Assembly: GCA_949287655.1 (NCBI GenBank)
Contig: CASEHD010000006.1
Span: 9,126-73,125, forward strand
Source of the DNA: an uncultured Christensenella sp.
GTDB taxonomy: Bacteria > Bacillota > Clostridia > Christensenellales > UBA3700
Length of the DNA: 64,000 nucleotides
Reading direction: 5' to 3'
The position numbers and the translations under genes were made by a program. The notes beneath the pieces were generated by a model, which saw only the letters and a list, made by a program, of their open reading frames with translations, ran no database searches and was not told the origin of the DNA. Below, in pieces: positions 1 through 64,000 of the stretch; the stretch's first letter is position 1; the number at the start of each line of letters is the position of its first letter.

Positions 1-15
1 CTGCGGATTTTCGGT

Positions 16-53
16 AAATTTTCCTGCCCGTGTAAGTTAAAAGCGGTTTATGT
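16..53. repeat. 38-nt intergenic repeat, copy 1 (copy 2 at 38112-38149)
   Basis: aaattttcctgcccgtgtaagttaaaagcggtttatgt versus aaattttcctgtccgtgtagtttaaacgccgtatatgt; both lie upstream of membrane-protein ORFs. Confidence 0.5.
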
Positions 54-104
54 TATCTTAAAACGCCGCGAATATCCCGTTGAGTCAAGGGATATACTTA
101 TAGT

Positions 105-605
105 ATGACAAAAAAAGGATCCGCCGTCTTTTTCACCGTCGGCGCGCTGTTTACTCTTATATCGGGCTCCGTCGGGCACTTCTTTTACGAATGGTCGGGA
201 GAGTCCCCGATAGTCGGGATTTTCTTCCCTGTAAACGAAAGCGTATGGGAACATATGAAGCTGACTCTTTTGCCGACCGCTCTGTACCTCGGGGTCGCGG
301 CGTTCATGGTACGCGGCAAAAACTATGCTCTTTCCTTCTTCCTCGCGCTGTTTATAAGCGCGGCGCTGATTCCCCTTTTATTTTACAGCTATACCGGAAT
401 AACCGGCAGGTCGATCCTCGCCGTCGACATCGCGGTGTTCTTCTTTTCCGTGCTTGCGGGCTACGCCGCCGCTTTCGTCGCGTACAACTCCTCTCCCCGC
501 CCGATCCTGAACGAGCTGGCGATACCGGGCATAATAGCGATCGCGGTATGCTTTTTCGCTTTCACCGCTTTTCCGCCCGACTTTATACTGTTCAGAGAAC
601 CGTAG
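105..605 (+). CDS. hypothetical polytopic membrane protein (166 aa)
   Basis: Uninterrupted ORF with several hydrophobic segments; no family recognised with confidence; weak RBS. Confidence 0.55.
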   Translation: MTKKGSAVFFTVGALFTLISGSVGHFFYEWSGESPIVGIFFPVNESVWEHMKLTLLPTALYLGVAAFMVRGKNYALSFFLALFISAALIPLLFYSYTGITGRSILAVDIAVFFFSVLAGYAAAFVAYNSSPRPILNELAIPGIIAIAVCFFAFTAFPPDFILFREP

Positions 606-722
606 GTCTGCGGTCGGCGTCTTTTCCCTTTCCCGTTCTTCTTTCTCCGTCCGCGCTTGCCGCGCGCTGAAACGACAAAGAAAGAGTTCTCCTTTCCCTT
701 TCCTTATCGGATCGATATCCCG

Positions 723-2345
723 TTATCTGGTAAGATACGCGAAGCAGTCGACATACCCGACCCCGCTTTCAGAATAAGCGCTGTAAGATATCAGATATCC
801 TCCCGACACCTCTCCGATATAATTCGGCGCGGAAGTCATCTCTTTCAGAACGCTCTTTGTCGTCGCGTCGTAAAGCTTATATGAGTTCGCTCCGTTTACA
901 ACGATGAAGCCCGGGCATATCTCCGTCAGATTGCTCGATTTGCAAAGCGCCTCTTTTTCTCCGCTGATTCTGTCGTAAGCATAGATATAACCGTCGCCGG
1001 AGTAGTGGTTTTCAGTATAGTAATAGATGTAATTCTGCCAGTAATTTGCCAGTAGAAAGCCTTCTCCGCCGACCTCTTTGAGCGAAAGTATCTTGCTTCC
1101 GTCCGCGTCGTAAACGGTCGTGCCGTCCGCGGAAACCATCACGCCGGAGACGGTTATCGCGGAGTAGTCGGCGTTAAGTTTGGATAACGGCGCGTCCAGC
1201 ACGCGCTCGTCGCCCTTATACACGACTATCCTCTCTTCGTTCTTAAACACTACGTATCCGGCGCCCGCCTCGTAACTTACTGCGCCCGGCATTATCGACT
1301 GAACGTCGACCTCAACTTCGAGATCCTCTCCGAATATCTGAAGCCCGGGATCGGACAGAGATCTGTCGCCGAGTATCTCAGAGCAGATACAGGACGTAAA
1401 GCCGCCGTCCTTGTCGTAATCTGCCGCCAAGATCACATAGCCGATGTCTCCCGCCTTTTTCGTCTTGTCTTTTGCGATATCGTAAATATACGTGTTCAGT
1501 CTGTACATCGACTCTCCCTGATAGAAGTCGTAACCCTTAGTCGTATTCGCGGGGAGCATCGCGATCTCCTGGATCGCTATCTTGTCGCCGGGAAGCACTA
1601 TGATCGTATTGTTTCTTGAAGCCGACCCGGACGAGCCCGTCACGGAAGAGACCGTGACCGTTCTGCCGCCGGTAAAGCTGCCCTTGTCGAGCACGACAAA
1701 CGCGCTGTCGTCGGGAAAGAAATAGATATTATAATTTTCTGTCTCTGCAAGCTCGTCTGAAGAGTAACGGGAAAATGCGCTGTCTCTTTCCGACACCAGA
1801 TAATAAGACTCCCCGTCCTTTATTATCCTCTGCCCGCCGCCTATATCGATCGCGTCGCCGTCCTTTGCCTCTACGCTAATCGTATAGCGGGATGTGTTCG
1901 CGTCGAAATTCAGCATATCGCCGAAAGAAACGTCTGTCGCGAGCGCGCCGTCGGGAGTATAGAATGTGACGAAAGAACCCGCGTACCTTTCGACGACGCA
2001 GATGAACATCTCCGCCCACACCGTTCCGTCGCTGAACGTAAGCACGAAAGGCTCGTCCTTTCCGCTGTAAACGATCGCCTTTTTATCCGTATTGAATACG
2101 GTGTAAGTCGGCGAATAAAAACTCTCTTCCCTGAATATCAGATTTTTTGCGCCGGTATTGCCGCCGTTCTCTACGATATTACCGCCTTCCGCCGCGACGT
2201 ATATTTCGCCGGACCCGCCGCCGTTTTGCAAAGCCGCGTTCGCCAGCAGCGAAACGCCGGACTTATCCGAACACGCCGTTGCGAGCATTGCGAAAACGCA
2301 TATAAGCGCCGCGCATGCGACGGAAAACAAAAACTTCTTTTTCAT
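723..2345 (-). CDS. putative lipoprotein, paralog 1 of a tandem pair
   Basis: ATG at 2345 preceded by GGGAGGA; N-terminus MKKKFLFSVACAALICVFAMLATAC (lipobox); shares blocks such as YRLNTYIYDIAKDKTKK and VVYKGDERVLD with the neighbouring gene. Confidence 0.75.
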   Translation of the reverse strand: MKKKFLFSVACAALICVFAMLATACSDKSGVSLLANAALQNGGGSGEIYVAAEGGNIVENGGNTGAKNLIFREESFYSPTYTVFNTDKKAIVYSGKDEPFVLTFSDGTVWAEMFICVVERYAGSFVTFYTPDGALATDVSFGDMLNFDANTSRYTISVEAKDGDAIDIGGGQRIIKDGESYYLVSERDSAFSRYSSDELAETENYNIYFFPDDSAFVVLDKGSFTGGRTVTVSSVTGSSGSASRNNTIIVLPGDKIAIQEIAMLPANTTKGYDFYQGESMYRLNTYIYDIAKDKTKKAGDIGYVILAADYDKDGGFTSCICSEILGDRSLSDPGLQIFGEDLEVEVDVQSIMPGAVSYEAGAGYVVFKNEERIVVYKGDERVLDAPLSKLNADYSAITVSGVMVSADGTTVYDADGSKILSLKEVGGEGFLLANYWQNYIYYYTENHYSGDGYIYAYDRISGEKEALCKSSNLTEICPGFIVVNGANSYKLYDATTKSVLKEMTSAPNYIGEVSGGYLISYSAYSESGVGYVDCFAYLTR

Positions 2346-2618
2346 ATATCCTCCCTTTTTGAAAGACGGAGCGCGGTAACGCGGCGCCTTTCGCCGGCAA
2401 CGGAACAACCTCCGCCGGAAACTTACCACATTTTATTGTATCACCAGTCTTTATACGTGTCAACGGTGCGCGCAGATATATCGTCCTTTCTCGCGCCACA
2501 CCCGCGCGCCCCGCGGGCGGGTCCCTCATCCGCAAACAAATAGGGAAGGGTCTTTCCCCTTCCCTTAAAAGAATCTTTACCCGGGCGCGGCAAAACGCCG
2601 CGCGCAGCTTTCAGACCG

Positions 2619-4259
2619 TCAGCTTCTTTCAAGAACGTAGTGTACGTTTTCGTAAACCGCCGTATCGGAATTCTGCGCCGTGCCGATGAAAAGCAATCTG
2701 TCTTCGAGCACTGTCACATAGCCGTAGCCCGACGCCAGTCCGTCGACGATTTTTTCCATCGTCACGACGTCGTAAAGAGCGTAATCGGATCCGTCCTCGT
2801 TCGCGGCGAGCAAGAAGCCGTAACCGAGCAGTCTGCTGTCACCTGCCGCGGCGATCTTTTCGGAAAAGCCCGTCTTTTTATCATACGCATAATAATAGGT
2901 CTGAGAGAAAGACGTGTCGGGATCGAGTTCTTTTTTTTCGTAAATTATATAATTTTCAGCATAGTCGAGGCATTCGAAACTCAGCGCGTCCAGCTCGCTG
3001 AGCGAAATCAGATAAGAGCCGTCCGCATTATAAAGAGTCGAGCCGTCTGTCGAGACCATAATGCCCGAGTTGCCGAGATAGAGGCTGGCTGAGATCTTAT
3101 CCCTCGGGCAGTCCAACACGCGGTCGTCGCCCTTGTAGATCACCATTCTTTCGGAAGAATAGAATACGGTATACTCACCGCTGAACGTAATGTTCGTAGT
3201 TCCGGGAAGGATCTCTTCGATATCGAACGCGACGTTGAGTTTTTCGTCAAAGCCCTGCAGCTGCGGGATCCCGAGAGTCTTGTCGTCTCTTATTTTACCG
3301 GCATACATTATGCTTACGTTTGAAACATCGGTTATCGAATTGCCGAAGAACACGTATTCGCAATCCTTGACCTCTTTTGTCTTGTCTTTCTCAACATCGT
3401 AGATATAAGTTCTGACCTTATAATAAGTATCGTTTGCGTACAGATCGTAATCCTTGGTCGTGTTGTACGGCATGTAATCCATGATCTGTATCAACAGCTT
3501 GTTGTCGGGCAAAGCGAATATTCCGTTGTTTTCGGACGACAATCCGTAAAGCTCGACGAAGTTGACCGAGCGAATTAACGAAAGGTTGTTTTTATTAAGG
3601 ATATATACCGTGTTTCCGTCAGAATAATACGCATAATCGCTCATCATTTCCGCTTCGTTTTCTGTAAAAGGCGCGACCGCGGAATAATTCTTATCCTTTA
3701 CCGTATAGTTTCCGTTGCCGCCCGCGATGACCTTGCCGCCGCCGATATCAAGACCGCCCGCCGCGGAATAACGTCCGCCGGAAACGTAATAATTCCCGGT
3801 GAAAAGTCCGTCCGTATCGACCCCGTCGGTGATTATCCTTTCTCCGCTCATAAAGGTCGCGGTGATCTTTCCGTCCGTTCCGCTTTGCAGCGTGAAGAAC
3901 ACGTCGTCCCAGATAATGCCGCCGCCTGAAAGTCTGAGCAGATAAGGGCGATCTTTTCCCGAATAGAGAGCCTTATTTGTCTTAGCGTCCACGACGTAGT
4001 AGACCGTCTCCTGTCCCGTGTCTCCCACCGTCACAGAGCTCATGATCAGATAATTGCTTTCTGTCGAATAGTCAACGACGTCGTAATCTCCGACGTTCAG
4101 CTTCGTCGCTTTCGCCGCGCCGTAATCATTCTCTCTTTCGACCCCGGCGTTTACTTCGGACACGCTGACGTAGCCCGTCTTTGAACACGCCGTGAGAAGT
4201 ATGCCGAAAGTGGCAATTATCAACACGGACGCAATAATTGTCAAAATTTTCCTTTTCAT
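2619..4259 (-). CDS. putative lipoprotein, paralog 2 of a tandem pair
   Basis: ATG at 4259 preceded by AGGAGGA; MKRKILTIIASVLIIATFGILLTAC lipobox; YKVRTYIYDVEKDKTKE and VIYKGDDRVLD blocks colinear with paralog 1. Confidence 0.75.
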   Translation of the reverse strand: MKRKILTIIASVLIIATFGILLTACSKTGYVSVSEVNAGVERENDYGAAKATKLNVGDYDVVDYSTESNYLIMSSVTVGDTGQETVYYVVDAKTNKALYSGKDRPYLLRLSGGGIIWDDVFFTLQSGTDGKITATFMSGERIITDGVDTDGLFTGNYYVSGGRYSAAGGLDIGGGKVIAGGNGNYTVKDKNYSAVAPFTENEAEMMSDYAYYSDGNTVYILNKNNLSLIRSVNFVELYGLSSENNGIFALPDNKLLIQIMDYMPYNTTKDYDLYANDTYYKVRTYIYDVEKDKTKEVKDCEYVFFGNSITDVSNVSIMYAGKIRDDKTLGIPQLQGFDEKLNVAFDIEEILPGTTNITFSGEYTVFYSSERMVIYKGDDRVLDCPRDKISASLYLGNSGIMVSTDGSTLYNADGSYLISLSELDALSFECLDYAENYIIYEKKELDPDTSFSQTYYYAYDKKTGFSEKIAAAGDSRLLGYGFLLAANEDGSDYALYDVVTMEKIVDGLASGYGYVTVLEDRLLFIGTAQNSDTAVYENVHYVLERS

Positions 4260-4448
4260 TTTTTTCCTCCTTTTTCTCGCGGGTATCTCCCGCGCCCCTG
4301 CCGCAAAGCCGATTCCCCGCACCTCTCGTTTCAGTATATGCGGCGTCTTTTGCGGTCTTTTACAATGTCATTTTACCATATTTCGCGCATTTGGTCAATA
4401 TTGTGTTTTCAGCCGTTCACTCTTCCCTTTTACCAAATACCCCTCGTA

Positions 4449-4603
4449 TACCGGCCCAGAATAATACGAACAAGCCCTGAGGCGCGCCTTTTATGCGTTT
4501 TTTAGCGATTCTCACTTGAAAATATTATATTATCAAGGCATTTAACGCAGTAGCTACGGAAATTTGCCGCTTTAAACCGGGTTCGTATTATTCTGGTCTG
4601 GTA
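4449..4603 (+). mobile_element. MITE-like element, copy A (155 bp)
   Basis: Terminal inverted repeats taccggcccagaataatacgaac / gttcgtattattctggtctggta; flanked by TA on both sides; homologous to copies at 28726, 39970 and 47870. Confidence 0.8.
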
Positions 4604-4673
4604 TACGGCAGATTCATATGAACTTCTTTTTTTGTTATCTAAGTATTGCACTTGAAAGTATAATTCACCAAGG

Positions 4674-4700
4674 CGCAAAAAAAGAGGGCGCTTGCCCTCT
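4674..4700 (-). terminator. intrinsic terminator downstream of ktrA
   Basis: Hairpin agagggc-gctt-gccctct followed by a T-run on the minus strand. Confidence 0.65.
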
Positions 4701-4737
4701 TTTATAACGTCTTTTGCCTCGTTTTTGCACCCTCTGT

Positions 4738-5421
4738 TTACGAAAGTCTTGAACCCAACGCCCCTATGTCGTCCATATTGCCGCCGACGATGAGTTTGCT
4801 GCCTTCAGTCAGCACGGTCGCGCCGTAAGGATTCGCGTTGACTTCGCCCGTATTGCTTATCACGACCAGCACGTTGACCGCGTATTTGTTGCGAATATCG
4901 AGGTCGGCGAGCGGCTTTCCTATCCACTCCTTGGGAACTTCTATCTCCGCCAGACCGTAGCCGGACGCGATCTCTATCAGGTCGTTTATCTTCGGATGCG
5001 TGAGTATACGCGCCGTCTTTAACGCGGTGTCCGCCTCCGGGATCACGACGTAGTCCACGCCTATCTTCTTCAAAACCTTGGCGTGGTTGCTGTTCTGCGC
5101 CTTCGCGACGATATAATTGACGCCCATCTCCTTGCATATCAGCGCGGTGATCAAAGACGCCTGTATGTTGTCGCCAATCGCAATAATGACCGCGTCGAAA
5201 TCGGTTATTCCGATGGATTTGAGGTTGCTCTCTTCAGCAACGTTGGTCGCAACGGTATGAGTCGCGAAATCGGCTACCTCGTATGTCTTCTCTTCGCTCT
5301 CGTCGACCGCGAGCACCTCGCAGCCGTAGTTGTAAAGCGCCTTCGTGACTTCGGTGCCGAATCTGCCTAAGCCGAGCACCGCGACCTGTTTCATATTCGA
5401 TTTGGGCAATTTGTTTTCCAT
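4738..5421 (-). CDS. ktrA: potassium uptake protein, RCK/TrkA-type NAD-binding subunit
   Basis: VAVLGLGRFG Rossmann motif, about 225 aa with TrkA-N plus TrkA-C layout; RBS GGAGGAG; directly downstream of the ktrB-like gene. Confidence 0.85.
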   Translation of the reverse strand: MENKLPKSNMKQVAVLGLGRFGTEVTKALYNYGCEVLAVDESEEKTYEVADFATHTVATNVAEESNLKSIGITDFDAVIIAIGDNIQASLITALICKEMGVNYIVAKAQNSNHAKVLKKIGVDYVVIPEADTALKTARILTHPKINDLIEIASGYGLAEIEVPKEWIGKPLADLDIRNKYAVNVLVVISNTGEVNANPYGATVLTEGSKLIVGGNMDDIGALGSRLS

Positions 5422-5433
5422 AACTCCTCCTGC

Positions 5434-6795
5434 TTACAAGATGATTCCCGCTTCGGGATATTTGACGTGCGCCTGCGCCTTTACGCTGGACGAGAACGCC
5501 ATGAAGAAACCGAACGAGCCGATTCTTCCCATATACATATTCAGCGACAATATCAGCTTCGCGCCGGTATTCAGAGACGGGGTTATACCCTCGCTCAGAC
5601 CGACGGTCGCGTATGCGCTGACCTGTTCAAACAAAAGCTGAGACATCGGAAATCTGCCCTGCATGCATATTTCCAGTCCCATAAGGCTGATGATCGCGAC
5701 GGATACGGCGAGAGTAAATATCGTCGCCGCCTTCGCCAGAGTTTCTCTGCCTATGCTGTGCATATCTATTATTATTTCTTTCTTCTGCCTTATCGTCGCG
5801 TAGACTGTCGCGAGCAGCACGAAGAGGGTAGTCGTCTTTATACCGCCGCCGGTACCGCCCGGACACGCGCCGACAAACATCCATACCACGGTGACCGTCT
5901 TTGAAAAATCCGTCATCGCCGCCTGATCGAAAGAGGCAAAACCCGCCGTCCTCGCCGTTACCGACTGGAAGAACGCGTTTGCCAGCTTGTCGCCGAAACT
6001 CATCTTGCCCAGCGTCCCCGGGTTGGAATACTCCGCCGCAAATATACACAGAGTGCCGACCACGATCAGTACGAGCGTCGTAGGAAGCACTACCTTTGTG
6101 TGAAGCTTAAGCCTGCGCCAGCTTCCCGCGCGGAAAATGTCGCTTACGACCACAAAACCTATACCGCCGATGATGATGAGAAGCGCAAGAACTATCAATA
6201 TATATGGATCGGAATTGAACATCTGCACGGACGAAGAGCCGCTTACTATGTCAAACCCGGCGTTGCAGAACGCGGTTATGCTGTGGAAAAGCCCGTACCA
6301 GAGAGAGGTCCCGAAATCGTAATACCTTGAAAATCCTATCGCGAGAAGCATCGTGCCGGCAAGCTCCGCCGCGGCGGTCAGCTTTATAACGTCCATCGTA
6401 AGCTTCCTTAAATCCGCCATGCCCGGCTGCGAAAGGTCTTCTCTCATGCTCAGACGCTTTCTCAGAGATATCTTATGTTTTATCATAATATATACGGAAG
6501 AGGTCAGCGTCATGAAGCCCAGTCCGCCCAGCTGTACCAATAAAAGCACGACTACCTGACCGAATACTGTAAATTCGTCGTGAAGGCTTACCGCAGAAAG
6601 ACCTGTGACGCAGGTCGCGCTGGTTGCGGTGAACAGAGCGTCGATAACAGACAAAGACCCGGACTGCTTTGTCGCGCACGGCAAAAGAAGAAGTGCCGTT
6701 CCGACGACAATGATCACGAAAAAGCTCAGCATTACGAGCCTTATCGGAGTAAACACCCTGTCTTTGATGTTTTTAACAAACCGTTTTGTATCCAT
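5434..6795 (-). CDS. ktrB: TrkH/KtrB-family potassium transporter membrane subunit
   Basis: 453-aa polytopic protein with repeated pore-loop-type GLS/GFD/GG(G)IK motifs typical of the TrkH/KtrB family; operon with ktrA. Confidence 0.85.
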   Translation of the reverse strand: MDTKRFVKNIKDRVFTPIRLVMLSFFVIIVVGTALLLLPCATKQSGSLSVIDALFTATSATCVTGLSAVSLHDEFTVFGQVVVLLLVQLGGLGFMTLTSSVYIMIKHKISLRKRLSMREDLSQPGMADLRKLTMDVIKLTAAAELAGTMLLAIGFSRYYDFGTSLWYGLFHSITAFCNAGFDIVSGSSSVQMFNSDPYILIVLALLIIIGGIGFVVVSDIFRAGSWRRLKLHTKVVLPTTLVLIVVGTLCIFAAEYSNPGTLGKMSFGDKLANAFFQSVTARTAGFASFDQAAMTDFSKTVTVVWMFVGACPGGTGGGIKTTTLFVLLATVYATIRQKKEIIIDMHSIGRETLAKAATIFTLAVSVAIISLMGLEICMQGRFPMSQLLFEQVSAYATVGLSEGITPSLNTGAKLILSLNMYMGRIGSFGFFMAFSSSVKAQAHVKYPEAGIIL

Positions 6796-6859
6796 AATCT
6801 TCGACTTAAGCCGAAAACTCTCCTTTCTTTTACGCGCTTACGCGCGCCAAGTCATTCAT

Positions 6860-6887
6860 ATTATACTATATTTTCAAGAGTTTGCAA
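6860..6887 (-). promoter_or_regulatory. sigma-A-type promoter for ktrBA
   Basis: Minus strand reads TTGCAA-16 nt-TATAAT. Confidence 0.5.
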
Positions 6888-7090
6888 ACTTTTTTTGCAG
6901 CCGCTCCTTTCCTACACCGTTTTTTTGCGCTTTTTTCCGTCTTTTTTACGCGTTTTTCGCAACACGTATTGAGTTATTCGCCTTTCTCTTTTTTTTGTTC
7001 TTTTTTCATTTTCTTTTTTTTCGGCGTTTATCGGCGCGGTTTTCGCCCCTTTTTCCGCATTATTTTAAGCCGTTTGCAAAAACTGATAAT

Positions 7091-8452
7091 ATGAAACGCT
7101 TTTTATCCTGTCTCACCGCCGCGGTATTGCTGTGCTTTTGCCTTTCCTTGTGCTCCTGCTCTTCCTTCTGCCCTACCTTTCCGGAAATAAGCGACAACTA
7201 CGAAAACCTCGCAAAAAGCGCGAAAATAACGCGCGTATCCGACGGCGAATACCTTATCGATTTTAAAAAGACGGTTACGTTGAACCGCCTCGTGCTCAGA
7301 GAAAGCACGGACGGCGCGATCTCTTTCTCTCTGCGCCTTCCCGGTTCTCCTTCCCCGTTTTACGGCAACGACTTTATCGGAAAATACCGCTACTGCTCTT
7401 TTCCCGCCGTCACTACGGACAGGATACTTCTTTCCGCGGTTTCAGAATGCGCGCTTTCTTTTTCCCGCCCGGAAGCATATTATATCCCGTCTTCCGTTCT
7501 CTCTTCTTTTTCCGTATATTCGTACATCACCGCAAAAGCCGCCTTTCTTATGGACGACGCCGAAAACCCGTCCGACGTGTTCGACATAATCTATTCCGCA
7601 TATATCGACAAAGACGGCGATGTCCGTCTGCCCGCTTACTACATCGGCGGCAAAAAGATCGCGGGCGAAACCGTGCTCTCTGCCGCCGTCTCCAATATCC
7701 GCGCCGCGTTCCCCCGCGCCAGAGTGCTCGCGACGATACTCGGTGACCGCGAATTCGACGACGACGGGCTTAATTTGCAGCAGCGGTATTCTTCCGCATT
7801 TTCAAACAGAGACGCGCTGTCATTATCTCTTCTCGATCTCGTCTCTTCATACGGGCTGGACGGGATATCTTTCGACTACGAATACCCGGTTTCGGAAAGC
7901 GACTTTTCGCTTTTTGCGGATTTCTGCGCTCATTTCAGAAACGTTCTGCCGAAAGACAAACAGCTGACCGCCGCCGTCAGCGCATGGTGCGTGGACGGGT
8001 CGCGCCTTGACGCAGACTCTCTCTCTTGTTTCGACCGCGTCACGCTGATGGCGTACGATACCCCCGACTCCCGCGGCTGTCACTCGACTTTTTTCAGCGC
8101 GTATTCCCAGCTCCTGCGTCTTAAAAAAGAAGGGGTCCCCCTCTGCAAAATATCGCTGGGAATCCCTCTCTACTCCAAACCGCTCGACGGCTCTTCCTCC
8201 GCCCTGTCTTACGCCGACTACGCCGACGTCCTGCCTTTTTTCTGCAACGTCGCTGCCGCCGACTGCGACGGCAAAGTCAGACAATGTTATTTCAACGGCA
8301 GACAACTCGTTTCCGATAAGTCCTCTCTCTCCGGCGATATAGGTCTCGCCGGAGTCTCCGTATGGCACTATTCCCTCGACAGCGCCGACCCGGCGCTCTC
8401 CCTTATCGCAACAGCCTACCGCGCAAGCGGCCGCGGGCAGACAGCCATGTAG
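7091..8452 (+). CDS. glycoside hydrolase family 18-like lipoprotein
   Basis: ATG at 7091 gives MKRFLSCLTAAVLLCFCLSLCSC signal/lipobox; LDGISFDYEYP resembles the GH18 DxxDxDxE catalytic motif (middle D replaced by S). The upstream 6605-7090 part of the ORF is open only because it is T-rich. Confidence 0.7.
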   Translation: MKRFLSCLTAAVLLCFCLSLCSCSSFCPTFPEISDNYENLAKSAKITRVSDGEYLIDFKKTVTLNRLVLRESTDGAISFSLRLPGSPSPFYGNDFIGKYRYCSFPAVTTDRILLSAVSECALSFSRPEAYYIPSSVLSSFSVYSYITAKAAFLMDDAENPSDVFDIIYSAYIDKDGDVRLPAYYIGGKKIAGETVLSAAVSNIRAAFPRARVLATILGDREFDDDGLNLQQRYSSAFSNRDALSLSLLDLVSSYGLDGISFDYEYPVSESDFSLFADFCAHFRNVLPKDKQLTAAVSAWCVDGSRLDADSLSCFDRVTLMAYDTPDSRGCHSTFFSAYSQLLRLKKEGVPLCKISLGIPLYSKPLDGSSSALSYADYADVLPFFCNVAAADCDGKVRQCYFNGRQLVSDKSSLSGDIGLAGVSVWHYSLDSADPALSLIATAYRASGRGQTAM

Positions 8453-8673
8453 TCTTCTCTGCGCGTAAAAGGTAACGGCAATAATAAAACGTCGCGACAA
8501 CTATGCCGGATCGTATTTCTGATTTTCCGATTTTTTGGCAAAAGCGCAGAAGAACTCCGCCGGGTCTGTAAGGCAAAGAAAAAGCATATCGGTCGGAACA
8601 AAATGTTGCTGCATACGACAGCGACTCTTGCCGTCGGTCGCAGCCGCGGTACGGCAGCCGACCAAAGCTCCCG

Positions 8674-10149
8674 TCACACGGGCAGACGTTCGTCGCCGCA
8701 GACTACGGTTTTGGTTTCTTCCGGCGCGGCTTCCGGCACAGGAGTCACCTTGCCGTCGTTGGGCACACCCTTCTTTTCGTAGACCAGTTTTATCGGATTA
8801 TCTGCGCCCGAACGCAAAGTTTTCTTTATCACCTTATGCATTATCACGAAATACGCAATCAGCAGGAAGACATCCGCGCCGACCCACGCCGACGGGCTTG
8901 AAAAACATACGCCGGTAAACCCGAACCACTTGGCGAGGAATATCGACGCGAGAGATCTCATCGCGAGCTCCGTCGCGCCGGCAATCATCGTCAGCGCGCT
9001 TCTGCCCATACCCTGCAAAGCGTTGCGGTAGACGAATATCGCCGCGAGCGCGATATAGAACACCCCCTGCCAGAGCAGAAATTCTTTGCTCATCGCGATT
9101 ATCTCGTCGGACGGGTCTTCCACGAAAAGTCCGGTCAGCGGCTTCGCGAGCGCAACGACGAAAACGAGACTGAATACCGCGCAGACTGCGCCCATGATCA
9201 TGCTCTGCGTAACGCCGTCCTTTATCCTCTTGAATTTGCCCGCGCCGTAATTCTGTCCCGCATACGTCGCGACCGCGGTGCCGAGAGCCGCCATGCTCTG
9301 CTGTGCGAGGTTATCTACCTTAGACGCCGCCGTATACGCGGTGACGACCCGGGTGCCCAGTTTGTTCAGCGCCGTCTGCTGCACCATCATACCTATCGCG
9401 GTTATCGAATATTGAAGAGCCATGGGCACGCCTATCGCCAGATGCTGCAGATAAAAAAGCGGCTTGTTCAGAAAATGCCGCGCCTTCACCCTGCAAACGG
9501 GGAACTTCACGAACATATATACGAAACACCCGATCGCCGAAAGCGCCTGCGACAGCACGGTCGCCCAGCCCGCGCCTTCGACGCCCGTACCCAATCCGAG
9601 TATGAACGCGAAATCGAACGCAACGTTGAGAAGCGCGGCGAGTATCAGGAACACGAGCGGGGTCTTGCTGTCGCCTAGCGCGCGCAGTATCGAAGAAGCA
9701 AGATTGTAAAACACGCTCGCCGCCAACCCCCAGTATATCGTCACTATGTAGTCGTAAGAATATCGGATTATGTCGTCGGGCGTCTGCATCAGCCTCAGAA
9801 GCGGCATCGTCGTGAATACGCTGATAAACGTGAGTATCACGGACAGCACGACGGAAAGAGCGACCGAACTGGCGACGCTTCTCTTTATTCCTTCCGTATC
9901 GCCCGCGCCGCAAAGCTGACTGGTCTTGACCGCAAAGCCTGCGGTAAGCCCCTGAACGAAACCTATCACCAGAAATGAAATGGCTCCGGTCGCGCCGACG
10001 CCGGCAAGCGCGGCGTCCGAAATCGTATGCCCGACGATGATCGCGTCGATCATGCTGTAAAGCTGTTGGAATACGTTGCCCACGAATATCGGCAACGTGA
10101 AAAACAAAATACTTTTGAACGGTCTCCCTACCGTCAGATCCTTAGTCAT
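8674..10149 (-). CDS. MATE-family efflux transporter
   Basis: N-terminus GRPFKSILFFTLPIFVGNVFQQLYSMIDAIIVGH and a 12-TM layout typical of MATE; GAGGG RBS; hydrophilic C-terminal tail. Confidence 0.85.
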   Translation of the reverse strand: MTKDLTVGRPFKSILFFTLPIFVGNVFQQLYSMIDAIIVGHTISDAALAGVGATGAISFLVIGFVQGLTAGFAVKTSQLCGAGDTEGIKRSVASSVALSVVLSVILTFISVFTTMPLLRLMQTPDDIIRYSYDYIVTIYWGLAASVFYNLASSILRALGDSKTPLVFLILAALLNVAFDFAFILGLGTGVEGAGWATVLSQALSAIGCFVYMFVKFPVCRVKARHFLNKPLFYLQHLAIGVPMALQYSITAIGMMVQQTALNKLGTRVVTAYTAASKVDNLAQQSMAALGTAVATYAGQNYGAGKFKRIKDGVTQSMIMGAVCAVFSLVFVVALAKPLTGLFVEDPSDEIIAMSKEFLLWQGVFYIALAAIFVYRNALQGMGRSALTMIAGATELAMRSLASIFLAKWFGFTGVCFSSPSAWVGADVFLLIAYFVIMHKVIKKTLRSGADNPIKLVYEKKGVPNDGKVTPVPEAAPEETKTVVCGDERLPV

Positions 10150-10642
10150 AGAATAATACCCTCGGTAATTATTCTCACAATTCCGCCCCCGCGAAATTCA
10201 TAATCTCATCTCTTTCTTTCCCGCGACATTATATTACAAATTTTAAAAAAGCGTATACTTTTTTCATCAAATTTTCAAAAAATTTTTTACGGTTTTTTCT
10301 CCGCCTGTCTTCCCGCCCGTGTTTTCTCTTCGGACAGAAAAAAAGACTAAATTTTTATACTGTTTACGGATTTTTCGGGACAAACTTTTCTTGATTATCG
10401 GCATACGACGGCTCCGCAAATCAGAGCTGCGCTTTTTATTCTGTTACGTTTTTTATATATCTTGCAATTTGTTTTCACGGCTTATCCGGCTTTTTCTTTT
10501 AAGTAAATTTTCCTTTTTGATTTTTTACCCCTGCTCCGCCACTCCCGGCCCGCGTTTACGCCGGCGTCGGCGCGTGCAAAAAAAAGGACAGACCGCTCAT
10601 AAGGCGCAAAGCGGCGGAATATAATTGTTCAAGGAGGCGTCT

Positions 10643-10921
10643 ATGCAAAACAATGAGAATTCAAAAAAGATTTACCCAAGCGCTCAGCTTGATTTTTCAA
10701 CCGGGATAACTCTGAACGGGATAACTGAGATCGTCTCGTCTTCGGACAAGACTTTCGTTGCCCGCGCGGGCGAGGAAGTGTTGACCGTTCAAGGCGAAAG
10801 ATTGAGACCCAAACTGATAGACATCGAAAAAAACACCGCCGTACTCGGCGGCAGAATATACGCCGTATCGAGCAGCAAACAATTAACGCCCAAAGGCTTT
10901 TTCGCGAAAATTTTCAAATAA
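10643..10921 (+). CDS. yabP: sporulation protein YabP
   Basis: GGAGG RBS 6 nt upstream; about 92 aa with the ITLNG...VSSSD...LTVQGERL...GRIYAVSS pattern of YabP; followed by a yabQ-like gene. Confidence 0.7.
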   Translation: MQNNENSKKIYPSAQLDFSTGITLNGITEIVSSSDKTFVARAGEEVLTVQGERLRPKLIDIEKNTAVLGGRIYAVSSSKQLTPKGFFAKIFK

Positions 10922-10922
10922 C

Positions 10923-11288
10923 GTGACAGAGCCCGGCTTGCAATTTTCAATACTCCTTTCCCTTTCCGGAACAGGTATTGCCGTCGGCGGCGTCCTGGCG
11001 GCGCTCGACTTTGCCGACAAATGCCTGGGCGGCAGACGGTTTTTACTTTTTTTATCGGAATTTACCGTCACGATCGCGGGAGGAGCTCTGATCTGGCTGG
11101 TCGTTCTCTTTATGAACGACGGCGTTTTCAGACTGTTTTTCATTCTGCCCACGGCGTTTTTTGCGGTATTTTGCTATATATGTATTCTGAAATTGCTATC
11201 CCCCCGCATCGAAAAGGCAAAATCTGCGCTGAAACGCTTCAAACGTACCCGCGCGGGCAGTTTTCTAGTCAAATATATTCTAAAATAA
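10923..11288 (+). CDS. yabQ: spore cortex biosynthesis protein YabQ-like membrane protein
   Basis: GTG start 1 nt after the yabP stop; small protein with 3-4 TM segments; conserved yabP-yabQ pairing. Confidence 0.6.
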   Translation: MTEPGLQFSILLSLSGTGIAVGGVLAALDFADKCLGGRRFLLFLSEFTVTIAGGALIWLVVLFMNDGVFRLFFILPTAFFAVFCYICILKLLSPRIEKAKSALKRFKRTRAGSFLVKYILK

Positions 11289-11512
11289 AGCATTTTAACC
11301 GTTTTTTATATATTTTTTACTCAAAATAATGCTAAAACCTAAATTTAATTTTTGATACTTTTCTCAACCTGTTTTTAGTTATTCCTACTTTCTTAAAGAT
11401 TATATATCTGTTAAAAATATCCGATTTGTCCTGTATTATCCGGTTTTAAGCTTCTTTATCCGACCGGCTTAAATAATTACGCGCGTAATATAGGATTTCC
11501 GGCTATTCCGTC

Positions 11513-12160
11513 TTGTGCCGCGCGTTTCCCCCTTTTCTTCCGCTTTTTCCCGGGTTTTCCTTTGTTTATCGGTCTTTCCGGGGTTTTTCTGAACTTTTCG
11601 CCTTTTTACCGGGTTTTTTGCTCAAAAAGCCTTTGTTTACCGATCTTTCAGCCGTTTTTGTCTGTTTCCCCCTTCTTTCCCGTGATTGCCGGTTTTTTTC
11701 GCCGAAACACCGATACAATCTTACTTTTCGAGATTTTACGCTCTTTCCTCCTCTTAGCGTTATCTTTCGGATGTTTTCGAGTGTTTCCGGGCGTTTACCT
11801 CTGTTTTACGCCCGTATATGCCTTTTTGCCCCTGTAAGCCGCTTTTCTCGCCTGTTTCCGCTTGTTTTTCCCTTTTCACGTTTTCACCTTGTTTTTCGGC
11901 GATTTTCCTCTCTTTCGACCTCTTTTCCTTATCTCCCATTCTTTACGGCTGTTTTTGCGGATTTTTCTCCTTTTCCCTTTAACCGTCGCCGCTTTCGCTG
12001 TCTTTAAGCGGTTTAACCCCTTCTCCGCCGATATTTCCTCTTTTTTCGACTTTTCCCGCCCGATTCCTCTATCCGGTTGCCTTTTCACCTTAAAACGGCT
12101 TTTAGAGCCTTATTTCTGCGTCTCTCCCGTTTTTCTCCTTTCCTTAGGCTTTTCGCGTTA
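11513..12160 (+). repeat. helically phased T-tract array (A-poor, T/C-rich on the plus strand)
   Basis: A run of at least 3 T occurs in 16 of the 18 consecutive 10-nt blocks from 11521 to 11700; 11521-11620 contains 50 T and 4 A; degenerate longer repeats such as cctttgtttaYcgRtctttc about 71 bp apart. Confidence 0.85.
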
Positions 12161-12170
12161 TATCGCATAT

Positions 12171-12198
12171 AAAAAGGGCGAAGCCGTCGCTTCGCCCT
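12171..12198 (-). terminator. intrinsic terminator downstream of the TrmH-family gene
   Basis: 10-bp stem agggcgaagc-cgtc-gcttcgccct with a T-run on the minus strand. Confidence 0.6.
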
Positions 12199-12342
12199 TG
12201 TATTTCGGCTGTTTTCACATATTTTTCACCTTTTTCGAGGAGAAACCCGAGACCGGATCTAAACGCGCCGCAGACGTTTATTTCACACCCGTAACGGCTT
12301 TTTCTTTCACGGATCGGCTTCCGCTTTTCTGTTAGAACAAGC

Positions 12343-13212
12343 CTACCTTTTCAGATAGCCTTTGTTTTTCAGACTTGCCTCGTAACATACGACCGTTGCC
12401 GCCACTCCGACGTTCAGAGAATCGCATTTGCCGAACATCGGTATCGAAAGCAGTTTTACGTCCTTATCGTACCAACCGCGCGATATTCCGTATCTTTCGC
12501 TTCCCATCACGAAAGCGCAGCGTTTGCCGTACGGATATTCGTAATAGCTCTTCTCTGCCCGGCTGTCCGTAAGATATATCTCAAAACCTCTCTTCGCCAG
12601 AGCGTCGTAGCATTCGTCGGCGTCCGCAAACTCGACGATCGGAATATTCAGAATGCTCCCCATACTGGATTGCAACAGTTTGGGATGCGTCATTCTGGCT
12701 TTACGGTTGCAGATAAACACCGCGTCCACTCCCGCGCCGTCCGCGACCCTTATCATCGTACCGACGTTTCCCGGAATCTCGACCCCGTCGAGGACCAACA
12801 CCACGCTTTTGTCGGTAAAGGAGATATCTCCCGCTTCCGACATCGAAAAATACGCGATACTCATCACCCCGTCAGGCTTTTCTCTCTCACTTATTTTTCC
12901 GAAAGTCCTGGCGCTTACGGTAAATCTCTGATCGCAGGCTTTCGCCATCTCTTCGACCAGTTTCGCCGCCTCTACGGTATAGACTTTTTCGGGACAGATA
13001 ATTATCGCATGAAGCGGAGAACACGCCTCTACGAGCATCTTGTTGAACCACAGCCCCTCCGCCACGTACTGCCTGGCCGGATTGGGTTTGGAGTTGGACG
13101 AGAGCGCCTTTATGTGCTTGACTATCGAATGGCTGTCTCCGACCGCATAAAACCTGTATCTTGCGGTAACGTCGGATATAATTTCCGCCGCCGCTTCGCG
13201 TTCGTTCTGCAT
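12343..13212 (-). CDS. TrmH/SpoU-family RNA 2'-O-methyltransferase
   Basis: ATG at 13212 with AGAGGTGA RBS; motifs LVLDGVEIPGNVGTMIRVADGAG, VMGSERYGIS and IPMFGKCDSLNVGVA match SpoU methylase motifs 1-3. Confidence 0.8.
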   Translation of the reverse strand: MQNEREAAAEIISDVTARYRFYAVGDSHSIVKHIKALSSNSKPNPARQYVAEGLWFNKMLVEACSPLHAIIICPEKVYTVEAAKLVEEMAKACDQRFTVSARTFGKISEREKPDGVMSIAYFSMSEAGDISFTDKSVVLVLDGVEIPGNVGTMIRVADGAGVDAVFICNRKARMTHPKLLQSSMGSILNIPIVEFADADECYDALAKRGFEIYLTDSRAEKSYYEYPYGKRCAFVMGSERYGISRGWYDKDVKLLSIPMFGKCDSLNVGVAATVVCYEASLKNKGYLKR

Positions 13213-13379
13213 TTCTTCACCTCTTTTATACTTACAAGATACCACACCCGCAGACTATATTCAAGCGTTTACCGCCCGCGCCGGATAAGACCCCCGAAAA
13301 GACTCTTAACAGCCGCCCCGAACTATGCCGCGCTATACGCCGGTAAACACCGTGCCGCCTTTACGCAAAAGATTCTTTA

Positions 13380-13990
13380 ATACCTCCCGGCGCAAGCCCG
13401 TCAAAGTCATCGAAGTTTTTGCAAAATCACCGAAAGCCGGCCCCGTGCAAAGTCTTCAACGCCCTCTAACACGTCGCGTTTAAGCTTTCGCAAAACAAAA
13501 AAAAGCACGATCTTCGACACAACGAAGAGCATCACCGAAGTCGCCGCAGTCCGGGTCCCCTCCGAAAGCTCTCCTTCAATCTTCAAAGCGGCATACCGAC
13601 TCGCTTGAAATCCGTCTTACGCAAGTACTTCGACGCCCATCGAATTAGCTTCCGTAAGCCCGCCGAGATCACGCTGCAGATCGAAAAACGATAAAATCAA
13701 CCCGCCGATTTATTTACGAAAAAAAATTTAACGAATTGCACAACTTCAAAAAAACACAAAACGGAGATACCGCCGGCGATAAACAACGGTTTCGATATCC
13801 GACGAAAGCCCGCAAAACACCGGCGGGATTGCAAACGTACGTTGAAAAAACAAGGCGCGCACGGCTGAAAAAGCAAAAGAGCAGGGAAGGACACGCCTTC
13901 TTTCAACAAAAAGGAATGATAAAATGATCGGTACAGAAAGTAACAGGCAAAAAGAAGCTTTCAAACCGCTGATTTGTCAACGAAATTCCG
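13380..13990 (-). repeat. A-tract-rich arm (T-tracts on the minus strand), left of the 14.0-14.24 kb centre
   Basis: Plus strand dominated by caaag / gcaaaa / cgaaag type A-runs; mirror image of the array to the right of 14250. Confidence 0.5.
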
Positions 13991-14032
13991 CAAAAAGGGT
14001 TAGCAATCGGATTTTGATAATTAATTGTAATA

Positions 14033-14059
14033 AATGTTTCACAAAACCTGTGAAACATT
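14033..14059. promoter_or_regulatory. split parS-like palindrome
   Basis: aatgtttcac-aaaacct-gtgaaacatt: both parS half-sites (TGTTTCAC / GTGAAACA) separated by 7 bp. Confidence 0.4.
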
Positions 14060-14217
14060 GGCAAAAATTTTTTTGTTTTTGAAAAAATAAGCCGATTTTT
14101 GTCTATAAAATTATAACCGGATTTTATGGTAAATCAGACGGTTTTGATAAATATGGTTTATATTATACTCATATATGTTATATTTTAGCATATTTTCGGC
14201 TGGATTTTGTCGAAAAT

Positions 14218-14233
14218 TGTTCCGCGTGAAACT
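14218..14233. promoter_or_regulatory. parS-like site (14/16 match)
   Basis: tgttccgcgtgaaact versus Firmicute parS TGTTNCACGTGAAACA. Confidence 0.45.
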
Positions 14234-14249
14234 TTTTAAAATCGCAAGT

Positions 14250-15650
14250 GACAACGAGTTTGCCAAGGCGCTCAAAAGCCCCCTCTTTTTGCCATGAACA
14301 ACCGCCTCTCCGGCGCAACGCCTCTCGCCGACACTTTATACTGAACGCGTTTTCCGAAAACTCGCCTCAGCGCGACTCCCGGCACTTTTTCCGAATATTC
14401 GTTTCCGCGCCTCGCGCCGATAAGGAATTCGAAAACCTCTCTCTGCTCGTACTATCGTCGGCGGGCAGAGCAACGCCCGTGCAACCAAAACTCTATTTAG
14501 ACGTTCTTTACGCGTTTGCGCTTTTTGCGCTTTTTCTACTGTTTTATAAATTGCATATTATCCGTCTTTATTTCGGCTGCGTCAACGTTGACGTTAAATC
14601 TCCGATCGTTCGTTGCGCGTGTACGCGCTCTTTTTTTGTTTCCTACGTTAAAGCCGAAACCGTCACGATCTTTTTGCAAAACGCTTGCGGCTCGATGCCC
14701 TGACGATTTTGCGCTTATACCGTTATCCTGTAAAATCAGACCTCAAGCGGCATCAATGCATATTTTTTCAAATCGCCTTTATTTATACTTTTTATGCTTT
14801 TTCCTCTGTGTATCACTATACGTTATATATTAACTCTTTCGTTACGCTCTTTTCATTGGTCGGATCCTTTTATCCCCTTAGTCTTTGCGCTTATTTTCTT
14901 ATTCTTTGCTTGTTTGATCAACTTCACCCTCTATATGCTCGCGCAAGGCGTTTTTATCAAGCCGACGGGCTTTGCCCTTAACGACAGGCGAAAGAACGGC
15001 TCAAAATGCTTTTTACACGGTCCGCCGGCTGCGTTTCGATATTCTGCGTTTAAGACAAAGGTTGTTTCTTGTTTTGCACAACCTCGTCGTCTCCTACGAC
15101 GTGCCCGATAAAGATCTGACGTCCTTGTGTCAGCTCTCGCATTGCACCTGCGTTTGTATTGACAGCTCGCCTCTCGCGGAAGAGTAGCCTTATACTTCTT
15201 TCGTCACTTCTTTTGATTGTTACGCCGGCTTTATTCTCGACGGGACTCGCGGCGCTTTTTCACGCGATTTTCTTTATGTTTCACATGAAACAAAGCTTTT
15301 TTTGCGTTTTTGCTTTGTTTTTTCTATTAAATATTCTCGCTCTGTCCTTATCAATGAATTTTGTTTCCGATTTTGCAATTCTTACTTTTGTCTGATGTTC
15401 TTTGCCTCCGGTTTTACTTTGCCGTGCTTTTATTGCGAAATTTAAACGGCTTAAAAATAAATGCGACATGCCGGAACTGTCTCGCGCTCTCCGGATATTT
15501 GACTCTCAAACGGCAGGAGAGGGCGGCTTTCCTTATCCCGTTTCCGGTTTACGCCGTCTTCTTCTTTGTAATCTCTTTCAGAATATTTGCGCTTTACCGT
15601 TTTTTTATGCTCTCGATTTTATTTTGATAATGCCTTTTAATTGCTCTATG
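14250..15650 (+). repeat. T-tract-rich, A-poor array (plus strand)
   Basis: Recurrent cttttt / gttttt runs roughly once per 10 bp; all three plus-strand frames stay open for long stretches because stop codons are rare. Confidence 0.65.
15277..15292. promoter_or_regulatory. parS-like site (15/16 match)
   Basis: tgtttcacatgaaaca versus TGTTTCACGTGAAACA. Confidence 0.55.
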
Positions 15651-15989
15651 TAGCGCGAAGCGTGAAAAATTTCTAAAATTGCACTTGTATGCCTTCTGTG
15701 AAGCTTTTTAAGCCGATACGACCTTCTTTTGCCTTTTTATCGGTATTTTCTCGCGCATACCGACAAAGTATATATCCGTATAACGCCGTTTATCGGCAGC
15801 TTCCTTTCTTTATCTTACTCCCGACAAACAGATGTTGGTTCTATATCCGTGTTATGCCGCAAGCGCTCGGACTTTTCAGACATTATCAAACGGCTCCCGG
15901 TTGTTATACCGTCAAATCTACAAATATCGCGGTAACATTAAACCTTATTACGCTTTAAATCGACCCGTAATCGCCGCACCCGCCGATCT

Positions 15990-16800
15990 TTAAAGCCCGA
16001 TCCGGACTTACGACGACCGCAGCTAATACTTTGCGTATAAAAAGCCGTTACGGCTGGCGTACATTAACGATCTTTTCGTTGCTACAACCGTTATTCGTTC
16101 TCAGAATCGGAAAAGAGCGTTTTCACCAAAGCTTCGGACAATCTGCCAAAGGTCGACGATCGGCAAAAGAGCGCTTAAAGCGAAAACGAACAGCACGCAA
16201 AAGCCGTCTGAAATGATAGCCTCATACCGCAAACGCCCCGGATCGTCCGCGTATATTGAAGGGAATACGCATTTAGCGACATAAAACAATCGCGAGCACA
16301 AAGAAATCGGAAACCGGAACGCCAAAACGCCGGCTTGCTTACAAAAAAGTTGTCGCCCGGTCGTCGAAATATTCTTGCCCGAACATCGACTCACGATTTT
16401 TACGCCGTTCAGACAAAGACCTTCCTTTGAACGTACCGGCAGGTAATTACAACGCCACGGTCATTACCTAAGGAGGCAAAAGTCGACGAATAACACCGGA
16501 ATAATATAGAGAGCCGGCGAATTACGTAAGCCGCGGCACAATAAGCCGGCGTTCTTGTCCGTAACGCCCCGCGACAAACTACGCCTTTTTACCGATTGCG
16601 CATAGGGCAGAGCGAAACATCGCGATCGTCATTCTACATACAGAGGAAAAAGATAGCAGAGCAAGGATTAGCGTAAAAAGTAATCGCGTTTAACGATAAG
16701 CGCGTCGACTTACCTCCGGATCTCCGATACGTCCTCATAATGCCGATCAATAACAGGGCAGCGCCCGTCGTTATGAACGGTTTTTCTTTATAAATCAAAA
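15990..16800 (-). repeat. A-tract-rich arm (T-tracts on the minus strand), left of the DnaA-box cluster
   Basis: Plus strand rich in gaaaag / gcaaaag / cgaaaac runs; polarity opposite to 14250-15650 and 17440-18100. Confidence 0.5.
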
Positions 16801-16816
16801 CAGAATTGTTCAGATT

Positions 16817-17245
16817 TGTGGATAAAATCGCGATACAGGGCATTTTAAACGCCGTTTTACTTATCCGGTCGTCAATTTTGTTTTCAAAGTTTTTTCTGTT
16901 TGAGTTATCCGCATAAACGGTCTTTACCGTATTCTCGCGGCAAGTCTGGCATTGTTGTTGATAAACGTTTATATACTGACCGTTAAGTTTCGCTTTTTGT
17001 CTTCCGCACCTTCCGGGTCGCGGGCAAATTTTGAAACTTTAACCGCTTAAACCGTTATACCCGCGCAATATTGCTTTTACCAATGTGGATAACTTATTTG
17101 AAACGAACGGAAAAGTGCCACATTTTTATCAAGTTTTCGACATTCTTTGATAAATTCGTTAATTTCCGCTATTCCCGACGGTCGTTGTAGATAACTTAAT
17201 TCAAAAACTGTTTCATGTGAAACTTTTTCGAAACCGTTATCCACA
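16817..17245. promoter_or_regulatory. DnaA-box cluster upstream of rpmH with no adjacent dnaA
   Basis: Perfect boxes tgtggataa (16817-16825, 17084-17092) and ttatccaca (17237-17245). One-mismatch boxes ttatccgca (16905-16913), tgttgataa (16956-16964) and tgtagataa (17186-17194). Confidence 0.8.
17209..17224. promoter_or_regulatory. parS-like site (14/16 match) inside the DnaA-box cluster
   Basis: tgtttcatgtgaaact. Confidence 0.4.
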
Positions 17246-17439
17246 ACGCCGTTTAAAGGTCTTTTTTCGTTTTTATACCTGTGTTTCCCTTAAAAAGCGG
17301 TTGTGATTCGGCGAATTTCCGGCATTATTCCGGGTTTGCTTCGTCCGATCGGGAGTTCTTTAAAGAGACAATGCCCCTCGGCTTACCGCGATACGGTTCG
17401 TCTAAGCCTTCTTTTCGTCAAAAAGCAGAAAAGAGCAGG

Positions 17440-18100
17440 CATATTTTGCCCGGTAAACACAACCCGAGACGCCTATATTACACATATTATTTCTTTTTTT
17501 CTGACTTTCGAACTTCTTATACTTTTCGATATTTTCTTTCTTGTCATTTTCTTAAATATCGCGCTGCTTTTTGACTTTACCGCTTTTATTCGCGCACTTT
17601 TGTCCGCTTCGCCTTTATTTACAATTATGAAAACGCAAGAGATGAGAGCTCTTTGCCTTTTATCGCGTTTTCGAGTCGTTTTTTCCTCTTATACTTGTAT
17701 TTTTTATTTGCTGCCCGTTAAAATTACCGTAAAATCACCCGATTCTATGCTAAAAAGGTTTGAAGACATGATTTTATCTTTTTTCGTCCTTGATTTGTTT
17801 ATAAAGGCAAAACAGCCTGATCTGCAACATTTTGCCTGTTAATCGGCATATTATTTTCGTTTTTTGACTTATCCGCATGCTTATCTGCAACGCAATAAAA
17901 ATGCGCCGCCTTTTCCGGTCTGGACTCTGTGTGAACTACATGTCTTCCGCATTTAATACACGTTTGTCCGTCAATATTTCTCTTGTTGCTAATATATCTA
18001 TTGGTTATACGCGCCTTTTTCATGTCCCTTTTTTATTATTTGTTCTGCATTTTCCGTTATCTTTATTCTTTTAATTTTCCCGGACTTTCGGAAACCGGAA
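17440..18100 (+). repeat. T-tract-rich, A-poor array (plus strand)
   Basis: ttcttttttt ctgactttcg aacttcttat acttttcgat attttctttc ... pattern; right arm of the DnaA-box centre. Confidence 0.6.
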
Positions 18101-18712
18101 GAAACCGCATAACCGGCTTTTTATTATTCGTATCCGCATCGGACGGCAAAATGCCGCGATCATCATTTTTAGCGATATTTTTAATAAATCGGTTGCAAAA
18201 CAAATCGTCCGTCATGCAGAACAAGGGAAAAGGGTATCGGCGGAAACAAATAATTGCGAAAAGCCTCGGCTTACTTTTTCTCTTGCCGCTCGGGTCGCTG
18301 TGTGGCTGTCGTACAAGCTTTGCGAATTGTAAAAGGTTCTGATAGATTATGAGAGCCTGAATTTGATTTTGCCGCTTTTTGTAAAACAATTCGACCCGCT
18401 GATTGACAAATCGGTAAGAGTGACCGTAATCGTAAAATATACCGCGACGACAAACTTTTAAACCCGTCATCGTCTCAGGTCGGCAGGATATTATTTTCCC
18501 GGCGAAACAAGTGCGGATTTTCGCGGCGATCATGGTCTCAGGGCACGGGCAGCGATCGGCCGGCTTTGCAAAAAGCCCCGGCTCTTCGCCCTGCGGACAG
18601 AAGCGGACGACAGCGATCGCGAAAACCGGGAGAGTATCCTCTCAGACGGACGTGCCGGCGCGTCTTCTCATGCGCACGCGTTTACAATTTCGTTTATACA
18701 AAGTAAAAATCC

Positions 18713-18742
18713 TTGACACGCCTTCTTTATTTATATTATAAT
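18713..18742 (+). promoter_or_regulatory. sigma-A-type promoter for the rpmH operon
   Basis: TTGACA-18 nt-TATAAT, about 105 nt upstream of rpmH. Confidence 0.6.
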
Positions 18743-18848
18743 ACATTCGCTATTGTGGAAAACAGTTCGCTTTTCGCGCTCTTTTTTCCGCGCCGCACCC
18801 GTTTGCGGAAGCTGTATAACGACAATACTAAAAAGAGAGGATAGATTT

Positions 18849-18983
18849 ATGAAAAGAACGTTCCAACCCAAGAAACGCCAGCGCAGCAAAGTGCACGGTT
18901 TCAGAAAGAGAATGAGTTCTACCGGCGGCAGAAACGTCATCAAGAGACGCAGAAACAAAGGCAGAAAGCATCTCAGCGCGTAA
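18849..18983 (+). CDS. rpmH: 50S ribosomal protein L34
   Basis: [44 protein letters not shown]; GAGAGGA RBS. Confidence 0.97.
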
Positions 18984-18986
18984 TTT

Positions 18987-19325
18987 ATGCAAAGACGGTA
19001 TAGGCTTACCAACAGTCGGTCGTTCGACTATCTATACCGTAAGGGCACCTGCGTCCGCGACGGCTTTCTCGTCCTCTACTTCGCCCCGTCCAACAGGGGA
19101 ATGAGAGTAGGTTTTTCGGTAGGAAAAAAAGTGGGAAAGAGCGTCGTCCGCAACAAGACCAAAAGAAGACTGAAAGAGGCTTTTCGCAAACATATCCCTG
19201 AGATAAAGCGCGGTTTCAACTATCTGATAGTTGCGCGTCATCAGGCGGCGGAAAGCGATTTTGCGCAAATAGAAAACAATCTTTTGAGTTTGCTCGCAAA
19301 GGCGGGCGCGACGGAGGCGGTATGA
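18987..19325 (+). CDS. rnpA: ribonuclease P protein component
   Basis: 112-aa basic protein with the VGFSVGKKVGKSVVRNKTKRRLKE motif, immediately after rpmH. Confidence 0.9.
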   Translation: MQRRYRLTNSRSFDYLYRKGTCVRDGFLVLYFAPSNRGMRVGFSVGKKVGKSVVRNKTKRRLKEAFRKHIPEIKRGFNYLIVARHQAAESDFAQIENNLLSLLAKAGATEAV

Positions 19326-19561
19326 GTCTTATGTCGCGCGCCGTGGGCGTTTACAAAAGATATTACAATCCGCTTTTTTCGGGCAACTGCAAATATACCC
19401 CCAGTTGTTCCGCATATATGGTACAGGCGGTCAAAAAACGCGGTTTTATAGCGGGCGTTTTCTTAGGCGTGTGGCGCATATTGAGGTGCAATCCCTTTTC
19501 AAAGGGAGGATTTGATCCCGTCAAAGACGATTTGAGAGGTCGTGCAAAATGGCTTTTATGA
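19322..19561 (+). CDS. yidD: membrane protein insertion efficiency factor YidD
   Basis: CKYTPSCSAYMVQAV...RILRCNPFSKGGFDPV signature. Confidence 0.9.
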   Translation: MSLMSRAVGVYKRYYNPLFSGNCKYTPSCSAYMVQAVKKRGFIAGVFLGVWRILRCNPFSKGGFDPVKDDLRGRAKWLL

Positions 19562-20565
19562 ACACTCTGCTTTCCGCGGAGATGACAAACCTCGTAGGTA
19601 AATTTCTTCTCGTTCTGTACAACGCGATAGGCGACTTCGGTTGGACCGTGGTCATATTTACCGTGTTGCTCAAAACGGTGGTTTTACCCCTCGATATATG
19701 GCAGAAGATATCAATGCGCAAGCAGTCCAAGGCGATGGAGCGCATACGTCCGCAGCTGGAAAAACTGCAGAAACAGTACGCCAATCACCCCGATATCCTG
19801 CGCCAGAAACAGGCTGAACTCCAGAAGAAAGAGAAGATTCACGTGTTCGCTTCCTGCCTTCCGATGATAATCACGATCGTGATATTCTTCGTGGTCTGGG
19901 CGGGATTCAGAGCGCTCGTCGCGTACGAAAACGAGGTCATCGTTGAAAAGCTGATGGTGATTTACAACGAAAACATCGTCAAGGTCCAGGCGGGCACAAT
20001 GACGATGGATGAGCTCAATTCGCTTCTCGCAAGCAGCTACGATCTGCACGGCTGGCTGTGGGTCAAAAACGTATTCATGTCCGATATCGGCACCAACGTC
20101 ATTCCGGATATCGACACGTTCCTGGGCACTATCGGCGCGACTATGCCGGAGCTTTCGCCGGGACTTACCTATGACAAGCTGATCGGCCCCGCGATGGATC
20201 TGTACAACAAACAATCTTTCTGGGACGCGGCGAGATGGAACGGTTATTTCGGACTCCCGATACTGTCCATCGCTACCAGCTTTATCAGCACAAAGCTGAT
20301 GCAGAGTCAGAATCCTCAGATGCCCAGCGGTACCGAGGAGCAACAAAAAACTCAACAGACTACCACAAAGATACTCAACTATCTCATGCCGCTTATGCTG
20401 GGCGTTTTCGCGATAATGTACAGCGCGGCGTTCGCAATCTACTATTTCCTTAGTAACGTATATTCGACGGTGGTCAGTCTGATATTCAATCTCATTGTAA
20501 AAAGAAAAGACAAAGTGGAGAAGGACAGACTTCTGTCCACGACCTACGTCGGAGGAAGAAAATGA
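19549..20565 (+). CDS. yidC: YidC/Oxa1-family membrane insertase (SpoIIIJ-like)
   Basis: Position after yidD; polytopic protein with a basic C-terminal tail; start could instead be the Met at 19558. Confidence 0.85.
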   Translation: MAFMNTLLSAEMTNLVGKFLLVLYNAIGDFGWTVVIFTVLLKTVVLPLDIWQKISMRKQSKAMERIRPQLEKLQKQYANHPDILRQKQAELQKKEKIHVFASCLPMIITIVIFFVVWAGFRALVAYENEVIVEKLMVIYNENIVKVQAGTMTMDELNSLLASSYDLHGWLWVKNVFMSDIGTNVIPDIDTFLGTIGATMPELSPGLTYDKLIGPAMDLYNKQSFWDAARWNGYFGLPILSIATSFISTKLMQSQNPQMPSGTEEQQKTQQTTTKILNYLMPLMLGVFAIMYSAAFAIYYFLSNVYSTVVSLIFNLIVKRKDKVEKDRLLSTTYVGGRK

Positions 20566-21389
20566 AAGAAATAGAAATCACTGCGTCCAGCTATGAGGAC
20601 GCGCTCGCCGAAGCTCTGAAAGAACTCGGCGTTTCGGAAGACAGGGTAGAGGCGACTATCGTAAAACAGACCGGCCTCATCCGCAAAAAAGTCACCGTAA
20701 AAGTAACCGTCAAGGCGACCCCCAAGGATATCGCCATCGACTTTATCAACACCCTCATTCAGAAAATGGGTCTTGACTGCGCGGCGACGATAAGAGAGGA
20801 AGAGGACGCTTATTACGTGTCCGTTTCGGGCAAGGATACCGCGACCCTTATCGGCTACCGCGGCGACGTGCTCGACTGCGTTCAGTACCTGACGCTGCTC
20901 GTCGTCAACAAGACGACCGACCTCGACAAGAGGATAATCATCGACGGCGAAAATTACAGGGAAAAGAGAACTATCGTGCTTTCAAAACTGGCGAAGAAAC
21001 TGGCGATAAAGGCGGCTAAGACGGGCAGAGACGTCTCTCTCGAACCGATGAACCCGTTTGAAAGACGCGTGATCCACTCCGCGCTCGCAGACGACAAATT
21101 CGTGACGACGGAAAGCGAAGGCGAAGAGCCCAACCGCTATATCGTGATAAAACCCAACAAGAGAACTTTCGGCGACCGTCAGCGCAGAGGCAACGGCGGC
21201 AGATACAACAACGGCGGCAGATACAACAACGGCGAAAGAAGCAACTATCAGTCTCAGCAATCCGCCGCTCCCGCAGAGCCCAAAGAGGAGAAGCCGAAGG
21301 ATATGTACAATCACGAATACAGCATCAACTTCAAGCGTACCGGCGGCGGCAAGCTCAGAAGTTTCGGCGAAAAGAAACGTACTTTTTAA
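20562..21389 (+). CDS. jag: Jag/KhpB RNA-binding protein (Jag-N, KH, R3H)
   Basis: R3H motif LEPMNPFERRVIHSAL; follows yidC; low-complexity GGRYNNGGRYNNGE C-terminal tail. Confidence 0.85.
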   Translation: MKEIEITASSYEDALAEALKELGVSEDRVEATIVKQTGLIRKKVTVKVTVKATPKDIAIDFINTLIQKMGLDCAATIREEEDAYYVSVSGKDTATLIGYRGDVLDCVQYLTLLVVNKTTDLDKRIIIDGENYREKRTIVLSKLAKKLAIKAAKTGRDVSLEPMNPFERRVIHSALADDKFVTTESEGEEPNRYIVIKPNKRTFGDRQRRGNGGRYNNGGRYNNGERSNYQSQQSAAPAEPKEEKPKDMYNHEYSINFKRTGGGKLRSFGEKKRTF

Positions 21390-21404
21390 CCCAAGTCAAT
21401 TCTC

Positions 21405-21433
21405 GGCGTACCTGAAAAGGTACGCCTTTTTTT
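21405..21433 (+). terminator. intrinsic terminator after jag
   Basis: ggcgtacc-tgaaaa-ggtacgcc followed by ttttttt. Confidence 0.8.
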
Positions 21434-21482
21434 GTTGAAATTTTTATCGTTATATTTTATACTTATAAATATAGGGGATATC

Positions 21483-21905
21483 ATGAGAGAATCTTTCGAC
21501 GCGTTTATCAGTTACAGAAGAAATACGGGAAGTACTCTCGCCAACAGGATCTACGACTTTTTTGTTTCGCGAAGAATAACCCTTCCTTCTCTTTGCTCAG
21601 AAGACAAACTGGGTTACCTTGCTACTATCGTTGTATCTGAAAAATATCGCGGCAACGGTCTTGCAACCGCTCTTATCAATAAAGTGACCCGTTTATTCGC
21701 CAAAATGAATATCTCACATATCATTACCACCGCTTGGAAACATATAGGAAAAATCAATCTTCAAGGCGTTCTCATACGCTGCGGTTATAAAAAAATAACT
21801 GAGATCCCGGATTATTGGTACGAAGACAGTATAAAAAAGGGATACTCTTGTCCACAATGCGGAAATCCTTGTCATTGTTCGTGCGTAATATTTGAAAAAT
21901 TCTGA
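21483..21905 (+). CDS. chimeric ORF: TIR-type N-terminal fragment fused to the C-terminal two thirds of a GNAT acetyltransferase (possible pseudogene)
   Basis: MRESFDAFISYRRNTGSTLANRIYDFF resembles the first strand and helix of a TIR domain. From LGYLATIVVSEKYRGNGLATALI onward it is GNAT motif A, followed by a CPQCGNPCHC tail. AT-rich islet. Confidence 0.5.
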   Translation: MRESFDAFISYRRNTGSTLANRIYDFFVSRRITLPSLCSEDKLGYLATIVVSEKYRGNGLATALINKVTRLFAKMNISHIITTAWKHIGKINLQGVLIRCGYKKITEIPDYWYEDSIKKGYSCPQCGNPCHCSCVIFEKF

Positions 21906-22052
21906 ACTCTGTCTCTATTACGATATTACTAAATCATTCCGCTCGATTTTTTGCAAATTTTTCCTTTTACATTTTACAAGCGCATATCTTTATGTTTCAA
22001 TATGCTCATAAACACACGGGGAATAAAAACAGAAAAGCATTACTTCCTCATT

Positions 22053-22085
22053 AAAAAAGCGCGGGACCCCGCGCTCTCTTTTTCT
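22053..22085. terminator. bidirectional terminator (end of mnmE and end of the chimeric ORF)
   Basis: aaaaaagcgcggg-ac-cccgcgct ctcttttt. Confidence 0.6.
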
Positions 22086-22109
22086 CTTTAAACTTTGCTT
22101 ATTATACTT

Positions 22110-23441
22110 TTATTTTCCCAGGCAGAACTTTGAGAAGATCGCGTTGACGATACTTTCGTCCGCGGTGTTTCCCGTTATCTCTCCCAGCGCGGAGTATGCG
22201 TCGCGCATATCGACCAAGAGACATTCCGCCGGCTCTTCGTCAAAGCTTTCTTTCGCCTGCGTAAGGCTGAAATGCGCGCGTTTTAAAGCGTCGTAATGGC
22301 GGCTGTCCGTCACGATGTTGCCTGAAAGATCCACGTCGCCGCCTATAACGCAGTCGATTATCGCCTTCTTTATCTTGTCTATCCCTTCGCCCGTCTTTGC
22401 GCTGACGAAAATGCCCTTTCTGTCGTCCTTTGCGTGCGGCATATCGTCCTTGTTGTATACGCGTATTACCTTTGCGCCTTCGACCGATCTCAATATGTTT
22501 TCCTCTTCGTCCGTCGGCTTTCTGCCCGCTTCGGTTATGAACAGCACTACGTCGCTGTTTTTTGCGATCGCGCGGCTTCTGTCCACGCCCAGCTTTTCGA
22601 CCTTATCGTCCGTCTCTCGTATGCCCGCGGTGTCGATAAGGTTGACAGTTATCCCGTCCACCTCGAGGCGCTCCTCTAAGCTGTCTCTGGTCGTACCAGC
22701 TATTTCAGTGACTATCGCCCTGTCTTTACCGGTCAACGCGTTCAGGGTAGAGGACTTGCCGACGTTGGCTATGCCCACTATCGCGACGTCTATTCCTTGC
22801 TTTACATAGCTTCCTGTCTTTGCGGTCGAAAGCAGTTTTTCCAGCTCTTTGCACAATTCGTTTACCGTGTCTTTCGCAACGCGGCGGCTCTCTTCTTCCA
22901 TCTCCTCGGGGTAGTCGAGCGCAGCTTCCATCGTCGCTATCGCGTCCAGCAGTTTTTCTTCAAACGCGTATATCTGCTTTGACAGATTCCCGGTCATCGA
23001 GCGGTAAGACGCTTTAAGCTGCGCCTCGCTTTCTGCGTTTATCATCTCAATAACCGCTTCTGCGTCGCTGAGCGCCAGTTTGCCGTTCAGAAACGCGCGT
23101 TTAGTAAATTCACCCTTGTCCGCGGCGCGCGCGCCAGCCTCGATACAGCCCTTCAATATCTCGTTTACAAGCCTTACTCCGCCGTGACAATGTATCTCAA
23201 AAATATCTTCGCCCGTGTAGGTTTTCGGCGCTTTAAAGTATACTCCCAGACATCTGTCCGACACCTCTCCCGCAGTCGCCGTGCCGTAATACATCATATT
23301 GGGAACGGCGTAAGAAAGGTCGGCGAGTTTGCTTGTATGAAAAACCTTCGCCGCCACCATAAGCGCGTCGTCTCCGCTTATTCTTACTATTCCTATCGCG
23401 CCCGCTCCGACCGGAGTGGATATCGCCGCTATCGTCTGCAT
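22110..23441 (-). CDS. mnmE: tRNA modification GTPase MnmE
   Basis: 443 aa; G-domain GIANVGKSSTLN and DTAGIRET; C-terminal CLGK. Confidence 0.95.
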   Translation of the reverse strand: MQTIAAISTPVGAGAIGIVRISGDDALMVAAKVFHTSKLADLSYAVPNMMYYGTATAGEVSDRCLGVYFKAPKTYTGEDIFEIHCHGGVRLVNEILKGCIEAGARAADKGEFTKRAFLNGKLALSDAEAVIEMINAESEAQLKASYRSMTGNLSKQIYAFEEKLLDAIATMEAALDYPEEMEEESRRVAKDTVNELCKELEKLLSTAKTGSYVKQGIDVAIVGIANVGKSSTLNALTGKDRAIVTEIAGTTRDSLEERLEVDGITVNLIDTAGIRETDDKVEKLGVDRSRAIAKNSDVVLFITEAGRKPTDEEENILRSVEGAKVIRVYNKDDMPHAKDDRKGIFVSAKTGEGIDKIKKAIIDCVIGGDVDLSGNIVTDSRHYDALKRAHFSLTQAKESFDEEPAECLLVDMRDAYSALGEITGNTADESIVNAIFSKFCLGK

Positions 23442-23496
23442 CTTTTATCTCCGCAAAGCTTTTTAACGCTTATAATATATCACACGCGCGCGGCGA

Positions 23497-23525
23497 TTGC
23501 AAATAAAAGCGCGTTGTGCTATAAT
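23497..23525 (+). promoter_or_regulatory. sigma-A-type promoter upstream of mnmG
   Basis: TTGCAA-17 nt-TATAAT. Confidence 0.5.
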
Positions 23526-23725
23526 TGAGCGTAACCGGACGGACGGCTTTTCTTTACTTAATGATAAAGGTATCGGATAAAAAGGACAATATATACGCGT
23601 TCTTCCGGTAAAAGCCGCGGTTCGGTCGGGCGGAAATTACGCTTTAAGCATAACGGCGACATATAAGAACATAGCGGACAAAAACGTACTTGGCGGGCAG
23701 GAAAACGCCCTTAAAAAGAGGTATA

Positions 23726-25594
23726 ATGCAGAGAAGATTCGACGAAATTTACGACGCGGTAGTGATAGGCGCGGGGCATGCGGGAGTTGAAGCGTGCCTT
23801 GCTCTTTCGCGCCTCGGTCTCAAAACTCTCGTCGTCACGCTCTCTCTCGACGCTATATCCTTTATGGCTTGCAATCCCGCGATCGGAGGCACAGCGAAAG
23901 GGCACCTCGTACGCGAAGTGGACGCCCTCGGCGGACAGATGGGCATAAGCGCGGATCACAACCTTCTTCAGATAAGAATGCTTAATACCGGCAAGGGCGC
24001 GGCTGTTCAAAGCCTCAGAGGTCAGGCGGATAAATCAGAGTACCATTTATATATGAAACGCGTGCTTGAACGCGAAAAAAACCTTACCGTCCTGCAAGGG
24101 GAAGTCTCTCATATACTCACCGAAAACGGCAAGGTGGTCGGCGTTACTACGCTGCAAGGTCAGACCTTCGCCTGCAAAGGGGTCGTCGTCGCGACCGGCG
24201 TATATCTGAACGCGGATATAATAATCGGCGAATTCCGTCAAAAGACGGGTCCCAACGGTTTCTGCCGCGCGACCGCGCTCACTCAATGCCTTCTCGATAT
24301 GGGCATACCCACCCGCCGTTTTAAGACGGGCACCCCCGCCAGAGTGGATAAGAAGACTATAAATTTCGACGCCATGACGATCCAAAGCGGCGACGAAAAG
24401 CTGTATCCTTTCTCCTTTATGACCGACGGATTTATCGAGAACAAGGAGCCGTGTTACCTCACTTATACGACCGAAGAGACAAAGAAAATAATCATGGCGA
24501 ACATCGACCGCTCTCCGCTGTATAACGGCAGCATAAAGAGCACGGGCCCCCGTTACTGTCCGTCCATCGAGGACAAAGTGATGCGCTTTGCGGATAAGGA
24601 AAGACATCAGATATTTATTGAGCCTGAAAGCGCTTCAACCGACGAAATGTATGTGCAGGGAATGAGCAGTTCTCTCCCGGTAGACGTGCAGATAGCGATG
24701 TACCGTTCTGTTATCGGTCTTGAAAAATGCCGTCTTATGCGGTACGCTTACGCAATTGAATACGACTGCATAGATTCGACCTCTCTCTATCCGTCGCTTA
24801 TGACAAAGCGCGTGGACGGACTGTTTATGGCAGGACAGCTCAACGGCAGCAGCGGCTACGAAGAAGCGGCGGCGCAGGGCATAATGGCCGGTATAAACTG
24901 CGCGAGATATATCACAGACAAAGCGCCCGTTATTCTGGGCAGAGAGAGTTCTTACATAGGCGTTCTTATCGACGATCTCGTCACAAAGGGCACCAACGAG
25001 CCTTACCGCATGATGACCGCGCGCGCAGAACACCGCCTTAATTTAAGACAGGAAAACGCGGACGAAAGACTTACCCCGATCGGCAGAGAAGTCGGGCTCG
25101 TAAGCGATGAAAGATACGCGCGTTACCTCGGCAAGATGAATTCGCTTAAAGAGATAAACAAAGCTCTCGAAAGAAGCGTTTCTCCGTCAATTTCCGCGCC
25201 CCTTTTTGCTGAGACAGGCGACTATGTGCCGCACACAGGAATGTCGTTGAGAGAGATTTTAAAGCGTTCGGGCGTGACCGCGGAGCTTCTCGTAAAGTAT
25301 TTTCCCGAACTCGGAAAATTTAATATCCGTTATCTCAAAGAGGTCGCGACTGTCGCTAAATACGAAGGGTATCTTTCAAAGCAGATGTCCGCGATAGAGC
25401 GCACTAAAAAACTGGAAGATAAGGCGCTTCCCGATGACGCGGACTATCTTTCGATAGAGGGTCTCAGACTGGAAGCAAGGCAGAAACTAAATAAGATCCG
25501 CCCGTTAAATCTCGGGCAGGCATCGAGGATATCCGGCGTTTCTCCCGCAGATATCACCGTTCTTATGGTATGGCTGGCAAGGAGGGGAAAATAA
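23726..25594 (+). CDS. mnmG: tRNA uridine 5-carboxymethylaminomethyl modification enzyme MnmG (GidA)
   Basis: YDAVVIGAGHAGVEA FAD motif; about 622 aa; AGAGG RBS before the ATG at 23726. Confidence 0.95.
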   Translation: MQRRFDEIYDAVVIGAGHAGVEACLALSRLGLKTLVVTLSLDAISFMACNPAIGGTAKGHLVREVDALGGQMGISADHNLLQIRMLNTGKGAAVQSLRGQADKSEYHLYMKRVLEREKNLTVLQGEVSHILTENGKVVGVTTLQGQTFACKGVVVATGVYLNADIIIGEFRQKTGPNGFCRATALTQCLLDMGIPTRRFKTGTPARVDKKTINFDAMTIQSGDEKLYPFSFMTDGFIENKEPCYLTYTTEETKKIIMANIDRSPLYNGSIKSTGPRYCPSIEDKVMRFADKERHQIFIEPESASTDEMYVQGMSSSLPVDVQIAMYRSVIGLEKCRLMRYAYAIEYDCIDSTSLYPSLMTKRVDGLFMAGQLNGSSGYEEAAAQGIMAGINCARYITDKAPVILGRESSYIGVLIDDLVTKGTNEPYRMMTARAEHRLNLRQENADERLTPIGREVGLVSDERYARYLGKMNSLKEINKALERSVSPSISAPLFAETGDYVPHTGMSLREILKRSGVTAELLVKYFPELGKFNIRYLKEVATVAKYEGYLSKQMSAIERTKKLEDKALPDDADYLSIEGLRLEARQKLNKIRPLNLGQASRISGVSPADITVLMVWLARRGK

Positions 25595-26295
25595 TGGCTG
25601 AATTTAATCTCTTAAAAGAATTCTTACAGAAAAACTCTCTTTATTCTGACGAAATTTACGCTAAGTTTCAAACCTATTACGACTGCGTTACAGAGACCAA
25701 TAAGGTGATGAACCTGACCGCTATAACGGATGAAGAGGAATTTGAAAAAAAGCACTTTTTGGACAGTCTTCTCCCTTTTAAAGAATTCGAAGGCGCTGAA
25801 AAAGTAGCGGATATCGGCAGCGGCGCCGGCTTTCCCGCGATACCTCTCGCTATAATCATGCCGGGCGTATCTTTCACTCTCGTGGACAGCCTTAACAAAA
25901 GGGTGACTTTTTTAAACGGCGTCACAGAAAAACTCGGGCTTAAAAACTGCTCCGCGATACATTCGCGCGCGGAGGACTTCGCTAAGACGGGCAGGGAAAA
26001 ATTCGACGCGGTTACCGCAAGGGCTGTCGCCGCGCTTAACGTGCTTCTCGAATACACGTCGCCTCTCTGCAAGGTCGGCGGAAAGATAATCGCGTATAAG
26101 GGCGCGGGCGCGGAAGAGGAGATCGCGGAGGCGAAAAACGCCGCGGTCGCCCTCGGCTTAAAGCTTGAAAAATCGGTGGACTTCAATCTCCCCGGCGGCG
26201 ACGTAAGGGTAGTGCCGGTATATAAAAAAGTCAGACCTTGCGATAAAAAATATCCGCGCGGCGGCAATAAGCCCAGGACAAATCCTATATTATAA
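25594..26295 (+). CDS. rsmG: 16S rRNA (guanine527-N7)-methyltransferase RsmG
   Basis: ATG overlaps the mnmG stop (TAATG); SAM motif VADIGSGAGFPAIPLAI; GGAGGGG RBS. Confidence 0.9.
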   Translation: MAEFNLLKEFLQKNSLYSDEIYAKFQTYYDCVTETNKVMNLTAITDEEEFEKKHFLDSLLPFKEFEGAEKVADIGSGAGFPAIPLAIIMPGVSFTLVDSLNKRVTFLNGVTEKLGLKNCSAIHSRAEDFAKTGREKFDAVTARAVAALNVLLEYTSPLCKVGGKIIAYKGAGAEEEIAEAKNAAVALGLKLEKSVDFNLPGGDVRVVPVYKKVRPCDKKYPRGGNKPRTNPIL

Positions 26296-26297
26296 TA

Positions 26298-27038
26298 TCA
26301 CGACGTAATTGCTTTGTATAAATTTTTCAACTGATCCGATGTCGGATTTTCGTCTATTATTACCCATCTTATTGTCTTTATTATAAGCGGAATGTTTTGG
26401 CTTTCCTCAGCTCCTTTTATCATGACGGGCACTATCTTCGCGCCGCAGGCAAGCGCCTTATTAAGTTCCATATTTGCAAATCTTCTATTTAAAGAATTTT
26501 CACTGCACAGATAGACGAATACGCCTTCTTGTGAAGTTCTTATTATCTCATCGCCCACATTAATAAAATCAAATTCCACGTCTTTTTTTAAATCAAACAC
26601 ATTAAATCCTCTTTCTTGCAGATAATCAGCCAGCTTTTTCTGAACATGAAAGTCTTTTACGGAACAACTTATAAATATACGATTTCTTTTTATCATATCG
26701 GCTATACTCTTTATCAAATCTATCATACCGTATTTAAAATCTTTTTCAATGTCTATTTCGTAAAATCTGCTTTCATCAATACTTTTAATATATGCAAGTT
26801 CTTTCTGTACCCACTTAGACTGTTCCGAGTTTTCACTCTTGCAATAAAGAAAAATATTACGAGCTTCTATCTCTCTTTTTATAAAATCTTCAAGCTCGAC
26901 GTTGTTGTCGTCAAGACATTTCATAAAAAAAATAAGCGGTTCACAGTTAAGAATTTCAAGAATATCCCTTATCTTTCTTACCTTTTCAACGTCTTTGTGA
27001 GAATGAGATAAAAATATAGTGAGTTTTTCTTCGTTCAT
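26298..27038 (-). CDS. protein with two tandem TIR-like domains
   Basis: IFLSHSHKD...SKWVQKELAY (domain 1) and IFISCSVKD...FANMELNKA (domain 2). Gene is much more AT-rich than its flanks. Its stop lies 2 nt from the rsmG stop. Confidence 0.7.
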   Translation of the reverse strand: MNEEKLTIFLSHSHKDVEKVRKIRDILEILNCEPLIFFMKCLDDNNVELEDFIKREIEARNIFLYCKSENSEQSKWVQKELAYIKSIDESRFYEIDIEKDFKYGMIDLIKSIADMIKRNRIFISCSVKDFHVQKKLADYLQERGFNVFDLKKDVEFDFINVGDEIIRTSQEGVFVYLCSENSLNRRFANMELNKALACGAKIVPVMIKGAEESQNIPLIIKTIRWVIIDENPTSDQLKNLYKAITS

Positions 27039-27311
27039 TTTTTCTCCTTTATCTTATTCAGACGGTCTCTGTTTTTTTTATTATTATACAATGCTTTTAA
27101 GTTATAATCAACTGCTGTTTTTGCGTGGCGAAGAGAATCGACGATTTTTTTATATCAAAAAATCTATACTTTTTTCTTTCGACGTTGCACCGTATAAGAC
27201 TTTTATTTTTGAATTTTTAAGCACAAAAGCCGTCAGGCGTCGTTGCCGGCTTTATGACGCGTAAACGTTTTAAAACCTACACCCACTTTGCTTTTATTTG
27301 TTATTTATATA

Positions 27312-27340
27312 TTGCAATCGTTTATTTTATTTGCTATAAT
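27312..27340 (+). promoter_or_regulatory. sigma-A-type promoter for parB
   Basis: TTGCAA-17 nt-TATAAT. Confidence 0.55.
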
Positions 27341-27409
27341 TGAGGTATAAACGACTTAAAAACAGTATAATACATTATTTTACTGTTTTTTACTAAACAA
27401 GAGGTACGT

Positions 27410-28279
27410 ATGGCTAAAAAATCGGAAGACCGTTCAACTATCGATCTCGCTATTAAGCTGGCAAGCGACGATACTAAAGACGAAACCGTTACTCAGATCG
27501 AATCAAAACTGATAGACACCAATCCCAATCAACCCAGAAAGCATTTCGACGAAGAAAGTCTTAACGAGCTGGCTGTAAGCATTAAAAACTACGGCGTAAT
27601 ACAACCCATTCTCGTTTGCCCGAAGGAAGGCGGAAGATACGAACTTATCGCCGGCGAGAGAAGGTTAAGGGCGAGCAAGATGGCGGGGCTTTCTTTTATC
27701 CCCGCGATAGTAAAGAAATTTACAGAATCGGAAATGGCGGAGATCGCACTTATCGAGAACTTGCAGAGAGAGGATCTCAACCCGATAGAAGAGGCGAGGG
27801 CGTACCGCTCGCTGATGGAAAAATATGGTTTCACGCAGGAAGAACTTGCGGACAAGCTGGGCAAGTCAAGACCGGTAATCGCTAACAGCCTGAGACTTTT
27901 ATCTCTTAACCCTGTCGTCGTAGAGATGGTTGAGACTAACAGACTTTCGGCAGGACATGCAAGATGCCTCGCCTCGATAAAGGATATGGGAGTACAGGCG
28001 ACCTACGCGCTCGCCGCTTGCGACAAACAGCTTTCGGTAAGACAGCTTGAAAATATGGTCAGGGCATACTTAAAACCGGGCAAACAACCCAAGACCCCTA
28101 AAAAGGCGTTTATTTCTCCTGAGCTAAAAGAGCTTGTAAACAACATGCAGCGCACTTTCGGCACTAAGGTTAAGGCTGTCGGCAACAACGAAAAAGGCAG
28201 AATCTTTATAGATTATTATACAAAAGACGACCTTATCAGAATTTACGAGCTTATAGACTCTTTGTCAGAGCAGGAGTAA
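27410..28279 (+). CDS. parB: ParB/Spo0J/Noc-family chromosome partitioning protein
   Basis: GVIQPILV, LIAGERRLRAS and IALIENLQREDLNPIEEA motifs plus an HTH; no parA/soj gene adjacent. Confidence 0.9.
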   Translation: MAKKSEDRSTIDLAIKLASDDTKDETVTQIESKLIDTNPNQPRKHFDEESLNELAVSIKNYGVIQPILVCPKEGGRYELIAGERRLRASKMAGLSFIPAIVKKFTESEMAEIALIENLQREDLNPIEEARAYRSLMEKYGFTQEELADKLGKSRPVIANSLRLLSLNPVVVEMVETNRLSAGHARCLASIKDMGVQATYALAACDKQLSVRQLENMVRAYLKPGKQPKTPKKAFISPELKELVNNMQRTFGTKVKAVGNNEKGRIFIDYYTKDDLIRIYELIDSLSEQE

Positions 28280-28414
28280 AAGGTAAGAAAGTATAAAAGA
28301 TTTTTACCCGCTAAAAAATTTTAAACATAAAAAATTTTTTAAGTACCGCTCTTTAAAGCAAAGATATACTTAATATCTTTAAATACTTGCTGATTTAAAA
28401 ATACATACGAAAAA

Positions 28415-28435
28415 CCCGAAGAATCTTCCTTCGGG
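28415..28435 (-). terminator. intrinsic terminator of the decayed minus-strand ORF
   Basis: cccgaag-aatcttc-cttcggg; the T-run follows on the minus strand. Confidence 0.6.
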
Positions 28436-28442
28436 TAATTTT

Positions 28443-29048
28443 TTATTCAAGTAAAAAGTATATGATGTTTTTTATTCCGTCTTCATCACCCAATCCTGTA
28501 TCTTTAAAAGTGATTATTATTTTAAGATAATTGTCTTTTTTAAGTTTAAGAGCATATATTTCTCTTTTTTAACTTTATCGTCAATCAACGTTGCCGCTAC
28601 CTTATAATATTCGTATATTTTTTTTACGATAAAATCAACTTCTTTCGCTTCTTATTTCCCGACGTTTACGTTATCGCATCTTCTCGGCATTTCAATATAT
28701 ACTGTTTTTTCAAGCATGTGCCATATACCGGACCGGAATAATACGAACCTGCCATAAGGCGCCCGTGCGACGGGAACATTTTTCGCTGTCGCGTATAGTT
28801 GCCCGCTTTACAAAGCTCAGCCTTTTTTGTTTTGTGCCCCGGGTTTATGAAACATGCGGCAAAAATCATTGCTTGAGGGTGCTTGCAGTTTTAAGCCGGC
28901 AAATTTTTGTCGATACAAGGAAAATGCCGCAGGTAACATTAGACATATTATCAAGGCATTTAACGCAGTAGCTACGAAAATTTGCCGCTTTAAACCAGGT
29001 TCTTATTATTCTGGTCCGGTATACCTTACTTTTACTTGAAAACATCAT
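28443..29048 (-). pseudogene. decayed AT-rich ORF interrupted by MITE copy B
   Basis: Removing 28726-29021 plus one TA joins ATGATG... (29048) in frame to ...VWHMLEKTVYIEMPRRCDNVNVGK. An in-frame TAA (28652-28654) and a frame change near 28536-28541 follow. The 3' end ...IIYFLLE* is followed by a good terminator. Confidence 0.4.
28726..29021 (+). mobile_element. MITE-like element, copy B (296 bp, longest)
   Basis: taccggaccggaataatacgaacc ... ggttcttattattctggtccggta; flanked by TA/TA; contains extra internal modules and an internal inverted repeat gttttaagccggcaaattt / aaatttgccgctttaaac. Confidence 0.8.
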
Positions 29049-29204
29049 TTTTTTTCGTTTTCTATAAAGTAATATTCAGAAAGCATTTTCAGAAGTTGCT
29101 TGCATTTGAGATAAAACTTTTTACATTTTTTTGTGCTTATTATGATGATTTTGTCTTTCTATAAACCTCTTATAAGGGGTGCAGATTTTGTACAAATAAT
29201 AGTG

Positions 29205-29244
29205 AAAAAGCGACCGATTTTACTAATCGTAAACGGTCGCTTTT
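29205..29244. terminator. bidirectional terminator downstream of dnaN
   Basis: aaaaagcgaccg ...17 nt... cggtcgctttt. Confidence 0.55.
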
Positions 29245-29285
29245 GAATTTTATAAGAGTGTGAAAGATGTGCCTTTATACGCGGT

Positions 29286-30401
29286 TTATCTATTAAAGCC
29301 GCCGCGCAGCGGAAGAATCATATACAAATACCCGTCCCCTTCCACAGGCGATATAGTACTGGGAGAAGTGGGATTGGTAAGACTCAGTTTTATAAACTGA
29401 TCGTCTATTACCTTCATGCAGTCGAGAAGGTATTTAGAGTTGAAGAGTATTGTCATATCCTTACCGGTAGAGAAGACGGAAATCACCTCTTTGACGTCGC
29501 CCAGTTCGCTGTTGGAAGAGATAGTCATTTTGCCGCCTTCCTTTATTTCTATCTTTATCATATTAGACTTTTCGAAGCGGCTCATAACGTAAGATCTTTC
29601 CAGGCTGTTTTCGAGCATGGTCTTGTCGATCGTGATTACGGTCTCAAAGCTTGCCGGTATGCTGGATTCATAGCGGGTAAACACGCCTGTCATAAGGTTG
29701 CTTATGATCTTTGTGTGTTTCATATCGACCATTATCTTCTTGGGGCAGAAGTTAAGGCTGACGACTTCTTCGTCCTCTTCGAGAAGCTTATATATCTCGC
29801 TCAGATTTTTAGCGGGAATTATAGCGGTCGTTTCGGGATATTCCATAACGAGTTCCTTTAATGTCACCGCGAGGCGGAAGCCGTCGAGAGCGACGCACTT
29901 TATCTTATTTCCCTTAATTTCTATAAAACATCCTTTAAGAACGGGTCTTACGTCGTCTGTCGCGGCGCAGAAGATGGTCTTTCCTATCATATCCTTTACG
30001 TCCTTTTGCAGCATATCGACTGATATCTCGTAGTCGTATTGCTGTATGGGCGGGTAGTCTTTAAGCTTCATAGCCTTCAAGGTCGTTTCGCTGTCCATAT
30101 ATTTGATGACAAAATTCTGTTCGTCCATATAAGAAAGCTCTACGTCTTCGTCGGAGGGGAGCTTTCTTACCAGTTCTCCGAAGAGTTTGCCGGGAACGAG
30201 CGCTTCGCCTTCCATTTTTACGTCGGCGGTTATTGTTTTCTGAATTGCGAATTCGGTATCAGTAGCGGTCAGGGTAAGAGAATTGCCTTCCGCCGTGAGT
30301 TTTATACCTTCGAGAATGGGCATGGTCTTCTTTATAGGAAGAGCCTTCATGACTCTTGCCAGTGCTTCAGAGAGTAAGTTTCCTTTACAGCTTAATTTCA
30401 T
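29286..30401 (-). CDS. dnaN: DNA polymerase III beta sliding clamp
   Basis: ATG at 30401 preceded by GGAGGA; MKLSCKGNLLSEAL... about 371 aa; follows dnaA. Confidence 0.92.
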   Translation of the reverse strand: MKLSCKGNLLSEALARVMKALPIKKTMPILEGIKLTAEGNSLTLTATDTEFAIQKTITADVKMEGEALVPGKLFGELVRKLPSDEDVELSYMDEQNFVIKYMDSETTLKAMKLKDYPPIQQYDYEISVDMLQKDVKDMIGKTIFCAATDDVRPVLKGCFIEIKGNKIKCVALDGFRLAVTLKELVMEYPETTAIIPAKNLSEIYKLLEEDEEVVSLNFCPKKIMVDMKHTKIISNLMTGVFTRYESSIPASFETVITIDKTMLENSLERSYVMSRFEKSNMIKIEIKEGGKMTISSNSELGDVKEVISVFSTGKDMTILFNSKYLLDCMKVIDDQFIKLSLTNPTSPSTISPVEGDGYLYMILPLRGGFNR

Positions 30402-30434
30402 ATGTCCTCCACGCCCTTTTTTACTCAAGGGCTA

Positions 30435-30606
30435 ATTATTACGTATTTAATTTTAATAAATCGATAATAAAAATCTTAATAAGGGATGTGGATATGTGGA
30501 TAAGATTTTTTTAAAGCTTTTTATCCTCACATATTAAGATTTTTTTATCCATATACACGTTTGGAAAAGCTGTTGATAAAACCGAAAAGTTTTCCACTTA
30601 TCCAAA
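30435..30606. promoter_or_regulatory. dnaA-dnaN intergenic DnaA-box cluster with an AT-rich unwinding-type segment (candidate oriC core)
   Basis: Boxes: tgtggatat (30487-30495), tgtggataa (30495-30503, perfect), ttatcctca (30521-30529), ttatccata (30545-30553), tgttgataa (30571-30579) and ttatccaaa (30598-30606). The 30435-30485 segment is almost pure A/T, with TAA TAA AAA TCT TAA TAA abutting GGG and the tandem boxes. Confidence 0.75.
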
Positions 30607-30615
30607 CGGCGCGGT

Positions 30616-31986
30616 TTATTTTTTCTGTATCATCGCCTTTATGTCGTTTACCTGCGCCTGAATGAGCTTGTCTGATTTACAAAGGCTGGTTATCTTATCG
30701 CGGGCGTACATGACCGTCGTGTGGTCCTTGCCGAAATAAGAAGCGATACTTGTCAGGGGCAGACCGAGTATGTCGTTTATAAGATAAATAGCGATCTGCC
30801 TTGCGAGAGCGATATTCTTCATCTTCTTCTTACCGACTATATCGGCGCGCTTTATGTTGTAATAAGTGCATGTAGCGTCCACGATATTATCGATTGATAT
30901 GACGTGGGTAGAGACGTTGATATAATCTTTCAGCGCCTCTCTGGCGGTATCTATGTCGCAAACCTCTTTTTTTTCGAGAGAGCAGAAGAAAAAGACTTTT
31001 GAAAGAGCGCCTTCAAGTTCTCTTACGTTTGAAGAGATATTTTCGGCGATAAAGAATAACACGTCGTTACTTACGCTGAATTTTTTGAGTTCGGCTTTCT
31101 TTTTCAGGATTGCGACTCTTGTCTCTACCGACGGGTTGGTTATATCGACGGTAAGACCGCATTGAAATCTCGATTGAAGTCTTTCTTCGATAAAAGTAAG
31201 TTCTTTGGGATGGCGGTCGCTCGAAAGCACGATCTGTTTTTTGTTCTGATACAGGTCGTTGAATGTATGGAACAACGCTTCCTGAGAGCTCATTTTACTC
31301 GAAAGAAACTGCACGTCGTCTATCATAAGGACGTCGGCGTTGCGGTACTTTTCGCGGAAACTCTTATTGAGTTTATTGTCGCTTATCTTTGAAGCCTGTC
31401 TTGAAGGAGACAGGGAATCTATAAATTCGTTGACGAACTGTTCGCTCGTAACGTAAAGTATTTTCTTTGTTTTGTCTACTGAATGAATATAGTTGCCGAT
31501 AGCGTGCAGAATATGAGTTTTGCCTAAACCTACTCCGCCGTAAATAAAGAGGGGGTTATAGAGTACGCCCGGGTTTTCCGCGACCGCTTTCGCCGCGCTT
31601 GACGCGATGTTGTTGCAGTCGCCGACGACAAAATTGTCGAATGTATAAGAGGGATTTAATATATATTTGAAATCGTCCTCTTCCGTCTTTGTTTCTGCGG
31701 GTTGAAAGGTCTCTTTTTCAGGTTTGTAATTTTTTGCTTCTTCTTCCGTAATAACGATGATATCGGTCACGTAAGAGCCCGATTTTTCAATGGCGTCCCT
31801 GACAACGGTATTCTTAAAGCCGTCCACGGTCTTTTTGACGGAGACGAGCGGGGCGACCATTATCAGTTTATTGTTTTCTATCGTAAGAGGGACCAGTTTA
31901 CCGAACCACATCTCATAGCTTACGGTAGACATCGCCGCTTCGATATAAGAAGAAATATCTTTCCAGATTTTTACGCTTTCGTTCAT
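30616..31986 (-). CDS. dnaA: chromosomal replication initiator protein DnaA
   Basis: 456 aa; Walker A GGVGLGKTHIL, AAA+ sensor motifs, C-terminal DnaA-box-binding domain ...DHTTVMYA. Confidence 0.97.
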   Translation of the reverse strand: MNESVKIWKDISSYIEAAMSTVSYEMWFGKLVPLTIENNKLIMVAPLVSVKKTVDGFKNTVVRDAIEKSGSYVTDIIVITEEEAKNYKPEKETFQPAETKTEEDDFKYILNPSYTFDNFVVGDCNNIASSAAKAVAENPGVLYNPLFIYGGVGLGKTHILHAIGNYIHSVDKTKKILYVTSEQFVNEFIDSLSPSRQASKISDNKLNKSFREKYRNADVLMIDDVQFLSSKMSSQEALFHTFNDLYQNKKQIVLSSDRHPKELTFIEERLQSRFQCGLTVDITNPSVETRVAILKKKAELKKFSVSNDVLFFIAENISSNVRELEGALSKVFFFCSLEKKEVCDIDTAREALKDYINVSTHVISIDNIVDATCTYYNIKRADIVGKKKMKNIALARQIAIYLINDILGLPLTSIASYFGKDHTTVMYARDKITSLCKSDKLIQAQVNDIKAMIQKK

Positions 31987-31995
31987 ATCTATATT

Positions 31996-32024
31996 ATTAT
32001 AATATAAAACAAAAATTTTTTCAA
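31996..32024 (-). promoter_or_regulatory. sigma-A-type promoter for dnaA
   Basis: Minus strand reads TTGAAA-17 nt-TATAAT, ending 9 nt before the dnaA ATG; no Shine-Dalgarno in between. Confidence 0.55.
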
Positions 32025-32052
32025 TAAAAAGCCGGCAATAAAAAGAGGCGCG

Positions 32053-33141
32053 TCAAGCCTTTTTTATAGTGCCCGCGCTTACTCTGAAAAGGGTATGATC
32101 CACGTTTTCGTCGAATTCCGTGCAGGTGATTATCGTCTGAAGAGAAGAGGACATCTCAATGAGTTTCTTGCGTCTCGTCTCGTCCAGCTCGCTCAGAACG
32201 TCGTCTAGAAGAAGGACGGGTTTTTCCCCCGTTTCCTCGTTAAAAAGATCTATTTCAGCGAATTTGAGAGACAGAGCCGCGCTTCTTTGCTGCCCCTGGG
32301 AGCCGTATTTTCTGACGTCTGTGCCGTCGATCGTAATGTCCATATCGTCGCGATGACAGCCGAAGGTCGTGAAGGCGAGATCAACGTCCTTTTCGAACGC
32401 GGCTTTCAAGGACTCTGAAAACTGTCTTTCAAGTTCTTCCTCTTCGTCGTAGGAAAGTGAAGATTCGTAAGAAAGAGAAAGTTTTTCCTTTCCTGCCGAC
32501 AAGGTGTTGTGAGAGACAAGCGCGAGTTTTTTAAGCTTTTCGATAAAGTCGTAGCGCTTTCGTATTATATAAGCGCCGTATTTTGAGAGTTGAGCGTCCC
32601 AGACAAACAGCGTCTCTTTCAGCGTATTTATGCCGAATCCCGACTTTAAAAGCTTGTTTCTCTGCGCGAGCACCGCGTTGTATTTTTGAAGGGAATAGAG
32701 GTAATTTTTAGATTGCTGACACAGGCTTATATCAATGAATCTGCGCCTCTCCTGCGGTCCGTCCTTTATCATTCTCAGCTCGTCGGGACTGAAATATACG
32801 ACGTTCAATACGCCGATGACGTCGCTGAGTTTTGAGCACGGCAGTCCGTCCAGAAGAAGTCTTTTTTTATCCTTTGAGTCGACAGTAAGAGATATTTCGT
32901 GATCGCGGAATTTTTTAGCGACGACTACGTTTACGAACGCCTGTTTTTTATCCCGGTTTATCATCTCTTTTGAGTGAGAGGTGCGCGGGGACTTTCCGAG
33001 GGCGGCAAAATATATGCTTTCAGCGAAATTCGTCTTTCCGCCGGCGTTCGCGCCGGCGAAAATATTCAGACCTTCGCAGAGTTCGACAGTCTGATCGGTA
33101 TAGTTTCTGAAATCCTTTAAGCGTACCTTTCTGATAAACAT
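32053..33141 (-). CDS. recF: DNA replication and repair protein RecF
   Basis: MFIRKVRLKDFRNY..., Walker A GANAGGKTN, LLLDDVLSELD. Confidence 0.93.
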   Translation of the reverse strand: MFIRKVRLKDFRNYTDQTVELCEGLNIFAGANAGGKTNFAESIYFAALGKSPRTSHSKEMINRDKKQAFVNVVVAKKFRDHEISLTVDSKDKKRLLLDGLPCSKLSDVIGVLNVVYFSPDELRMIKDGPQERRRFIDISLCQQSKNYLYSLQKYNAVLAQRNKLLKSGFGINTLKETLFVWDAQLSKYGAYIIRKRYDFIEKLKKLALVSHNTLSAGKEKLSLSYESSLSYDEEEELERQFSESLKAAFEKDVDLAFTTFGCHRDDMDITIDGTDVRKYGSQGQQRSAALSLKFAEIDLFNEETGEKPVLLLDDVLSELDETRRKKLIEMSSSLQTIITCTEFDENVDHTLFRVSAGTIKKA

Positions 33142-33318
33142 ATATATAAAGTATATAGCATTTTTAAGGCGGTGTAAACTTTTTTAAAATCAGCGTTTAA
33201 AATAAATGACCGCGAAATAGAGCGTTACAGCGACAAAACACTTTCTTGCGTGTCCCCCACGCGAAAAATCTTCTCATTAAATCTGGGCGGTTTTAAGGCG
33301 GAATTTTGGCGATTATAG

Positions 33319-35329
<2,011 letters not shown>

Positions 35330-35339
35330 GAGGTGAAAG

Positions 35340-37934
35340 ATGGAAAACGAAAACAAGAAAGATATAGCCGAGATGCTCGAAAAGACGAATGTCGTCGATA
35401 TTGAGCTGGAAAGCGAAATGAAAAAATCGTTTATCGCCTACGCAATGGCGGTAAACGTATCGCGCGCGATCCCGGACGTAAGAGACGGTCTTAAACCCGT
35501 TCACAGAAGGATCCTTTTCGATATGAACGAACTGGGACTGACCAGCGACAAGCCGTTCAGAAAGTGCGCGCTTATCGTCGGCGACGTTCTGGGTAAATAC
35601 CACCCGCACGGCGACTCGTCCGTTTACGACGCTTTGGTCAGACTGGCGCAGAACTTTTCGATAAGATGCACCCTCGTCGACGGACACGGAAACTTCGGCA
35701 GCGTGGACGGAGATCCCCCGGCGGCTTACCGTTACACCGAAGCGAGACTTTCGAAGATCGCCAACGAGATGATAAGAGACATCGACAAAAAGACGGTTGA
35801 TTTCTATCCCAACTTCGACGATACGCGCGAACAACCGGTAGTTCTCCCGTCCCGTTACCCCAACCTTCTGGTCAACGGATCGGACGGTATAGCGGTCGGT
35901 ATGGCGACGAGTATCCCGCCCCACAACCTGGGCGAAGTCATCGACGGTACGGTCGCGCTTCTCGACAATCCGGACATAGATATCGACGAGCTTATGGAAT
36001 ACATCCCCGCCCCCGACTATCCGACCGGAGCGGTCATCATGGGCAGAAGCGGAATAAAGAAGGCATACCGCACGGGCAAGGGCAACGCGATCATCCGCTC
36101 CAAGGTAGAGATAGAAGAGATGAATAACGGCAAGAGCCGCCTTATCATCACGGAGATCCCGTACCAGGTCAACAAAGCGAACCTTATCATAGCGATCGCC
36201 GACCTCGTAAAACAGAAGAAGATCGAGGGTATAAGCGATATCCACGAGCAGTCCGACCGCGAAGGTATGAGAATAGTCATAGAGATAAAGAAGGAGTTTA
36301 ACCCGCAGGTCGTATTGAACCTTCTTTACAAGCATACTCAGCTGCAGGTCTCCAACTCTATGATAATGCTCGCGCTCGTCGACGGCACGCCCAGGATACT
36401 CAATCTGAAAGAGATACTCGAAGAGTACGTCAAGCACCAGAAATCCGTCATCGTGCGCCGCACTCAATACGACCTCGACAAGGCGCTCGAAAGAGAGCAT
36501 ATCGTCAAAGGTCTCGTAATAGCGCAGGCGAACATCGACGAGGTAGTCGCGATAATCCGCAGATCGCCGGACAGAGCGACCAGCGCGGCAAGACTCATTG
36601 AGAGATTCGAACTTTCGGAAAAGCAGGTAAACGCGATCCTCGACATGAGGCTGCACAGACTCAATCAGCTTGCGGTACACGAGTTGCAGGAAGAACTCGA
36701 CGAACTCGACAAGCAGATCGCCGATCTCAAAAACATACTCGAAACTCCGCAGAGAGTAGTCGATATCATAAAGAAAGAGCTTCTCGAGATAAAAGACAAA
36801 TACAACGATCCCAGAAGGAGCGAGCTGTCTTACGATTACAGCGACATCGACATCGAGGATCTTATCGACGAAGAAGACCTCATCGTATCCGTCACCCACG
36901 ACGGCTATATCAAGCGTATGGGCGTGGACGAATACCGCGTGCAGAAACGCGGCGGCATAGGCGTTACCGCGCATAAGACAAAGGAAGAAGACTTCGTCGA
37001 AAACGTCATCGCGACGAACACGCACGACTACATCATGTTCTTCACCAATAAGGGCAAGGTCTACCGCTGCAAGGGCTACCAGATCCCCGAAACGGGCAAG
37101 AACAGCAAGGGCAGGGCGATCGTCAACCTTCTCAACCTCGGCGACGGCGAAGAGGTCAACGCATACGTCTCCGTGCCGCGCGATATGAAAGAAGGCTACC
37201 TCGTGATGGCGACTAAGGAAGGTCTCATCAAAAAGACCGCCTTGGAAGAATTCGAGCGCATACAGACAAACGGCAAGATAGCGATCTCCCTCGTCGGAGA
37301 AGACGAACTTATCAGCGTACAGCTGACCGACGGCAGCGACGAAATACTCATGGCGTCCAGCGGCGGTAAGTGTATAAGATTCAAGGAAGAGGACGTCCGC
37401 CCGACCGGCAGGACCAGCCAGGGCGTCAAATCCATCAGAATGGACAAGGGAGAGAGAGTCGTCGATATGACGATAATAAAAGAGGGCTGCGACGCGCTGA
37501 CAATCACAGAAAACGGCTACGGCAAGCGTACCGATCTTTCAGAATATACTCTGCAGGGCAGAGCGGGCAAGGGCGTCAAGGTCGGCGTGCTCAACGATAA
37601 GACGGGAAACGTCGTCAATCTTAAGCTGGTGGATCCCGAAAAGGACGATCTCATCATCATCGCAGACAACGGCATTACGATCCGCGTAAAGGCGGGCGAC
37701 GTGTCGAAGATGGGCAGAAATACCCAGGGCGTCAAGATAATGAGAATGAAGGACGCGACCAGCAAGGTGTCCGCGTTTACGGTCGTTCCTCACGACGACG
37801 GCGAAGAGACTGAAGCTCCCGCAGAGGTGGCAACCGAAACCTCGGAAGGAGAAGTTTCTCCGGCAGCTGCGGACGGAAGTCCCGCAGAGGGAAGCGCTCC
37901 CGCACAAAGCGGCGCTCCATCTGATAACGAATAA
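35340..37934 (+). CDS. gyrA: DNA gyrase subunit A
   Basis: [23 protein letters not shown], active-site [10 protein letters not shown]; acidic and low-complexity C-terminal tail. Confidence 0.97.
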
Positions 37935-37963
37935 CGAAAAGGCTGAAAGCCCGACTCTTTTTC

Positions 37964-37995
37964 AGACCCTTCCGGTTTCGGGAGGGTCTTTTTTT
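37964..37995 (+). terminator. intrinsic terminator after gyrA
   Basis: agacccttcc-ggtttc-gggagggtct followed by ttttttt. Confidence 0.75.
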
Positions 37996-38111
37996 GTCCG
38001 TCTCCGTGTTTCGCCGCGCAGCTTTCGGGAAGTCAAATATCTTAAAATAAGAGCGCTGAATACGGACGAAAATGTTTTGCTTTTGCAGGGGCGTATTGAT
38101 CACAAAAAATC

Positions 38112-38149
38112 AAATTTTCCTGTCCGTGTAGTTTAAACGCCGTATATGT
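38112..38149. repeat. 38-nt intergenic repeat, copy 2
   Basis: See copy 1 at 16-53. Confidence 0.5.
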
Positions 38150-38337
38150 CGCAGAAAAACGCTTTTAAGACAGGCGTCGCCGTTAAGAGACGGACGTTCT
38201 GTTGCGGACAAAAGAGAAAAAGAGGATCGGATTTTGAGTAAATTTATCTTAAAAAACAAGAAAAAGCGTAGAATACGATATTGCGCGCGCGGCGCGTTTA
38301 TGGTATTATATATTTAATAAAAAGAAGGGAGAAGATC

Positions 38338-39207
38338 ATGTCGGAAGAGATAAGAACAGAAAAACTCTGCAAGAAAAGGATATTGTCGTACACGGCTAAA
38401 AAGCGCGCGTTGGTTTCCGTGCTCGCAGTCGTGCTGTGCATTGCCGCGCTGTGTTTCGTCGATCTGAACGGCGCAATTACGCTCATATCCATTCCGATAA
38501 TAATCGCGGCGGCGTTCATAGTAGACAAGGTGTTTATATTCGTGCGCCCCGACGTTTACGGCAGGGATATGATAAAGAGGGGCAGGACCCCGATAATCGC
38601 GACTACGACGGTAGTTGCGGCGTTTACCGCGATATGCCTTTTATCCGGTATCGTCGGCTATCAGCTCGTGATGTACGCGGCGGCAAACGCGAACGTGGTG
38701 AAAACTTACGACAACCTCGACGACGCGATAGACTTTTTGCAGTCGTGCGGTCTCGACGACGATTATGAGATCACCGTCCATCTGAAAGACAGCGGCAGCG
38801 ACGAGTTCACGATCACAGCCGATTTCGTGCCCAAGTCGGGTGAATACGACAAAAACGACTTTAAAAAATACAAGGATTACAAAGTGAACGGCAACGTCGT
38901 CACCGTTACGATCAAGGCGTTCAATATCGAATACAACGGCGAGACGATCCGATATTACGTGCTCAACGAAAAGTACCCCAACGCGAAGATAGAGATAAAG
39001 GACGGCGCGGTAAATGTCGTCGATCTCGGGCAGGTGTTGGGCAAAGTGCTTGGCGCGACGTTCGGCGCGGTCGCCCAGATAGCACTGCTGGCAGTCGTCT
39101 ATGTCGTGGGTATAATCGCAGCGCTTGTTCCGTCCGAAATATACTTTGAAAAGCTTATAAGAAACGAGGCGAAAAAAGTTGAAGCCGCGGAAAAGGAAGA
39201 AGCCTGA
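38338..39207 (+). CDS. hypothetical membrane protein
   Basis: ATG at 38338 after AGGGAGAAG; N-terminal and C-terminal TM segments flank a soluble middle domain; no family recognised. Confidence 0.6.
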   Translation: MSEEIRTEKLCKKRILSYTAKKRALVSVLAVVLCIAALCFVDLNGAITLISIPIIIAAAFIVDKVFIFVRPDVYGRDMIKRGRTPIIATTTVVAAFTAICLLSGIVGYQLVMYAAANANVVKTYDNLDDAIDFLQSCGLDDDYEITVHLKDSGSDEFTITADFVPKSGEYDKNDFKKYKDYKVNGNVVTVTIKAFNIEYNGETIRYYVLNEKYPNAKIEIKDGAVNVVDLGQVLGKVLGATFGAVAQIALLAVVYVVGIIAALVPSEIYFEKLIRNEAKKVEAAEKEEA

Positions 39208-39231
39208 TAAAAGAAAAATACGATAATAAAA

Positions 39232-39255
39232 AGCGGGTTTCAGACCCGCTTTTTC
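39232..39255. terminator. bidirectional intrinsic terminator
   Basis: aaaaagcgggt-ttcag-acccgctttttc between convergent genes. Confidence 0.75.
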
Positions 39256-39323
39256 TCTTTAACGTTTAAGCCTGAAAAAGATAACGGCTTTAAATCTTGT
39301 CCGGCGCGTCGGTTATGCGTCTT

Positions 39324-39929
39324 TCAGCTTTTTGAGCTTTCCGGGCGGCGTAGCCCGCTCTTTTTGTTCGACATCGCAAAAACGGTAACGCCGTGAAAAT
39401 CCGCGCGTTCAACGACAAAAAAGCCGAGTTTTTCATATATTTTCACGTTTTCTTCGCTGTGGGTTTCAAGATAAACGGGAAGGTCGCCGCAAAGAGCGGA
39501 AAGGGTTTTTCTGAGCAGTCCTTTTCCGCGAGCCTGTTTTTTAACGCCTATGTTCTTGACGTAGCAGTCGGTCGAAGGGTCGTAATGCCTCCCGGCGAGA
39601 CTTTTGTTGAAATCCACGTATTCTTCCGCAAGAGCGAAAGTTTTATCGTCCACCGCATTGAAAAATTCACGCGACAGCACGGGGTCGTCAAAGAACAGCG
39701 CAGAGGATACGTCTTTGTCGGAAGGAAGTTTAACGCTGGCGACAACGTCGCAGTCGCCGTCGGTATAAGTGTAATTTTTAGCGGTGAAAACTTCGTACAG
39801 AAAGAACGCGCGTATGCCGCTCAACAGGTTTTTTTCGTCAAAGAAAAGGCGGTAGGTGTCGTAATCTCTGAACATATCCGTGAAAGCTTCGCTTATCTTT
39901 ATTATTTCGTCGTCGTTTATCTTTCTCAT
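39324..39929 (-). CDS. GNAT-family N-acetyltransferase
   Basis: Motif A VKKQARGKGLLRKTL followed by ETHSEENVKIYEKLGF. Confidence 0.7.
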   Translation of the reverse strand: MRKINDDEIIKISEAFTDMFRDYDTYRLFFDEKNLLSGIRAFFLYEVFTAKNYTYTDGDCDVVASVKLPSDKDVSSALFFDDPVLSREFFNAVDDKTFALAEEYVDFNKSLAGRHYDPSTDCYVKNIGVKKQARGKGLLRKTLSALCGDLPVYLETHSEENVKIYEKLGFFVVERADFHGVTVFAMSNKKSGLRRPESSKS

Positions 39930-39969
39930 ATTGTCTCCTTTGAGGAAAGGACTGTTTTAGGGTCCGGTA

Positions 39970-40166
39970 TACCAGCCCAGAATAATACGAACCAGCCCTG
40001 AGGTGCGCCTTTTATGCGTTTTTTAGCGATTCTCACTTGAAAATATTATAATATTATCTGCGTTCGAAATGCCGCAGGTAATATCAGACATATTATCAAG
40101 GCTTTTAACGCAGTAGCTACGGAAATTTGCCGCTTTAAACCAGGTTCGTATTATTCTGGTCTGGTA
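39970..40166 (+). mobile_element. MITE-like element, copy C (197 bp)
   Basis: taccagcccagaataatacgaacc ... ggttcgtattattctggtctggta; TA/TA flanks; equals copy A plus a 42-nt internal module shared with copy B. Confidence 0.8.
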
Positions 40167-40258
40167 TAACCGAAAGAAGGTAAAAGGCGGACGGACAAGA
40201 GCGGAAAGTTGTAAATCAGCCGGATATCCGTATTTTATCGTTTAATCGGTATTGTCGG

Positions 40259-41206
40259 TCATTGAAGCAGCAGAGCCGCCGCGCCCAGTATACCCGCGTC
40301 GTTTTGCAGGGAAGCTATCTTTACCTCTACGCGCGGGTTGAATTTTGCGCCGAAAGACTCTTTGTCCATCATCTTCTGAAGAGGTACGGTCAGACGGTCT
40401 CTTTCCTTTGAGATCGCGCCGCCCAGCAGGATAACGTCGGGGCGGAAGATGTTGGCGAGGTTGATAAGTCCTTCACCTATGTATCTTATATAATTGTCGA
40501 CGACTTTCTGAGCCGTCTTATCGCCGCGTTTAGCCGCTACGAAAGAGGTCATACCGCTGACTTTGCCTTCCTTTTCGGCTTCCTCGTGCATAAGGGAAGA
40601 GGGGTCGGTCTCCATCGCCGCCTTTGTCTGGCGGATAAGCGCGCTTACCGAAGCGTACGCTTCCCAGCAGCCCTTTCTGCCGCAGTTGCACTTTTCGCCG
40701 TCGACGACGATGACCATATGTCCGGGTTCCGCGCCCGCGCACTCTCTGCCTTCGAACAGCTTGCCGTTGATTATGAAGCCGCCGCCGACGCCTGTGCCCA
40801 GGGTCACGAACACGACGTCGTTATAGCCTTTGCCCGCGCCGAAGACCTGTTCGCCCAGAGCGGCGCAGTTCGCGTCGTTGTTTATCTTTATAGGCACGTC
40901 GAAGTACTTTTTGAGCTCGTCGACGACGGGCACGTTTTCGAGAGCGATGTTGTTGCTGTAACGTATGACGCCGCGCGCCGAATCGATCGCACCCGGCTGA
41001 CCGATGCCGATGCCTTCGATATCTTCGATCGTCGCGTCGCCCGCCTGCATCGTACCCTCGATGACCTTGCGGATATCTTCGCTTATGCTGTAATTTTTAT
41101 CGTACACGTTGGTGGGTACGGTAAATCTTGCGACGATCTTACCGTTTTTGGCGACGAGACCGCCTTTGATGCTCATACCTCCGACGTCAACACCGATGTA
41201 ATACAT
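40259..41206 (-). CDS. glcK: ROK-family glucokinase
   Basis: YIGVDVGGMSIKGG ATP motif; ROK zinc motif CNCGRKGCWEAY. Confidence 0.85.
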   Translation of the reverse strand: MYYIGVDVGGMSIKGGLVAKNGKIVARFTVPTNVYDKNYSISEDIRKVIEGTMQAGDATIEDIEGIGIGQPGAIDSARGVIRYSNNIALENVPVVDELKKYFDVPIKINNDANCAALGEQVFGAGKGYNDVVFVTLGTGVGGGFIINGKLFEGRECAGAEPGHMVIVVDGEKCNCGRKGCWEAYASVSALIRQTKAAMETDPSSLMHEEAEKEGKVSGMTSFVAAKRGDKTAQKVVDNYIRYIGEGLINLANIFRPDVILLGGAISKERDRLTVPLQKMMDKESFGAKFNPRVEVKIASLQNDAGILGAAALLLQ

Positions 41207-41244
41207 AAAAATATCTCCTTGATACCGTATTTTTTATAAAACCG

Positions 41245-41937
41245 TCACCAATGCAGGCGGCGTTCCATTTCTTCGAGAAATTCTTTGCGCGCGAAAATCA
41301 GCACGCATGCTATGACGGCGGCGCAGAGACCCGCGCATATCGCGCTGACGAGCGCTTTCTGCACCAGACCGACCGCGTAAAGTATTATCGGCACGAAGCC
41401 GATCAGCGACAGGAAAAGAGTGTCGTATAACAGAGCCTTGTTCCTGCGCACGACCGCGCACGAAATTATGCCCAGGGTCAACACCGATATCATTATGATA
41501 AGGGGCAGGGCAAGGTCGAGAAGCCAGTACGTATCCGTCATAACGTCGTCGAATATTACCTGCGCCAGCCACAAAATAAGCACCACCATCACGATCTGCC
41601 AGAAAGCCTTTATCCACGCGCTGTTGTTGCTCATAACGGTGTTCCTTATCGTCAGGAATCCGTAAAGAAGCACCGCGCCGACCATCAAAAACCAGTTGGG
41701 ATGCTGTTTTAACCCCAGGTTGACCGCCAGACAGACGAGGAAAATTATCACGGCTGTCGCCAGATATATGTTGGTCAGCGTGAAATGCGTGTGCTTTCTG
41801 CGCTCCGATTTACGCGTTTTGGGCGGGAAGGCGGGAGAGAGGGACTCGTCCTGTTCCTCGGGCGAAATAAGCTCGTGGCATAGCGGGCAGATATGAGTCT
41901 TGCAGTCCACTTCGACGTTACAGAATTTGCATCGCAT
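41245..41937 (-). CDS. membrane protein with an N-terminal zinc ribbon
   Basis: MRCKFCNVEVDCKTHICPLCH followed by about 5 TM segments; start overlaps the upstream gene by 20 nt. Confidence 0.65.
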   Translation of the reverse strand: MRCKFCNVEVDCKTHICPLCHELISPEEQDESLSPAFPPKTRKSERRKHTHFTLTNIYLATAVIIFLVCLAVNLGLKQHPNWFLMVGAVLLYGFLTIRNTVMSNNSAWIKAFWQIVMVVLILWLAQVIFDDVMTDTYWLLDLALPLIIMISVLTLGIISCAVVRRNKALLYDTLFLSLIGFVPIILYAVGLVQKALVSAICAGLCAAVIACVLIFARKEFLEEMERRLHW

Positions 41938-43234
41938 CTTCGTCCACCTCCCAGAAATTCGACGTCACTTTCAGATCTATCCCGAAATCGGTCAGATAGC
42001 GCGCGAAGCGCTTTTCTATCTCAGTATCCGTAATGGTGCGCGTAAAATTTATGCACATCGTGTCGTACGCCGTCGCCGCCGTTATCGTGACGGGGCAGGC
42101 GTTGTTCGCCGTTATACCGAAGCCGATGTCCTTGATATACGGTCTGAAACTTTCGGGAAGAGAGAGCACGCCGACGCTCGAAAAAGTCGCGGTCTTTTTG
42201 TTCTTGCCGAAGAAAAGATTGGATATCTTGAAAATAAGCCGTTTCATAAACAGCGGCAGTAGTCTCATAGGCAGGAATTTTTCGGCATAGACTGTCGTCG
42301 ATATCTTGTCAGACAGCACCTCTTTCCGGGTGTCGCGTTTAAGACATTCGTGGATCGTTGAGGTCAGAGATTCAAGCGTCATTTCGTCGCTTGCGGTCAC
42401 GCCTATGCGCGAAAACAGCGAAAAATTCCTCAGGGTCACGGAAGAGAATATTTTTCTCAGATTTATCGGCACGAAAAGCTGTATGTCCTGCGGAGGCAGG
42501 CTTTCGGGCTTTATTTTTGTCTCGTAAACGCTCAGCATGAACAGCGCGCCGATCATCTCGGTGACAGTACAGTTGTGCTCGCGGCAGACCGCGACGAATT
42601 GCTTTGCCGGCGCGTACATATTTATCACGCCCTTGCCGGCGTTTTCGAAACGTATGCCGGATATGCGGTAAGACTTCTTGCCTTTGAGAGAGCTTATCGT
42701 CAGATCCTTTATCTTCTTTTTCTTGTAATTGGTCAGAAAACTGTCCTCGTATTCGCGCGGATTTACCGGCGAGCCCACGGTCAGCACTTTCTGTTCGCCG
42801 TCGACGGGGCAGCCCTTGAGAGTAAAATAGGTGAAAAGCAGACTTTTAACGAATTCCGCCGCGCCTGTGCCGTCCGTCAGCGCGTGGAAGAAATCGGCGT
42901 ATATCACGTTTTTATAGCAGCTTATCCTGAAACAGAAGCCGCCGCAATTGGAAGCGGTGATCTTTTTCATCACAATCGGGTCGGCGTCGTAGACCTGCGG
43001 TTTGCCGCCGTGCTGCTCGAAATAAAACCAGAAGACGCCGCGCTTCAACATTACGTTCATCGAAGGGAAGCGTTTTATAGTGATCTCCAACGCGCGTTGC
43101 AGCGCCTCTTTATCGACGTCGTCGTTGAGGCGCACGAAGATATTGAACAAGTTCTGATTCTGCTTGTCCGCCATCATTGGGAATATTTTTGCGCTGTTGT
43201 CCAGCCTCAGCCACTTCGCCGTTTTCTCAGACAT
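41918..43234 (-). CDS. condensation-domain-like acyltransferase (HxxxDG family)
   Basis: FHALTDGTGAAEF matches the HxxxDG catalytic motif of condensation, alcohol-acetyltransferase and PapA5-like enzymes; 438 aa. Confidence 0.6.
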   Translation of the reverse strand: MSEKTAKWLRLDNSAKIFPMMADKQNQNLFNIFVRLNDDVDKEALQRALEITIKRFPSMNVMLKRGVFWFYFEQHGGKPQVYDADPIVMKKITASNCGGFCFRISCYKNVIYADFFHALTDGTGAAEFVKSLLFTYFTLKGCPVDGEQKVLTVGSPVNPREYEDSFLTNYKKKKIKDLTISSLKGKKSYRISGIRFENAGKGVINMYAPAKQFVAVCREHNCTVTEMIGALFMLSVYETKIKPESLPPQDIQLFVPINLRKIFSSVTLRNFSLFSRIGVTASDEMTLESLTSTIHECLKRDTRKEVLSDKISTTVYAEKFLPMRLLPLFMKRLIFKISNLFFGKNKKTATFSSVGVLSLPESFRPYIKDIGFGITANNACPVTITAATAYDTMCINFTRTITDTEIEKRFARYLTDFGIDLKVTSNFWEVDEDAMQIL

Positions 43235-43759
43235 AGTTTAAGTATATCATAATCGCGCAAATAAATGAACAGAAAAAGAAAAAATATTGAGCGCGCGCCG
43301 TCGTTTTCCGGAAAGCGGCGGCGATATTGCCCTGTTTCAGACAAAAAAGGGCTCATCCGCGTATCGAGCGCGGGGTAAGGGCATATAATCGGGTATGCAG
43401 ATATACGAATACGTCGCCTGTCATTTCGTCGGTTTTTCGCTTTCTCTTCTGACGTTGTACGTATCGGGCGTGAAAAAGAAGGCGGCTTTTTATTTTTTTG
43501 CAGTCAATTCGCTCTGCGGGCTGCTGTCGTCGCTGTTTTTTATCGCGCTTGAAAAGGCGGACTCTCTGTTTGTCCTCGCCGGCGGACTTTTCGGCGCGGC
43601 GGGGCAGGCGGCGTTGAGTTTATTCCGCTTGCTGCAGTCGGCTGTATGAAGGGAGTGAAAGACGGCTGAACGGGGAAAAGGGGAGAGAAACGGGTAAACG
43701 CCGCAAGACGACAAAAAAAAGACGGCTTTAACGCCGTCTTTTTTGCAAAAGCATTTTTA

Positions 43760-44332
43760 TTACGCCATTTCCGAACCCTTCGCGATCAGCTGCTGTACCA
43801 GCTCTATGATCTTGTCTATCGGGTTGTTTTCCACGAGGAATTTACCGACAGGCTCGCTCTGCGCGTTGGTGATGAAATACTGGAACGTATCGAAATTTTC
43901 CGCAAGCTTTATCACGATAAACGCAACCATGATGCCGAGCAGGGCAGCCTTTGCCATGCCCAGGATGCCGCCGAAGAATTTGCTCCAGCCGCCCGGGCAC
44001 TTGCGCAGGAACAGCCGCTTTATCAGCCCGACCACGATCGCAAGCACGATCCAGATCACGATGAACAGCACGACGTATATTACAGTCTGCTGTATCGACG
44101 CGTCCAATTCCGCCAAAAAAGGTATTTTCTCGGCGACGAGAGGCTGTACGAATCCGACCGCAAACGCAGAACCGAACACGACGCCCGCCATCTTTATCAG
44201 ACCGAGAAGTTCAACGCCGAAACCTTTGAAAAGACCGGCGATAAGTCCGAGAAGCGCGAACACCGCAAGGACTATCGTCAGGTACGATATCGGAAGTTCG
44301 GGCAAAGAACTGAAATCGAAACCAAGTATCAT
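43760..44332 (-). CDS. cvpA: CvpA-family membrane protein
   Basis: About 190 aa, 4 TM; N-terminal ...ISYLTIVLAVFALLGLIAGLFKGF pattern typical of colicin V production protein homologues. Confidence 0.65.
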   Translation of the reverse strand: MILGFDFSSLPELPISYLTIVLAVFALLGLIAGLFKGFGVELLGLIKMAGVVFGSAFAVGFVQPLVAEKIPFLAELDASIQQTVIYVVLFIVIWIVLAIVVGLIKRLFLRKCPGGWSKFFGGILGMAKAALLGIMVAFIVIKLAENFDTFQYFITNAQSEPVGKFLVENNPIDKIIELVQQLIAKGSEMA

Positions 44333-44853
44333 TATTGTTACACCCTCCGTTATTTTAACCGTTGCCGCTCCGTTTTATTCTCACGCGCCCCGGGACACGT
44401 CGGAACGGATAAATAGATTACAAGTATCACCAAAGGATATAACCTTCGGCTCTAATAATACTTTACCAAAGATTTTGCCGTATGTCAAGGCTTAAAACAA
44501 AATAAAAAAATTAATAACGCAAAATTATTGTAAAATCCGCGTATAAATCGTTTAAAACGCACTCAACGGGCGCAGTCGTCCGACAATACGCAAAAGAGAA
44601 TGAAAGGACGCAAAAGGCTGCTGCAAAAAGATCTTTTGATAAGGTCAAAAGAAAGACGGGTGCCGGTCGTCTTTTGGAAAACAGAGGGTAAGGACCGTCG
44701 AGGAATCAATGTTTAAAACTTTTATTCAAAAAAACGCGGAGAAGAGGTCGGAGAGGGTGAAAAAAACCGATCTCTTCAGGGGTAAAAGAAAAATGGCAGA
44801 GATCACCTTTACGAGGCGGAATAAAATGCGGCTTTTCAGGCAATAATCGCGGT

Positions 44854-45300
44854 ATGGAAAAGAAGAAGAAAATCGTTTTCGTATGCGTCGGAACTCCTAA
44901 GATAGCGGGAGACAGTCTGGGACCGCTGGTCGGCGAAGAGCTCAGAAAGCGTAACGTAAACGCTTACGTTTACGGCACGCTCCGCCGCCCGATAACTGCA
45001 CTTAACCTACACAGGTACAGAAAAATGCTCAGCACGTACCACCGCGGCGACATCGTCGTCGCGGTAGACGCGACGATGGGAGCTTTGGAGGACGTCGGGA
45101 AGCTGAAGGTCGTCGAGGGCGGACTGCGACCCGCCGGAGCGTTCAGAAAAAACGCCGGAAAGCTGGGAGATATAGGCATAATGGCGATAGTGGGGGAAAG
45201 GGAAGGAGATATGCTTCTGCAGCTCAAAACGGCGGATCCCGCCTTTATCCGCAGGCTGGCGGACGACGTTGCGGATCTGCTGGTTTCTGTCAATTATTAA
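44854..45300 (+). CDS. yyaC: YyaC-like sporulation protein (putative spore protease family)
   Basis: IVFVCVGTPKIAGDSLGPLVGEEL ... VAVDATMG ... IGIMAIVG resemble YyaC/GPR-type sequence. Confidence 0.7.
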   Translation: MEKKKKIVFVCVGTPKIAGDSLGPLVGEELRKRNVNAYVYGTLRRPITALNLHRYRKMLSTYHRGDIVVAVDATMGALEDVGKLKVVEGGLRPAGAFRKNAGKLGDIGIMAIVGEREGDMLLQLKTADPAFIRRLADDVADLLVSVNY

Positions 45301-45431
45301 CGTTTTTTTAATCTCCATTTTACATGTTGATTACCCAATAGTGGTTGACTATTCCCACGGATTAATATATTATTTATATACAATGGGCCGCGGGAATATT
45401 CTGCGGTCTGCCGCAATTTTTCGGAGGTAAA

Positions 45432-47666
45432 ATGAGTAAAAAGGCCGGAATAATCAGAACAGTCATCGTCATAGTCGCGCTGATCGCGCTGATCGTACTG
45501 ATATGGGTGATGCTCGGCACGGGTAAGAAACCCGCCGAACTGCCGTACGACGGAAGCGACGATTCTTTCGTGACTATGCTTGAAAACGGTGAGATACAGG
45601 CGGTTTACGTCGTCAACGGAAGCGACGCTTATATATTGAAAAAGAATTCAGCTACCGATTACGAAACGTTTAAAAAGAACCCCGCCAAAGCCGCGGATTA
45701 CCACGTTGAAACGGGCGGATATGCCGCGATATTGCAACTCTTCGACGATCTCAGAGAGGTGGAGGGCGCGACGGTGCCCGAACTTACGCTGCACTACGAA
45801 ACGGGCGTCAGCTGGACGTCGATCGTCTTCCCGTTGATAATGCTGCTGCTTCTCGGCGGTACGATCTTCTTTATCATTAAGCAGAACGCCGGCGCGAATA
45901 AGCAGGCGATGAACTTCGGCAAGACGAAGGCGAGAATGACGATGAGCACGAACGTCAAATTCTCGGACGTCGCGGGCGCGGAAGAGGAAAAAGAAGAGCT
46001 CAAAGAGATTGTCGATTTTCTTAAGAATCCGCAGAAATTCAGCGACCTCGGCGCGCGTATCCCCAAGGGCGTGCTTCTCGTAGGTCCCCCCGGTACGGGT
46101 AAGACTTTGTTCGCAAAGGCGGTTGCCGGCGAAAGCAACGTGCCGTTCTTCTCGATAAGCGGCTCGGACTTCGTCGAAATGTTCGTCGGCACGGGCGCGG
46201 CGAGAGTAAGAGACCTGTTCGATCAGGCAAAGCGCAATATGCCGTGTATCGTCTTTATCGACGAAATTGACGCGGTGGGTCGTCAGAGAGGCGCGGGCCT
46301 CGGCGGCGGTCACGACGAAAGAGAGCAGACCCTCAACCAGCTTCTCGTACAGATGGACGGTTTTGAAAAGAACGAGGGCATAATAATCATGGCGGCGACC
46401 AACCGCGCGGATATCCTCGACCCGGCGCTTTTGAGACCGGGCAGATTCGACCGTCAGATATACGTCAATATCCCCGACGTGAAAGGCAGAGAGGAGATAT
46501 TCAAGGTGCACAGCCGCAACAAACCTCTCGCGCCCGACGTCTCTTTCAAGATATTGGCGCGTATGACCAGCGGCTTCAGCGGCGCGGATATCGCCAACCT
46601 TCTCAACGAAGCGGCGATCCTTGCGGCGAGAGCGGGCAGAAAGGTCATCGTTATGGAAGATATCTTAGAGGGCATCAACAAGGTCATCGCGGGTCCGCAG
46701 AAGAAGAGCCGCATAGTCACCGACAGCGACAAGAGGATAACCGCGTACCACGAGGCGGGTCACGCGATAATCGCAAGGCTCCTGCCCGGTTGCGACGAGG
46801 TGCAGGAAGTCAGCATTATCCCCAGAGGCGCGGCGGCAGGCTATACGCTCACCCGTCCCGATACCGACGACAGCCACGTGACCAAAAACAAACTGCTCGA
46901 CAACATCGTAATGATGCTGGGCGGCAGAGCGGCTGAGCAGATCGTCATTCACGACATATCCACCGGCGCGAGCAACGATATCGAGCGCGCCAGCGGCATA
47001 GCCCGCAAAATGGTTACAGAATGGGGTATGAGCGAACAGCTGGGCAATATGTTCCTGGGCGGCAGCAAAGAGGTGTTCCTCGGCAGAGACTACGGCACGA
47101 CTCATTCGTACAGCGAAAAGCTGGGCGGCATAATCGACAGCGAGGTAAAACGTATTCTCGACGAAAGCTATGACCGCGCGCTGACTTTGATAAAAGAGCA
47201 CAGGTCGGTAATGGACAATATGGTCAGGGTGCTTTTCGCGAAGAACACGATATATACCGACGAGGTCGAGATGCTTTTCGAAGGCAATAGCGCGGAAGAT
47301 GTGATAAAAGCCATCGACGAAAGGCAGGCTAAGCACCGGACTTACCGCTACGATTACGAGCCGAAGCGCGAAGCGCAAGAAGCGAAGATAATCAGCGCGG
47401 GCGAGTTCGTGGAGAGCGAGAACGCTAAGGACAAGGCGGCAAAGACGGACGAAAGCAAAGCAAAAGAGCCGGAAACCGCTGTAAACATTAAGCCTTCCGC
47501 GGAAGAAAAACCCGCAGAAGAAACGAAGGCGGAAGAAAAGCCCGCAGACGGAAAGAGCGTGGAAGAAACGCCCGCCGAAAACAAACCCGCGACCGCCAAA
47601 AAGCCGAGAAAGGCTCCCGCGAAGAAGGACGATAAACCCGCAGGCGGAGACGACAGCGAGGAATAA
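45432..47666 (+). CDS. ftsH: ATP-dependent zinc metalloprotease FtsH
   Basis: Walker [18 protein letters not shown] zinc motif; K/E/A/P-rich C-terminal tail. Confidence 0.97.
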
Positions 47667-47692
47667 TGCACCTGATATCCAAAAAGCAAAAA

Positions 47693-47715
47693 GCCACCCA
47701 AAAGGGCGGCTTTTT
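47693..47715 (+). terminator. intrinsic terminator after ftsH
   Basis: gccaccc-aaaa-gggcggc followed by ttttt (one mismatch in the stem). Confidence 0.55.
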
Positions 47716-47748
47716 CATTGTCTTTTAAAACGTTATCCGGTAAAACCG

Positions 47749-48128
47749 TCAGTCTATACAGAGTATATGATTGGCGTCGACGTCGAGAAGTTTGCACAGA
47801 TTGGCGAGAGTGTCGAGCGCAGGCATTGCCCGACCCGAAAGATATTGCCCTACGGTCGGTTGTTTATAATACCAGACCGGAACAATACGAACCGGGTTTA
47901 AAGCGGCAAATTTTCGTAGCTACTGTGTTAAATGCCTTGATAATTATACTATTACCTGCGGCATTTGCCTTGTATCAACAAAAATTTGCCTGCTTAAAAC
48001 TGCAAGCCCCCTAAGGGCGGGTTCGTATTGCTCCGGTCTGGTTTTCCCGGTTTTTCTGCAAGCTGCGTTTGCGTATTACTTTTTATAACATTGATAAGCC
48101 TTTCTCTTATTTGTTAGATTGTGACCAT
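47749..48128 (-). pseudogene. XRE-family HTH regulator gene disrupted by MITE copy D and a premature stop
   Basis: Minus strand: GGAG RBS, then ATG GTC ACA ATC TAA, then QIRERLINVIKSNTQTQLAEKPGK | MITE | KQPTVGQYLSGRAMPALDTLANLCKLLDVDANHILCID*. Confidence 0.7.
47870..48043 (-). mobile_element. MITE-like element, copy D (174 bp, inverted orientation)
   Basis: taccagaccggaacaatacgaacc ... ggttcgtattgctccggtctggtt; the internal right-end module is the reverse complement of that in copies A-C; flanks are aa/tt rather than TA/TA. Confidence 0.75.
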
Positions 48129-48320
48129 ATTGCGCTCCTTTTTATATAATTGTAAAAGCAATGCCTATAAATATTTTTTCATACCTGCAAAGCTTACGTC
48201 ATTATATGTCAAAGCAAAATTATGAATACAAATAAAGGGCAGAGGAAGAAGCGAATATCGGAAAAAGCGGAAAAAGATTTAAAATACTTATCGGAGAAAC
48301 TCGATAACGACTGAATAAAG

Positions 48321-48349
48321 TTGACAGTCCGCATTAACCGCGCTATACT
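48321..48349 (+). promoter_or_regulatory. near-consensus sigma-A promoter
   Basis: TTGACA-17 nt-TATACT, about 185 nt upstream of the FMN riboswitch aptamer. Confidence 0.6.
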
Positions 48350-48535
48350 GATTTTACAAAGACCGTAACCGGAACATAAGAAAACGTTTCCAAACGACGG
48401 ATTTTGCTGTGTGTTTTGGCGACACGAACGAAGATAACGGTATACATATTTTCAAGTGAGCGTCGGCAAAAGACACGTCAAAGACGCGTATCAGAAACGC
48501 GTTTATATGCTTTCGTTGCGGTATAAAAAATAAAT

Positions 48536-48659
48536 ATTCTTTGGGCAAGCGTAAAGCTGACCGGTGGTAATGCCGCCTCTGTGCGGACGAGTCCGACAAC
48601 CTCAATAGCTGATACGGTGAGATCCCGTAACCGCCTGTAAAGTCAGAATGGGAAAGAAT
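48536..48659 (+). ncRNA. FMN riboswitch (RFN element) aptamer
   Basis: P1 attcttt/aaagaat. GGGCAAGCGTAAAGCTGACCGGTGGTA aligns with RFN GGGGCAGGGUG.AAAU.CCCGACCGGCGGUA. GAGTCCGACAACC aligns with GAGCCCGUGACCC. CGGTGAGATCCCGTAACCGCCTGTAAAGTCAGAATGGGAAAGAA aligns with CGGUGAGAUUCC..AGCCGACAGU.AAAGUCUGGAUGGGAGAAGA. Confidence 0.7.
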
Positions 48660-48702
48660 GTTGAACGGCGCACGTCGTGCGTTGATTTTGCGTTTTTACT
48701 TG

Positions 48703-48730
48703 CCCGTTGCGTATTCCGCGACGGGTTTTT
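48703..48730 (+). terminator. riboswitch expression-platform terminator
   Basis: cccgttgcg-tattc-cgcgacggg followed by ttttt, 55 nt before the start codon. Confidence 0.7.
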
Positions 48731-48784
48731 CACGTCTTATTCAGGCGTTTTGCTTTTTGCCTTCCCGAAGAAAAAGGAGAGTTT

Positions 48785-49408
48785 ATGACTTACAGGACGA
48801 AAAAACTTGCGCTTACCGCGCTCATGTCCGCGCTTGCCGCGGTGCTTACGCTCGTATCCGTTCCCCTCCCCGGCGGCGGGTATTACAATTTCGGCGACGT
48901 CGCGATATTTATCGCAGCCGCTGCCTTAGGACCTCTCGCAGGAGCGCTGGTCGGAGGACCGGGCGGCGCGCTGGGCGACCTTATCCTCGGCTATACCTTT
49001 TACGCGCCGTTTACCCTCGTGATAAAGGCTATCGAAGGTCTGCTTGCGGGATCGCTTTTCAAAGTATTTAAAAAGGCGTTTATAAAGGAAGAGAAAAGGG
49101 GGAAAAAGATAATTTTTTCAACTCTTTCAAACTTAGTCGGCGGACTCGTTATGGCGGCGGGGTATTTTCTTGCGGAAGGACTGCTGCTTGCAGAAGGAAA
49201 GTGGCAGGGCGGGCTTGTCAATCTGCCGTGGAACGCGCTGCAAGGCGCGGTCAGTGCGGTAGTCGCGCCCGTTATCCTGTTCGCGTGCCGTCTCGAAAAT
49301 GTGATAAACAAGACTTTGAATTATCCGCGCAAGAAGTCGGACGGCGGGAACAATGACGGCGCCGAAGAGACGAAAGATGAACGCGAAAACACGAACGTCA
49401 AAGGTTAA
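48785..49408 (+). CDS. ECF transporter S component (FMN-riboswitch-controlled, probably riboflavin uptake)
   Basis: AAAGGAGAG RBS; about 207-aa protein with about 6 TM segments; GGYYNFGDVAIFIAAAALGP...LGDLILGY pattern of ECF S components; substrate inferred only from the upstream RFN element. Confidence 0.75.
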   Translation: MTYRTKKLALTALMSALAAVLTLVSVPLPGGGYYNFGDVAIFIAAAALGPLAGALVGGPGGALGDLILGYTFYAPFTLVIKAIEGLLAGSLFKVFKKAFIKEEKRGKKIIFSTLSNLVGGLVMAAGYFLAEGLLLAEGKWQGGLVNLPWNALQGAVSAVVAPVILFACRLENVINKTLNYPRKKSDGGNNDGAEETKDERENTNVKG

Positions 49409-49493
49409 CGGATAGTTATTGACACCGCGGCGGCAAACAATTATAATATAGATAAGGCAACGCGGCAGCAAAAATCATTGACAGGAGAAAAGT

Positions 49494-50828
49494 ATGACGG
49501 AAGAAGAAAGGTTGCTTGAGCAGGCAAAAGCTTATAACGACGCAAAAAACCACAGCGCGGCGTTTCGGATATTAAGCGATCTGACGGACAGAAGATACGC
49601 TCCCGCTCAGAATTATCTCGGCTTTTGCTATGCCAACGGAAAAGGCGTAGCGCAGAATTACCGGACAGCCGCACAGTGGTATGCAAAGGCTGCGGAGCAG
49701 GGGCTCGCAAGCGCGCAGTTTAATCTGGGCAATATGTATTACAACGGAAAAGGCGTAGCGCAGAATTATCGGACAGCCGCACAGTGGTATACAAAGGCTG
49801 CGGAGCAGGGGCTCGCAGACGCGCAGTTTAATCTGGGCAACAGCTATTACGACGGCAAAGGCGTAGCGCAGGATTACCGGACGGCCGCACAGTGGTATAC
49901 AAAGGCTGCGGAGCAGGGGCTCGCAGACGCGCAGTTCAATCTGGGCAACAGCTATTACAACGGCAAAGGCGTAGCGCAGAATTATCGGACAGCCGCACAG
50001 TGGTATACAAAGGCTGCGGAGAAGGGGCATGCCAAAGCGCAGGTCAATCTGGGCAACAGCTATTACGACGGCAAAGGCGAGACGCAGGATTACCGGACGG
50101 CAGTATATTGGTATACGAAGGCAGCGGAACAAGGGCTCGCAAGCGCGCAGTTCAATCTGGGCAACAGCTATAACAACGGCAAAGGCGTGGCGCAGAATTA
50201 CCGGACGGCAGTATATTGGTATACGAAGGCAGCGGAGCAAGGGCATGCAAGCGCGCAGTATTATCTCGGCAACAGCTATTACGATGGCAAAGGCGTAGTG
50301 CAGAATTACCGGACAGCCGCACAGTGGTATACAAAGGCTGCGGAGCAAGGAAACGCAAAAGCACAGTACAATCTCGGCATTTGCTATGCCAACGGACAGG
50401 GCGCGACGCCGGATTACGCTAAGGCGGCATACTGGTTTGCAAAAGCCGCGGAGCAAGGGCATGCCGAAGCGCAGTTCTATCTGGGCAATATGTATTACGA
50501 CGGACAAGGCGCGACGCCGGATTACGCTAAGGCGGCATATTGGTTTGCAAAAGCCGCGGAGCAAGGGCATGCCAAAGCGCAGTTCTATCTTGGCAACAGC
50601 TATTACAACGGCAAAGGCGTAGCGCAGAATTATCGGACGGCAGTATATTGGTATACGAAGACAGCGGAACAAGGGTACGCGGGAGCGCAGTTCAATCTGG
50701 GTGTTTGCTATAACAACGGCAACGGAGTTCCTCGAGATAAAGCAAAAGCGATCTACTGGTTTAAGAAGGCTGCGGAGCAGGGTCATGAGCAAGCCGGGCA
50801 GATTTTGAAAAAAATAAGAGGATATTGA
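49494..50828 (+). CDS. Sel1-like repeat (SLR/TPR-family) protein, about 12 repeats
   Basis: Repeated 36-aa unit GKGVAQNYRTAAQWYTKAAEQGLADAQFNLGNSYY(N/D); no signal peptide. Confidence 0.85.
   Translation: MTEEERLLEQAKAYNDAKNHSAAFRILSDLTDRRYAPAQNYLGFCYANGKGVAQNYRTAAQWYAKAAEQGLASAQFNLGNMYYNGKGVAQNYRTAAQWYTKAAEQGLADAQFNLGNSYYDGKGVAQDYRTAAQWYTKAAEQGLADAQFNLGNSYYNGKGVAQNYRTAAQWYTKAAEKGHAKAQVNLGNSYYDGKGETQDYRTAVYWYTKAAEQGLASAQFNLGNSYNNGKGVAQNYRTAVYWYTKAAEQGHASAQYYLGNSYYDGKGVVQNYRTAAQWYTKAAEQGNAKAQYNLGICYANGQGATPDYAKAAYWFAKAAEQGHAEAQFYLGNMYYDGQGATPDYAKAAYWFAKAAEQGHAKAQFYLGNSYYNGKGVAQNYRTAVYWYTKTAEQGYAGAQFNLGVCYNNGNGVPRDKAKAIYWFKKAAEQGHEQAGQILKKIRGY
49638..50720 (+). repeat. 108-bp tandem repeats within the Sel1-repeat gene
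   Basis: Units start at 49638, 49746, 49854 ... with very high nucleotide identity between adjacent units. Confidence 0.85.
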
Positions 50829-50843
50829 CGGTCTTTTATTATT

Positions 50844-50882
50844 AAAAACGCGAAGCGGAGAGTTTTTCCGCTTCGCTTTTTT
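50844..50882. terminator. bidirectional terminator between the Sel1 gene and the YitT-family gene
   Basis: aaaaacgcgaagcgg-agagttttt-ccgcttcgctttttt. Confidence 0.8.
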
Positions 50883-50912
50883 AATGCTTTTAAAAGCTGA
50901 ATTTGCGACCCG

Positions 50913-52058
50913 TTATGCGTTTTTCGGGGGTTCGTCGCTTTTTTCCTTGATATCCGCGCTCAAAGTCGTCGCGGTTTTTACGCAGCCTTCCGACGTTGCG
51001 GGAGAGACGTTCCCCGCGTTGCTTTTTTCTGCGGAAGACGGGACAGACGCGGCGTTCTGTCCGCTTTTGGGAGAGGGCGCGGCATTATCGCTCCCGGGGA
51101 AGGCCGCCTCTGCCTGCGCGCGGTCTTTTTTGCCGAAGACGCCCGACTTTTTAATGCTTCTTCTTATAAATCTTTCGTATTTCAGACTGCTTCCCAGCGT
51201 GTCGGTCACGTCGTTGATGACCAGGAACGCGCCGTTGTCGATATTGGTGACTATCGACTTGAGCTTGCCTACCTCGAAGCGGTTGACGACGCAGAAAAGC
51301 ACCGTCTTGCTTGACTGTGAATAGTGACCCGTCGCGTCTATCGCGGTGACTCCTCTGCCGAACTCCTCGGTCAGCGCGTCCGCGACCTCGTTGTGGCGGT
51401 CGGTGATTATAAACGCCGATTTCGCCTTGTCGAAACCGTCGATGATAAAGTCGACCGCTTTAAGACCAACCGTATACGCGATGACGGAATAGAGCGGCGC
51501 CGCCCAGCTTTTTGTGACAAAACCTGCGATAACGTAGAGTATTACGTTGTAGCTCATCACGAAAGAGCCGACGGTCATGCCCATCTTTTTCGCGAATACG
51601 ACCGCCATGACCTCTACGCCGTCTATCGCGCCGCCGAAGCGGATCGTGAGACCGCTTCCTATGCCGGAGATTATGCCTCCGAATACAGAGCACAGCAACA
51701 GGTCGGTCCCCGCGATCGGAGAGCCGCCCGAAAAGTCTATCCCGAACGAGTGCTGGAACAGATAGGAAAACAAAGAGTATACCGCGACCGTATACAGCGA
51801 GTATACGATAAACGGACCGCCGAGTTTTCTGAGGCCGAACAGAAAGAAAGGCACGTTGAGGATAAGCAGGTATACGCTCATCGGCAGCGGAGAGAGCTGA
51901 CCGAGAAGTATGGAAGTACCTGAAAATCCGCCGTCGTACATACCCGCGGGAGCGAGCAAAAGGGTCACGCCCACCGCGTTTATAATGCCCGCGAGCGTCA
52001 GAAAGAGAAAGTTGGGATATCTCAGACTACACAGAAAAGATAAGAGCTTTTTTTTCAT
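50913..52058 (-). CDS. YitT-family membrane protein (DUF2179 C-terminal domain)
   Basis: ATG at 52058 (MKKKLLSF) after AAAGGTGA; GIINAVGVTLLLAPAGMYDGGFSG and a DUF2179-like RGVTAIDATGHYS...AFLVINDV segment; long low-complexity C-terminal tail. Confidence 0.8.
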   Translation of the reverse strand: MKKKLLSFLCSLRYPNFLFLTLAGIINAVGVTLLLAPAGMYDGGFSGTSILLGQLSPLPMSVYLLILNVPFFLFGLRKLGGPFIVYSLYTVAVYSLFSYLFQHSFGIDFSGGSPIAGTDLLLCSVFGGIISGIGSGLTIRFGGAIDGVEVMAVVFAKKMGMTVGSFVMSYNVILYVIAGFVTKSWAAPLYSVIAYTVGLKAVDFIIDGFDKAKSAFIITDRHNEVADALTEEFGRGVTAIDATGHYSQSSKTVLFCVVNRFEVGKLKSIVTNIDNGAFLVINDVTDTLGSSLKYERFIRRSIKKSGVFGKKDRAQAEAAFPGSDNAAPSPKSGQNAASVPSSAEKSNAGNVSPATSEGCVKTATTLSADIKEKSDEPPKNA

Positions 52059-52326
52059 AGGGTCACCTTTGATCCGATACAAATAACAATATTAACATAA
52101 TAATATTATCATAATATGCGCGCGCAGACAAACACAAAACGCGCAAAAAAAGAGGTTTTTCCTATAATTTACGTTTGAAAGCGAAAATCACGCTTTCCCG
52201 CGTCGTAAAGAGCCGCGGTATCCGCGCGTTTTTGCCCGCAAGAGAGAAACAAAAGACGGTAAGGGTCGAGGCTGCGGGATCGTGAATTTTTGCACGAAGG
52301 AAAAAACGCGGGCATACAATATCATT

Positions 52327-53211
52327 ATGGAAAAATCAGAAAAAAGCGTAGAAAAAGAGCTGGTTAAAAACGGGTGCCGCATAAAGTACGACGTGCCCGC
52401 TTTCGGCGCGTTCGGCAGCGGCGGCAAGGTCGCAAAAGTCGTCTGTCCGAAAGACGGATATGCGCTTTCAAAGGCGGCAAAGATATTGGGCGGGGAAAAA
52501 GTAGTGCTCGGCGGCGCGACCAACGTGCTGTTTCCGGACGGCGGCTTCGACGGCGTTGCGGTTACGACGGGGGAGATAAAAGACGTTTTCCGCAAGGGGA
52601 ACCGCGTGTATTGCGGCGCGGGCGTACGGCTTCCCGACCTGGTGAAAAAATGCGCGAAATACGGTTTGTCCGGTCTTGAACAGCTTTCGGGAATACCGGG
52701 CAGCGCGGGCGGAGCGATAGCTATGAACGCAGGTGCGTTCGGGCGAGAGATGGCTGAACTTATCGCCCGCGTCGACGCGGTGACCGCGGAAGGAGAGGTC
52801 GTCGCGCTGTCGCGCTATGCGCTCGATCCCGCTTACAGACATACATGTATAGCGGAAAAAGGACTGACGGTGCTCGGCGCGGAGCTTGCGCTTACGCCGT
52901 CGTCCGAAAGAGAGATAAGGACGAGTGTCGAGGAGTACCGCAAGAGGCGGCGGAACAGCCAGCCCGCGGGAAGATCTCTCGGCAGCGTTTTCAAGCGCGT
53001 GGACGGGATATCCGCCGGCTATTACATAGAGCGCGCGGGGCTGAAAGGCGAAAAAAAGGGAGGAGCGGAAATATCCGAAAGGCACGCCAATTTTATAGTA
53101 AACTCCGGCGGCGCGACCGGCGCGGACTTTCTCTATCTCGCGGAGCTTGCCAGACGGCGCGTTTTCGACAAGTTCGGGATAACCCTCGAATACGAAGTGA
53201 TCTTCCTTTAA
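52327..53211 (+). CDS. murB: UDP-N-acetylenolpyruvoylglucosamine reductase
   Basis: GGATNVLF, SGIPGSAGGAIAMNAGA, ERHANFIVN motifs; start uncertain (GTG at 52282 is an alternative). Confidence 0.88.
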   Translation: MEKSEKSVEKELVKNGCRIKYDVPAFGAFGSGGKVAKVVCPKDGYALSKAAKILGGEKVVLGGATNVLFPDGGFDGVAVTTGEIKDVFRKGNRVYCGAGVRLPDLVKKCAKYGLSGLEQLSGIPGSAGGAIAMNAGAFGREMAELIARVDAVTAEGEVVALSRYALDPAYRHTCIAEKGLTVLGAELALTPSSEREIRTSVEEYRKRRRNSQPAGRSLGSVFKRVDGISAGYYIERAGLKGEKKGGAEISERHANFIVNSGGATGADFLYLAELARRRVFDKFGITLEYEVIFL

Positions 53212-53218
53212 CCGCGGT

Positions 53219-53461
53219 GGGGCGACAGCCTGATAGGCTTCGCTAAGCGTAAAATGTTACGATACGCGATAGCGACCAATGCCCCCGCCACGCGGGCGGG
53301 GCGACAGCCTGATAGGCTTCGCGGCAACGGGGTTGCCTTCCGTATCGGCTTCGCTAAGCGTTAAATGTTACGATACGCGTCAGCGACTTATGTCGTCGGT
53401 CACACCGACCGACTAATGCTCCCGGTCACACCGACCGATTAATGCCCCCGCCACGCGGGCG
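53219..53461. repeat. composite direct-repeat patch downstream of murB
   Basis: Four units occur twice each: ggggcgacagcctgataggcttcgc; ggcttcgctaagcgtWaaatgttacgatacgcg..agcgac; aatgcccccgccacgcgggcgg; cggtcacaccgaccgaYtaatgc. Confidence 0.8.
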
Positions 53462-53670
53462 GTCACATCTCCAAAGCACAGAGTTAAAAAGTATACATAT
53501 TTTCAAGGGCGCGTCGTCAAAAGACGCGTAAAAGCCGTGGCTCAGGGCGTGTCTGAATTTTCGGGTACGGTATATATTGTAAAATTTAAAAAAGAGGCGG
53601 CTATCAGATGAAAAAGTTGCGGCTTTGGTATATAATAAAAAGACCGACGTTAAAAACGCGAGGGGTACTT

Positions 53671-54432
53671 ATGAAAATAACGGCAGACTTTCATACTCAT
53701 ACCAGATATTCTCACGGCACGGGAAGCGTTGTCGACAACGCGGTGAACGCGCTCAGCCTCGGGATGCGGGCGGTCGCGATAACCGACCATGCGAAAAATC
53801 ATCCGATCGTCGGGGTTAAGCCGGAGAAGATAGACGACCTGGTCAAAGACGTAAAGGCGGCGGACAAGGAATACCGCAAGATACGCGTGCTGTCGGGACT
53901 GGAAGCCAATATCATAAGCCCGCGAGGCGACATCGACGTGACGGAAGAGCAGGCTGAAAAGCTGGATATCCTGCTGGTCGGGTTCCATCTGACCGCGTAT
54001 CAGAAAAAGTTTGCCGATTACTTCGGGCTGCCGTTCAACGGTCTTTTGCACATATTCTGCAAAAACAGCGCGAAGAGGATAGCGCACAACACGGACGCGC
54101 TCATAAAATGCGTGCTTGAAAACCAGGTGGACATACTCACTCATCCGGGATTCAGGCTGGACGTGGACTGCGGGGCGATCGCGGCGGCGTGCGCGGAAAC
54201 GGGCACGTATATGGAGATTTCTTCCCGTCACAGGACGCCCGATCCGAAGGGGCTGGAAGAGGCGCTCAAGGCGGGCGCGAAGTTCGTGATAAACAGCGAC
54301 GCGCATAAGCCGGTCAACGTGGGAAAGTGCGACTACGCGATAAGCCTTGCCGAAGAGCTGAAGCTTACGGACAACGAGGTGGTCAACATATCGGACAAGC
54401 CCATAACGTTCAGAAGGGGGCTTACCGTATGA
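53671..54432 (+). CDS. PHP-domain metal-dependent phosphoesterase
   Basis: MKITADFHTHTRYSHG...AITDH... motifs; GAGGGG RBS. Confidence 0.8.
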   Translation: MKITADFHTHTRYSHGTGSVVDNAVNALSLGMRAVAITDHAKNHPIVGVKPEKIDDLVKDVKAADKEYRKIRVLSGLEANIISPRGDIDVTEEQAEKLDILLVGFHLTAYQKKFADYFGLPFNGLLHIFCKNSAKRIAHNTDALIKCVLENQVDILTHPGFRLDVDCGAIAAACAETGTYMEISSRHRTPDPKGLEEALKAGAKFVINSDAHKPVNVGKCDYAISLAEELKLTDNEVVNISDKPITFRRGLTV

Positions 54433-55379
54433 ACATAACAGATGAAGTGAGAGAGGAGATCCTTCTGACCGACGACGACCACGAGAGCGAAAGGCGGGAA
54501 TATCTTTGCGCGCTGGTCAAGTGTCTGGGGTCGATAAGCATTGAGGGAGGCAAGAGTTATCTTGTGCTCGAGAGTAAGAACAGACTGCCGATAATCACCG
54601 CGGCGACGCTGATAAAAGAGCTGACGGACGCAGAGATAGAATACGGCGGCGGAGAGGGTAAGGGCTATTACGTAAAGGCGGAAGGAGCCGACGCGGCAAA
54701 GATATTCGCCTGCGTAAGCGAAGGCAGGTCTGCGACAGACCTCGGCGACACCGACGGAATAACCTCGCGCACCTCAGCGGCGGCGTATGCAAGAGGCGCG
54801 TTCCTCGCGGGCGGAAGCGCGTATATCCCGTCCGAAAAGGTAGAGGAAAAGAGCGTAGGCTACCATATAGAATTCATGTTTTTCGGAGAGGACGCGGCGA
54901 CGGCGTTCGCCGACCTTCTGAAGAGGTGCGAACTTACAGCGCACATATCCTCAAAGGGGAACTATTTCAGCGTATACGCTAAATCCGCGGACGCGGTCAG
55001 CGACATACTGGCGTTTATGGGCGCCAACGAAAGCGTGTTGAAAACGACGTCGGCGAACGTGACCCGTCTTGCGAACGGCAACGTCAACCGCAAGACAAAC
55101 TGCGTAATGGCGAATATCGACAAGAGTCAGGAAAACACAATGCGGCAGGTTGAGGCGATAGAGAACTTAAAGGAGTCGGGAGAGTACGACAAACTGGACG
55201 AAAAGCTGAAAGAGACCTGCGAAGCGAGATTGAACAACAGGGATAAAACGCTGGGAGAGCTGGCAAAGATAATGGGAATAAGCAAAAGCGGGCTCAATCA
55301 CAGACTGGTAAAGATAACGGAGCTGGGGAGCGAAACAAATGGCGGAAGAAATAAAGAAAGAAGAAAAGGAAATAAATAA
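54429..55379 (+). CDS. whiA: DNA-binding sporulation/cell-division regulator WhiA
   Basis: ATG overlaps the upstream stop (ATGA); LAGLIDADG-like core; C-terminal HTH LGELAKIMGISKSGLNHRL. Confidence 0.85.
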   Translation: MNITDEVREEILLTDDDHESERREYLCALVKCLGSISIEGGKSYLVLESKNRLPIITAATLIKELTDAEIEYGGGEGKGYYVKAEGADAAKIFACVSEGRSATDLGDTDGITSRTSAAAYARGAFLAGGSAYIPSEKVEEKSVGYHIEFMFFGEDAATAFADLLKRCELTAHISSKGNYFSVYAKSADAVSDILAFMGANESVLKTTSANVTRLANGNVNRKTNCVMANIDKSQENTMRQVEAIENLKESGEYDKLDEKLKETCEARLNNRDKTLGELAKIMGISKSGLNHRLVKITELGSETNGGRNKERRKGNK

Positions 55380-58300
55380 ACAGGGCGCGGACGGAGCGGA
55401 AAACAAAGCAGAAAGCACGCCCGCGGCGGCTCCGGAACAGAAAAAAGAGAAAGAAAAGCCGCCGGTCAAGCCGTTCGTGCACCTGCACGTACATACGGAC
55501 ATGAGCCTTCTGGACGGCGCGGCGAGACTGACGAAGGGCAAGCATTTTCCCCTTCTCGAAGCGGCGGTCGCGAAGGGTATGCCGGGCATTGCGATAACCG
55601 ACCACGGCAACATGTTCGGCGTATTCACGATGTACCGCGCGTGCAAGGATACGTTCAAAGACTTAAAACCCATTATCGGCTGTGAATTCTACACCTGCGA
55701 GAATATGTACGAACAGAGCGGCAGACCCTCGGATTTCAACCACCTGCTGCTTATCGCGAAGGACAACGACGGCTACCGCAATCTGGTGCAGATGGACAGC
55801 AAGGCGTACGTCGACGGTTTTTACTATAAGCCGCGCATAGACTTAGAGCTTTTAAAGCAGCATACGAAAGGCGTCATATGCTGTTCGGCGTGTCTTTCGG
55901 GCAGGATCCCCAGGCTTCTTCTCGCCGGCGATTACGAGGGCGCGAAGAGCTATGCGATAATGCTGCGCGACATGTTCGAAGAGGGAGATTTTTACATTGA
56001 GCTTCAGGACCACGGAATACCCGAACAGAAGAGGATAAACCCCCTTCTCGTCCGTCTCGCGCGCGAGATAGGAGTAAAGGTCGTCGCGACCAACGACGTG
56101 CATTATATCGAAAAGTCGGACGCTGAAATGCAGGACGTGCTGCTGTGCATACAGACGGGCAAGACGATAGACGACCCGTCGCGTATGAAATTCGATTCCG
56201 ACGAATTTTATCTGAAGACGTACGACGAGATGATGGAAGTCTTTTCGTGGTGTCCTGAGGCTGTGACGAACACGGTCGAGATTATGGAAAAATGCCACGT
56301 GACGATTGAAAAGCAGGACCTTCAGCCGCCTTACGTGCCGCCGGACGGACTTACCCCCGCGGAGTATCTCAGAAAGATGGCGTACGAAGGACTTATCGAG
56401 CGTTACGGTACGATATCGGAAGAACTCAGAGAGAGAGCCGAAAAGGAACTCAACGTCATCATTACCAAAGGTTTCGCGGACTATTATCTGGTCGTATGGG
56501 ACTTTATAAATTACGCGCGCCAGCACGGGATTCCGGTCGGCGCGGGAAGAGGCAGCGGCGTGGGAAGCGTGATCGCGTACGCGATACATATCACAAACGT
56601 CGACCCGCTCAGATACAATCTTCTTTTTGAGCGTTTTCTTAACCCGGAAAGAGAATCTCCGCCCGACTTCGACGTCGATTTCTGCTTTGAAAGGCGCGGG
56701 GAGGTCATAGAGTACGTAACCGAAAAATACGGCAGCGACAAGGTCTGTCAGATACTTGCGCTGGGTACGATGAAGGCGAAAGGCGCGATAAAGGACGTCG
56801 CGCGCGTTTACAACGTGCCGCTGCCCGACGTCAACAAGCTGACAAAGGCGATCGCCAACGACCCCAAGGTCACGCTGGACAAGGTCCTCGGCAGGACGGG
56901 CAACGAAGAAGATAAAAAGCTGTATTCGCCGGAAGTCGTTCAGATGTACAACGAAAACCCGACGCTGCGCAACGTGATAGACATGGCGCTGCGTATCGAG
57001 GGCATGCCCAGAAACTGCTCCAAACACGCGGCGGGCGTCGTCATATGCAAAGAAGTCATATCCGATTTCGTGCCGCTGCAAAGAAACGGCGAAGATATCA
57101 CAACCCAGTTCCAGAAAGAAGAAGTGGAGCTGATGGGTATGCTGAAAATGGACTTCCTCGGGCTCAAGACGCTGACCGACGTCAGTAAGACCAGGCAATA
57201 TATAAAAGAGGATTTCGGCATCGGGATAGACTTTCAGAAACTCGGCTACGACGACCCCGAAGTGTACAAGCTGATAGGCACGGGCGAAACGGACGCCGTG
57301 TTCCAGCTCGAAAGCACGGGAATGAAGAAGTTTATGCAGGAGCTCCGCCCGCAGAGCCTCGAAGATATCATAGCGGGAATATCCCTTTACCGTCCGGGGC
57401 CGATGGACGCGATACCCGACTATCTGCGTTCAAAGAACAACCCTGAGACGATAACCTATAAGCACCCGGCGCTGGAGCCTATACTCAACATGACTTACGG
57501 CACCCTCGTTTACCAGGAACAGGTCATGCAGATAGTGCAGGTGCTGGCGGGCTATTCGCTGGGAAGCGCGGACCTTCTGCGCCGCGCGATGAGCAAGAAG
57601 AAACCGGACGAAATGGCAAAGCACCGTCAGATATTCCTGTACGGCGACGAAAAAATGCATATCGACGGCGCGCTCAAACGCGGCGTGGATGAGAACGTTG
57701 CCAACGCGATATTCGACGAAATGGAGAACTTTGCGAAGTACGCGTTCAACAAATCGCACGCGGCGGCTTACGCGGTGCTCGCGTACGAGACGGCGTATTT
57801 TAAGAGATATTACAACATACAGTTTATCGCGGCGGTCATCAACAACCGTATCACCAACGCGGACGAGGTGCAGAAATATCTGACCTATCTGAGGAACAAG
57901 GGCTATAAGATCTATCCGCCCGACGTCAACAAGTCGCGCGCGGTGTTCAAGACCGAAAACGGCGGTTTGCGTTTCGGGCTCGGCGGCATAAAGAACGTCG
58001 GCGAAGCGGCGATGAATACGCTGGTCGAGGAGAGGGAAAAGAACGGACCGTATAAGAGCATATCGGATATGCTGTCCAGGCTTCCCGCGGGCACGATAAA
58101 CAAGCGTATCTTTGAAAACCTTATAAAGGCGGGCGCGTTCGACAGCTTCGGCTATACCCGCGCGTCGCTGATGGCGAGCTACGAAGGAATGCTCAACCTT
58201 TCGGCTTACGAAAAGAAGAAGCAGGGCAGCGGACAGCTTTCGTTATTCGATTTTATGGAAGAAGAAAAAACGGACGACGTGCCGTCGCTTCCGGAATTCC

Positions 58301-59034
58301 CTGCCAAGGTGCTTCTCGACAATGAAAAGGACGCGCTCAACGTATATCTTTCCGGTCATCCGCTCGACGAGTGGCGAGAGGTGCTGGAAAGACAGCCGTT
58401 CACTCTCGCTCCGCTCGCGGAATACCTCGAAGAGATAGCCAATATCCGCGCCGGCGAAAAGACGGAAGAAGAGGAAGCAGACGGCGGTTTCGGCGAAAGC
58501 GGTTATCTCGATCTGATAAATTCGTACAACGAAAAGACGGTCTCGGTATGCGGCATGCTCAGCAACGTGACCCCCAAGGTCACAAAGACGGGCAAGCTTA
58601 TGGGCTACGGATTGCTTGAGGACATGCACGCGACGATAGAGGTCGTGTTCTTCCCCAACGTGTTTTCAAAGGTGCATTACATAATCCCCGACGACGCGAT
58701 CGTCAGGGTGACCGGCAGGCTCAATCTTGAAGAGGAGAGGGCGAGTCTGGTCGCGATGGACGTCCAACTTCTCGAAAACACAAAGGACGGCGAAGAGGAA
58801 GAGGAAAAGGAAGAGGAGACTAAGGACGCGCTTTACGTAAAGGTCGACTCAAACGACCAGTACGACGACGTCAGATCTCTTCTCAGGCTTGCGCCCGGCA
58901 AGGTGGAGACCTTCGTTCAGTTTGAAGGAAAGCTGTACAAATGCAGAGAAAAAGCGGATATAAGCGGCGCGCTGGTCTCTCAGCTCAAAGGGCTTCTGGG
59001 TGAAGCGTGCGTAAAGACCGCGAAGAAAAAATAA
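55339..59034 (+). CDS. dnaE: DNA polymerase III alpha subunit (DnaE type)
   Basis: FVHLHVHTDMSLLDG PHP start, polymerase core motifs, OB fold; about 45-aa K/E-rich N-terminal extension overlapping the whiA 3' end by 41 nt. Confidence 0.95.
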   Translation: MAEEIKKEEKEINKQGADGAENKAESTPAAAPEQKKEKEKPPVKPFVHLHVHTDMSLLDGAARLTKGKHFPLLEAAVAKGMPGIAITDHGNMFGVFTMYRACKDTFKDLKPIIGCEFYTCENMYEQSGRPSDFNHLLLIAKDNDGYRNLVQMDSKAYVDGFYYKPRIDLELLKQHTKGVICCSACLSGRIPRLLLAGDYEGAKSYAIMLRDMFEEGDFYIELQDHGIPEQKRINPLLVRLAREIGVKVVATNDVHYIEKSDAEMQDVLLCIQTGKTIDDPSRMKFDSDEFYLKTYDEMMEVFSWCPEAVTNTVEIMEKCHVTIEKQDLQPPYVPPDGLTPAEYLRKMAYEGLIERYGTISEELRERAEKELNVIITKGFADYYLVVWDFINYARQHGIPVGAGRGSGVGSVIAYAIHITNVDPLRYNLLFERFLNPERESPPDFDVDFCFERRGEVIEYVTEKYGSDKVCQILALGTMKAKGAIKDVARVYNVPLPDVNKLTKAIANDPKVTLDKVLGRTGNEEDKKLYSPEVVQMYNENPTLRNVIDMALRIEGMPRNCSKHAAGVVICKEVISDFVPLQRNGEDITTQFQKEEVELMGMLKMDFLGLKTLTDVSKTRQYIKEDFGIGIDFQKLGYDDPEVYKLIGTGETDAVFQLESTGMKKFMQELRPQSLEDIIAGISLYRPGPMDAIPDYLRSKNNPETITYKHPALEPILNMTYGTLVYQEQVMQIVQVLAGYSLGSADLLRRAMSKKKPDEMAKHRQIFLYGDEKMHIDGALKRGVDENVANAIFDEMENFAKYAFNKSHAAAYAVLAYETAYFKRYYNIQFIAAVINNRITNADEVQKYLTYLRNKGYKIYPPDVNKSRAVFKTENGGLRFGLGGIKNVGEAAMNTLVEEREKNGPYKSISDMLSRLPAGTINKRIFENLIKAGAFDSFGYTRASLMASYEGMLNLSAYEKKKQGSGQLSLFDFMEEEKTDDVPSLPEFPAKVLLDNEKDALNVYLSGHPLDEWREVLERQPFTLAPLAEYLEEIANIRAGEKTEEEEADGGFGESGYLDLINSYNEKTVSVCGMLSNVTPKVTKTGKLMGYGLLEDMHATIEVVFFPNVFSKVHYIIPDDAIVRVTGRLNLEEERASLVAMDVQLLENTKDGEEEEEKEEETKDALYVKVDSNDQYDDVRSLLRLAPGKVETFVQFEGKLYKCREKADISGALVSQLKGLLGEACVKTAKKK

Positions 59035-59136
59035 GCCTGCCCGCGGCGCGAAAACAGAGAAAAACCGCCCGCCGCGCGCATAAATGCGCAAAATATCAAA
59101 ATATTAAGCAAAACAATAGAGTTTTGACAAGTTATT

Positions 59137-59145
59137 TGATATAAT
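59137..59145 (+). promoter_or_regulatory. extended -10 promoter element upstream of mtrB
   Basis: TGATATAAT; the nearby TTGACA is only 10 nt away and so is not a canonical -35. Confidence 0.4.
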
Positions 59146-59170
59146 CCTATTGGCGTATAAAGAGGTATAT

Positions 59171-59401
59171 ATGGAAGACAACAATTTTCTGACCGACGAT
59201 TACATAGTGATCAAGGCGCTGGCAAGCCCCGTCCAGATAATCGGGCTTACCCGCGGCGACAACACAAAACCGCATCACACCGAAAATCTCGACAAGAACG
59301 AGGTCATCGTGATGCAGTTTACAGAAAAGACTTCGGCAATAAAGATAAGAGGGAAAGCTGAGATTTACACCAAACACGGCGTGGTCGTTTGCGGAGAGTG
59401 A
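59171..59401 (+). CDS. mtrB: trp RNA-binding attenuation protein (TRAP)
   Basis: DYIVIKALASPVQIIGLTRGDNTKPHHTENLDKNEVIVMQFTEKTSAIKIRGKAEIYTKHGVV is colinear with Bacillus subtilis MtrB [69 protein letters not shown] RBS. Confidence 0.85.
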   Translation: MEDNNFLTDDYIVIKALASPVQIIGLTRGDNTKPHHTENLDKNEVIVMQFTEKTSAIKIRGKAEIYTKHGVVVCGE

Positions 59402-59423
59402 ACCCGCGCTTACCGGAGGTATT

Positions 59424-60389
59424 ATGAAGAGAATCGGAGTTTTGACTAGCGGCGGCGACGCCCCCGGAATGAACGCCTGCATCAGAGCGGTAGTAAGATA
59501 CGCGCTCAACAAAGGTCTGGACGTCTACGGAATAGAACGCGGATACGTCGGACTTATCAACAACCACATCAACCAGATGAACCGCCGTTCGGTCTCTGAT
59601 ATTATTCAGAGGGGCGGCACAATCTTAAAGACCGCGCGTTGCGACGAATTCAAGCAGCTCGAATATATGTCGCAGGCAGTCGACAACATGGAAGCGTACG
59701 GCATCGACGGACTCGTCGTGATCGGCGGCGACGGCTCGTTCAGAGGAGCGAAAGACATTTACGACAATTTCGGCATCCAGGTCATCGGCATACCCGGCAC
59801 GATAGACAACGACCTCGCTTACACCGACTATACGCTGGGATTCGACACGACGGTCAACACGGTGCTGGGCGCGATAAACAACCTGCGCGACACAATGACG
59901 TCGCACGACAGAGTTTGCATAATAGAGGTGATGGGAAGGAAGTGCGGCGACATCGCGCTTTACGCCGGTCTCGGCGGCGGCGCGGAGCTGATACTCGTGC
60001 CCGAAGTCCCGTTCGATCTCGCGGCGGTGGTCAAGAGCATAAAGCTCAATCAGAGGATAGGCAAGACCAGCGACATCATCGTGCTTGCGGAAGGCGTCTG
60101 CAAGGCCGAAGAGCTCAAAGCGAAACTCAAAGAGCAGGGAGTTACCGGTTCGATAAAGACAACGACGCTCGGGTATATCCAGAGAGGAGGAGCGCCGTCC
60201 AATCAGGACAGAGTGCTTGCGGCGCAGTTCGGCATGAGAGCGGTAGACCTGCTTATGGAAGGCAAGGGAGGCAGAGTGGTCGGTATACGCGACAATAAGA
60301 TAATCGACGAAGAGATCGGAGAGGCGCTCAAAATGAAGAGAGAATTCCATACCGACCTTTACAACAGAAGCAGGATTTTAAGTATGTAA
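59424..60389 (+). CDS. pfkA: ATP-dependent 6-phosphofructokinase
   Basis: MKRIGVLTSGGDAPGMNA, GGDGS, PGTIDNDL, MGR motifs; 321 aa. Confidence 0.95.
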   Translation: MKRIGVLTSGGDAPGMNACIRAVVRYALNKGLDVYGIERGYVGLINNHINQMNRRSVSDIIQRGGTILKTARCDEFKQLEYMSQAVDNMEAYGIDGLVVIGGDGSFRGAKDIYDNFGIQVIGIPGTIDNDLAYTDYTLGFDTTVNTVLGAINNLRDTMTSHDRVCIIEVMGRKCGDIALYAGLGGGAELILVPEVPFDLAAVVKSIKLNQRIGKTSDIIVLAEGVCKAEELKAKLKEQGVTGSIKTTTLGYIQRGGAPSNQDRVLAAQFGMRAVDLLMEGKGGRVVGIRDNKIIDEEIGEALKMKREFHTDLYNRSRILSM

Positions 60390-60491
60390 AAAACGTCCGT
60401 AACCAACACGGGCAAGAAAAATCATAAAGGCAAAAGCCGCACGATATGCGGCGTAAAACACAAAAACAATTTTATCGGAGGACAATATATT

Positions 60492-61745
60492 ATGGAAAAA
60501 CTGGTTGGCGCTTGCATGTTCGGTCAGTCCGGCGGCCCCACGTCGGTCATCAACTCTTCCGCTGCGGGCGTTTTCACCGAAGCGCTGAAGCAGGATTGCA
60601 TCACCAAGGTCTACGGTGCGGCTCACGGTATCAGAGGCGTACTCAACGAAGAATTTTACGATATCGGCGAAGAGGATATGAAAGAGCTTATGCTCCTTAA
60701 AAATACCCCGTCGTCTGCGCTCGGTTCGGTAAGATACAAGCTCAAGCCCGAAAAGGTCGACGACACCGATTACAAGAGACTTCTCGAAGTATTCAAAAAG
60801 TACAATATCCGCTATTTCTTCTACAACGGCGGCAACGACTCTATGGACACCTGCAACAAGGTCAGCAAGTTTATGAAGAAGTCGGGCTGGGAATGCAGAG
60901 TTATCGGCGTACCCAAGACGATCGACAACGACCTGTTCGGCACCGATCATTGCCCCGGTTACGGCAGCGCGGCTAAGTACGTCGCTACCACGATGATGGA
61001 ACTCAAGCTGGACGCAAACGTGTACGACACTCCGATGATCACGATAGTAGAGATCATGGGCAGACACGCGGGCTGGCTGACTGCAGCCGCAAGCCTTGCG
61101 AATTACAAGGGACTCGGCGCAGACCTCATCTATCTCCCCGAAAAGCCCTTCTCCGTCGACAAATTCAAGAACGACGTAAAGAACGTTATGGAAAAGAACG
61201 GCGGCAAGTGCATGGTCGCGGTCTCCGAAGGTATTTCGGACGAAAACGGCAAGCTTATCGCTGAAGTTCTCGCAGGAGACAGCCTCGCGCGCGACAGTTT
61301 CGGTCACGCTCAGCTCGGAGGCGTAGGCGCGGCTCTCGCGAATATGTGCAAGGCGGAGTTCGGCTGCAAGACCCGCGCGGTAGAATTCAGCCTTATGCAG
61401 AGATGCGGCGCGCACCTCGCTTCCAAGACCGACGTCGAAGAAGCGTTCAAGGCGGGCGCGGCGGCTGTCAAGTACGCGGTAAAGGGCACGACCGACAAGA
61501 TGGTAATCTTAAAGAGAGATATGAGCAGCGGCAAGTATAAGTGCAAGGTCGGCGTCATGAGCGTCGCTAAGGCGGCTAACGCAGAAAAGAAAGTTCCCGA
61601 CAGCTGGATCATCAACGACGGCACGATGCTTTCTCAAGAATATATCGACTATGCGCTCCCGCTGATCCAGGGCGACTGCAAGGCTCCTCTCGAAGACGGT
61701 CTCCCCAGATTCGCAAAGCTCAAAAAGGTTCCGGTAAAGAAGTAA
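60492..61745 (+). CDS. pfp: long-form phosphofructokinase, probably pyrophosphate-dependent
   Basis: GQSGGPTSVIN, GGNDS, PKTIDNDL, MGRHAGW motifs; 417 aa, typical of clostridial PPi-PFK-like enzymes. Confidence 0.8.
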   Translation: MEKLVGACMFGQSGGPTSVINSSAAGVFTEALKQDCITKVYGAAHGIRGVLNEEFYDIGEEDMKELMLLKNTPSSALGSVRYKLKPEKVDDTDYKRLLEVFKKYNIRYFFYNGGNDSMDTCNKVSKFMKKSGWECRVIGVPKTIDNDLFGTDHCPGYGSAAKYVATTMMELKLDANVYDTPMITIVEIMGRHAGWLTAAASLANYKGLGADLIYLPEKPFSVDKFKNDVKNVMEKNGGKCMVAVSEGISDENGKLIAEVLAGDSLARDSFGHAQLGGVGAALANMCKAEFGCKTRAVEFSLMQRCGAHLASKTDVEEAFKAGAAAVKYAVKGTTDKMVILKRDMSSGKYKCKVGVMSVAKAANAEKKVPDSWIINDGTMLSQEYIDYALPLIQGDCKAPLEDGLPRFAKLKKVPVKK

Positions 61746-61771
61746 AAACAGCGGATAGACCGCAAAGACAG

Positions 61772-61794
61772 ACCGCCCTCCGGGGCGGTTTTTT
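61772..61794 (+). terminator. intrinsic terminator after pfp
   Basis: accgccc-tccg-gggcggt followed by tttttt. Confidence 0.8.
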
Positions 61795-61838
61795 ATGTCT
61801 CGCTGCGATCGTCTTTTATCAGTACACGAGCGGCGGGG

Positions 61839-61867
61839 TTGAAAACGCGCGTCTTTTAATGTATAAT
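61839..61867 (+). promoter_or_regulatory. sigma-A-type promoter for the dehydrogenase gene
   Basis: TTGAAA-17 nt-TATAAT with a TG extended -10. Confidence 0.6.
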
Positions 61868-61884
61868 TGAAAAGAGGAGATTTT

Positions 61885-62919
61885 ATGTTAGCATACGTTT
61901 ATAAGGACAAAGGGCGCTTCGCGCTCGAAGAAAGACAAAAGCCGGTATTGACCGATCCCAAAGACGCGATAGTAAAAATCACGCTCGCCAGTATCTGCAC
62001 CAGCGACCTGCATATCAAGCACGGCTTCGTGCCGCGAGCGGTCAAGGGTATAACGGTAGGGCACGAGGCGGTCGGAATCGTCGAGCAGGTCGGCGCGGAC
62101 GTAAAGAACGTCAAGGTCGGCGACAGGGTCGCGATCAACGTAGAGACCTTTTGCGGGGAGTGCTTTTTCTGCAAGAGGGGATACGTCAACAACTGCACCG
62201 ATAAAAACGGCGGCTGGGCGCTCGGGTGCAGGATAGACGGCGTGCAGGCAGAATACGTAAAAGTGCCTTTTGCCAACACGGGCTTGACAAAAATCCCTGA
62301 TAACGTCAGCGACGAGGCGGCGCTTTTCGTCGGCGATATCCTCGCAACAGGCTACTGGGCGGCGGATATATCCGGGATCGAAAAAGGGGATACCGCGCTT
62401 ATCGTCGGCGCGGGTCCGACGGGTATCTGCACCCTTCTTTCCGCCGCGCTCAAAGAGCCGGGAAGGATAATAGTCTGTGAAAAGGATGAGAGCAGACGAC
62501 AGCTTGCAAAGAGGGTATGCCCCACGGCTGAAACCGTCTCTCCCGACGAGATAGAAAGCTATATAAAGTCGACCTGCGCGCGCGGCGGCGCGGACGTCGT
62601 ATTCGAGGTCGCCGGCGCGGAAAGCACCTTTGAACTCGCCTGGAAATGCGCGCGCCCCAACGCGACGGTAGTCGTCGTCGCTATGTACGACAAGCCGCAG
62701 ATCCTGCCTCTTCCCGATATGTACGGAAAGAACCTCACTTTCAAAACGGGCGGCGTGGACGGCTGTAAATGCGGCGAAATACTTTCGCTGATATCCGCCG
62801 GCAAGATAGACACGACCCCTCTTATCACGCACACTTTCGCGTTGAAAGACATTGAAAAGGCGTACGACGTTTTTGAAAACAGAAAAGACGGCGTGATCAA
62901 AGTCGCGGTAAAACCGTAA
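61885..62919 (+). CDS. zinc-dependent medium-chain alcohol dehydrogenase family protein
   Basis: ICTSDLH, GHEAVG, CGECFFC zinc ligands; GAGPTG NAD motif; AGAGGAG RBS. Confidence 0.88.
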   Translation: MLAYVYKDKGRFALEERQKPVLTDPKDAIVKITLASICTSDLHIKHGFVPRAVKGITVGHEAVGIVEQVGADVKNVKVGDRVAINVETFCGECFFCKRGYVNNCTDKNGGWALGCRIDGVQAEYVKVPFANTGLTKIPDNVSDEAALFVGDILATGYWAADISGIEKGDTALIVGAGPTGICTLLSAALKEPGRIIVCEKDESRRQLAKRVCPTAETVSPDEIESYIKSTCARGGADVVFEVAGAESTFELAWKCARPNATVVVVAMYDKPQILPLPDMYGKNLTFKTGGVDGCKCGEILSLISAGKIDTTPLITHTFALKDIEKAYDVFENRKDGVIKVAVKP

Positions 62920-62944
62920 TCAAGACAGGAAAAGATAAAAAATT

Positions 62945-63178
62945 ATGAAACTCAATGAGGCGACGGCAAAAAGAATTGAAGAAAGCTGCGCGCAAAAAGG
63001 CATCTCCGTTTGAGGCGCGGCGTTCTGCGGCGGAAAGTCTCCTTCTGCAATATACGATCTTATAAAAGGCAGGACGAAGTGTTCAAAGGATGAAACGGTC
63101 AAAAGCTTTTGCGAAGGGGCGGGGATAACGCTGTCGGAATTCTTTTTGCCCGACTATTTTAACGATCTCGAAGATTAA
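62945..63178 (+). pseudogene. small XRE-type HTH gene with an in-frame TGA
   Basis: MKLNEATAKRIEESCAQKGISV*GAAFCGGKSPSAIYDLIKGRTKCSKDETVKSFCEGAGITLSEFFLPDYFNDLED; TGA at 63011-63013 sits inside the HTH region. Confidence 0.55.
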
Positions 63179-63206
63179 AAAAGCCGCTCGACGAGCGGCT
63201 TTTTTA
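63177..63206. terminator. bidirectional terminator
   Basis: aaaaaagccgctcg-a-cgagcggctttttt. Confidence 0.8.
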
Positions 63207-63221
63207 TATATCCTATTAAGA

Positions 63222-64000
63222 TCATTGATATTTTGCGCCTTTTCTGCGCGCTTTCATCTCTTTGCGGGGCGGTTTGACGAGGGTTATCTCGTCTTTGTTT
63301 GCGAGGAGCTGTTCTATGTACTGGCGGGCGTACTCGAAGAAGAGCGCGCTGGTCGGGCGGCGGTAGTGCCACAGGTGGAAGCAATGCTCGCCCGCGCCTT
63401 TCGCACGGTAGACCAGGTGAGGTATCTTGTATTTGTCCAGCTTGTCCAGGACGAGTTTTTCGTTGCCGCCGACGAACGCGTCGAAGCGGGCGTATGTTAT
63501 GAATACGTTTTTGAGGAAATTCTCGTCGATGAAATCGGACGGGCGCAGCAGGTCGAAGTCGGGGAACTCTCTTAAATGCTTTCTGCCGTAGCCGGTCATC
63601 TCTATCCACATTTTATCGGAAAGCGGATTTTTCGCCATGCCTTCGGGGTCGTACGCGCCGCAGACGAGAAGGCCGCCCTTGAAGGGCAAAGGCTCATTTT
63701 CGATTTTAAGTCTTTCGCGGAGGGCGGGGTTGCTCTGCGCCGCCAGCATCAGGCAGGCAAGCTGACCGCCCGCGCTGTCTCCGGTAATAAACAGATTGTC
63801 GAGGTCGAGGTTGTATTTTTCCGCGTTCTCGCGCACCCACTCCAACGCCTTGTACAGGTGAGTCACGCAAGCGGGGTATTTAAATTTGGGGCTGAGCCCG
63901 TAGTTGGGGCATACGACGAAAAGCCCGAGGTCGGCGAACGCCTTGTTGAGACCTCTGCGCCAATACTTGTCGCCCGTTATCCAGCCGCCGCCGTGCACGT
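63222..64000 (-). CDS. alpha/beta hydrolase (esterase/lipase fold-3 type), 5'-truncated by the window edge
   Basis: HGGGW oxyanion motif and GDSAGG nucleophile elbow; the ORF runs off the window. Confidence 0.8.
   Translation of the reverse strand, partial: VHGGGWITGDKYWRRGLNKAFADLGLFVVCPNYGLSPKFKYPACVTHLYKALEWVRENAEKYNLDLDNLFITGDSAGGQLACLMLAAQSNPALRERLKIENEPLPFKGGLLVCGAYDPEGMAKNPLSDKMWIEMTGYGRKHLREFPDFDLLRPSDFIDENFLKNVFITYARFDAFVGGNEKLVLDKLDKYKIPHLVYRAKGAGEHCFHLWHYRRPTSALFFEYARQYIEQLLANKDEITLVKPPRKEMKARRKGAKYQ

Follow-up and report, generated by a model that had tools for sequence, protein, structure and literature searches.

The yabQ/TrmH spacer

The DNA analysed here, referred to as the window, is a stretch of 64,000 nucleotides (64 kb) from an uncultured Christensenella sp. 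of the gut (Christensenellaceae). The stop codon of a yabQ-like gene and that of a convergent SpoU/TrmH-family RNA methyltransferase gene are separated in it by a spacer of 1054 bp (11289-12342), which holds a conserved leader, a palindrome and a long array of phased T-tracts. An initial annotation had recognised the array and placed it in about 0.8 kb of gene-free DNA. The spacer is non-coding, as was stated there, but it is longer than that, and the leader and palindrome, which belong to the element as well as the array, had been overlooked. The features are as follows.

10625-10921, plus strand: yabP-like gene, upstream of the yabQ-like gene (weak Pfam match to YabP, E = 7.9e-5, under the curated cut-off)
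10923-11288, plus strand: yabQ-like gene, left flank (weak Pfam match to Spore_YabQ, E = 0.0086, under the curated cut-off)
11289-11475, plus strand: conserved AT-rich leader of about 200 bp, from the yabQ stop codon to the palindrome
11379-11384 (-35) and 11401-11406 (-10), plus strand: promoter-like site 1, weak, facing the array
11411-11416 (-35) and 11434-11439 (-10), plus strand: promoter-like site 2, weak, facing the array
11476-11489, no strand: perfect palindrome of 14 bp, ATTACGCGCGTAAT, at the leader end nearest the array
11513-12160, plus strand (A-tracts on the minus strand): T-tract lattice, 53 runs of 3-7 T with a period of 9.94 bp
11559-11572, plus strand: sub-motif CCTTTRTTTAYCGR, copy 1 (CCTTTGTTTATCGG)
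11630-11643, plus strand: sub-motif, copy 2 (CCTTTGTTTACCGA), 71 bp after copy 1
12174-12199, minus strand: G+C-rich terminator hairpin of the TrmH-family gene, with an 11-bp stem, then TTTTTATAT on the minus strand
12200-12342, minus strand: 3' untranslated region of the TrmH-family gene
12343-13245, minus strand: SpoU/TrmH-family RNA methyltransferase gene, right flank, convergent with yabQ (Pfam SpoU_methylase, E = 1.5e-36)

The TrmH-family gene also includes an MRM3-like substrate-binding domain (Pfam) and, as its homologues are 288-290 aa long, the ATG at 13212 is probably the true start. By Pfam, the neighbours of the array are MatE, yabP, yabQ and TrmH, and no Pfam-recognisable ORF was found in the next 5.6 kb. 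DnaA boxes and parS-like sites are clustered 4.7 kb from the array. The order of the yabP- and yabQ-like genes is kept across all relatives, among which the yabQ proteins are just 43-55 % identical.

The array contains plus-strand ORFs of 164 and 157 aa and minus-strand ORFs of 50-70 aa, and composition alone (one strand poor in A, its complement poor in T) accounts for their freedom from stop codons. No 3-bp periodicity was detected (power 1.3, against 6.9 and 19.7 in the neighbouring TrmH and MatE genes) and the array contains no Pfam match. A decayed gene had been considered initially, and among 5.8 billion proteins no homologue was found. The array is non-coding.

No Rfam family was found in the spacer at the gathering score, the sole hit in the window being an FMN riboswitch at 48532. 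A match to the ylbH leader lies over the hairpin, at 30.8 bits for a gathering score of 50. Membership of this family was rejected, as the sub-threshold score is driven by the TrmH terminator hairpin and purine-rich sequence. Hairpins of like orientation are located 111-144 bp past the TrmH stop codon in L001, L002 and L006. The TrmH 3' untranslated region contains a short, separate run of phased plus-strand T-tracts (at 12203, 12212, 12222 and 12231), which is in a different register from the main lattice.

Three further identities were dropped. The arrays contain TTATCGG without the CACA part of a DnaA box, TTTCGAC, as in Spo0A boxes, is present in only a minority of units, and H-DNA or triplex formation was set aside because the plus strand is only about 75 % pyrimidine and the pure runs, judged by eye, are short.

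Periodicity, composition and predicted curvature

The phasing of the T-tracts is real, and chance falls far short of explaining it. A run of at least three T had been counted in 16 of 18 ten-base blocks from 11521 to 11700, and 50 T and 4 A in 11521-11620; both counts were reproduced, and the pattern, said to continue to about 12160, corresponds to a lattice spanning 11526-12151. The runs in 11513-12160 comprise 23 of three T, 17 of four, 10 of five, two of six and one of seven. Between 11526 and 12151, a run of at least three T is found within 2 bp at 48 of the 64 points of a single 9.94-bp lattice, and 91 % of the 53 tracts are no more than 2 bp off one such lattice. The resultant length (R) is 0.74, compared with 0.27 +/- 0.04 for random placement (z = 10.9). 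The comparison with shuffled sequence that had been proposed gave a sharp peak in the Fourier spectrum of the T indicator, at 9.9 bp and with a power of 15.2, whereas 500 dinucleotide-preserving shuffles had a mean of 2.1, an sd of 0.5 and a maximum of 4.5. Autocorrelation of T peaks at 10, 20, 30 and so on to 79 bp. The measured period is 9.9-10.0 bp rather than 10.5 bp.

The base composition of 11513-12160 is 44.6 % T, 29.6 % C, 15.9 % G and 9.9 % A. The spacers between tracts are 72 % G+C and C-biased (C:G 1.9:1). The plus strand is A-poor, as had been reported, because all of the tracts are T and never A and the spacers are G+C-rich; however, the spacers themselves are not depleted in A, which at 16 % is no rarer there than T (12 %).

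The commonest unit of the array is TTTTC followed by G/C-rich bases. Apart from the T-tract and, less strongly, a C directly after it, units have little in common, and unit-to-unit identity at non-T positions is 0.14-0.25 at every offset. TRF (11000-12600, minimum score 30) reported nothing, the units being too diverged; head-to-tail copies alike in sequence, by which a minisatellite is recognised, are thus not what the array consists of. The longer repeat pairs described initially were recovered at 11559/11630 (71 bp apart) and 11524/11664 (140 bp apart). The origin proposed with them, namely tandem duplication and then drift that kept the phase, agrees with units that are little alike and with an indel of exactly 10 bp between strains (see below).

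Phased tracts are confined to this locus in the window. The 13 strongest 300-bp windows for periodicity in the 64 kb are all inside 11351-12300. Uniform spread through intergenic DNA had been raised as a possibility, and none of 13 other T- or A-tract-rich intergenic stretches in the 64 kb is phased (z <= 0.9). T-tract-rich intergenic DNA is frequent in this genome.

Curvature of DNA by helically phased A-tracts is textbook knowledge, and T-runs of at least three, helical phasing and a bend in wedge models are all found here. Curvature was predicted using two independent dinucleotide wedge models implemented in our own script, and all bend figures are predictions from these models. The predicted total bend over 648 bp is 724-744 degrees, compared with 335-404 +/- 33-46 in shuffles, and with both models it is about twice the background of the window. 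The predicted dihedral is below zero for 57-89 % of 21-bp steps and has a negative circular mean in each species; synthetic helices and synthetic tract arrays served to check the sign convention. As the lattice (9.9-10.0 bp) is slightly below the B-DNA repeat of the two models (10.3-10.55 bp per turn), a left-handed superhelix is expected rather than a planar curve. The array is therefore predicted to be a persistently bent left-handed superhelix; the curvature that was initially expected is borne out by both models, although not as a planar curve. The coil would bend by about 25 degrees per 21 bp and make one superhelical turn per approximately 160-200 bp, with a radius of roughly 45-70 Å.

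Relatives and rates of change

A one-strand lattice is present in the same convergent yabQ/TrmH spacer in all nine relatives with a TrmH that is 72-87 % identical (L001-L006, L139, L140 and L141). The period is 9.9-10.0 bp and the strand is the same in each, while array length ranges from about 0.36 to 1.6 kb, with about 50-110 tracts per array, and the arrays cannot be aligned between species. A relative with a TrmH that is 68 % identical has the same gene order, no lattice and other repeats in the spacer and, judging from this genome, the lattice is dispensable. The element is specific to one Christensenellaceae clade. Several of the relatives' assemblies end within a few hundred bases of the array, and the array may hence be under-represented in metagenome-assembled genomes.

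In the window, phase is maintained over 625 bp, and in L006 over about 1.1 kb (R 0.67-0.74). When the observed spacings are placed in shuffled order, R falls to 0.36-0.39, at p < 0.001 for five species out of seven. L001 has strong local phasing but weak global coherence (R = 0.38).

Among three near-identical strains, 4.0 % and 6.1 % of T-tract positions differ, compared with 7.2 % and 12.1 % of spacer positions (Fisher p = 0.002 for the more distant strain pair). Four-fold degenerate sites of TrmH differ by 5.0 % and 8.3 % in the same pairs. Hence, between close strains, T-tract positions change at half the rate of the spacers. One indel between strains is exactly one 10-bp unit. In a simulation that used the observed indel:substitution ratio, R started at 0.74 and was down to 0.40-0.48 after 0.5-1 substitution per site, whereas species that have diverged past alignment are still at R 0.57-0.72. 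According to this model, neutral small indels would erase the lattice.

The leader and palindrome are the sole part of the spacer that aligns collinearly (seven species, leader identity about 70 %). Invariant blocks in the leader are CCGTTTTTT (11301-11309), GTTAT (11378-11382) and T.TAT (11401-11405). RNAalifold, run on both strands of the leader, found pairing only in the palindrome and 0 compensatory pairs, and similarity of the leader to other non-coding islands in the 64-kb window was not significant. The left half of the palindrome, ATTACGCG, does not vary among the seven species, of which four retain an intact right half. In L139, the variants are ATTACGCTCGTAAT and two more half-copies, with a TATAAT-like hexamer after each. 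The palindrome occurs once in the window, even with up to 2 mismatches allowed, and a literature search for its sequence returned cloning primers only. A dimeric protein might bind there; an identity as a ParB/Noc or RacA-type site, which the palindrome may resemble, was considered and dropped.

Two to six copies of the sub-motif, 68-80 bp apart and at a similar distance from the leader, are present in the window, L001, L002 and L006, and the sub-motif is degenerate or absent in L003-L005. A metagenome scan for two copies 50-70 bp apart retrieved six unrelated repeats and no array; all six lack both T-tract periodicity and yabQ/TrmH neighbours. When six TTT at 10-bp spacing were used as a generic pattern against viral contigs, the matches listed were noise and the high scorers mostly had other periods.

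Interpretation and comparison with known systems

Retention of the T-tract and, more weakly, of its C, with free spacer sequence, is what would be expected if shape matters and sequence does not. An architectural scaffold, a U-rich transcript and a satellite had been offered initially as interpretations and, among these, the comparative evidence favours constraint at the DNA level. We tentatively take the array to be an architectural element, selected at the level of the DNA and dependent on helix face, a reading in which our confidence is somewhat short of even. The element would act as double-stranded DNA. Because the tracts are on one lattice of helical period, the A·T tracts all face nearly the same side of the duplex, and a preformed coil, or a row of narrow minor grooves on one face, could constitute an origin-proximal architectural scaffold. 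Such a scaffold could wrap or align a nucleoid or segregation protein, or could fix the geometry and topology of the DNA between two convergent genes, and the leader and palindrome at one end would be its likely sequence-specific entry or control site. Both the scaffold role and any protein partner are inferred.

Some properties fit this DNA-level reading poorly. Plain curvature needs neither tracts on one strand nor an excess of C over G, and the strand purity and C excess point to a strand-specific process, a polar partner, or a legacy of duplication together with replichore skew. The inward promoter-like sites, including a good one in L139, and the hairpin look like a transcription unit. 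The weak coherence in L001, the relative without a lattice and the absence of a partner gene nearby are further points against it.

A lesser but appreciable possibility is that the array specifies a long pyrimidine-rich transcript (0.7-1.7 kb, about 45 % U and 30 % C, largely unstructured) and that the RNA, or the act of transcribing it, is functional. It would run from a leader promoter, under control of the palindrome, to the hairpin shared with TrmH, or else be a long 3' UTR of yabPQ, and might act as a sponge for some protein with affinity for single strands rich in U and C, as an anti-Shine-Dalgarno decoy or as a zone for Rho loading. Strict strand purity and an orientation to the leader that is the same in all species would suit a transcript. 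Array-facing promoter-like hexamers are found at conserved leader positions in several species, and in L139 a 10/12 match (TTGTTA-17-TATAAT) spans the palindrome; however, these matches are weak, their -35 is not conserved, and their number does not exceed that in shuffles (1 found against 1.6 expected). After yabQ, no strong terminator was detected, and the hairpin that follows the array could also end plus-strand transcription, with the tail TTGTATTT, but its T-tail is better on the TrmH strand. There is neither an Rfam match nor covariation in the leader alignment. Both strands fold better than shuffles and about equally so (z = -2.7 and -3.3), and folding therefore picks no strand. Finally, single-stranded RNA explains neither a 10-nt period nor the compensation of spacing errors over hundreds of nucleotides.

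A more specific proposal, which we consider rather unlikely, is that the array is a genetically encoded DNA solenoid, a bacterial counterpart of nucleosome-positioning sequences or centromeres, in which a polar protein filament nucleated at the leader or palindrome wraps or tracks the left-handed, one-face lattice. The nucleoprotein body, situated in the origin-proximal domain, might then aid anchoring or segregation of the origin, for example in sporulation, or be a topological barrier, and the 9.9-10.0-bp period and strand purity would be read-outs of the geometry and polarity of the filament.

It is unlikely that the array is an old 10-bp minisatellite without function, maintained through unequal recombination in register and slippage at T-tracts, in a spacer where junk is tolerated, with the lattice as a historical residue. 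The variable length of arrays that cannot be aligned between species, spacers that evolve at or above the rate of four-fold sites, the exact 10-bp indel, the other repeats in place of a lattice in the TrmH-68 % relative and the general abundance of T-tract-rich intergenic DNA in the genome would all fit this origin. However, adjacent units are unlike one another, and ongoing homogenisation is thus not what keeps the pattern. The halved rate at T-tract positions, the loss of the lattice at observed small-indel rates long before alignability is lost, its retention in nine of nine relatives and the unphased state of other T-rich intergenic regions also speak against a residue.

Quite unlikely, too, is a centromere- or iteron-like set of head-to-tail sites on which a sequence-specific protein, for example ParR-like with a ribbon-helix-helix fold or of the response-regulator type, polymerises along one DNA face from the palindrome or from CCTTTRTTTATCGG. 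Direct 10-bp repeats in a single orientation match the ParR-parC geometry, four species have two to six copies of CCTTTRTTTATCGG at a spacing of 68-80 bp with diverged DNA in between, and a conserved palindrome at one end and the parS-like sites and DnaA boxes close by would be in keeping with such a role. But both of the features by which centromeres and iterons are recognised, a conserved recognition sequence and either an adjacent gene for a binding protein or a mobile context, are lacking: units share little past TTT(T)C, no partner gene (parR/parM, tubR/tubZ or rep) was found within approximately 10 kb on either side, and the whole spacer had no blastn match in collections of plasmids and phages. 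In addition, L003-L005 keep the lattice without the sub-motif.

The array is very unlikely to be an oversized curved activator of the UP-element type, serving a leader promoter that fires away from it on the minus strand, antisense into yabQ. Promoters in clostridia and Bacillus are known to be activated by phased A-tracts that precede them, the minus-strand A-tracts of the array do sit upstream of the leader, and a perfect minus-strand TATAAT (11399-11404) has an aligned copy in L001, L005 and L006 (four of eight species with the window). Against this, L139 lacks the hexamer and L002-L004 have only degraded forms of it, no -35 could be recognised, a conserved product downstream is lacking, and a few promoter-adjacent tracts suffice for activation rather than 600-1200 bp. 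A decayed or unrecognised protein-coding gene has a negligible chance of being correct, since the long ORFs on both strands are a product of composition, period-3 power and homologues are lacking as described above, and a reading frame is incompatible with a 10-nt period.

The DNA-level element that we favour can be compared with several known systems. The bent helix of kinetoplast minicircles, with about 18 tracts over about 200 bp, is nearly planar. It shares with synthetic (A5-6N4-5)n and with the array one-strand A-tracts about 10 bp apart and strong curvature, predicted in the case of the array, which differs in its length (3-6 times greater), in lying on a bacterial chromosome and in its predicted superhelical shape. 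Centromeres wrapped by ParR include parC of R1 (11-bp iterons) and that of pSK41 (20-bp repeats). Like the array, plasmid centromeres are head-to-tail repeats on a 10-11-bp lattice, their DNA being superhelical when with protein; however, the repeats are conserved in sequence, span 100-200 bp and adjoin parR/parM, while the array is 0.4-1.2 kb long and has no partner gene.

In the plc promoter of Clostridium perfringens, phased A-tracts form an upstream activator. Such activators and UP elements are, like the array, helically phased A-tracts in Firmicutes intergenic DNA and act by shape, but they have 2-4 tracts directly upstream of the -35, whereas the array has more than 50 and serves no clear promoter. 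Nucleosome positioning involves AA/TT every 10.0-10.2 bp on a left-handed superhelical wrap. A period of about 10.0 bp, narrow minor grooves on one face and left-handedness (predicted for the array) are common to both, although the array is strand-pure and far more regular, and we know of no histone-like partner in this organism. The sponge RNAs CsrB and RsmZ carry their motifs in hairpin loops at irregular spacing and are demonstrably transcribed. They also are non-coding, several hundred nt long and made of many short motif repeats; in contrast, a putative RNA from the array would be largely unstructured, with strict lattice spacing.

A further comparison is with clusters of phased A-tracts in bacterial chromosomes, for which our literature search returned background papers only. 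These clusters are attributed to Tolstorukov et al. 2005 and Mrazek 2010 in PMC3940949, where the proposed role, in nucleoid architecture together with nucleoid proteins, is given as still debated, and a periodic signal of about 11 bp in bacteria is described in PMC4132750. As in the array, they are short A/T runs at the helical period with predicted curvature. However, they are a genome-wide statistic or short segments of mixed A and T, usually at about 11 bp, whereas the array is a discrete locus of 50-110 one-strand tracts at 9.9-10.0 bp, coherent over 0.6-1.1 kb and kept at one syntenic position in a clade. The locus thus carries the phased-tract signal in nearly pure form, on one strand and one lattice and with evidence of selection on phase. 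If functional, it would allow a clean test, in nature, of whether selection on a bacterial chromosome can act on DNA shape alone, and would be a handle for any protein that reads such a lattice.

Composition and periodicity of the T-tract array

The array of phased T-tracts (11513–12160, + strand) lies between convergent genes, and the features of the locus are as follows.

Features of the array locus (positions in the window)
10625–11288, + strand: yabP/yabQ-like pair, left flank
11289–12342: spacer between the convergent genes, 1054 bp
11379 (-35) and 11401 (-10), + strand: weak sigma-A-like site facing the array
11411 (-35) and 11434 (-10), + strand: weak sigma-A-like site facing the array
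11476–11489: palindrome ATTACGCGCGTAAT, which aligns between species
11559 and 11630, + strand: two copies in the array of the 14-bp sub-motif CCTTTRTTTAYCGR
12174–12199, - strand: hairpin, with the better T-tail on the TrmH strand
12343–13245, - strand: SpoU/TrmH-family RNA methyltransferase, right flank

The counts in the initial annotation, namely TTT in 16 of 18 ten-base blocks and 50 T and 4 A in 11521–11620, were all reproduced. Across the array, T makes up 44.6 % of the + strand, C 29.6 %, G 15.9 % and A 9.9 %. The low A content arises because the tracts are all T and never A and the spacers between them are 72 % G+C (C:G about 1.9); within these spacers A is no rarer than T.

The T-indicator spectrum has a single sharp peak at 9.9 bp with a power of 15.2, compared with 2.1±0.5 (maximum 4.5) in 500 dinucleotide-preserving shuffles, and the autocorrelation peaks at multiples of 10 out to 79 bp. 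On a lattice with a 9.94-bp period, 48 of the 64 points in 11526–12151 are occupied, and 91 % of the 53 T-tracts lie no more than 2 bp from a point. The top 13 signals of 9–11.5 bp, found using 300-bp sliding windows over the 64 kb, are all within 11351–12300. Intergenic DNA rich in T- or A-tracts is common in the window, with mostly T clusters up to about 30 kb and mostly A clusters beyond about 38 kb, and a helical lattice was found in none of 13 other such stretches (z≤0.9, versus 10.9 for the array). Hence the 10–11-bp peak over shuffles on which the initial annotation had made its claim depend is present, the other intergenic stretches are unphased, and the array is not a mere compositional quirk of the genome. 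Its description as a single locus refers to the 64 kb of the window plus about 0.2 Mb from related loci; a metagenome scan with the motif pattern returned nothing relevant.

A miniature T-tract cluster is found at 6900–7060, upstream of a GH18 lipoprotein-like ORF (ATG at 7093). It consists of runs of 5–8 T with G+C-rich spacers between, includes GTTTATCGGCG, and has weak Fourier power (about 3.5 at 10.6 bp) and a non-significant tract-lattice test. Separately, the 14-mer CGTTTTTTATATAT occurs twice in the window, upstream of yabP (10447–10460) and just past the yabQ stop (11300–11313; blastn-short E=0.04).

The array was rejected as a gene. Long ORFs are present on both strands because the composition is poor in stop codons; none matches Pfam, and a search of 5.8 billion proteins returned no homologue, so the search for a decayed coding gene, as raised initially, revealed no homology. 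The power of the 3-bp periodicity is 1.3, whereas the neighbouring TrmH and MatE genes reach 6.9 and 19.7. TRF detected no tandem repeat in the array, and the spacer matched nothing in plasmid and phage collections. Nothing in the spacer exceeded the Rfam gathering threshold. The best match, to the ylbH leader (30.8 bits against a gathering score of 50; local E=7e-5), is full-length at 12092–12207 on the - strand, spans both the hairpin of the TrmH terminator and the purine-rich beginning of the array complement, rests on the hairpin and is probably fortuitous. Folding is slightly more favourable than in shuffles for both array strands (z=-2.7 and -3.3) and therefore picks out neither.

Conservation in relatives and maintenance of phase

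The same kind of array occupies the same spacer in all nine relatives with a TrmH 72–87 % identical to that of the window (L001–L006 and L139–L141), with the tracts on the strand corresponding to the window + strand (A-tracts when read in locus orientation), a period of 9.9–10.0 bp and spacer lengths of 580–1822 bp. Arrays of different species cannot be aligned collinearly. The only alignable parts of the spacer (about 70 % identity) are the palindrome and the 200 bp adjoining yabQ, which comprise the AT-rich leader (11289–11475) with its invariant blocks. As the YabQ proteins are only 43–55 % identical, the leader is under constraint; no conserved RNA structure was found in it on either strand. 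The sub-motif CCTTTRTTTAYCGR recurs in L001, L002 and L006 (2–6 copies, 68–80 bp apart, at similar distances from the leader) and is degenerate or absent in L003–L005.

In the relative with a 68 % identical TrmH, the gene order is the same and the 861-bp spacer lacks the T lattice. Other repeats are found there (L145, 9027–9886), for example roughly 40-bp units around TTTTGCCCGA...GGCAAAAG and a recurring CGTCTTTCGCC, and the spacer may be a general hotspot of non-coding repeats in the family. Synteny was absent in more distant relatives. Three independent assemblies of relatives (L142, L143 and L144) end 136–380 bp downstream of the TrmH stop, where the array should start, which suggests that it breaks short-read assemblies.

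Phase was assessed using R, the resultant length measuring the coherence of tracts on one lattice. When the order of tract-to-tract distances was shuffled, R fell to 0.39 in the window (observed, 0.67) and to 0.36 in L006 (observed, 0.72), with p<0.001 for five of the seven species, and the spacing residuals have a negative lag-1 autocorrelation. Deviations in spacing are therefore compensated, not accumulated. In L001, local phasing is strong and global coherence weak (R=0.38), and the constraint on phase may act across a few hundred bp, not the whole array.

The strains L140, L141 and L001 are closely related, their yabQ–TrmH spacers being 91–94 % identical. Differences affect 4.0 and 6.1 % of positions within T-tracts, 7.2 and 12.1 % of those in the spacers between tracts (Fisher p=0.002 for the pair further apart) and 5.0 and 8.3 % of four-fold degenerate sites of TrmH. 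Thus, the spacers drift at about the neutral rate and the tracts at about half the spacer rate. The indels are about ten of 1–3 bp and one deletion of exactly one 10-bp unit. Simulating small indels at the observed indel:substitution ratio lowered R from 0.74 to 0.48 at 0.5 substitutions per site and to 0.40 at 1.0, and species with arrays past alignment still have R of 0.57–0.72. Neighbouring units are dissimilar, with no prominent higher-order repeat, and homogenisation as in a young satellite cannot therefore account for the lattice.

In these three strains, the array is also separated from the TrmH terminator by a tail of about 300 bp outside the lattice (L001, 7160–7300), with no counterpart in the window. 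It diverges by 2.4–3.7 %, less than four-fold sites (5.0–8.3 %), and includes a possible 38-aa ORF, MNYKGNTARNAYNAGKSGLSTVNSALLSGLYAIFAAIA, on the T-rich strand.

Possible transcription signals and origin-proximal setting

The hairpin at 12174–12199 is primarily the TrmH terminator, given its better T-tail on that strand and the same-orientation hairpins 111–144 bp past the TrmH stop in L001, L002 and L006; it could also stop + strand transcripts. The two sigma-A-like sites recur in position in the leaders of several species, and shuffled sequence yields at least as many promoter-like matches. In the leader of L139 (10020–10200; TrmH 72 %), a module made of a TTACGCG-type palindrome and then a TATAAT-like hexamer occurs three times in tandem. 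In the first, a 10/12 sigma-A-like match (TTGTTA-17-TATAAT) spans the palindrome and points into the array.

Origin-related features of the window
14218, 15277 and 17209: parS-like sites, close to the array
16817–17245: DnaA-box cluster upstream of rnpA with three perfect TTATCCACA, 4.7 kb from the array
29286–30428, - strand: dnaN
30487–30606: second DnaA-box cluster, between dnaN and dnaA, about 13 kb from the first
30616–31986, - strand: dnaA

The first cluster and the parS-like sites are in a 5.6-kb stretch from TrmH to rnpA (13250–18900), which contains no Pfam-recognisable ORF, alternates between T-rich and A-rich strand-bias blocks, and is conserved in relatives only in two short islands (14030–14240 and 17133–17245). 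At the corresponding place, the TrmH-68 % relative has unannotated ORFs of 160–230 aa. The gene order is unusual, the + strand carrying rnpA-yidC-jag and the - strand recF-dnaA-dnaN, and the cumulative GC skew stays flat between about 18 and 33 kb. A protein with a TIR domain (TIR_2, ThsB-like; 26298–27038, - strand) is encoded between rsmG and a lone ParB gene (27410–28279, + strand) with no adjoining ParA/Soj-sized ORF.

Predicted shape and interpretation

Curvature was modelled, not measured, with our own script and two sets of dinucleotide wedge parameters, Bolshoy-Trifonov and De Santis. The predicted bend is about 25 degrees per 21 bp, totalling 724–744 degrees over 648 bp versus 335–404 in shuffles. 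In the models, 86 % of window steps have a negative dihedral from one bend to the next, and its circular mean is negative in all seven species. The sign convention was verified on synthetic input: a right-handed helix gave a positive dihedral, and T5 arrays were left-handed at a period of 10, near-planar at 10.5 and right-handed at 11. From the mean bend and dihedral, the array would form a left-handed superhelix with one turn per 160–200 bp, a radius of 45–70 Å and a pitch of about 460–500 Å. DNA wrapped left-handed on a protein surface has a period closer to the 9.9–10.0 bp of the array than the usual bacterial signal has.

All of our statements on function are inferred. The helical period, phasing compensated over hundreds of bp, conservation of tracts and not of sequence, and a lattice kept past alignability tie the constraint to the double helix. 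On these four findings, and because flexible single-stranded RNA offers no rationale for a lattice, we tentatively rank first a DNA-level architectural element. The constrained property may be the intrinsic curvature of a superhelix, or else a row of narrow minor grooves, set as a lattice on one face and recognised by a protein.

Strand purity and C-bias are not accounted for by curvature alone, and they leave room for a functional + strand transcript or a polar binding partner. The transcript would fit both properties and, as RNA gives no reason for the lattice, is unlikely. A functionless drifting satellite is improbable in view of the compensated spacing, slower tract change, indel simulation and dissimilar units, even though the array is dispensable in the TrmH-68 % relative. 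A separate, sequence-specific version with a polar partner would again suit strand purity and C-bias, and we consider it doubtful, placing it after the satellite. An upstream-activator role is very unlikely, and a coding origin can be set aside with near certainty.

The array period is unlike the usual signal of bacterial genomes, which is about 11 bp (PMC4132750). Curvature produced by phased A-tracts is itself a known type of feature, and what it does in bacterial nucleoids is a matter of continuing debate (PMC3940949). In the literature searched there is no published description of a discrete, strand-pure lattice of 50–110 tracts at one conserved locus in a bacterial clade, and the chief interest of the array is that selection on DNA shape becomes directly testable.

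Follow-up and report, generated by a model that had tools for sequence, protein, structure and literature searches.

A gene-free interval between a methylase gene and rpmH in Christensenella with conserved parS-like sites and DnaA boxes

Results

The gene-free interval and its surroundings

The gene-free interval between a SpoU-type methylase gene (minus strand) and rpmH (18851-18982, plus strand) is somewhat likely to represent an origin-proximal partition and initiator-binding locus of the Christensenellaceae chromosome, in which a few short putative binding sites are set in unconstrained spacer DNA; the reading is drawn from sequence comparison. The interval lies in a 64-kb stretch of DNA from an uncultured Christensenella, referred to here as the window. 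The methylase most likely starts at the ATG at 13212 and not at the GTG of the open reading frame, and the gene-free span is therefore 13213-18850, across which the orientation of the flanking genes switches. A plausible proximal methylase promoter can be read by eye just upstream of the ATG on the minus strand, and rpmH is preceded by a plus-strand promoter at 18713-18742 (TTGACA, 18-nt spacer, TATAAT) with 12/12 matches to the hexamers. At this rpmH end, the DNA conservation in relatives picks up again at about 18703-18712.

From left to right, the interval consists of the non-coding arm L1 (13213-13985), which extends from the methylase start codon to an AT-rich centre 1 (14035-14233), the non-coding arms R1 (14246-15960) and L2 (15961-16800), a centre 2 with its core at 17084-17245, the non-coding arm R2 (17251-18100) and a segment of ordinary composition (18101-18700) that holds most of an orphan open reading frame, 18063-18533 on the minus strand. 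The initial annotation, which took about one third of the 6.8-18.8 kb region to be coding, comes close to the figure of about 36% obtained from the gene list.

Absence of genes, structured RNAs and mobile elements

The period-3 power ratio in the arms is 0.9-1.4 (1.37 in L1, 1.39 in R1 and 0.94 in R2), compared to 7-35 in five genes tested, and only the 18.1-18.7 kb segment gives a faint signal with a ratio of 2.8. A six-frame Pfam scan of the interval gave no match at E<=0.1, Rfam gave none inside it either at the gathering threshold or at E<=1, ARAGORN located no tRNA in it, and no match to phage or plasmid DNA was detected at blastn sensitivity. A tblastx comparison with seven relatives likewise revealed no conserved protein trace in the arms or in the open reading frame of the 18.1-18.7 kb segment. 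The plus-strand frames 14248-14703 and 17303-17842 carry frameshifting indels in the sister strains L013 and L015. The database search with the minus-strand frame 18063-18533 gave a single homologue, a 108-aa truncated form belonging to the same species, and this frame is most likely not a gene.

The original view of the interval as devoid of genes is thus borne out by the period-3 spectra, the Pfam, Rfam, tRNA, phage and plasmid searches and the frameshifted reading frames. Hidden genes are ruled out by the six-frame Pfam scan, tblastx, the period-3 spectra and the homologue search for 18063-18533. Decayed genes find no support, as both residual protein homology and codon periodicity are missing, and the Rfam and tblastx searches that had been proposed found neither these nor a large non-coding RNA. 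A large structured RNA is discounted by the lack of an Rfam match, by the arms being unalignable and by centre 1 containing just an invariant hairpin, and a prophage or plasmid remnant by the lack of DNA similarity to phage or plasmid records; the pseudogene or prophage homology named beforehand as grounds for abandoning the original description was searched for across the interval and none was found.

Conservation is confined to short islands

Seven Christensenellaceae species keep a largely or wholly non-coding stretch of 5.4-9 kb at the same position between the methylase gene and rpmH, which answers the question of conservation raised at the outset; in L007, 7.8 kb at this locus are without codon periodicity. 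While the genes of these species are about 66-86% identical in DNA, the arms cannot be aligned, and the conserved parts are restricted to small islands at 14035-14233, at the 15277 site and at 17084-17245. In the sister strain arm R1 differs by single-T indels. A metagenome scan for further relatives yielded six loci, none of which covers the region. The islands support the suspected tie of the interval to replication and segregation, but not the claim that no standard feature class accounts for it, as they correspond to parS-like sites and DnaA boxes.

The parS consensus of Bacillota is the 16-bp palindrome TGTTNCACGTGAAACA. When this palindrome is scored with up to 3 mismatches, three parS-like sites are found in the window against 0.25 expected, and all three lie inside the interval: TGTTCCGCGTGAAACT at 14218-14233 (3 mismatches), TGTTTCACATGAAACA at 15277-15292 (1 mismatch, within arm R1) and TGTTTCATGTGAAACT at 17209-17224 (2 mismatches). 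The sites depart from the canonical central CACGTG and read CACATG or CATGTG instead. Their order is the same in the related loci L001-L007, which are without parS-like sites outside the methylase-rpmH stretch, and the distance from centre 1 to the third site is constrained to 2.46-3.08 kb in six species, while the lengths of the remaining spacers differ 3-4 fold. Of the six GTTTCAC/GTGAAAC heptamers in the window, five also fall inside the interval; Pseudomonas aeruginosa ParB binds half-site heptamers. The palindrome match, the positional conservation and the origin-proximal location together make the sites candidate parS elements. The only ParB-family gene in the window, at 27410-28279, passes the ParB domain model and scores best with the Noc model, below the Noc cut-off; no ParA gene was identified within the window.

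Two parS-like elements delimit the AT-rich module of centre 1. On its left edge is a split parS, TGTTTCAC-AAAACCT-GTGAAACA (14035-14057), the half-sites of which are 7 bp apart and should be a poor fit for a ParB dimer, and its right edge is the site at 14218-14233. The middle, about 160 bp in length, is AT-rich (GC 0.28) and contains small conserved blocks; back-to-back promoter-like hexamers occur at 14121-14184. The module spans exactly 197 bp in the window, L001, L002, L003, L005 and L006, and L004 aligns gap-free. Across the seven species the alignment of 221 columns has zero gaps, with 138 columns (62%) being variable. The variable sites show no codon phase, stops occur in every frame and no covariation is seen beyond the invariant hairpin, which rules out a small gene or a structured RNA.

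The core of centre 2 (17084-17245) combines minus-strand DnaA boxes at 17084-17092 and 17186-17194 (the latter with 1 mismatch) and a plus-strand box at 17237-17245 with the parS-like site at 17209-17224 and a TTCGACA motif at 17136-17142 that resembles a reversed Spo0A box. The DnaA-box centre initially described is confirmed, as six boxes (TTATCCACA, at <=1 mismatch) are present in 16817-17245, three of them perfect; the whole window contains 30 such boxes against 8 expected. The boxes at 16817, 16905 and 16956 cannot be aligned in relatives, in which about 2-3 of the centre 2 boxes are conserved. The flanks of the boxes are not conserved. The distances between the DnaA boxes and the parS-like site are kept at 23-24 bp and 125-126 bp. 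Beside the boxes at 17084, 17186 and 17237, inspection by eye revealed neither a trio-like repeat nor an AT-rich stretch for unwinding.

Strand composition of the arms

A quantitative skew plot shows the A/T polarity switches that had been predicted. In 300-nt windows, AT skew ranges from +0.20 to +0.39 at 13.3-14.05 kb, from -0.26 to -0.43 at 14.35-15.85 kb, from +0.21 to +0.29 at 16.0-16.75 kb and from -0.15 to -0.38 at 16.75-18.1 kb. Overall AT skew is +0.28 in arm L1 (GC skew -0.20) and +0.20 in arm L2, which are A-rich on the plus strand, while R1 (T 0.37, A 0.19, C>G) and R2 (T 0.42, A 0.22) are T-rich. G/C skew is negative on the plus strand across the whole interval and flips at neither centre, and therefore the left and right arms differ in the kind of sequence they contain. 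The mirror layout described initially is hence accurate for the location of the A/T flips but does not extend to G/C, nor is its second flip conserved.

The flip at centre 1 is found in the window and six relatives (7/7 species), with an A-rich segment at the L1 position in all seven (AT skew +0.19 to +0.46). At the L2 position, AT skew in relatives is negative or near zero; this second A-rich arm is lineage-specific, and its species-specific sequence lies within a strain-variable tract of 5.6% divergence. Because the two centres differ in kind, and with only the centre-1 flip conserved, the notion of a repeated symmetric architecture has to be given up. The arms have AT and GC skews of -0.21 and -0.10, compared to -0.20 and -0.15 in pooled non-coding DNA left of about 29 kb, and their T>A and C>G bias is the ordinary non-coding background of that side; right of 30.4 kb the non-coding DNA has an AT skew of +0.085 and a GC skew of +0.09. 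The strand is indeed T-rich outward from each centre in terms of A/T skew, but the T-richness on the R1 side is this background.

T-tracts of four or more are about 2-2.7 times as frequent in the arms as expected from mononucleotide composition, but barely exceed a first-order Markov expectation, and ordinary intergenic regions elsewhere in the window are at least as enriched. TRF and a repeat finder returned only low-complexity T-rich matches in the arms, no k-mers are enriched there beyond composition, and 10-11 bp phasing of the curved-DNA type is absent. The T-tract arrays initially thought to build the interval are thus not found, the tract density being that of other intergenic DNA. Outside the interval, the spacer downstream of the methylase gene holds a conserved T-tract array at 11400-12300, phased at 10.0 bp and with a consensus of about (C/G)NTTTTTNCC.

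Where replication starts

The spacer between dnaA (30616-31986, minus strand) and dnaN, at 30429-30615, contains six DnaA boxes including a tandem pair, followed by a short GC spacer, AAT-type trio-like repeats and AT-rich DNA (GC 0.29); by eye, the repeats and the AT-rich stretch lie at 30429-30500 beside the tandem boxes. These features suggest that the dnaA-dnaN spacer (30.4-30.6 kb) is more likely than the interval to be the unwinding origin. The interval has a DnaA-box cluster, but no unwinding element and no adjacent dnaA, the gene being 13 kb away. Cumulative G-C reaches its minimum at 27.6 kb, within a broad plateau that extends over 18-33 kb, and the interval sits at the left edge of this turning zone. 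Third-position GC skew was swamped by codon preference and too noisy for placing the origin with so few genes. As skew resolves the origin no finer than 18-33 kb, centre 2 may have a role in initiation.

Discussion

The functional parts of the proposed partition and initiator-binding locus would be four short islands, namely three near-consensus parS-type sites and the parS split by a 7-bp spacer, with one compact core joining DnaA boxes to a parS-like site. The islands may be bound by a ParB-family protein and DnaA, so that the locus would act as a centromere-like loading zone and also as an auxiliary cluster of DnaA boxes such as usually lies between rpmH and dnaA, with unwinding most likely taking place 13 kb away in the dnaA-dnaN spacer. 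The arms would then be sequence-unconstrained spacer between the islands, possibly kept so that ParB has room to spread and SMC to be loaded without interference from transcription. Two observations sit uneasily with this model: "spacer" by itself gives no reason for keeping 5-8 kb when bacteria tend to delete useless DNA, and the left arm has stayed A-rich in all seven species despite sequence turnover.

The model implied by the initial annotation, in which each centre is a whole or half replication origin and replication strand bias spreading from it gives rise to the mirrored T-richness, is highly improbable. It would fit the DnaA-box cluster at 16.8-17.25 kb, the position on the left margin of the zone where skew turns and the switch in orientation from the methylase gene to rpmH, but centre 1 is without a DnaA box at <=1 mismatch, centre 2 lacks the trio-like repeats and unwinding stretch that the dnaA-dnaN spacer both has, GC skew flips at neither centre and the second A/T flip is not conserved. 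Moreover, the far-right non-coding DNA is A- and G-rich on the plus strand, and with an origin in 18-33 kb the leading strand is purine-rich, the opposite of centres that are T-rich outward. The conserved flip at centre 1 could alternatively mark divergent non-coding transcription, with a U-rich leader running leftward into the methylase gene and a U-rich non-coding RNA rightward, the T-rich sense strands resulting from transcription-linked bias or from selection for A-poor, untranslatable and readily terminated RNA. The outward-pointing promoter-like hexamer pairs (14150-14121 on the minus strand and 14157-14184 on the plus strand), a TTATAT/TTATAA block kept at the plus-strand -10 position in six species, a GC hairpin with a T-run about 430 nt downstream (14615-14638) and a polarity flip retained in 7/7 species though the arm sequence is not conserved all speak for such transcripts. 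We nevertheless regard them as unlikely, given that promoter-like sites number 9 against 13 expected and AT-rich DNA matches by chance, that the methylase gene already has a plausible proximal promoter, that G/C skew has no flip of the transcription type, that conserved RNA structure is lacking and that the T-richness right of centre 1 is replichore background. Terminators are not enriched in the interval.

The arms might also be origin-flanking genes eroded past recognition, with a strand composition left over from their coding strands. Gene loss at the rpmH end is evident in relatives, where a MacB-like ABC transporter survives in full in L005 (1095 aa) but is split in L001, reduced by an internal deletion in L003 (346 aa) and fragmented in L002, with none in the window, and the 18.1-18.7 kb segment keeps its faint period-3 signal. 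Yet no protein-family or tblastx trace is present anywhere in the arms, the inter-island distance is fairly constant and in composition the arms are like other intergenic DNA and not like eroded genes. In each of the seven species, the segments between islands either have few ORFs or show no codon periodicity; this state therefore predates a divergence that has saturated neutral sites, and deletion normally removes pseudogenes well before such a point is reached. Such an origin of the arms thus appears doubtful.

Finally, the block could be a bacterial "regional centromere", that is, a selected gene-free platform and not leftover DNA. In that case the distances among several ParB-type sites would be under constraint, the A-/T-tract polarity would be kept symmetric around the phase-locked double-parS module, and the block and the T-tract array next to it (0.4-1.7 kb, 10-bp phasing) would together form a structural organising centre for origin segregation, where spacer length and polarity, not sequence, would be functional. 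We consider this reading improbable.

The recognisable parts of the interval are of known kinds, and its unusual aspect is size. It is rare for bacteria to retain a non-coding stretch of 5-8 kb in several species. A literature search on Christensenella origins and gene-free parS regions found nothing relevant. All parS-type sites detected near the origin are concentrated in this locus, which also harbours a DnaA-box cluster split from dnaA. If the spacer is kept by selection, bacterial partition complexes can need dedicated gene-free DNA, with implications for the way in which origins accommodate ParB spreading, SMC loading and transcription side by side. If it is neutral, the locus would be a naturally occurring case in which deletion pressure is weak, and strand-bias studies in this important gut family would gain a convenient neutral reference within the genome itself.

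Comparison with known systems

The interval resembles the chromosomal parS/ParB systems of Bacillota in its 16-bp palindrome-type sites, which have 1-3 mismatches, cluster close to the origin and keep their positions from one species to the next, and in the nearby ParB-family gene. Bacillus subtilis has roughly ten origin-proximal parS sites. In contrast to Bacillota parS, which lie inside genes over tens to hundreds of kb, all sites here are in one gene-free block, their central dinucleotides deviate, one is split by an invariant AAAA-containing 7-bp spacer, and two bound a 197-bp module of fixed length.

The bipartite oriC of Bacillota has an upstream DnaA-box cluster between rpmH and dnaA, and DnaA-box clusters also exist outside oriC, as in B. 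subtilis and in datA of E. coli. Centre 2 is similar to the rpmH-dnaA cluster in having TTATCCACA boxes beside rpmH and the Spo0A-box-like TTCGACA among them. It differs in that dnaA is 13 kb off and inverted, neither a trio-like repeat nor an unwinding stretch accompanies the boxes, a parS-like site sits between them at fixed spacing and only 2-3 of them are conserved.

With ordinary intergenic spacers or eroded pseudogenes, the arms share the lack of sequence conservation and the homopolymer indels between strains, and their composition and tract content match those of intergenic spacers. Unlike an ordinary spacer, however, the interval persists at a length of 5-8 kb in seven species, with a roughly constant inter-island distance and one conserved polarity flip.

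Gene content of the interval

The stretch between the SpoU-type methylase gene and rpmH is free of genes. The methylase ORF had been listed with a GTG start and the gene is on record only from the ATG at 13212, so the empty interval is taken as 13213-18850. It comprises two centres flanked by non-coding arms, which on the plus strand are A-rich to the left (13213-13985 and 15961-16800) and T-rich to the right (14246-15960 and 17251-18100). Codon periodicity is absent from the arms: their period-3 power is 0.9-1.4 times background, whereas the five genes taken for comparison reach 7-35 times. No Pfam match at E<=0.1 was found in any of the six frames of the interval with stops masked, and neither tRNAs nor likeness to phage or plasmid DNA was detected in it; Rfam, proposed in the initial annotation as a check for large non-coding RNAs, returned nothing within the interval even at E<=1. 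Four same-species contigs were recovered, two identical to the window and two (L013 and L015) approximately 98-98.6% identical. In the latter pair, indels, several of which fall within T-runs, shift the frame of the plus-strand ORFs 14248-14703 and 17303-17842, in agreement with the proposed lack of genes. The earlier suggestion that these long frames are open only for want of stop codons in A-poor DNA is correct. The sole ORF of ordinary composition, 18063-18533 on the minus strand, has one database relative, a truncated version from the same species. Outside the interval, the Rfam model of the ylbH leader scores below threshold at 12092-12207 (minus strand; 30.8 bits, gathering score 50, E 0.0017). 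The match overlaps the strong terminator hairpin that follows the methylase gene and probably reflects no more than this hairpin.

Conserved islands within the gene-free stretch

As the initial annotation suggested, conservation was checked in relatives, and a stretch of this type is kept in six of them (L001, L002, L003, L005, L006 and L007), where the methylase gene and rpmH lie 5.4-9 kb apart; the L004 contig stops short of rpmH. A MacB-like ABC transporter, a fused ATPase-permease adjoining rpmH, accounts for the extra length in some relatives, and the remainder is ORF-poor in all, including 7.8 kb in L007 that lack codon periodicity despite 50-57% G+C. In L008-L012, which are more distant, the methylase gene is preceded by ordinary coding DNA. 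Within the stretch, blastn and tblastx align small islands only, at 13990-14270, 17085-17265 and the rpmH promoter from ~18703.

Centre 1 (14035-14233) starts with the invariant TGTTTCAC-AAAANNN-GTGAAACA, the two halves of a parS site 7 bp apart, ends with TGTTCCGCGTGAAACT, and has an identical length of 197 bp in the window and in five close species. Its alignment over seven species, L004 included, has 221 columns and no gap, although 138 columns are variable. The variable sites follow no codon phase, stops occur in every frame, and RNAalifold finds only an invariant hairpin; the pattern fits a protein-DNA assembly under a helical-phase constraint. A middle parS-like site at 15277, TGTTTCACATGAAACA with 1 mismatch, is surrounded by unalignable DNA and recurs, in unchanged order, in every relative whose contig extends that far. 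The core of centre 2 (17084-17245) consists of two reverse DnaA boxes, a TTCGACA motif resembling a reversed Spo0A box, a parS-like TGTTTCATGTGAAACT and a forward DnaA box, with spacing conserved to within one base. All three parS-type matches in the 64-kb window are inside the interval (0.25 expected), as are five of the six parS half-site heptamers, and the relatives' loci contain no parS-type sites outside the methylase-rpmH stretch. The distance from centre 1 to the third parS-like site is 2.46-3.08 kb in six species, whereas the neighbouring spacers vary three- to four-fold.

The sister-strain contigs L013 and L015 share one allele that differs by 4-6% from the window over ~3.2 kb (15.6-18.9 kb), ending at the rpmH promoter, whereas the flanks, with the left arm, centre 1 and the neighbouring genes, differ by 0-0.4%. 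Divergence of the centre 2 core within this tract is 2.35%, below its surroundings. The strain-variable tract is most simply a recombination import.

Composition and strand polarity

The A/T polarity flips are present where the initial annotation placed them, but the mirror does not extend to G/C. The plus strand has more C than G across the whole interval; when each arm is read in its T-rich orientation, those on the left are therefore rich in G+T and those on the right in C+T. The further claim that the arms are built from T-tract arrays was not borne out, as TRF and a repeat finder revealed no repeat families in them beyond low-complexity matches, no words are enriched beyond composition, and helical phasing is absent. 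T-tracts in them outnumber the mononucleotide expectation ~2-2.7-fold and hardly exceed that of a first-order Markov model, an enrichment like that of other ordinary intergenic regions in the window. The pooled non-coding AT/GC skew goes from -0.20/-0.15 left of 13.2 kb, through -0.11/-0.04 in the 18.9-29.3 kb segment, to +0.085/+0.09 beyond 30.4 kb; the arms minus the two A-rich patches, at -0.21/-0.10, equal the local background, and because they match the pooled skews left of 13.2 kb, the interval behaves as left-flank DNA.

A coherent T-tract array phased at 10.0 bp does occur in the non-coding spacer beyond the 3' end of the methylase gene (11400-12300), with a consensus of about (C/G)NTTTTTNCC, power up to 38 times background and no period-3 signal, the unique place of its kind in the 64 kb. 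A 9.9-10.0 bp periodicity (11-54 times background) is found in the syntenic spacers of six relatives (L001 10.9-12.6 kb, L002 10.7-11.8 kb, L003 11.1-11.7 kb, L004 3.0-3.5 kb, L005 10.9-11.4 kb and L006 10.7-12.3 kb), the sequences of which are unalignable, and is absent from L007 and beyond. The array is probably strongly curved DNA conserved as structure.

Genomic setting

A Christensenellaceae-type bacterium is the source of the window; the methylase (12343-13212, minus strand) is matched at 83-86% identity in L001-L006, which are genomes of uncultured Christensenellaceae and of Christensenella, and at 68% in L007. To the left of the gap lie, in order, trkA and trkH (minus), a GH18 lipoprotein gene (plus), MatE (minus), two small plus-strand genes and the methylase gene, and to the right rpmH, rnpA, yidC and jag (plus), mnmE (minus), mnmG and rsmG (plus) and a TIR protein gene (minus), followed by a ParB-family gene (plus), dnaN, dnaA and recF (minus) and gyrB and gyrA (plus). 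The order is unusual: recF-dnaA-dnaN lies 12 kb from rpmH and on the minus strand, and the block from rpmH to parB is on the plus strand.

The two small genes (10643-11288) are kept in relatives, the first being weakly YabP-like and the second resembling a small membrane protein. The pair may point to genes of sporulation type in a family generally regarded as non-sporulating, and bears on the Spo0A-box-like TTCGACA of centre 2. The TIR-domain protein (TIR_2/ThsB-like; 26298-27038, minus strand) is encoded between rsmG and the ParB-family gene, and in L013 a different TIR gene plus an acetyltransferase gene directly follow jag (292-1656 of that contig), an indication that defence genes may occupy a variable slot next to the origin. 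Elsewhere, an FMN riboswitch (48532-48663, plus strand) precedes the gene 48707-49408, and a dispersed repeat of ~80-150 bp with 89-95% identity occurs at 28724-29023, 40067-40168, 47869-48012 (minus strand) and 4527-4606, with further copies in L003-L005; the copy at 28.7-29.0 kb is MITE-like, with terminal inverted repeats of 28 nt.

Interpretation of the locus

We lean towards reading the interval as a putative origin-proximal partition and initiator-binding locus, which would combine sites of ParB type with a DnaA-box cluster on the rpmH side that is now apart from dnaA. The islands, at which we infer protein binding from sequence, would be set in sequence-unconstrained spacer, possibly kept so that ParB can spread, or SMC load, clear of transcription. 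Several caveats attach to partition: the sole ParB-family protein encoded in the window is by score nearest to Noc, no gene for ParA was recognised there, and the parS-like sites depart from the canonical centre, with one of them split. In all seven species the left arm keeps an A-rich plus strand (AT skew +0.19 to +0.46) despite its turned-over sequence; the spacer reading accounts neither for this polarity nor for the persistence of the spacer itself. The second A-rich arm, which falls within the strain-variable tract, has no consistent counterpart in relatives. Divergent non-coding transcription from centre 1 appears unlikely. It is similarly doubtful that the arms form a gene graveyard, the remains of lost genes. 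In locus coordinates, the MacB-like transporter gene is intact in L005 (1205-4489), split in L001 (1330-4369), internally deleted in L003 (4054-5091) and fragmentary in L002 (3980-5122), and the window retains no trace of it.

That the centres themselves are replication origins is highly improbable. The dnaA-dnaN spacer (30429-30615, GC 0.29) carries six DnaA boxes, including a tandem pair, and next to these a short stretch of GC, then trio-like triplets of AAT type and DNA rich in AT. On inspection by eye the arrangement is that of the unwinding region in Bacillus, and the dnaA-dnaN spacer looks like an unwinding origin of canonical type. Centre 2 does contain DnaA boxes, but none of these neighbouring elements lies beside them. 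In the cumulative skew plot proposed in the initial annotation, the minima are at 27.6 kb for G-C and 33.2 kb for A-T; the curve falls steeply up to 18 kb, runs as a plateau from 18 to 33 kb and then rises, and third-position skews are too noisy to sharpen the origin position.

The original observation was largely accurate, but its picture of a repeated, symmetric layout made of T-tract arrays is not upheld. The locus, moderately interesting for its unusual size and evolutionary persistence, is read here as a variant of known origin and centromere features.

Follow-up and report, generated by a model that had tools for sequence, protein, structure and literature searches.

What does a cluster of DnaA boxes do upstream of rpmH if dnaA is not its neighbor? 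Firmicute origins are usually described in a fixed rnpA-rpmH-dnaA-dnaN context from which only dnaA is looped out, and the bipartite oriC of B. subtilis and C. difficile comprises oriC1 between rpmH and dnaA (incA/incB) and oriC2 between dnaA and dnaN (incC), with unwinding at oriC2 in case of C. difficile (PMC7561715). In the 64,000-nucleotide stretch of DNA from an uncultured Christensenella sp. that was analysed here (the window), a DnaA-box cluster occupies positions 16817-17245, and dnaA is, as the initial annotation had pointed out, not adjacent: Pfam places it at 30616-31986 on the opposite (minus) strand, 13.4 kb from the cluster. Going by sequence, we see an even chance that the cluster represents genuine high-affinity DnaA sites that would form an accessory element of the oriC1 / incAB type, merged with the centromere, and not the site of unwinding.

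A match scan with TTATCCACA found three perfect and three one-mismatch DnaA boxes on both strands of the cluster, exactly where they had been claimed, accompanied by a two-mismatch box and an outlying one:

16817-16825, minus strand: perfect DnaA box (no mismatches), lineage-specific and without positional counterpart in the compared loci L003-L005
16905-16913, plus strand: one-mismatch DnaA box TTATCCGCA, with an extended flank that is repeated at 17854-17878 (repeat family D5)
16956-16964, minus strand: one-mismatch DnaA box TTATCAACA, from the match scan
17084-17092, minus strand: perfect DnaA box (no mismatches)
17134-17142, plus strand: two-mismatch DnaA box TTTTCGACA, overlapping the Spo0A-box-like 7-mer TTCGACA at 17136-17142
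17186-17194, minus strand: one-mismatch DnaA box TTATCTACA, the left box of the module described below, perfect in L003, L004 and L005
17237-17245, plus strand: perfect DnaA box, the right box of the module, at +28 from the parS start and kept in L004 and L005
17869-17877, plus strand: outlying one-mismatch DnaA box TTATCCGCA, additional to the six boxes of the initial annotation

The 20-nt context of the box at 17084 has a second copy at 17186-17205 (D9) and an inverted copy at 17226-17245 (I6). A box density at chance level had been named beforehand as the result that would speak against the cluster, and the density is far above chance in shuffles and Markov simulations of the 64-kb window. 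Boxes with at most one mismatch number 30 in the whole window as opposed to 8.0 expected, a count reached by none of 100 shuffles, and the peak count per 430 bp did not exceed four in 800 Markov simulations of 64 kb (six observed). Perfect boxes, of which three lie in the cluster and one in the dnaA-dnaN spacer, number four per 64 kb versus 0.22-0.24 in simulations, and simulations with the composition of the spacer that surrounds the cluster never gave six boxes per 430 bp and yielded 0.22 perfect boxes per 64 kb. A weighted scan that permitted up to two mismatches found only two clusters in the window, 16817-17245 and 30401-30900. The cluster at 16817-17245 is thus real and non-random.

The surroundings of the cluster are marked by parS-like sites, which were scored against the 16-bp palindrome TGTTNCACGTGAAACA:

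13246-18848: spacer of 5.6 kb without detectable genes, bounded by a SpoU-type methyltransferase gene and by rpmH, and containing the DnaA-box cluster and three parS-like sites
14218-14233: parS-like site 1, TGTTCCGCGTGAAACT, two mismatches, kept in L003 and L004
15277-15292: parS-like site 2, TGTTTCACATGAAACA, one mismatch, with counterparts in L003, L004 and L005
17171-17181: motif ATTCCCGACGG inside the module, of which ATT.CC.....G is kept in four of four sequences (alignment A1)
17209-17224: parS-like site 3, TGTTTCATGTGAAACT, two mismatches, the center of the module, identical in the window, L003, L004 and L005
27410-28279, plus strand: parB, with the Pfam domains ParB_N, HTH_ParB and ParB_C and without adjacent parA

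With both strands counted, the window contains five parS-like matches, where 0.09 are expected, and most related loci have two to four such sites, every one upstream of rpmH. Site 1 belongs to a block of about 200 bp (14030-14237) that can be aligned with relatives at the nucleotide level. Site 3 is the parS-like site that the initial annotation had reported at 17209-17224; it is real, and it is kept in relatives. Together with its two flanking boxes it forms a near-symmetric module, in which a DnaA box, 14 bp, the parS site, 12 bp and a second DnaA box follow each other. The L-numbers are the labels of the compared loci, with L001-L005 being the close relatives, and the module is common to the window, L004 and L005 at offsets of -24 and +28 from parS; L003 has the box at -24 only. 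Alignment of the surrounding 5.6 kb fails with species of 80-86% Jag identity, yet the parS site and its flanking boxes hold their offsets, and the other boxes of the cluster are specific to the source lineage. The box-parS-box core is under selection, and nothing in the element is better conserved than the coupling to parS, which had been listed as an extra motif only.

The adjacency of DnaA boxes and parS recurs across clades with differing geometries. L011, L012, L014 and L020 have boxes at about -54 and +63 from parS, with a tandem pair on the left in L012 and L020, the boxes of L010 are at -43 and +40, L008 has only the right-hand box beside parS, and the arrangement is parS-box-parS in L023, L025 and L027. 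Across the loci, a DnaA box is found within about 70 bp of 20 of the 108 parS-like sites, as compared to 8.4% expected. In metagenome contigs, a pattern search for the full module gave no match, and a shorter pattern of parS plus one box was found in seven contigs from other taxa; these contigs (L081-L087) have two to eight parS-like sites each, interleaved with perfect DnaA boxes.

Did the two halves of a bipartite origin become separated by rearrangement, as had been suggested? Not as a recent event in this genome, as the same gene order, with rpmH to parB on the plus strand followed by dnaN and dnaA on the minus strand, recurs in 14 related Christensenellales assemblies with Jag identities down to 40%. 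The split layout is old and lineage-wide. To date a rearrangement, the spacer was searched by tblastn for remnants of dnaA and dnaN, and none were found (E no better than 0.26). A mobile-element origin of 16500-18700 was rejected, as neither plasmid nor phage records resemble the region. L003, L004 and L007 likewise have such a spacer, of 2.9-6.4 kb in length. The cluster is indeed upstream of rpmH, but it is not next to it, as it ends 1603 bp upstream. In relatives, the distance from the conserved core to rpmH is 1.2 to 5.4 kb, and an ORF of 1073 aa is inserted between the two in L005. The cluster is not tied to rpmH. The number of boxes also differs among close relatives, with none within 8 kb of rpmH in L001, two in L005 and four in L004, and this wide variation fits poorly with an essential role of the full cluster. 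At least four boxes cluster on the rpmH side only in the window and in L024, whose six boxes upstream of rpmH (five of them perfect) adjoin a nearly pure AT stretch of about 120 bp, whereas 11 of the 14 related loci have such a cluster on the dnaA-dnaN side. It had been proposed that the rpmH-side cluster corresponds to the dnaA-upstream half of a bipartite oriC, and this is reasonable, as 15 canonically arranged Lachnospiraceae-type loci carry a DnaA-box cluster between dnaA and rpmH. A literature search on Christensenella origins gave no Christensenella paper among the matches listed.

Where would the DNA be unwound? The second box cluster, reported near dnaA at 30.43-30.61 kb, was found at 30487-30606 with one perfect and five one-mismatch boxes, and its surroundings have the following organization:

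30402-30615, minus strand: dnaA-dnaN spacer, the probable core origin (oriC2 / incC equivalent), which aligns across 12 genomes (A3)
30436-30486, minus strand: trio-like array followed by an AT-rich unwinding element (about 50 bp), with a TCCC spacer and then TTA TTA AGA TTT TTA TTA
30487-30503, minus strand: tandem DnaA boxes TTATCCACAtATCCACA, oriented toward the trio array
30616-31986, minus strand: dnaA (Pfam), separated from an upstream recF-like gene by 66 bp without a box

Pfam confirmed dnaN beside dnaA, and no DnaA boxes are found upstream of dnaA, neither in the window nor in relatives. In a basal unwinding system (BUS), a DnaA box is expected to have three or more DnaA-trios no farther than 16 bp away, next to an easily melted AT-rich region (PMC8287927). 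Beside the tandem boxes, four of six triplets are YTA, a score that is attained at 14 of 20000 random positions, the adjoining 60 nt are 80% AT, the 60-mer 30436-30495 ranks 47 of 63941 in duplex instability, and TTATTA and ATTATC are invariant in 12 genomes. At the seven boxes in 16817-17877, no trio array was found (at best one of six YTA triplets, and NTN runs of two or less), the 60 nt downstream of each box are 52-63% AT, and the least stable 60-mer near the rpmH-side cluster ranks 1362 of 63941. Within the window, marks of unwinding are therefore confined to the dnaA-dnaN spacer, and unwinding probably occurs there. Two other spacers, both within the plateau of the skew, were considered as origins and rejected: neither boxes nor AT richness were found in the divergent mnmE-mnmG spacer (23442-23689), and the AT-rich parB-dnaN spacer (28280-29285) accounts for four of the 12 least stable 60-mers, but is free of boxes with one mismatch or less.

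In our favored reading, the cluster would be this lineage's version of the rpmH-side (oriC1 / incAB-type) DnaA-box cluster of other Firmicutes, and in Christensenellales dnaA-dnaN with the probable unwinding module is about 13 kb off, past the rpmH-to-parB block. We infer that DnaA would bind the cluster boxes throughout the cell cycle, and the cluster could thereby titrate or regulate free DnaA close to the origin, by analogy to the DnaA-box clusters of B. subtilis. As the boxes are only 12-14 bp away from a putative ParB loading site, DnaA and ParB occupancy at the module would be expected to affect one another, and initiation potential may thus be coupled to the loading of ParB and condensin at the centromere, in a way that would be reminiscent of Caulobacter.

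How does such an element compare to known systems? Like a bipartite oriC, the locus has two box clusters, with tandem boxes, trio array and AT-rich element only at dnaA-dnaN and the other cluster on the rpmH side, as in the 15 canonical relatives. Unlike in a bipartite oriC, this other cluster is not directly upstream of dnaA, rpmH and dnaA are convergent with the rpmH-to-parB block between them, and the cluster has no dnaA promoter and is interwoven with parS sites. This gene layout is kept across an order. The datA locus of E. coli is a type of DnaA-box cluster that is comparable to the non-origin clusters of B. subtilis. Such B. subtilis clusters (Ishikawa 2007, PMC2533591; Okumura 2012, PMC3245932) keep initiation in check, and losing them together with Spo0J (ParB) has a severe synthetic effect (PMC3245932). 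With these clusters and datA, the region shares intergenic consensus boxes near but outside of the unwinding origin; it differs by a parS site inside the cluster at conserved spacing and by the lack of flanking genes to regulate. In Caulobacter crescentus, according to the account of Mera et al. (2014) in the review PMC6399470, DnaA boxes lie in the parS region, which there too is several kb from the origin, and a link between DnaA and partitioning has been proposed. However, Caulobacter belongs to another phylum, two boxes flank one parS symmetrically at 12-14 bp here, and the window has no parA beside parB. The P. aeruginosa oriCII, upstream of gidA, acts through the promoter of the gidAB-parAB operon (PMC13438810), and it, too, lies a few kb from the main origin as a second box cluster, in an rpmH / gidA / par neighborhood with a link to ParB, but no promoter or gene adjoins the boxes here. 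In case of Vibrio cholerae chromosome II, the crosstalk of ParB2 and rctA has been demonstrated experimentally with its mechanism (PMC3688505). There, too, sites for a partition protein and for an initiator lie together near the origin and influence each other, as they may do here, but the initiator is RctB instead of DnaA, and the chromosome is a secondary one.

A more specific idea, which we regard as possible though unlikely, is that the module is a DnaA-gated ParB loading site, at which flanking DnaA would block ParB clamps from leaving parS, and ParB would occlude DnaA. If this were true, the level of active DnaA would set the time at which ParB and condensin spread from the centromere. 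A whole order of gut Clostridia would then have a naturally “split” origin, the unwinding half of which stays with dnaA-dnaN, while the segregation machinery, 13 kb away, has taken over the DnaA-sensing half, and the arrays in the unrelated contigs L081-L087 would point to a widespread, so far undescribed coupling of initiation and segregation.

What alternatives exist for an accessory cluster that is merged with the centromere? It could be a working half of a bipartite origin, in which DnaA at 16.8-17.25 kb bridges to the dnaA-dnaN spacer, with about 13 kb looped out. Folding by ParB and condensin might assist, and without the contact, unwinding at 30.44-30.49 kb would be inefficient. We consider this rather improbable. 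To our knowledge, no described bipartite origin has a loop near 13 kb; the usual loop is the 1.4-kb dnaA gene, and the loop required here would be about ten times longer than those described. Moreover, close relatives do without the cluster (L001) or have far less of it (L005), and its distance to rpmH varies owing to inserted genes. The H. pylori oriC2 alone was unwound in vitro, as far as a remark in PMC7561715 goes. On the other hand, an rpmH-side cluster is the dnaA-upstream half in canonical relatives, and as the region upstream of dnaA is without boxes, the cluster is the sole candidate if an oriC1 partner is needed; the adjoining parS sites could in principle draw distant DNA together. 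A purely accessory role should also not be assumed because melting in vitro requires both origin halves in C. difficile (PMC7561715).

It is also unlikely, in our view, that replication starts in the cluster region, as the origin proper or as a second one, and that the dnaA-dnaN boxes mainly regulate dnaA and dnaN. This reading is the least supported of the three that the initial annotation had offered, as the boxes lack a trio array or marked AT-rich element and composition argues modestly against 17 kb; an orphan DnaA-binding or regulatory site is the best supported of them. In its favor, the cluster has more and better boxes (three perfect) than the dnaA-dnaN spacer (one perfect), L024 combines its six-box cluster with an AT stretch, and the genes shift from mostly minus to mostly plus strand across 13-19 kb. 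With an origin at 17 kb, rpmH-rnpA-yidC-jag and mnmG-rsmG-parB would be co-directional with replication, and with an origin at dnaA-dnaN they would be head-on. Such head-on conserved genes count against the accessory reading if forks start at dnaA-dnaN. The switch between leading and lagging strand composition, however, lies at about 23-33 kb. The strand-corrected change-point of GC skew is best at about 29 kb, with a secondary optimum at about 18-18.8 kb that would suit an origin at the cluster, and that of purine excess is best at 30522, with a switch at 16.8-17.2 kb being about 4 lnL worse. When only genes are considered, purine excess is worse at 17 kb by just 1.9 lnL, and the gene-by-gene GC skew shows a broad switch that is best at 23.5-29.3 kb. 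Both clusters are within 2-4 lnL of this optimum, and the breadth of the switch is another point against our favored reading. Just right of the cluster, 750 bp retain a composition of the “left-arm” kind (GC skew -0.14, AT skew -0.27). In 18 related genomes, the coding-strand GC skew of the minus-strand gene mnmE is +0.11, and the plus-strand block genes average about 0. Third-codon-position GC skew was rejected for placing the origin, as codon usage dominates it (C3 > G3 on the coding strand), and it does not separate mnmE from plus-strand genes in the window or in the 18 relatives. Non-coding skew on either side of the module is inconsistent in relatives and no clean replication proxy. The cluster of L024 is no switch point either, as its GC skew is an extreme -0.355 in 3 kb of non-coding DNA to the right, which implies that this DNA has a strand asymmetry of its own. 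Finally, the number and position of boxes in the cluster are poorly kept in close relatives, whereas the dnaA-dnaN core is kept throughout the order.

DnaA is also a transcription factor, and the boxes could constitute an operator for an unannotated transcript of the spacer or, at a distance, for the rpmH operon, which we judge to be quite improbable. The elements in front of this operon are the following:

18713-18742, plus strand: rpmH promoter with TTGACA, an 18-bp spacer and TATAAT (12 of 12 matches)
18754-18762, minus strand: weak DnaA box TTTTCCACA, 12 nt downstream of the rpmH -10 element
18849-18983, plus strand: rpmH, the first gene of rpmH-rnpA-yidD-yidC-jag, with the downstream genes confirmed by Pfam

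The block 18705-18848 is kept in L001-L005, and L003, L004 and L005 each have a one-mismatch box in the corresponding position, at about -93 to -95 relative to the start of rpmH. This separate conserved weak box overlaps the rpmH transcript start and would fit an operator function. In B. subtilis, adjacent genes are controlled by some of the DnaA-box clusters (PMC3245932), and in P. aeruginosa the oriCII boxes control gidAB-parAB (PMC13438810). However, no promoter-like site is found within or beside 16.8-17.3 kb, and the spacer as a whole has six promoter-like matches versus 8.8 in shuffles. Pfam gave no match for six spacer ORFs (69-179 aa), tblastx of the spacer against five close relatives revealed motif islands but no frame-specific conservation, and an Rfam scan found no known RNA in the spacer. 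The sole Rfam match, a sub-threshold ylbH leader at 12092-12207, is outside of the spacer. The variable distance of the cluster to rpmH in relatives, with the gene inserted in L005, also disagrees with an operator of the rpmH operon. That box-like 9-mers have piled up by chance in AT-rich non-coding DNA, or that the cluster is a functionless relic in decay, is strongly disfavored and very improbable, as the simulated box densities and the fixed offsets of the parS-flanking boxes in otherwise unalignable DNA outweigh the absence of positional counterparts in close relatives for four of the six boxes.

A link between initiator and partition proteins has so far been documented mainly by Soj/Spo0J genetics and in Caulobacter, and the box-parS-box core is a concrete candidate for a direct coupling of the initiator to partitioning and condensin loading in Firmicutes. 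With the two clusters being about 13 kb apart across an order of abundant gut bacteria, these genomes can moreover be regarded as a natural experiment on the cis requirement of unwinding for the rpmH-side cluster. Origin predictors that use box counts or adjacency to rpmH could choose the wrong locus in such genomes. As to the Spo0A-box-like 7-mer that had been reported at 17136-17142, the letters are present there, and TGTCGAA is found 13 times in the window versus 11.5 expected and is thus not enriched; the TTCGACA of the cluster is kept in L004 and L005, and L003 has TTCAACA at this position (alignment A1).

Searching the whole 64-kb window for TTATCCACA with up to one mismatch returned 30 DnaA boxes where 8.0 were expected, a number that none of 100 shuffles reached. 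The three perfect and three one-mismatch boxes claimed in the initial annotation at 16817-17245 (the rpmH-side cluster) were confirmed by this search, and a second group of six boxes (at most one mismatch) lies at 30487-30606, in the dnaA-dnaN spacer.

DnaA boxes of the rpmH-side cluster (TTATCCACA search)
16817, minus strand, perfect
16905, plus strand, one mismatch
16956, minus strand, one mismatch
17084, minus strand, perfect
17186, minus strand, one mismatch
17237, plus strand, perfect

When 64-kb sequences were simulated 800 times with a first-order Markov model, based on whole-window or local non-coding composition, the maximum was four boxes per 430 bp, against six in the cluster, and 0.22-0.24 perfect boxes occurred per 64 kb, against four observed, all of them within the two clusters. 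A weighted scan allowing two mismatches found no third cluster in the window. Simulations, shuffles and weighted scan together therefore establish that the cluster is real and non-random, beyond simulated chance.

Gene map, from Pfam searches and direct sequence reading
8674-10149, minus strand, MatE
10643-11288, plus strand, weak YabP-like and YabQ-like matches below Pfam cut-offs
12343-13245, minus strand, SpoU-type methyltransferase
13246-18848, spacer without detectable gene
18849-18983, plus strand, rpmH
to 21389, plus strand, rnpA, yidD, yidC, jag
21432-21905, plus strand, GNAT gene
22110-23441, minus strand, mnmE
23690-26295, plus strand, mnmG, rsmG
26298-27038, minus strand, TIR-domain gene
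27410-28279, plus strand, parB
29286-30401, minus strand, dnaN
30616-31986, minus strand, dnaA
32053-33141, minus strand, recF-like gene
from 33389, plus strand, gyrB, gyrA

The distance of about 13 kb to dnaA proposed earlier holds (13.4 kb), but the cluster is not next to rpmH, as it ends 1.6 kb upstream of it; rpmH and dnaA are transcribed toward each other. In the 5.6-kb spacer, none of six ORFs tested (69-179 aa) had a Pfam match, Rfam gave no match, no dnaA or dnaN relics were found, and tblastx against related loci gave solely multi-frame matches at motif islands. The segment 16500-18700 had no similarity to plasmid and phage records. Left of the methyltransferase gene, the non-coding stretch 11289-12342 is strongly pyrimidine-rich and of CTTTTC-like low complexity, with a purine excess of -0.37 and AT skew falling to -0.65, and a similar region occurs in the related loci L003 and L004; a ylbH-leader match at 12092-12207 (minus strand) is sub-threshold (30.8 bits, gathering score 50).

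The spacer carries parS-like sites at 14218, 15277 and 17209 (sites 1 to 3), corresponding to five matches over both strands against 0.09 expected, and two to four such sites, invariably upstream of rpmH, occur in most related loci. At the nucleotide level, the spacer aligns with close relatives in three places only: the rpmH promoter, a block of about 200 bp at site 1 and, with L005, a 75-bp match. This 75-bp match covers a module of TGTGGATAA, 14 bp, parS site 3, 12 bp and TTATCCACA, with two conserved motifs, ATTCCCGnCGG and TTCGACA, ahead of it. The sequence of site 3, TGTTTCATGTGAAACT, does not differ between the window, L003, L004 and L005; L004 and L005 have flanking DnaA boxes at -24 and +28, and L003 has just the one at -24. 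The window's other four boxes have no positional counterparts in the relatives compared. The module lies 1.2 kb from rpmH in L004, 1.6 kb from it in the window and 3.4 kb in L003; in L005 a 1073-aa ORF intervenes and the distance is 5.4 kb. In L001 an ORF of 1853 aa is found upstream of rpmH, and neither a DnaA box nor a parS occurs within 8 kb of rpmH. The block at site 1 (14030-14237), conserved in L003, L004 and L008, also holds TGTCGAA at 14208-14214 and a “split parS” inverted repeat (ATGTTTCAC, 7 bp, GTGAAACAT) at 14034-14058, and its part 14095-14194 is among the window's least stable 100-mers. As to TGTCGAA, this Spo0A-box-like 7-mer shows no enrichment in the window, with 13 copies against 11.5 expected; the copy at 17136-17142, conserved in L004 and L005, can also be read as a two-mismatch DnaA box, TTTTCGACA.

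The adjacency of boxes and parS recurs elsewhere. Boxes lie about 54 bp left and 63 bp right of a parS site in L011, L012, L014 and L020, with a tandem pair on the left in L012 and L020, at -43 and +40 in L010, and on the right only in L008; L023, L025 and L027 have parS sites close together with a box in between. A box occurs no more than about 70 bp away from 20 of the 108 parS-like sites counted over all loci, where 8.4% is expected (binomial P = 7e-4, with sites that are not phylogenetically independent). A metagenome search with site 3 plus one box retrieved seven contigs (L081-L087) with two to eight parS-like sites each, and most of them interleave six to eight such sites with three to five perfect boxes within about 1 kb (e.g. 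L083 478-1141; L085 4090-4658); in L081 and L085 the array adjoins gyrA(-) gyrB(-) and dnaA(+). This suggests that composite parS/DnaA-box regions are widespread. The favoured reading of the cluster is an rpmH-side, oriC1-like DnaA-binding region of this lineage that no longer adjoins dnaA and has merged with the parS centromere array.

What alternatives exist for this reading? Two are plausible though less likely, the first being a split bipartite origin, the halves of which would still cooperate through a 13-kb loop. Among 80 loci fetched by a Jag query from species-representative genomes, the closest (Jag identity 80-86%) are MAGs labelled Christensenellaceae or Christensenella, and the order rpmH...jag, mnmE, mnmG, rsmG, parB, then dnaN(-) dnaA(-) is found in 14 loci with Jag identity down to 40%, which argues that the rpmH-dnaA separation is an old lineage-wide trait. 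The earlier suggestion of halves separated by rearrangement is right in placing rpmH apart from dnaA, but the separation is old and common to these 14 loci. The textbook order gyrA-gyrB-recF-dnaN-dnaA-[boxes]-rpmH is present in 15 loci, most of them labelled Lachnospiraceae, Roseburia or Eubacterium; in another layout, seen in six loci, dnaN is directly upstream of rpmH, and many loci have no dnaA within 8 kb. In these six (L055, L059, L064, L071, L072, L077), rsmG(-) is followed by dnaN(+) and rpmH(+) with no dnaA detected between the latter two, and a DnaA-box cluster follows rsmG(-) in all except L059, where none was flagged. In the window, L006 and L013, the recF-like gene lies upstream of dnaA on the minus strand; most other relatives have it on the plus strand, in divergent orientation to dnaA (L006 and L008-L020 compared). 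This small gene flips repeatedly beside the origin.

The second-ranked alternative is that the cluster is itself the origin or a second origin. DnaA-trios, 3'-[G/A]AT-5', read as YTA on the complement. Read from dnaA to dnaN, the spacer 30402-30615 ends in tandem boxes TTATCCACAtATCCACA, a TCCC spacer and TTA TTA AGA TTT TTA TTA, followed by about 50 bp of AT-rich DNA immediately before the dnaN ribosome-binding site. Four of six triplets in the array are YTA, which only 14 of 20000 random positions equalled; the 60 nt beyond are 80% AT, and the 60-mer 30436-30495 ranks 47th of 63941 for duplex instability. This core aligns over 12 genomes, all of which keep TTATTA and ATTATC unchanged, and the majority-rule consensus of the array is TTA TTA nGA TTA TTA TTA. 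It fits the published basal unwinding system, in which trios lie within 16 bp of a DnaA box (PMC8287927), and the unwinding site mapped experimentally in C. difficile oriC2, the dnaA-dnaN half (PMC7561715). At the seven boxes in 16817-17877, no trio array (at most one YTA triplet each) and no AT-rich element downstream (at most 63% AT) was found, and the least stable 60-mer near the rpmH-side cluster ranks 1362nd. The most likely place of unwinding is the conserved dnaA-dnaN module. The neighbouring parB-dnaN spacer (28280-29285), which has a length of 1.0-2.3 kb in the closest relatives of the window alone, is AT-rich (GC 0.33), holds four of the window's 12 least stable 60-mers and has no DnaA box at up to one mismatch.

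Base composition favours forks diverging near dnaA-dnaN only modestly. For GC skew, the best-fitting change-point is at about 29 kb (RSS 0.693, against 0.87 at 17 kb; 500-bp windows, coding-strand covariate), and gene-by-gene skew has a broad optimum at 23.5-29.3 kb with both clusters at most 2-4 log-likelihood units away. For purine excess the optimum is 30522; placing the switch at 16.8-17.2 kb costs about 4 units when all segments are used and 1.9 units when the fit is limited to genes. The 750 bp right of the cluster have left-arm composition (GC skew -0.14, AT skew -0.27). In 18 genomes with the window's layout, coding-strand GC skew of mnmE is +0.11, against a mean of about 0 for the block's plus-strand genes, and that of dnaN exceeds that of dnaA by 0.06. 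With an origin at dnaA-dnaN, the conserved gene groups rpmH-rnpA-yidD-yidC-jag and mnmG-rsmG-parB would be transcribed toward the origin, head-on to replication, and mnmE (22110-23441), inverted relative to its neighbours in the 18 genomes, would alone be co-directional; such head-on operons (18849-28279) are a puzzle and unusual for a Firmicute. Third-position and non-coding skew were uninformative as origin markers in relatives. Non-coding DNA upstream of rpmH reaches GC skews of -0.355 in L024 (4688-7825) and -0.25 to -0.30 in L007 (5001-8000), far exceeding the replication-associated skew of the same genomes.

Third in rank, the cluster could be a transcriptional operator. A one-mismatch box at 18754-18762 (plus-strand sequence TGTGGAAAA) follows the -10 element of the rpmH promoter, which is a perfect match, at a distance of 12 nt, and L003, L004 and L005 have a box at the same offset; this box may serve as an operator through which DnaA acts on the rpmH operon. 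Chance or a decaying relic ranks last, against six boxes where simulation gave at most four.

As the merged DnaA-binding and parS region favoured here, the cluster may act as an origin-proximal DnaA sink or regulator and may couple DnaA occupancy to ParB loading. These functions are proposed because of precedents: DnaA-box clusters of B. subtilis restrain initiation and interact genetically with Spo0J (PMC3245932), the Caulobacter parS region contains DnaA boxes (Mera 2014, as cited in the review PMC6399470), and oriCII of P. aeruginosa regulates gidAB-parAB (PMC13438810). The literature hits listed include no paper that mentions Christensenella, and no description of DnaA boxes flanking parS in Firmicutes was found. 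Bipartite origins, accessory DnaA-box clusters and centromeres with DnaA boxes are known separately; new here are their combination and the order-wide displaced layout.

Two further features of the window deserve mention. An FMN riboswitch (RF00050, 68.2 bits) lies at 48532-48663 on the plus strand. The TIR-domain gene between rsmG and parB (TIR_2 and ThsB_TIR, GC content 0.33) has tblastn copies in L001 and L002 at 46-52% identity and none in L003-L005, and is probably a mobile anti-phage defence gene within the origin region.
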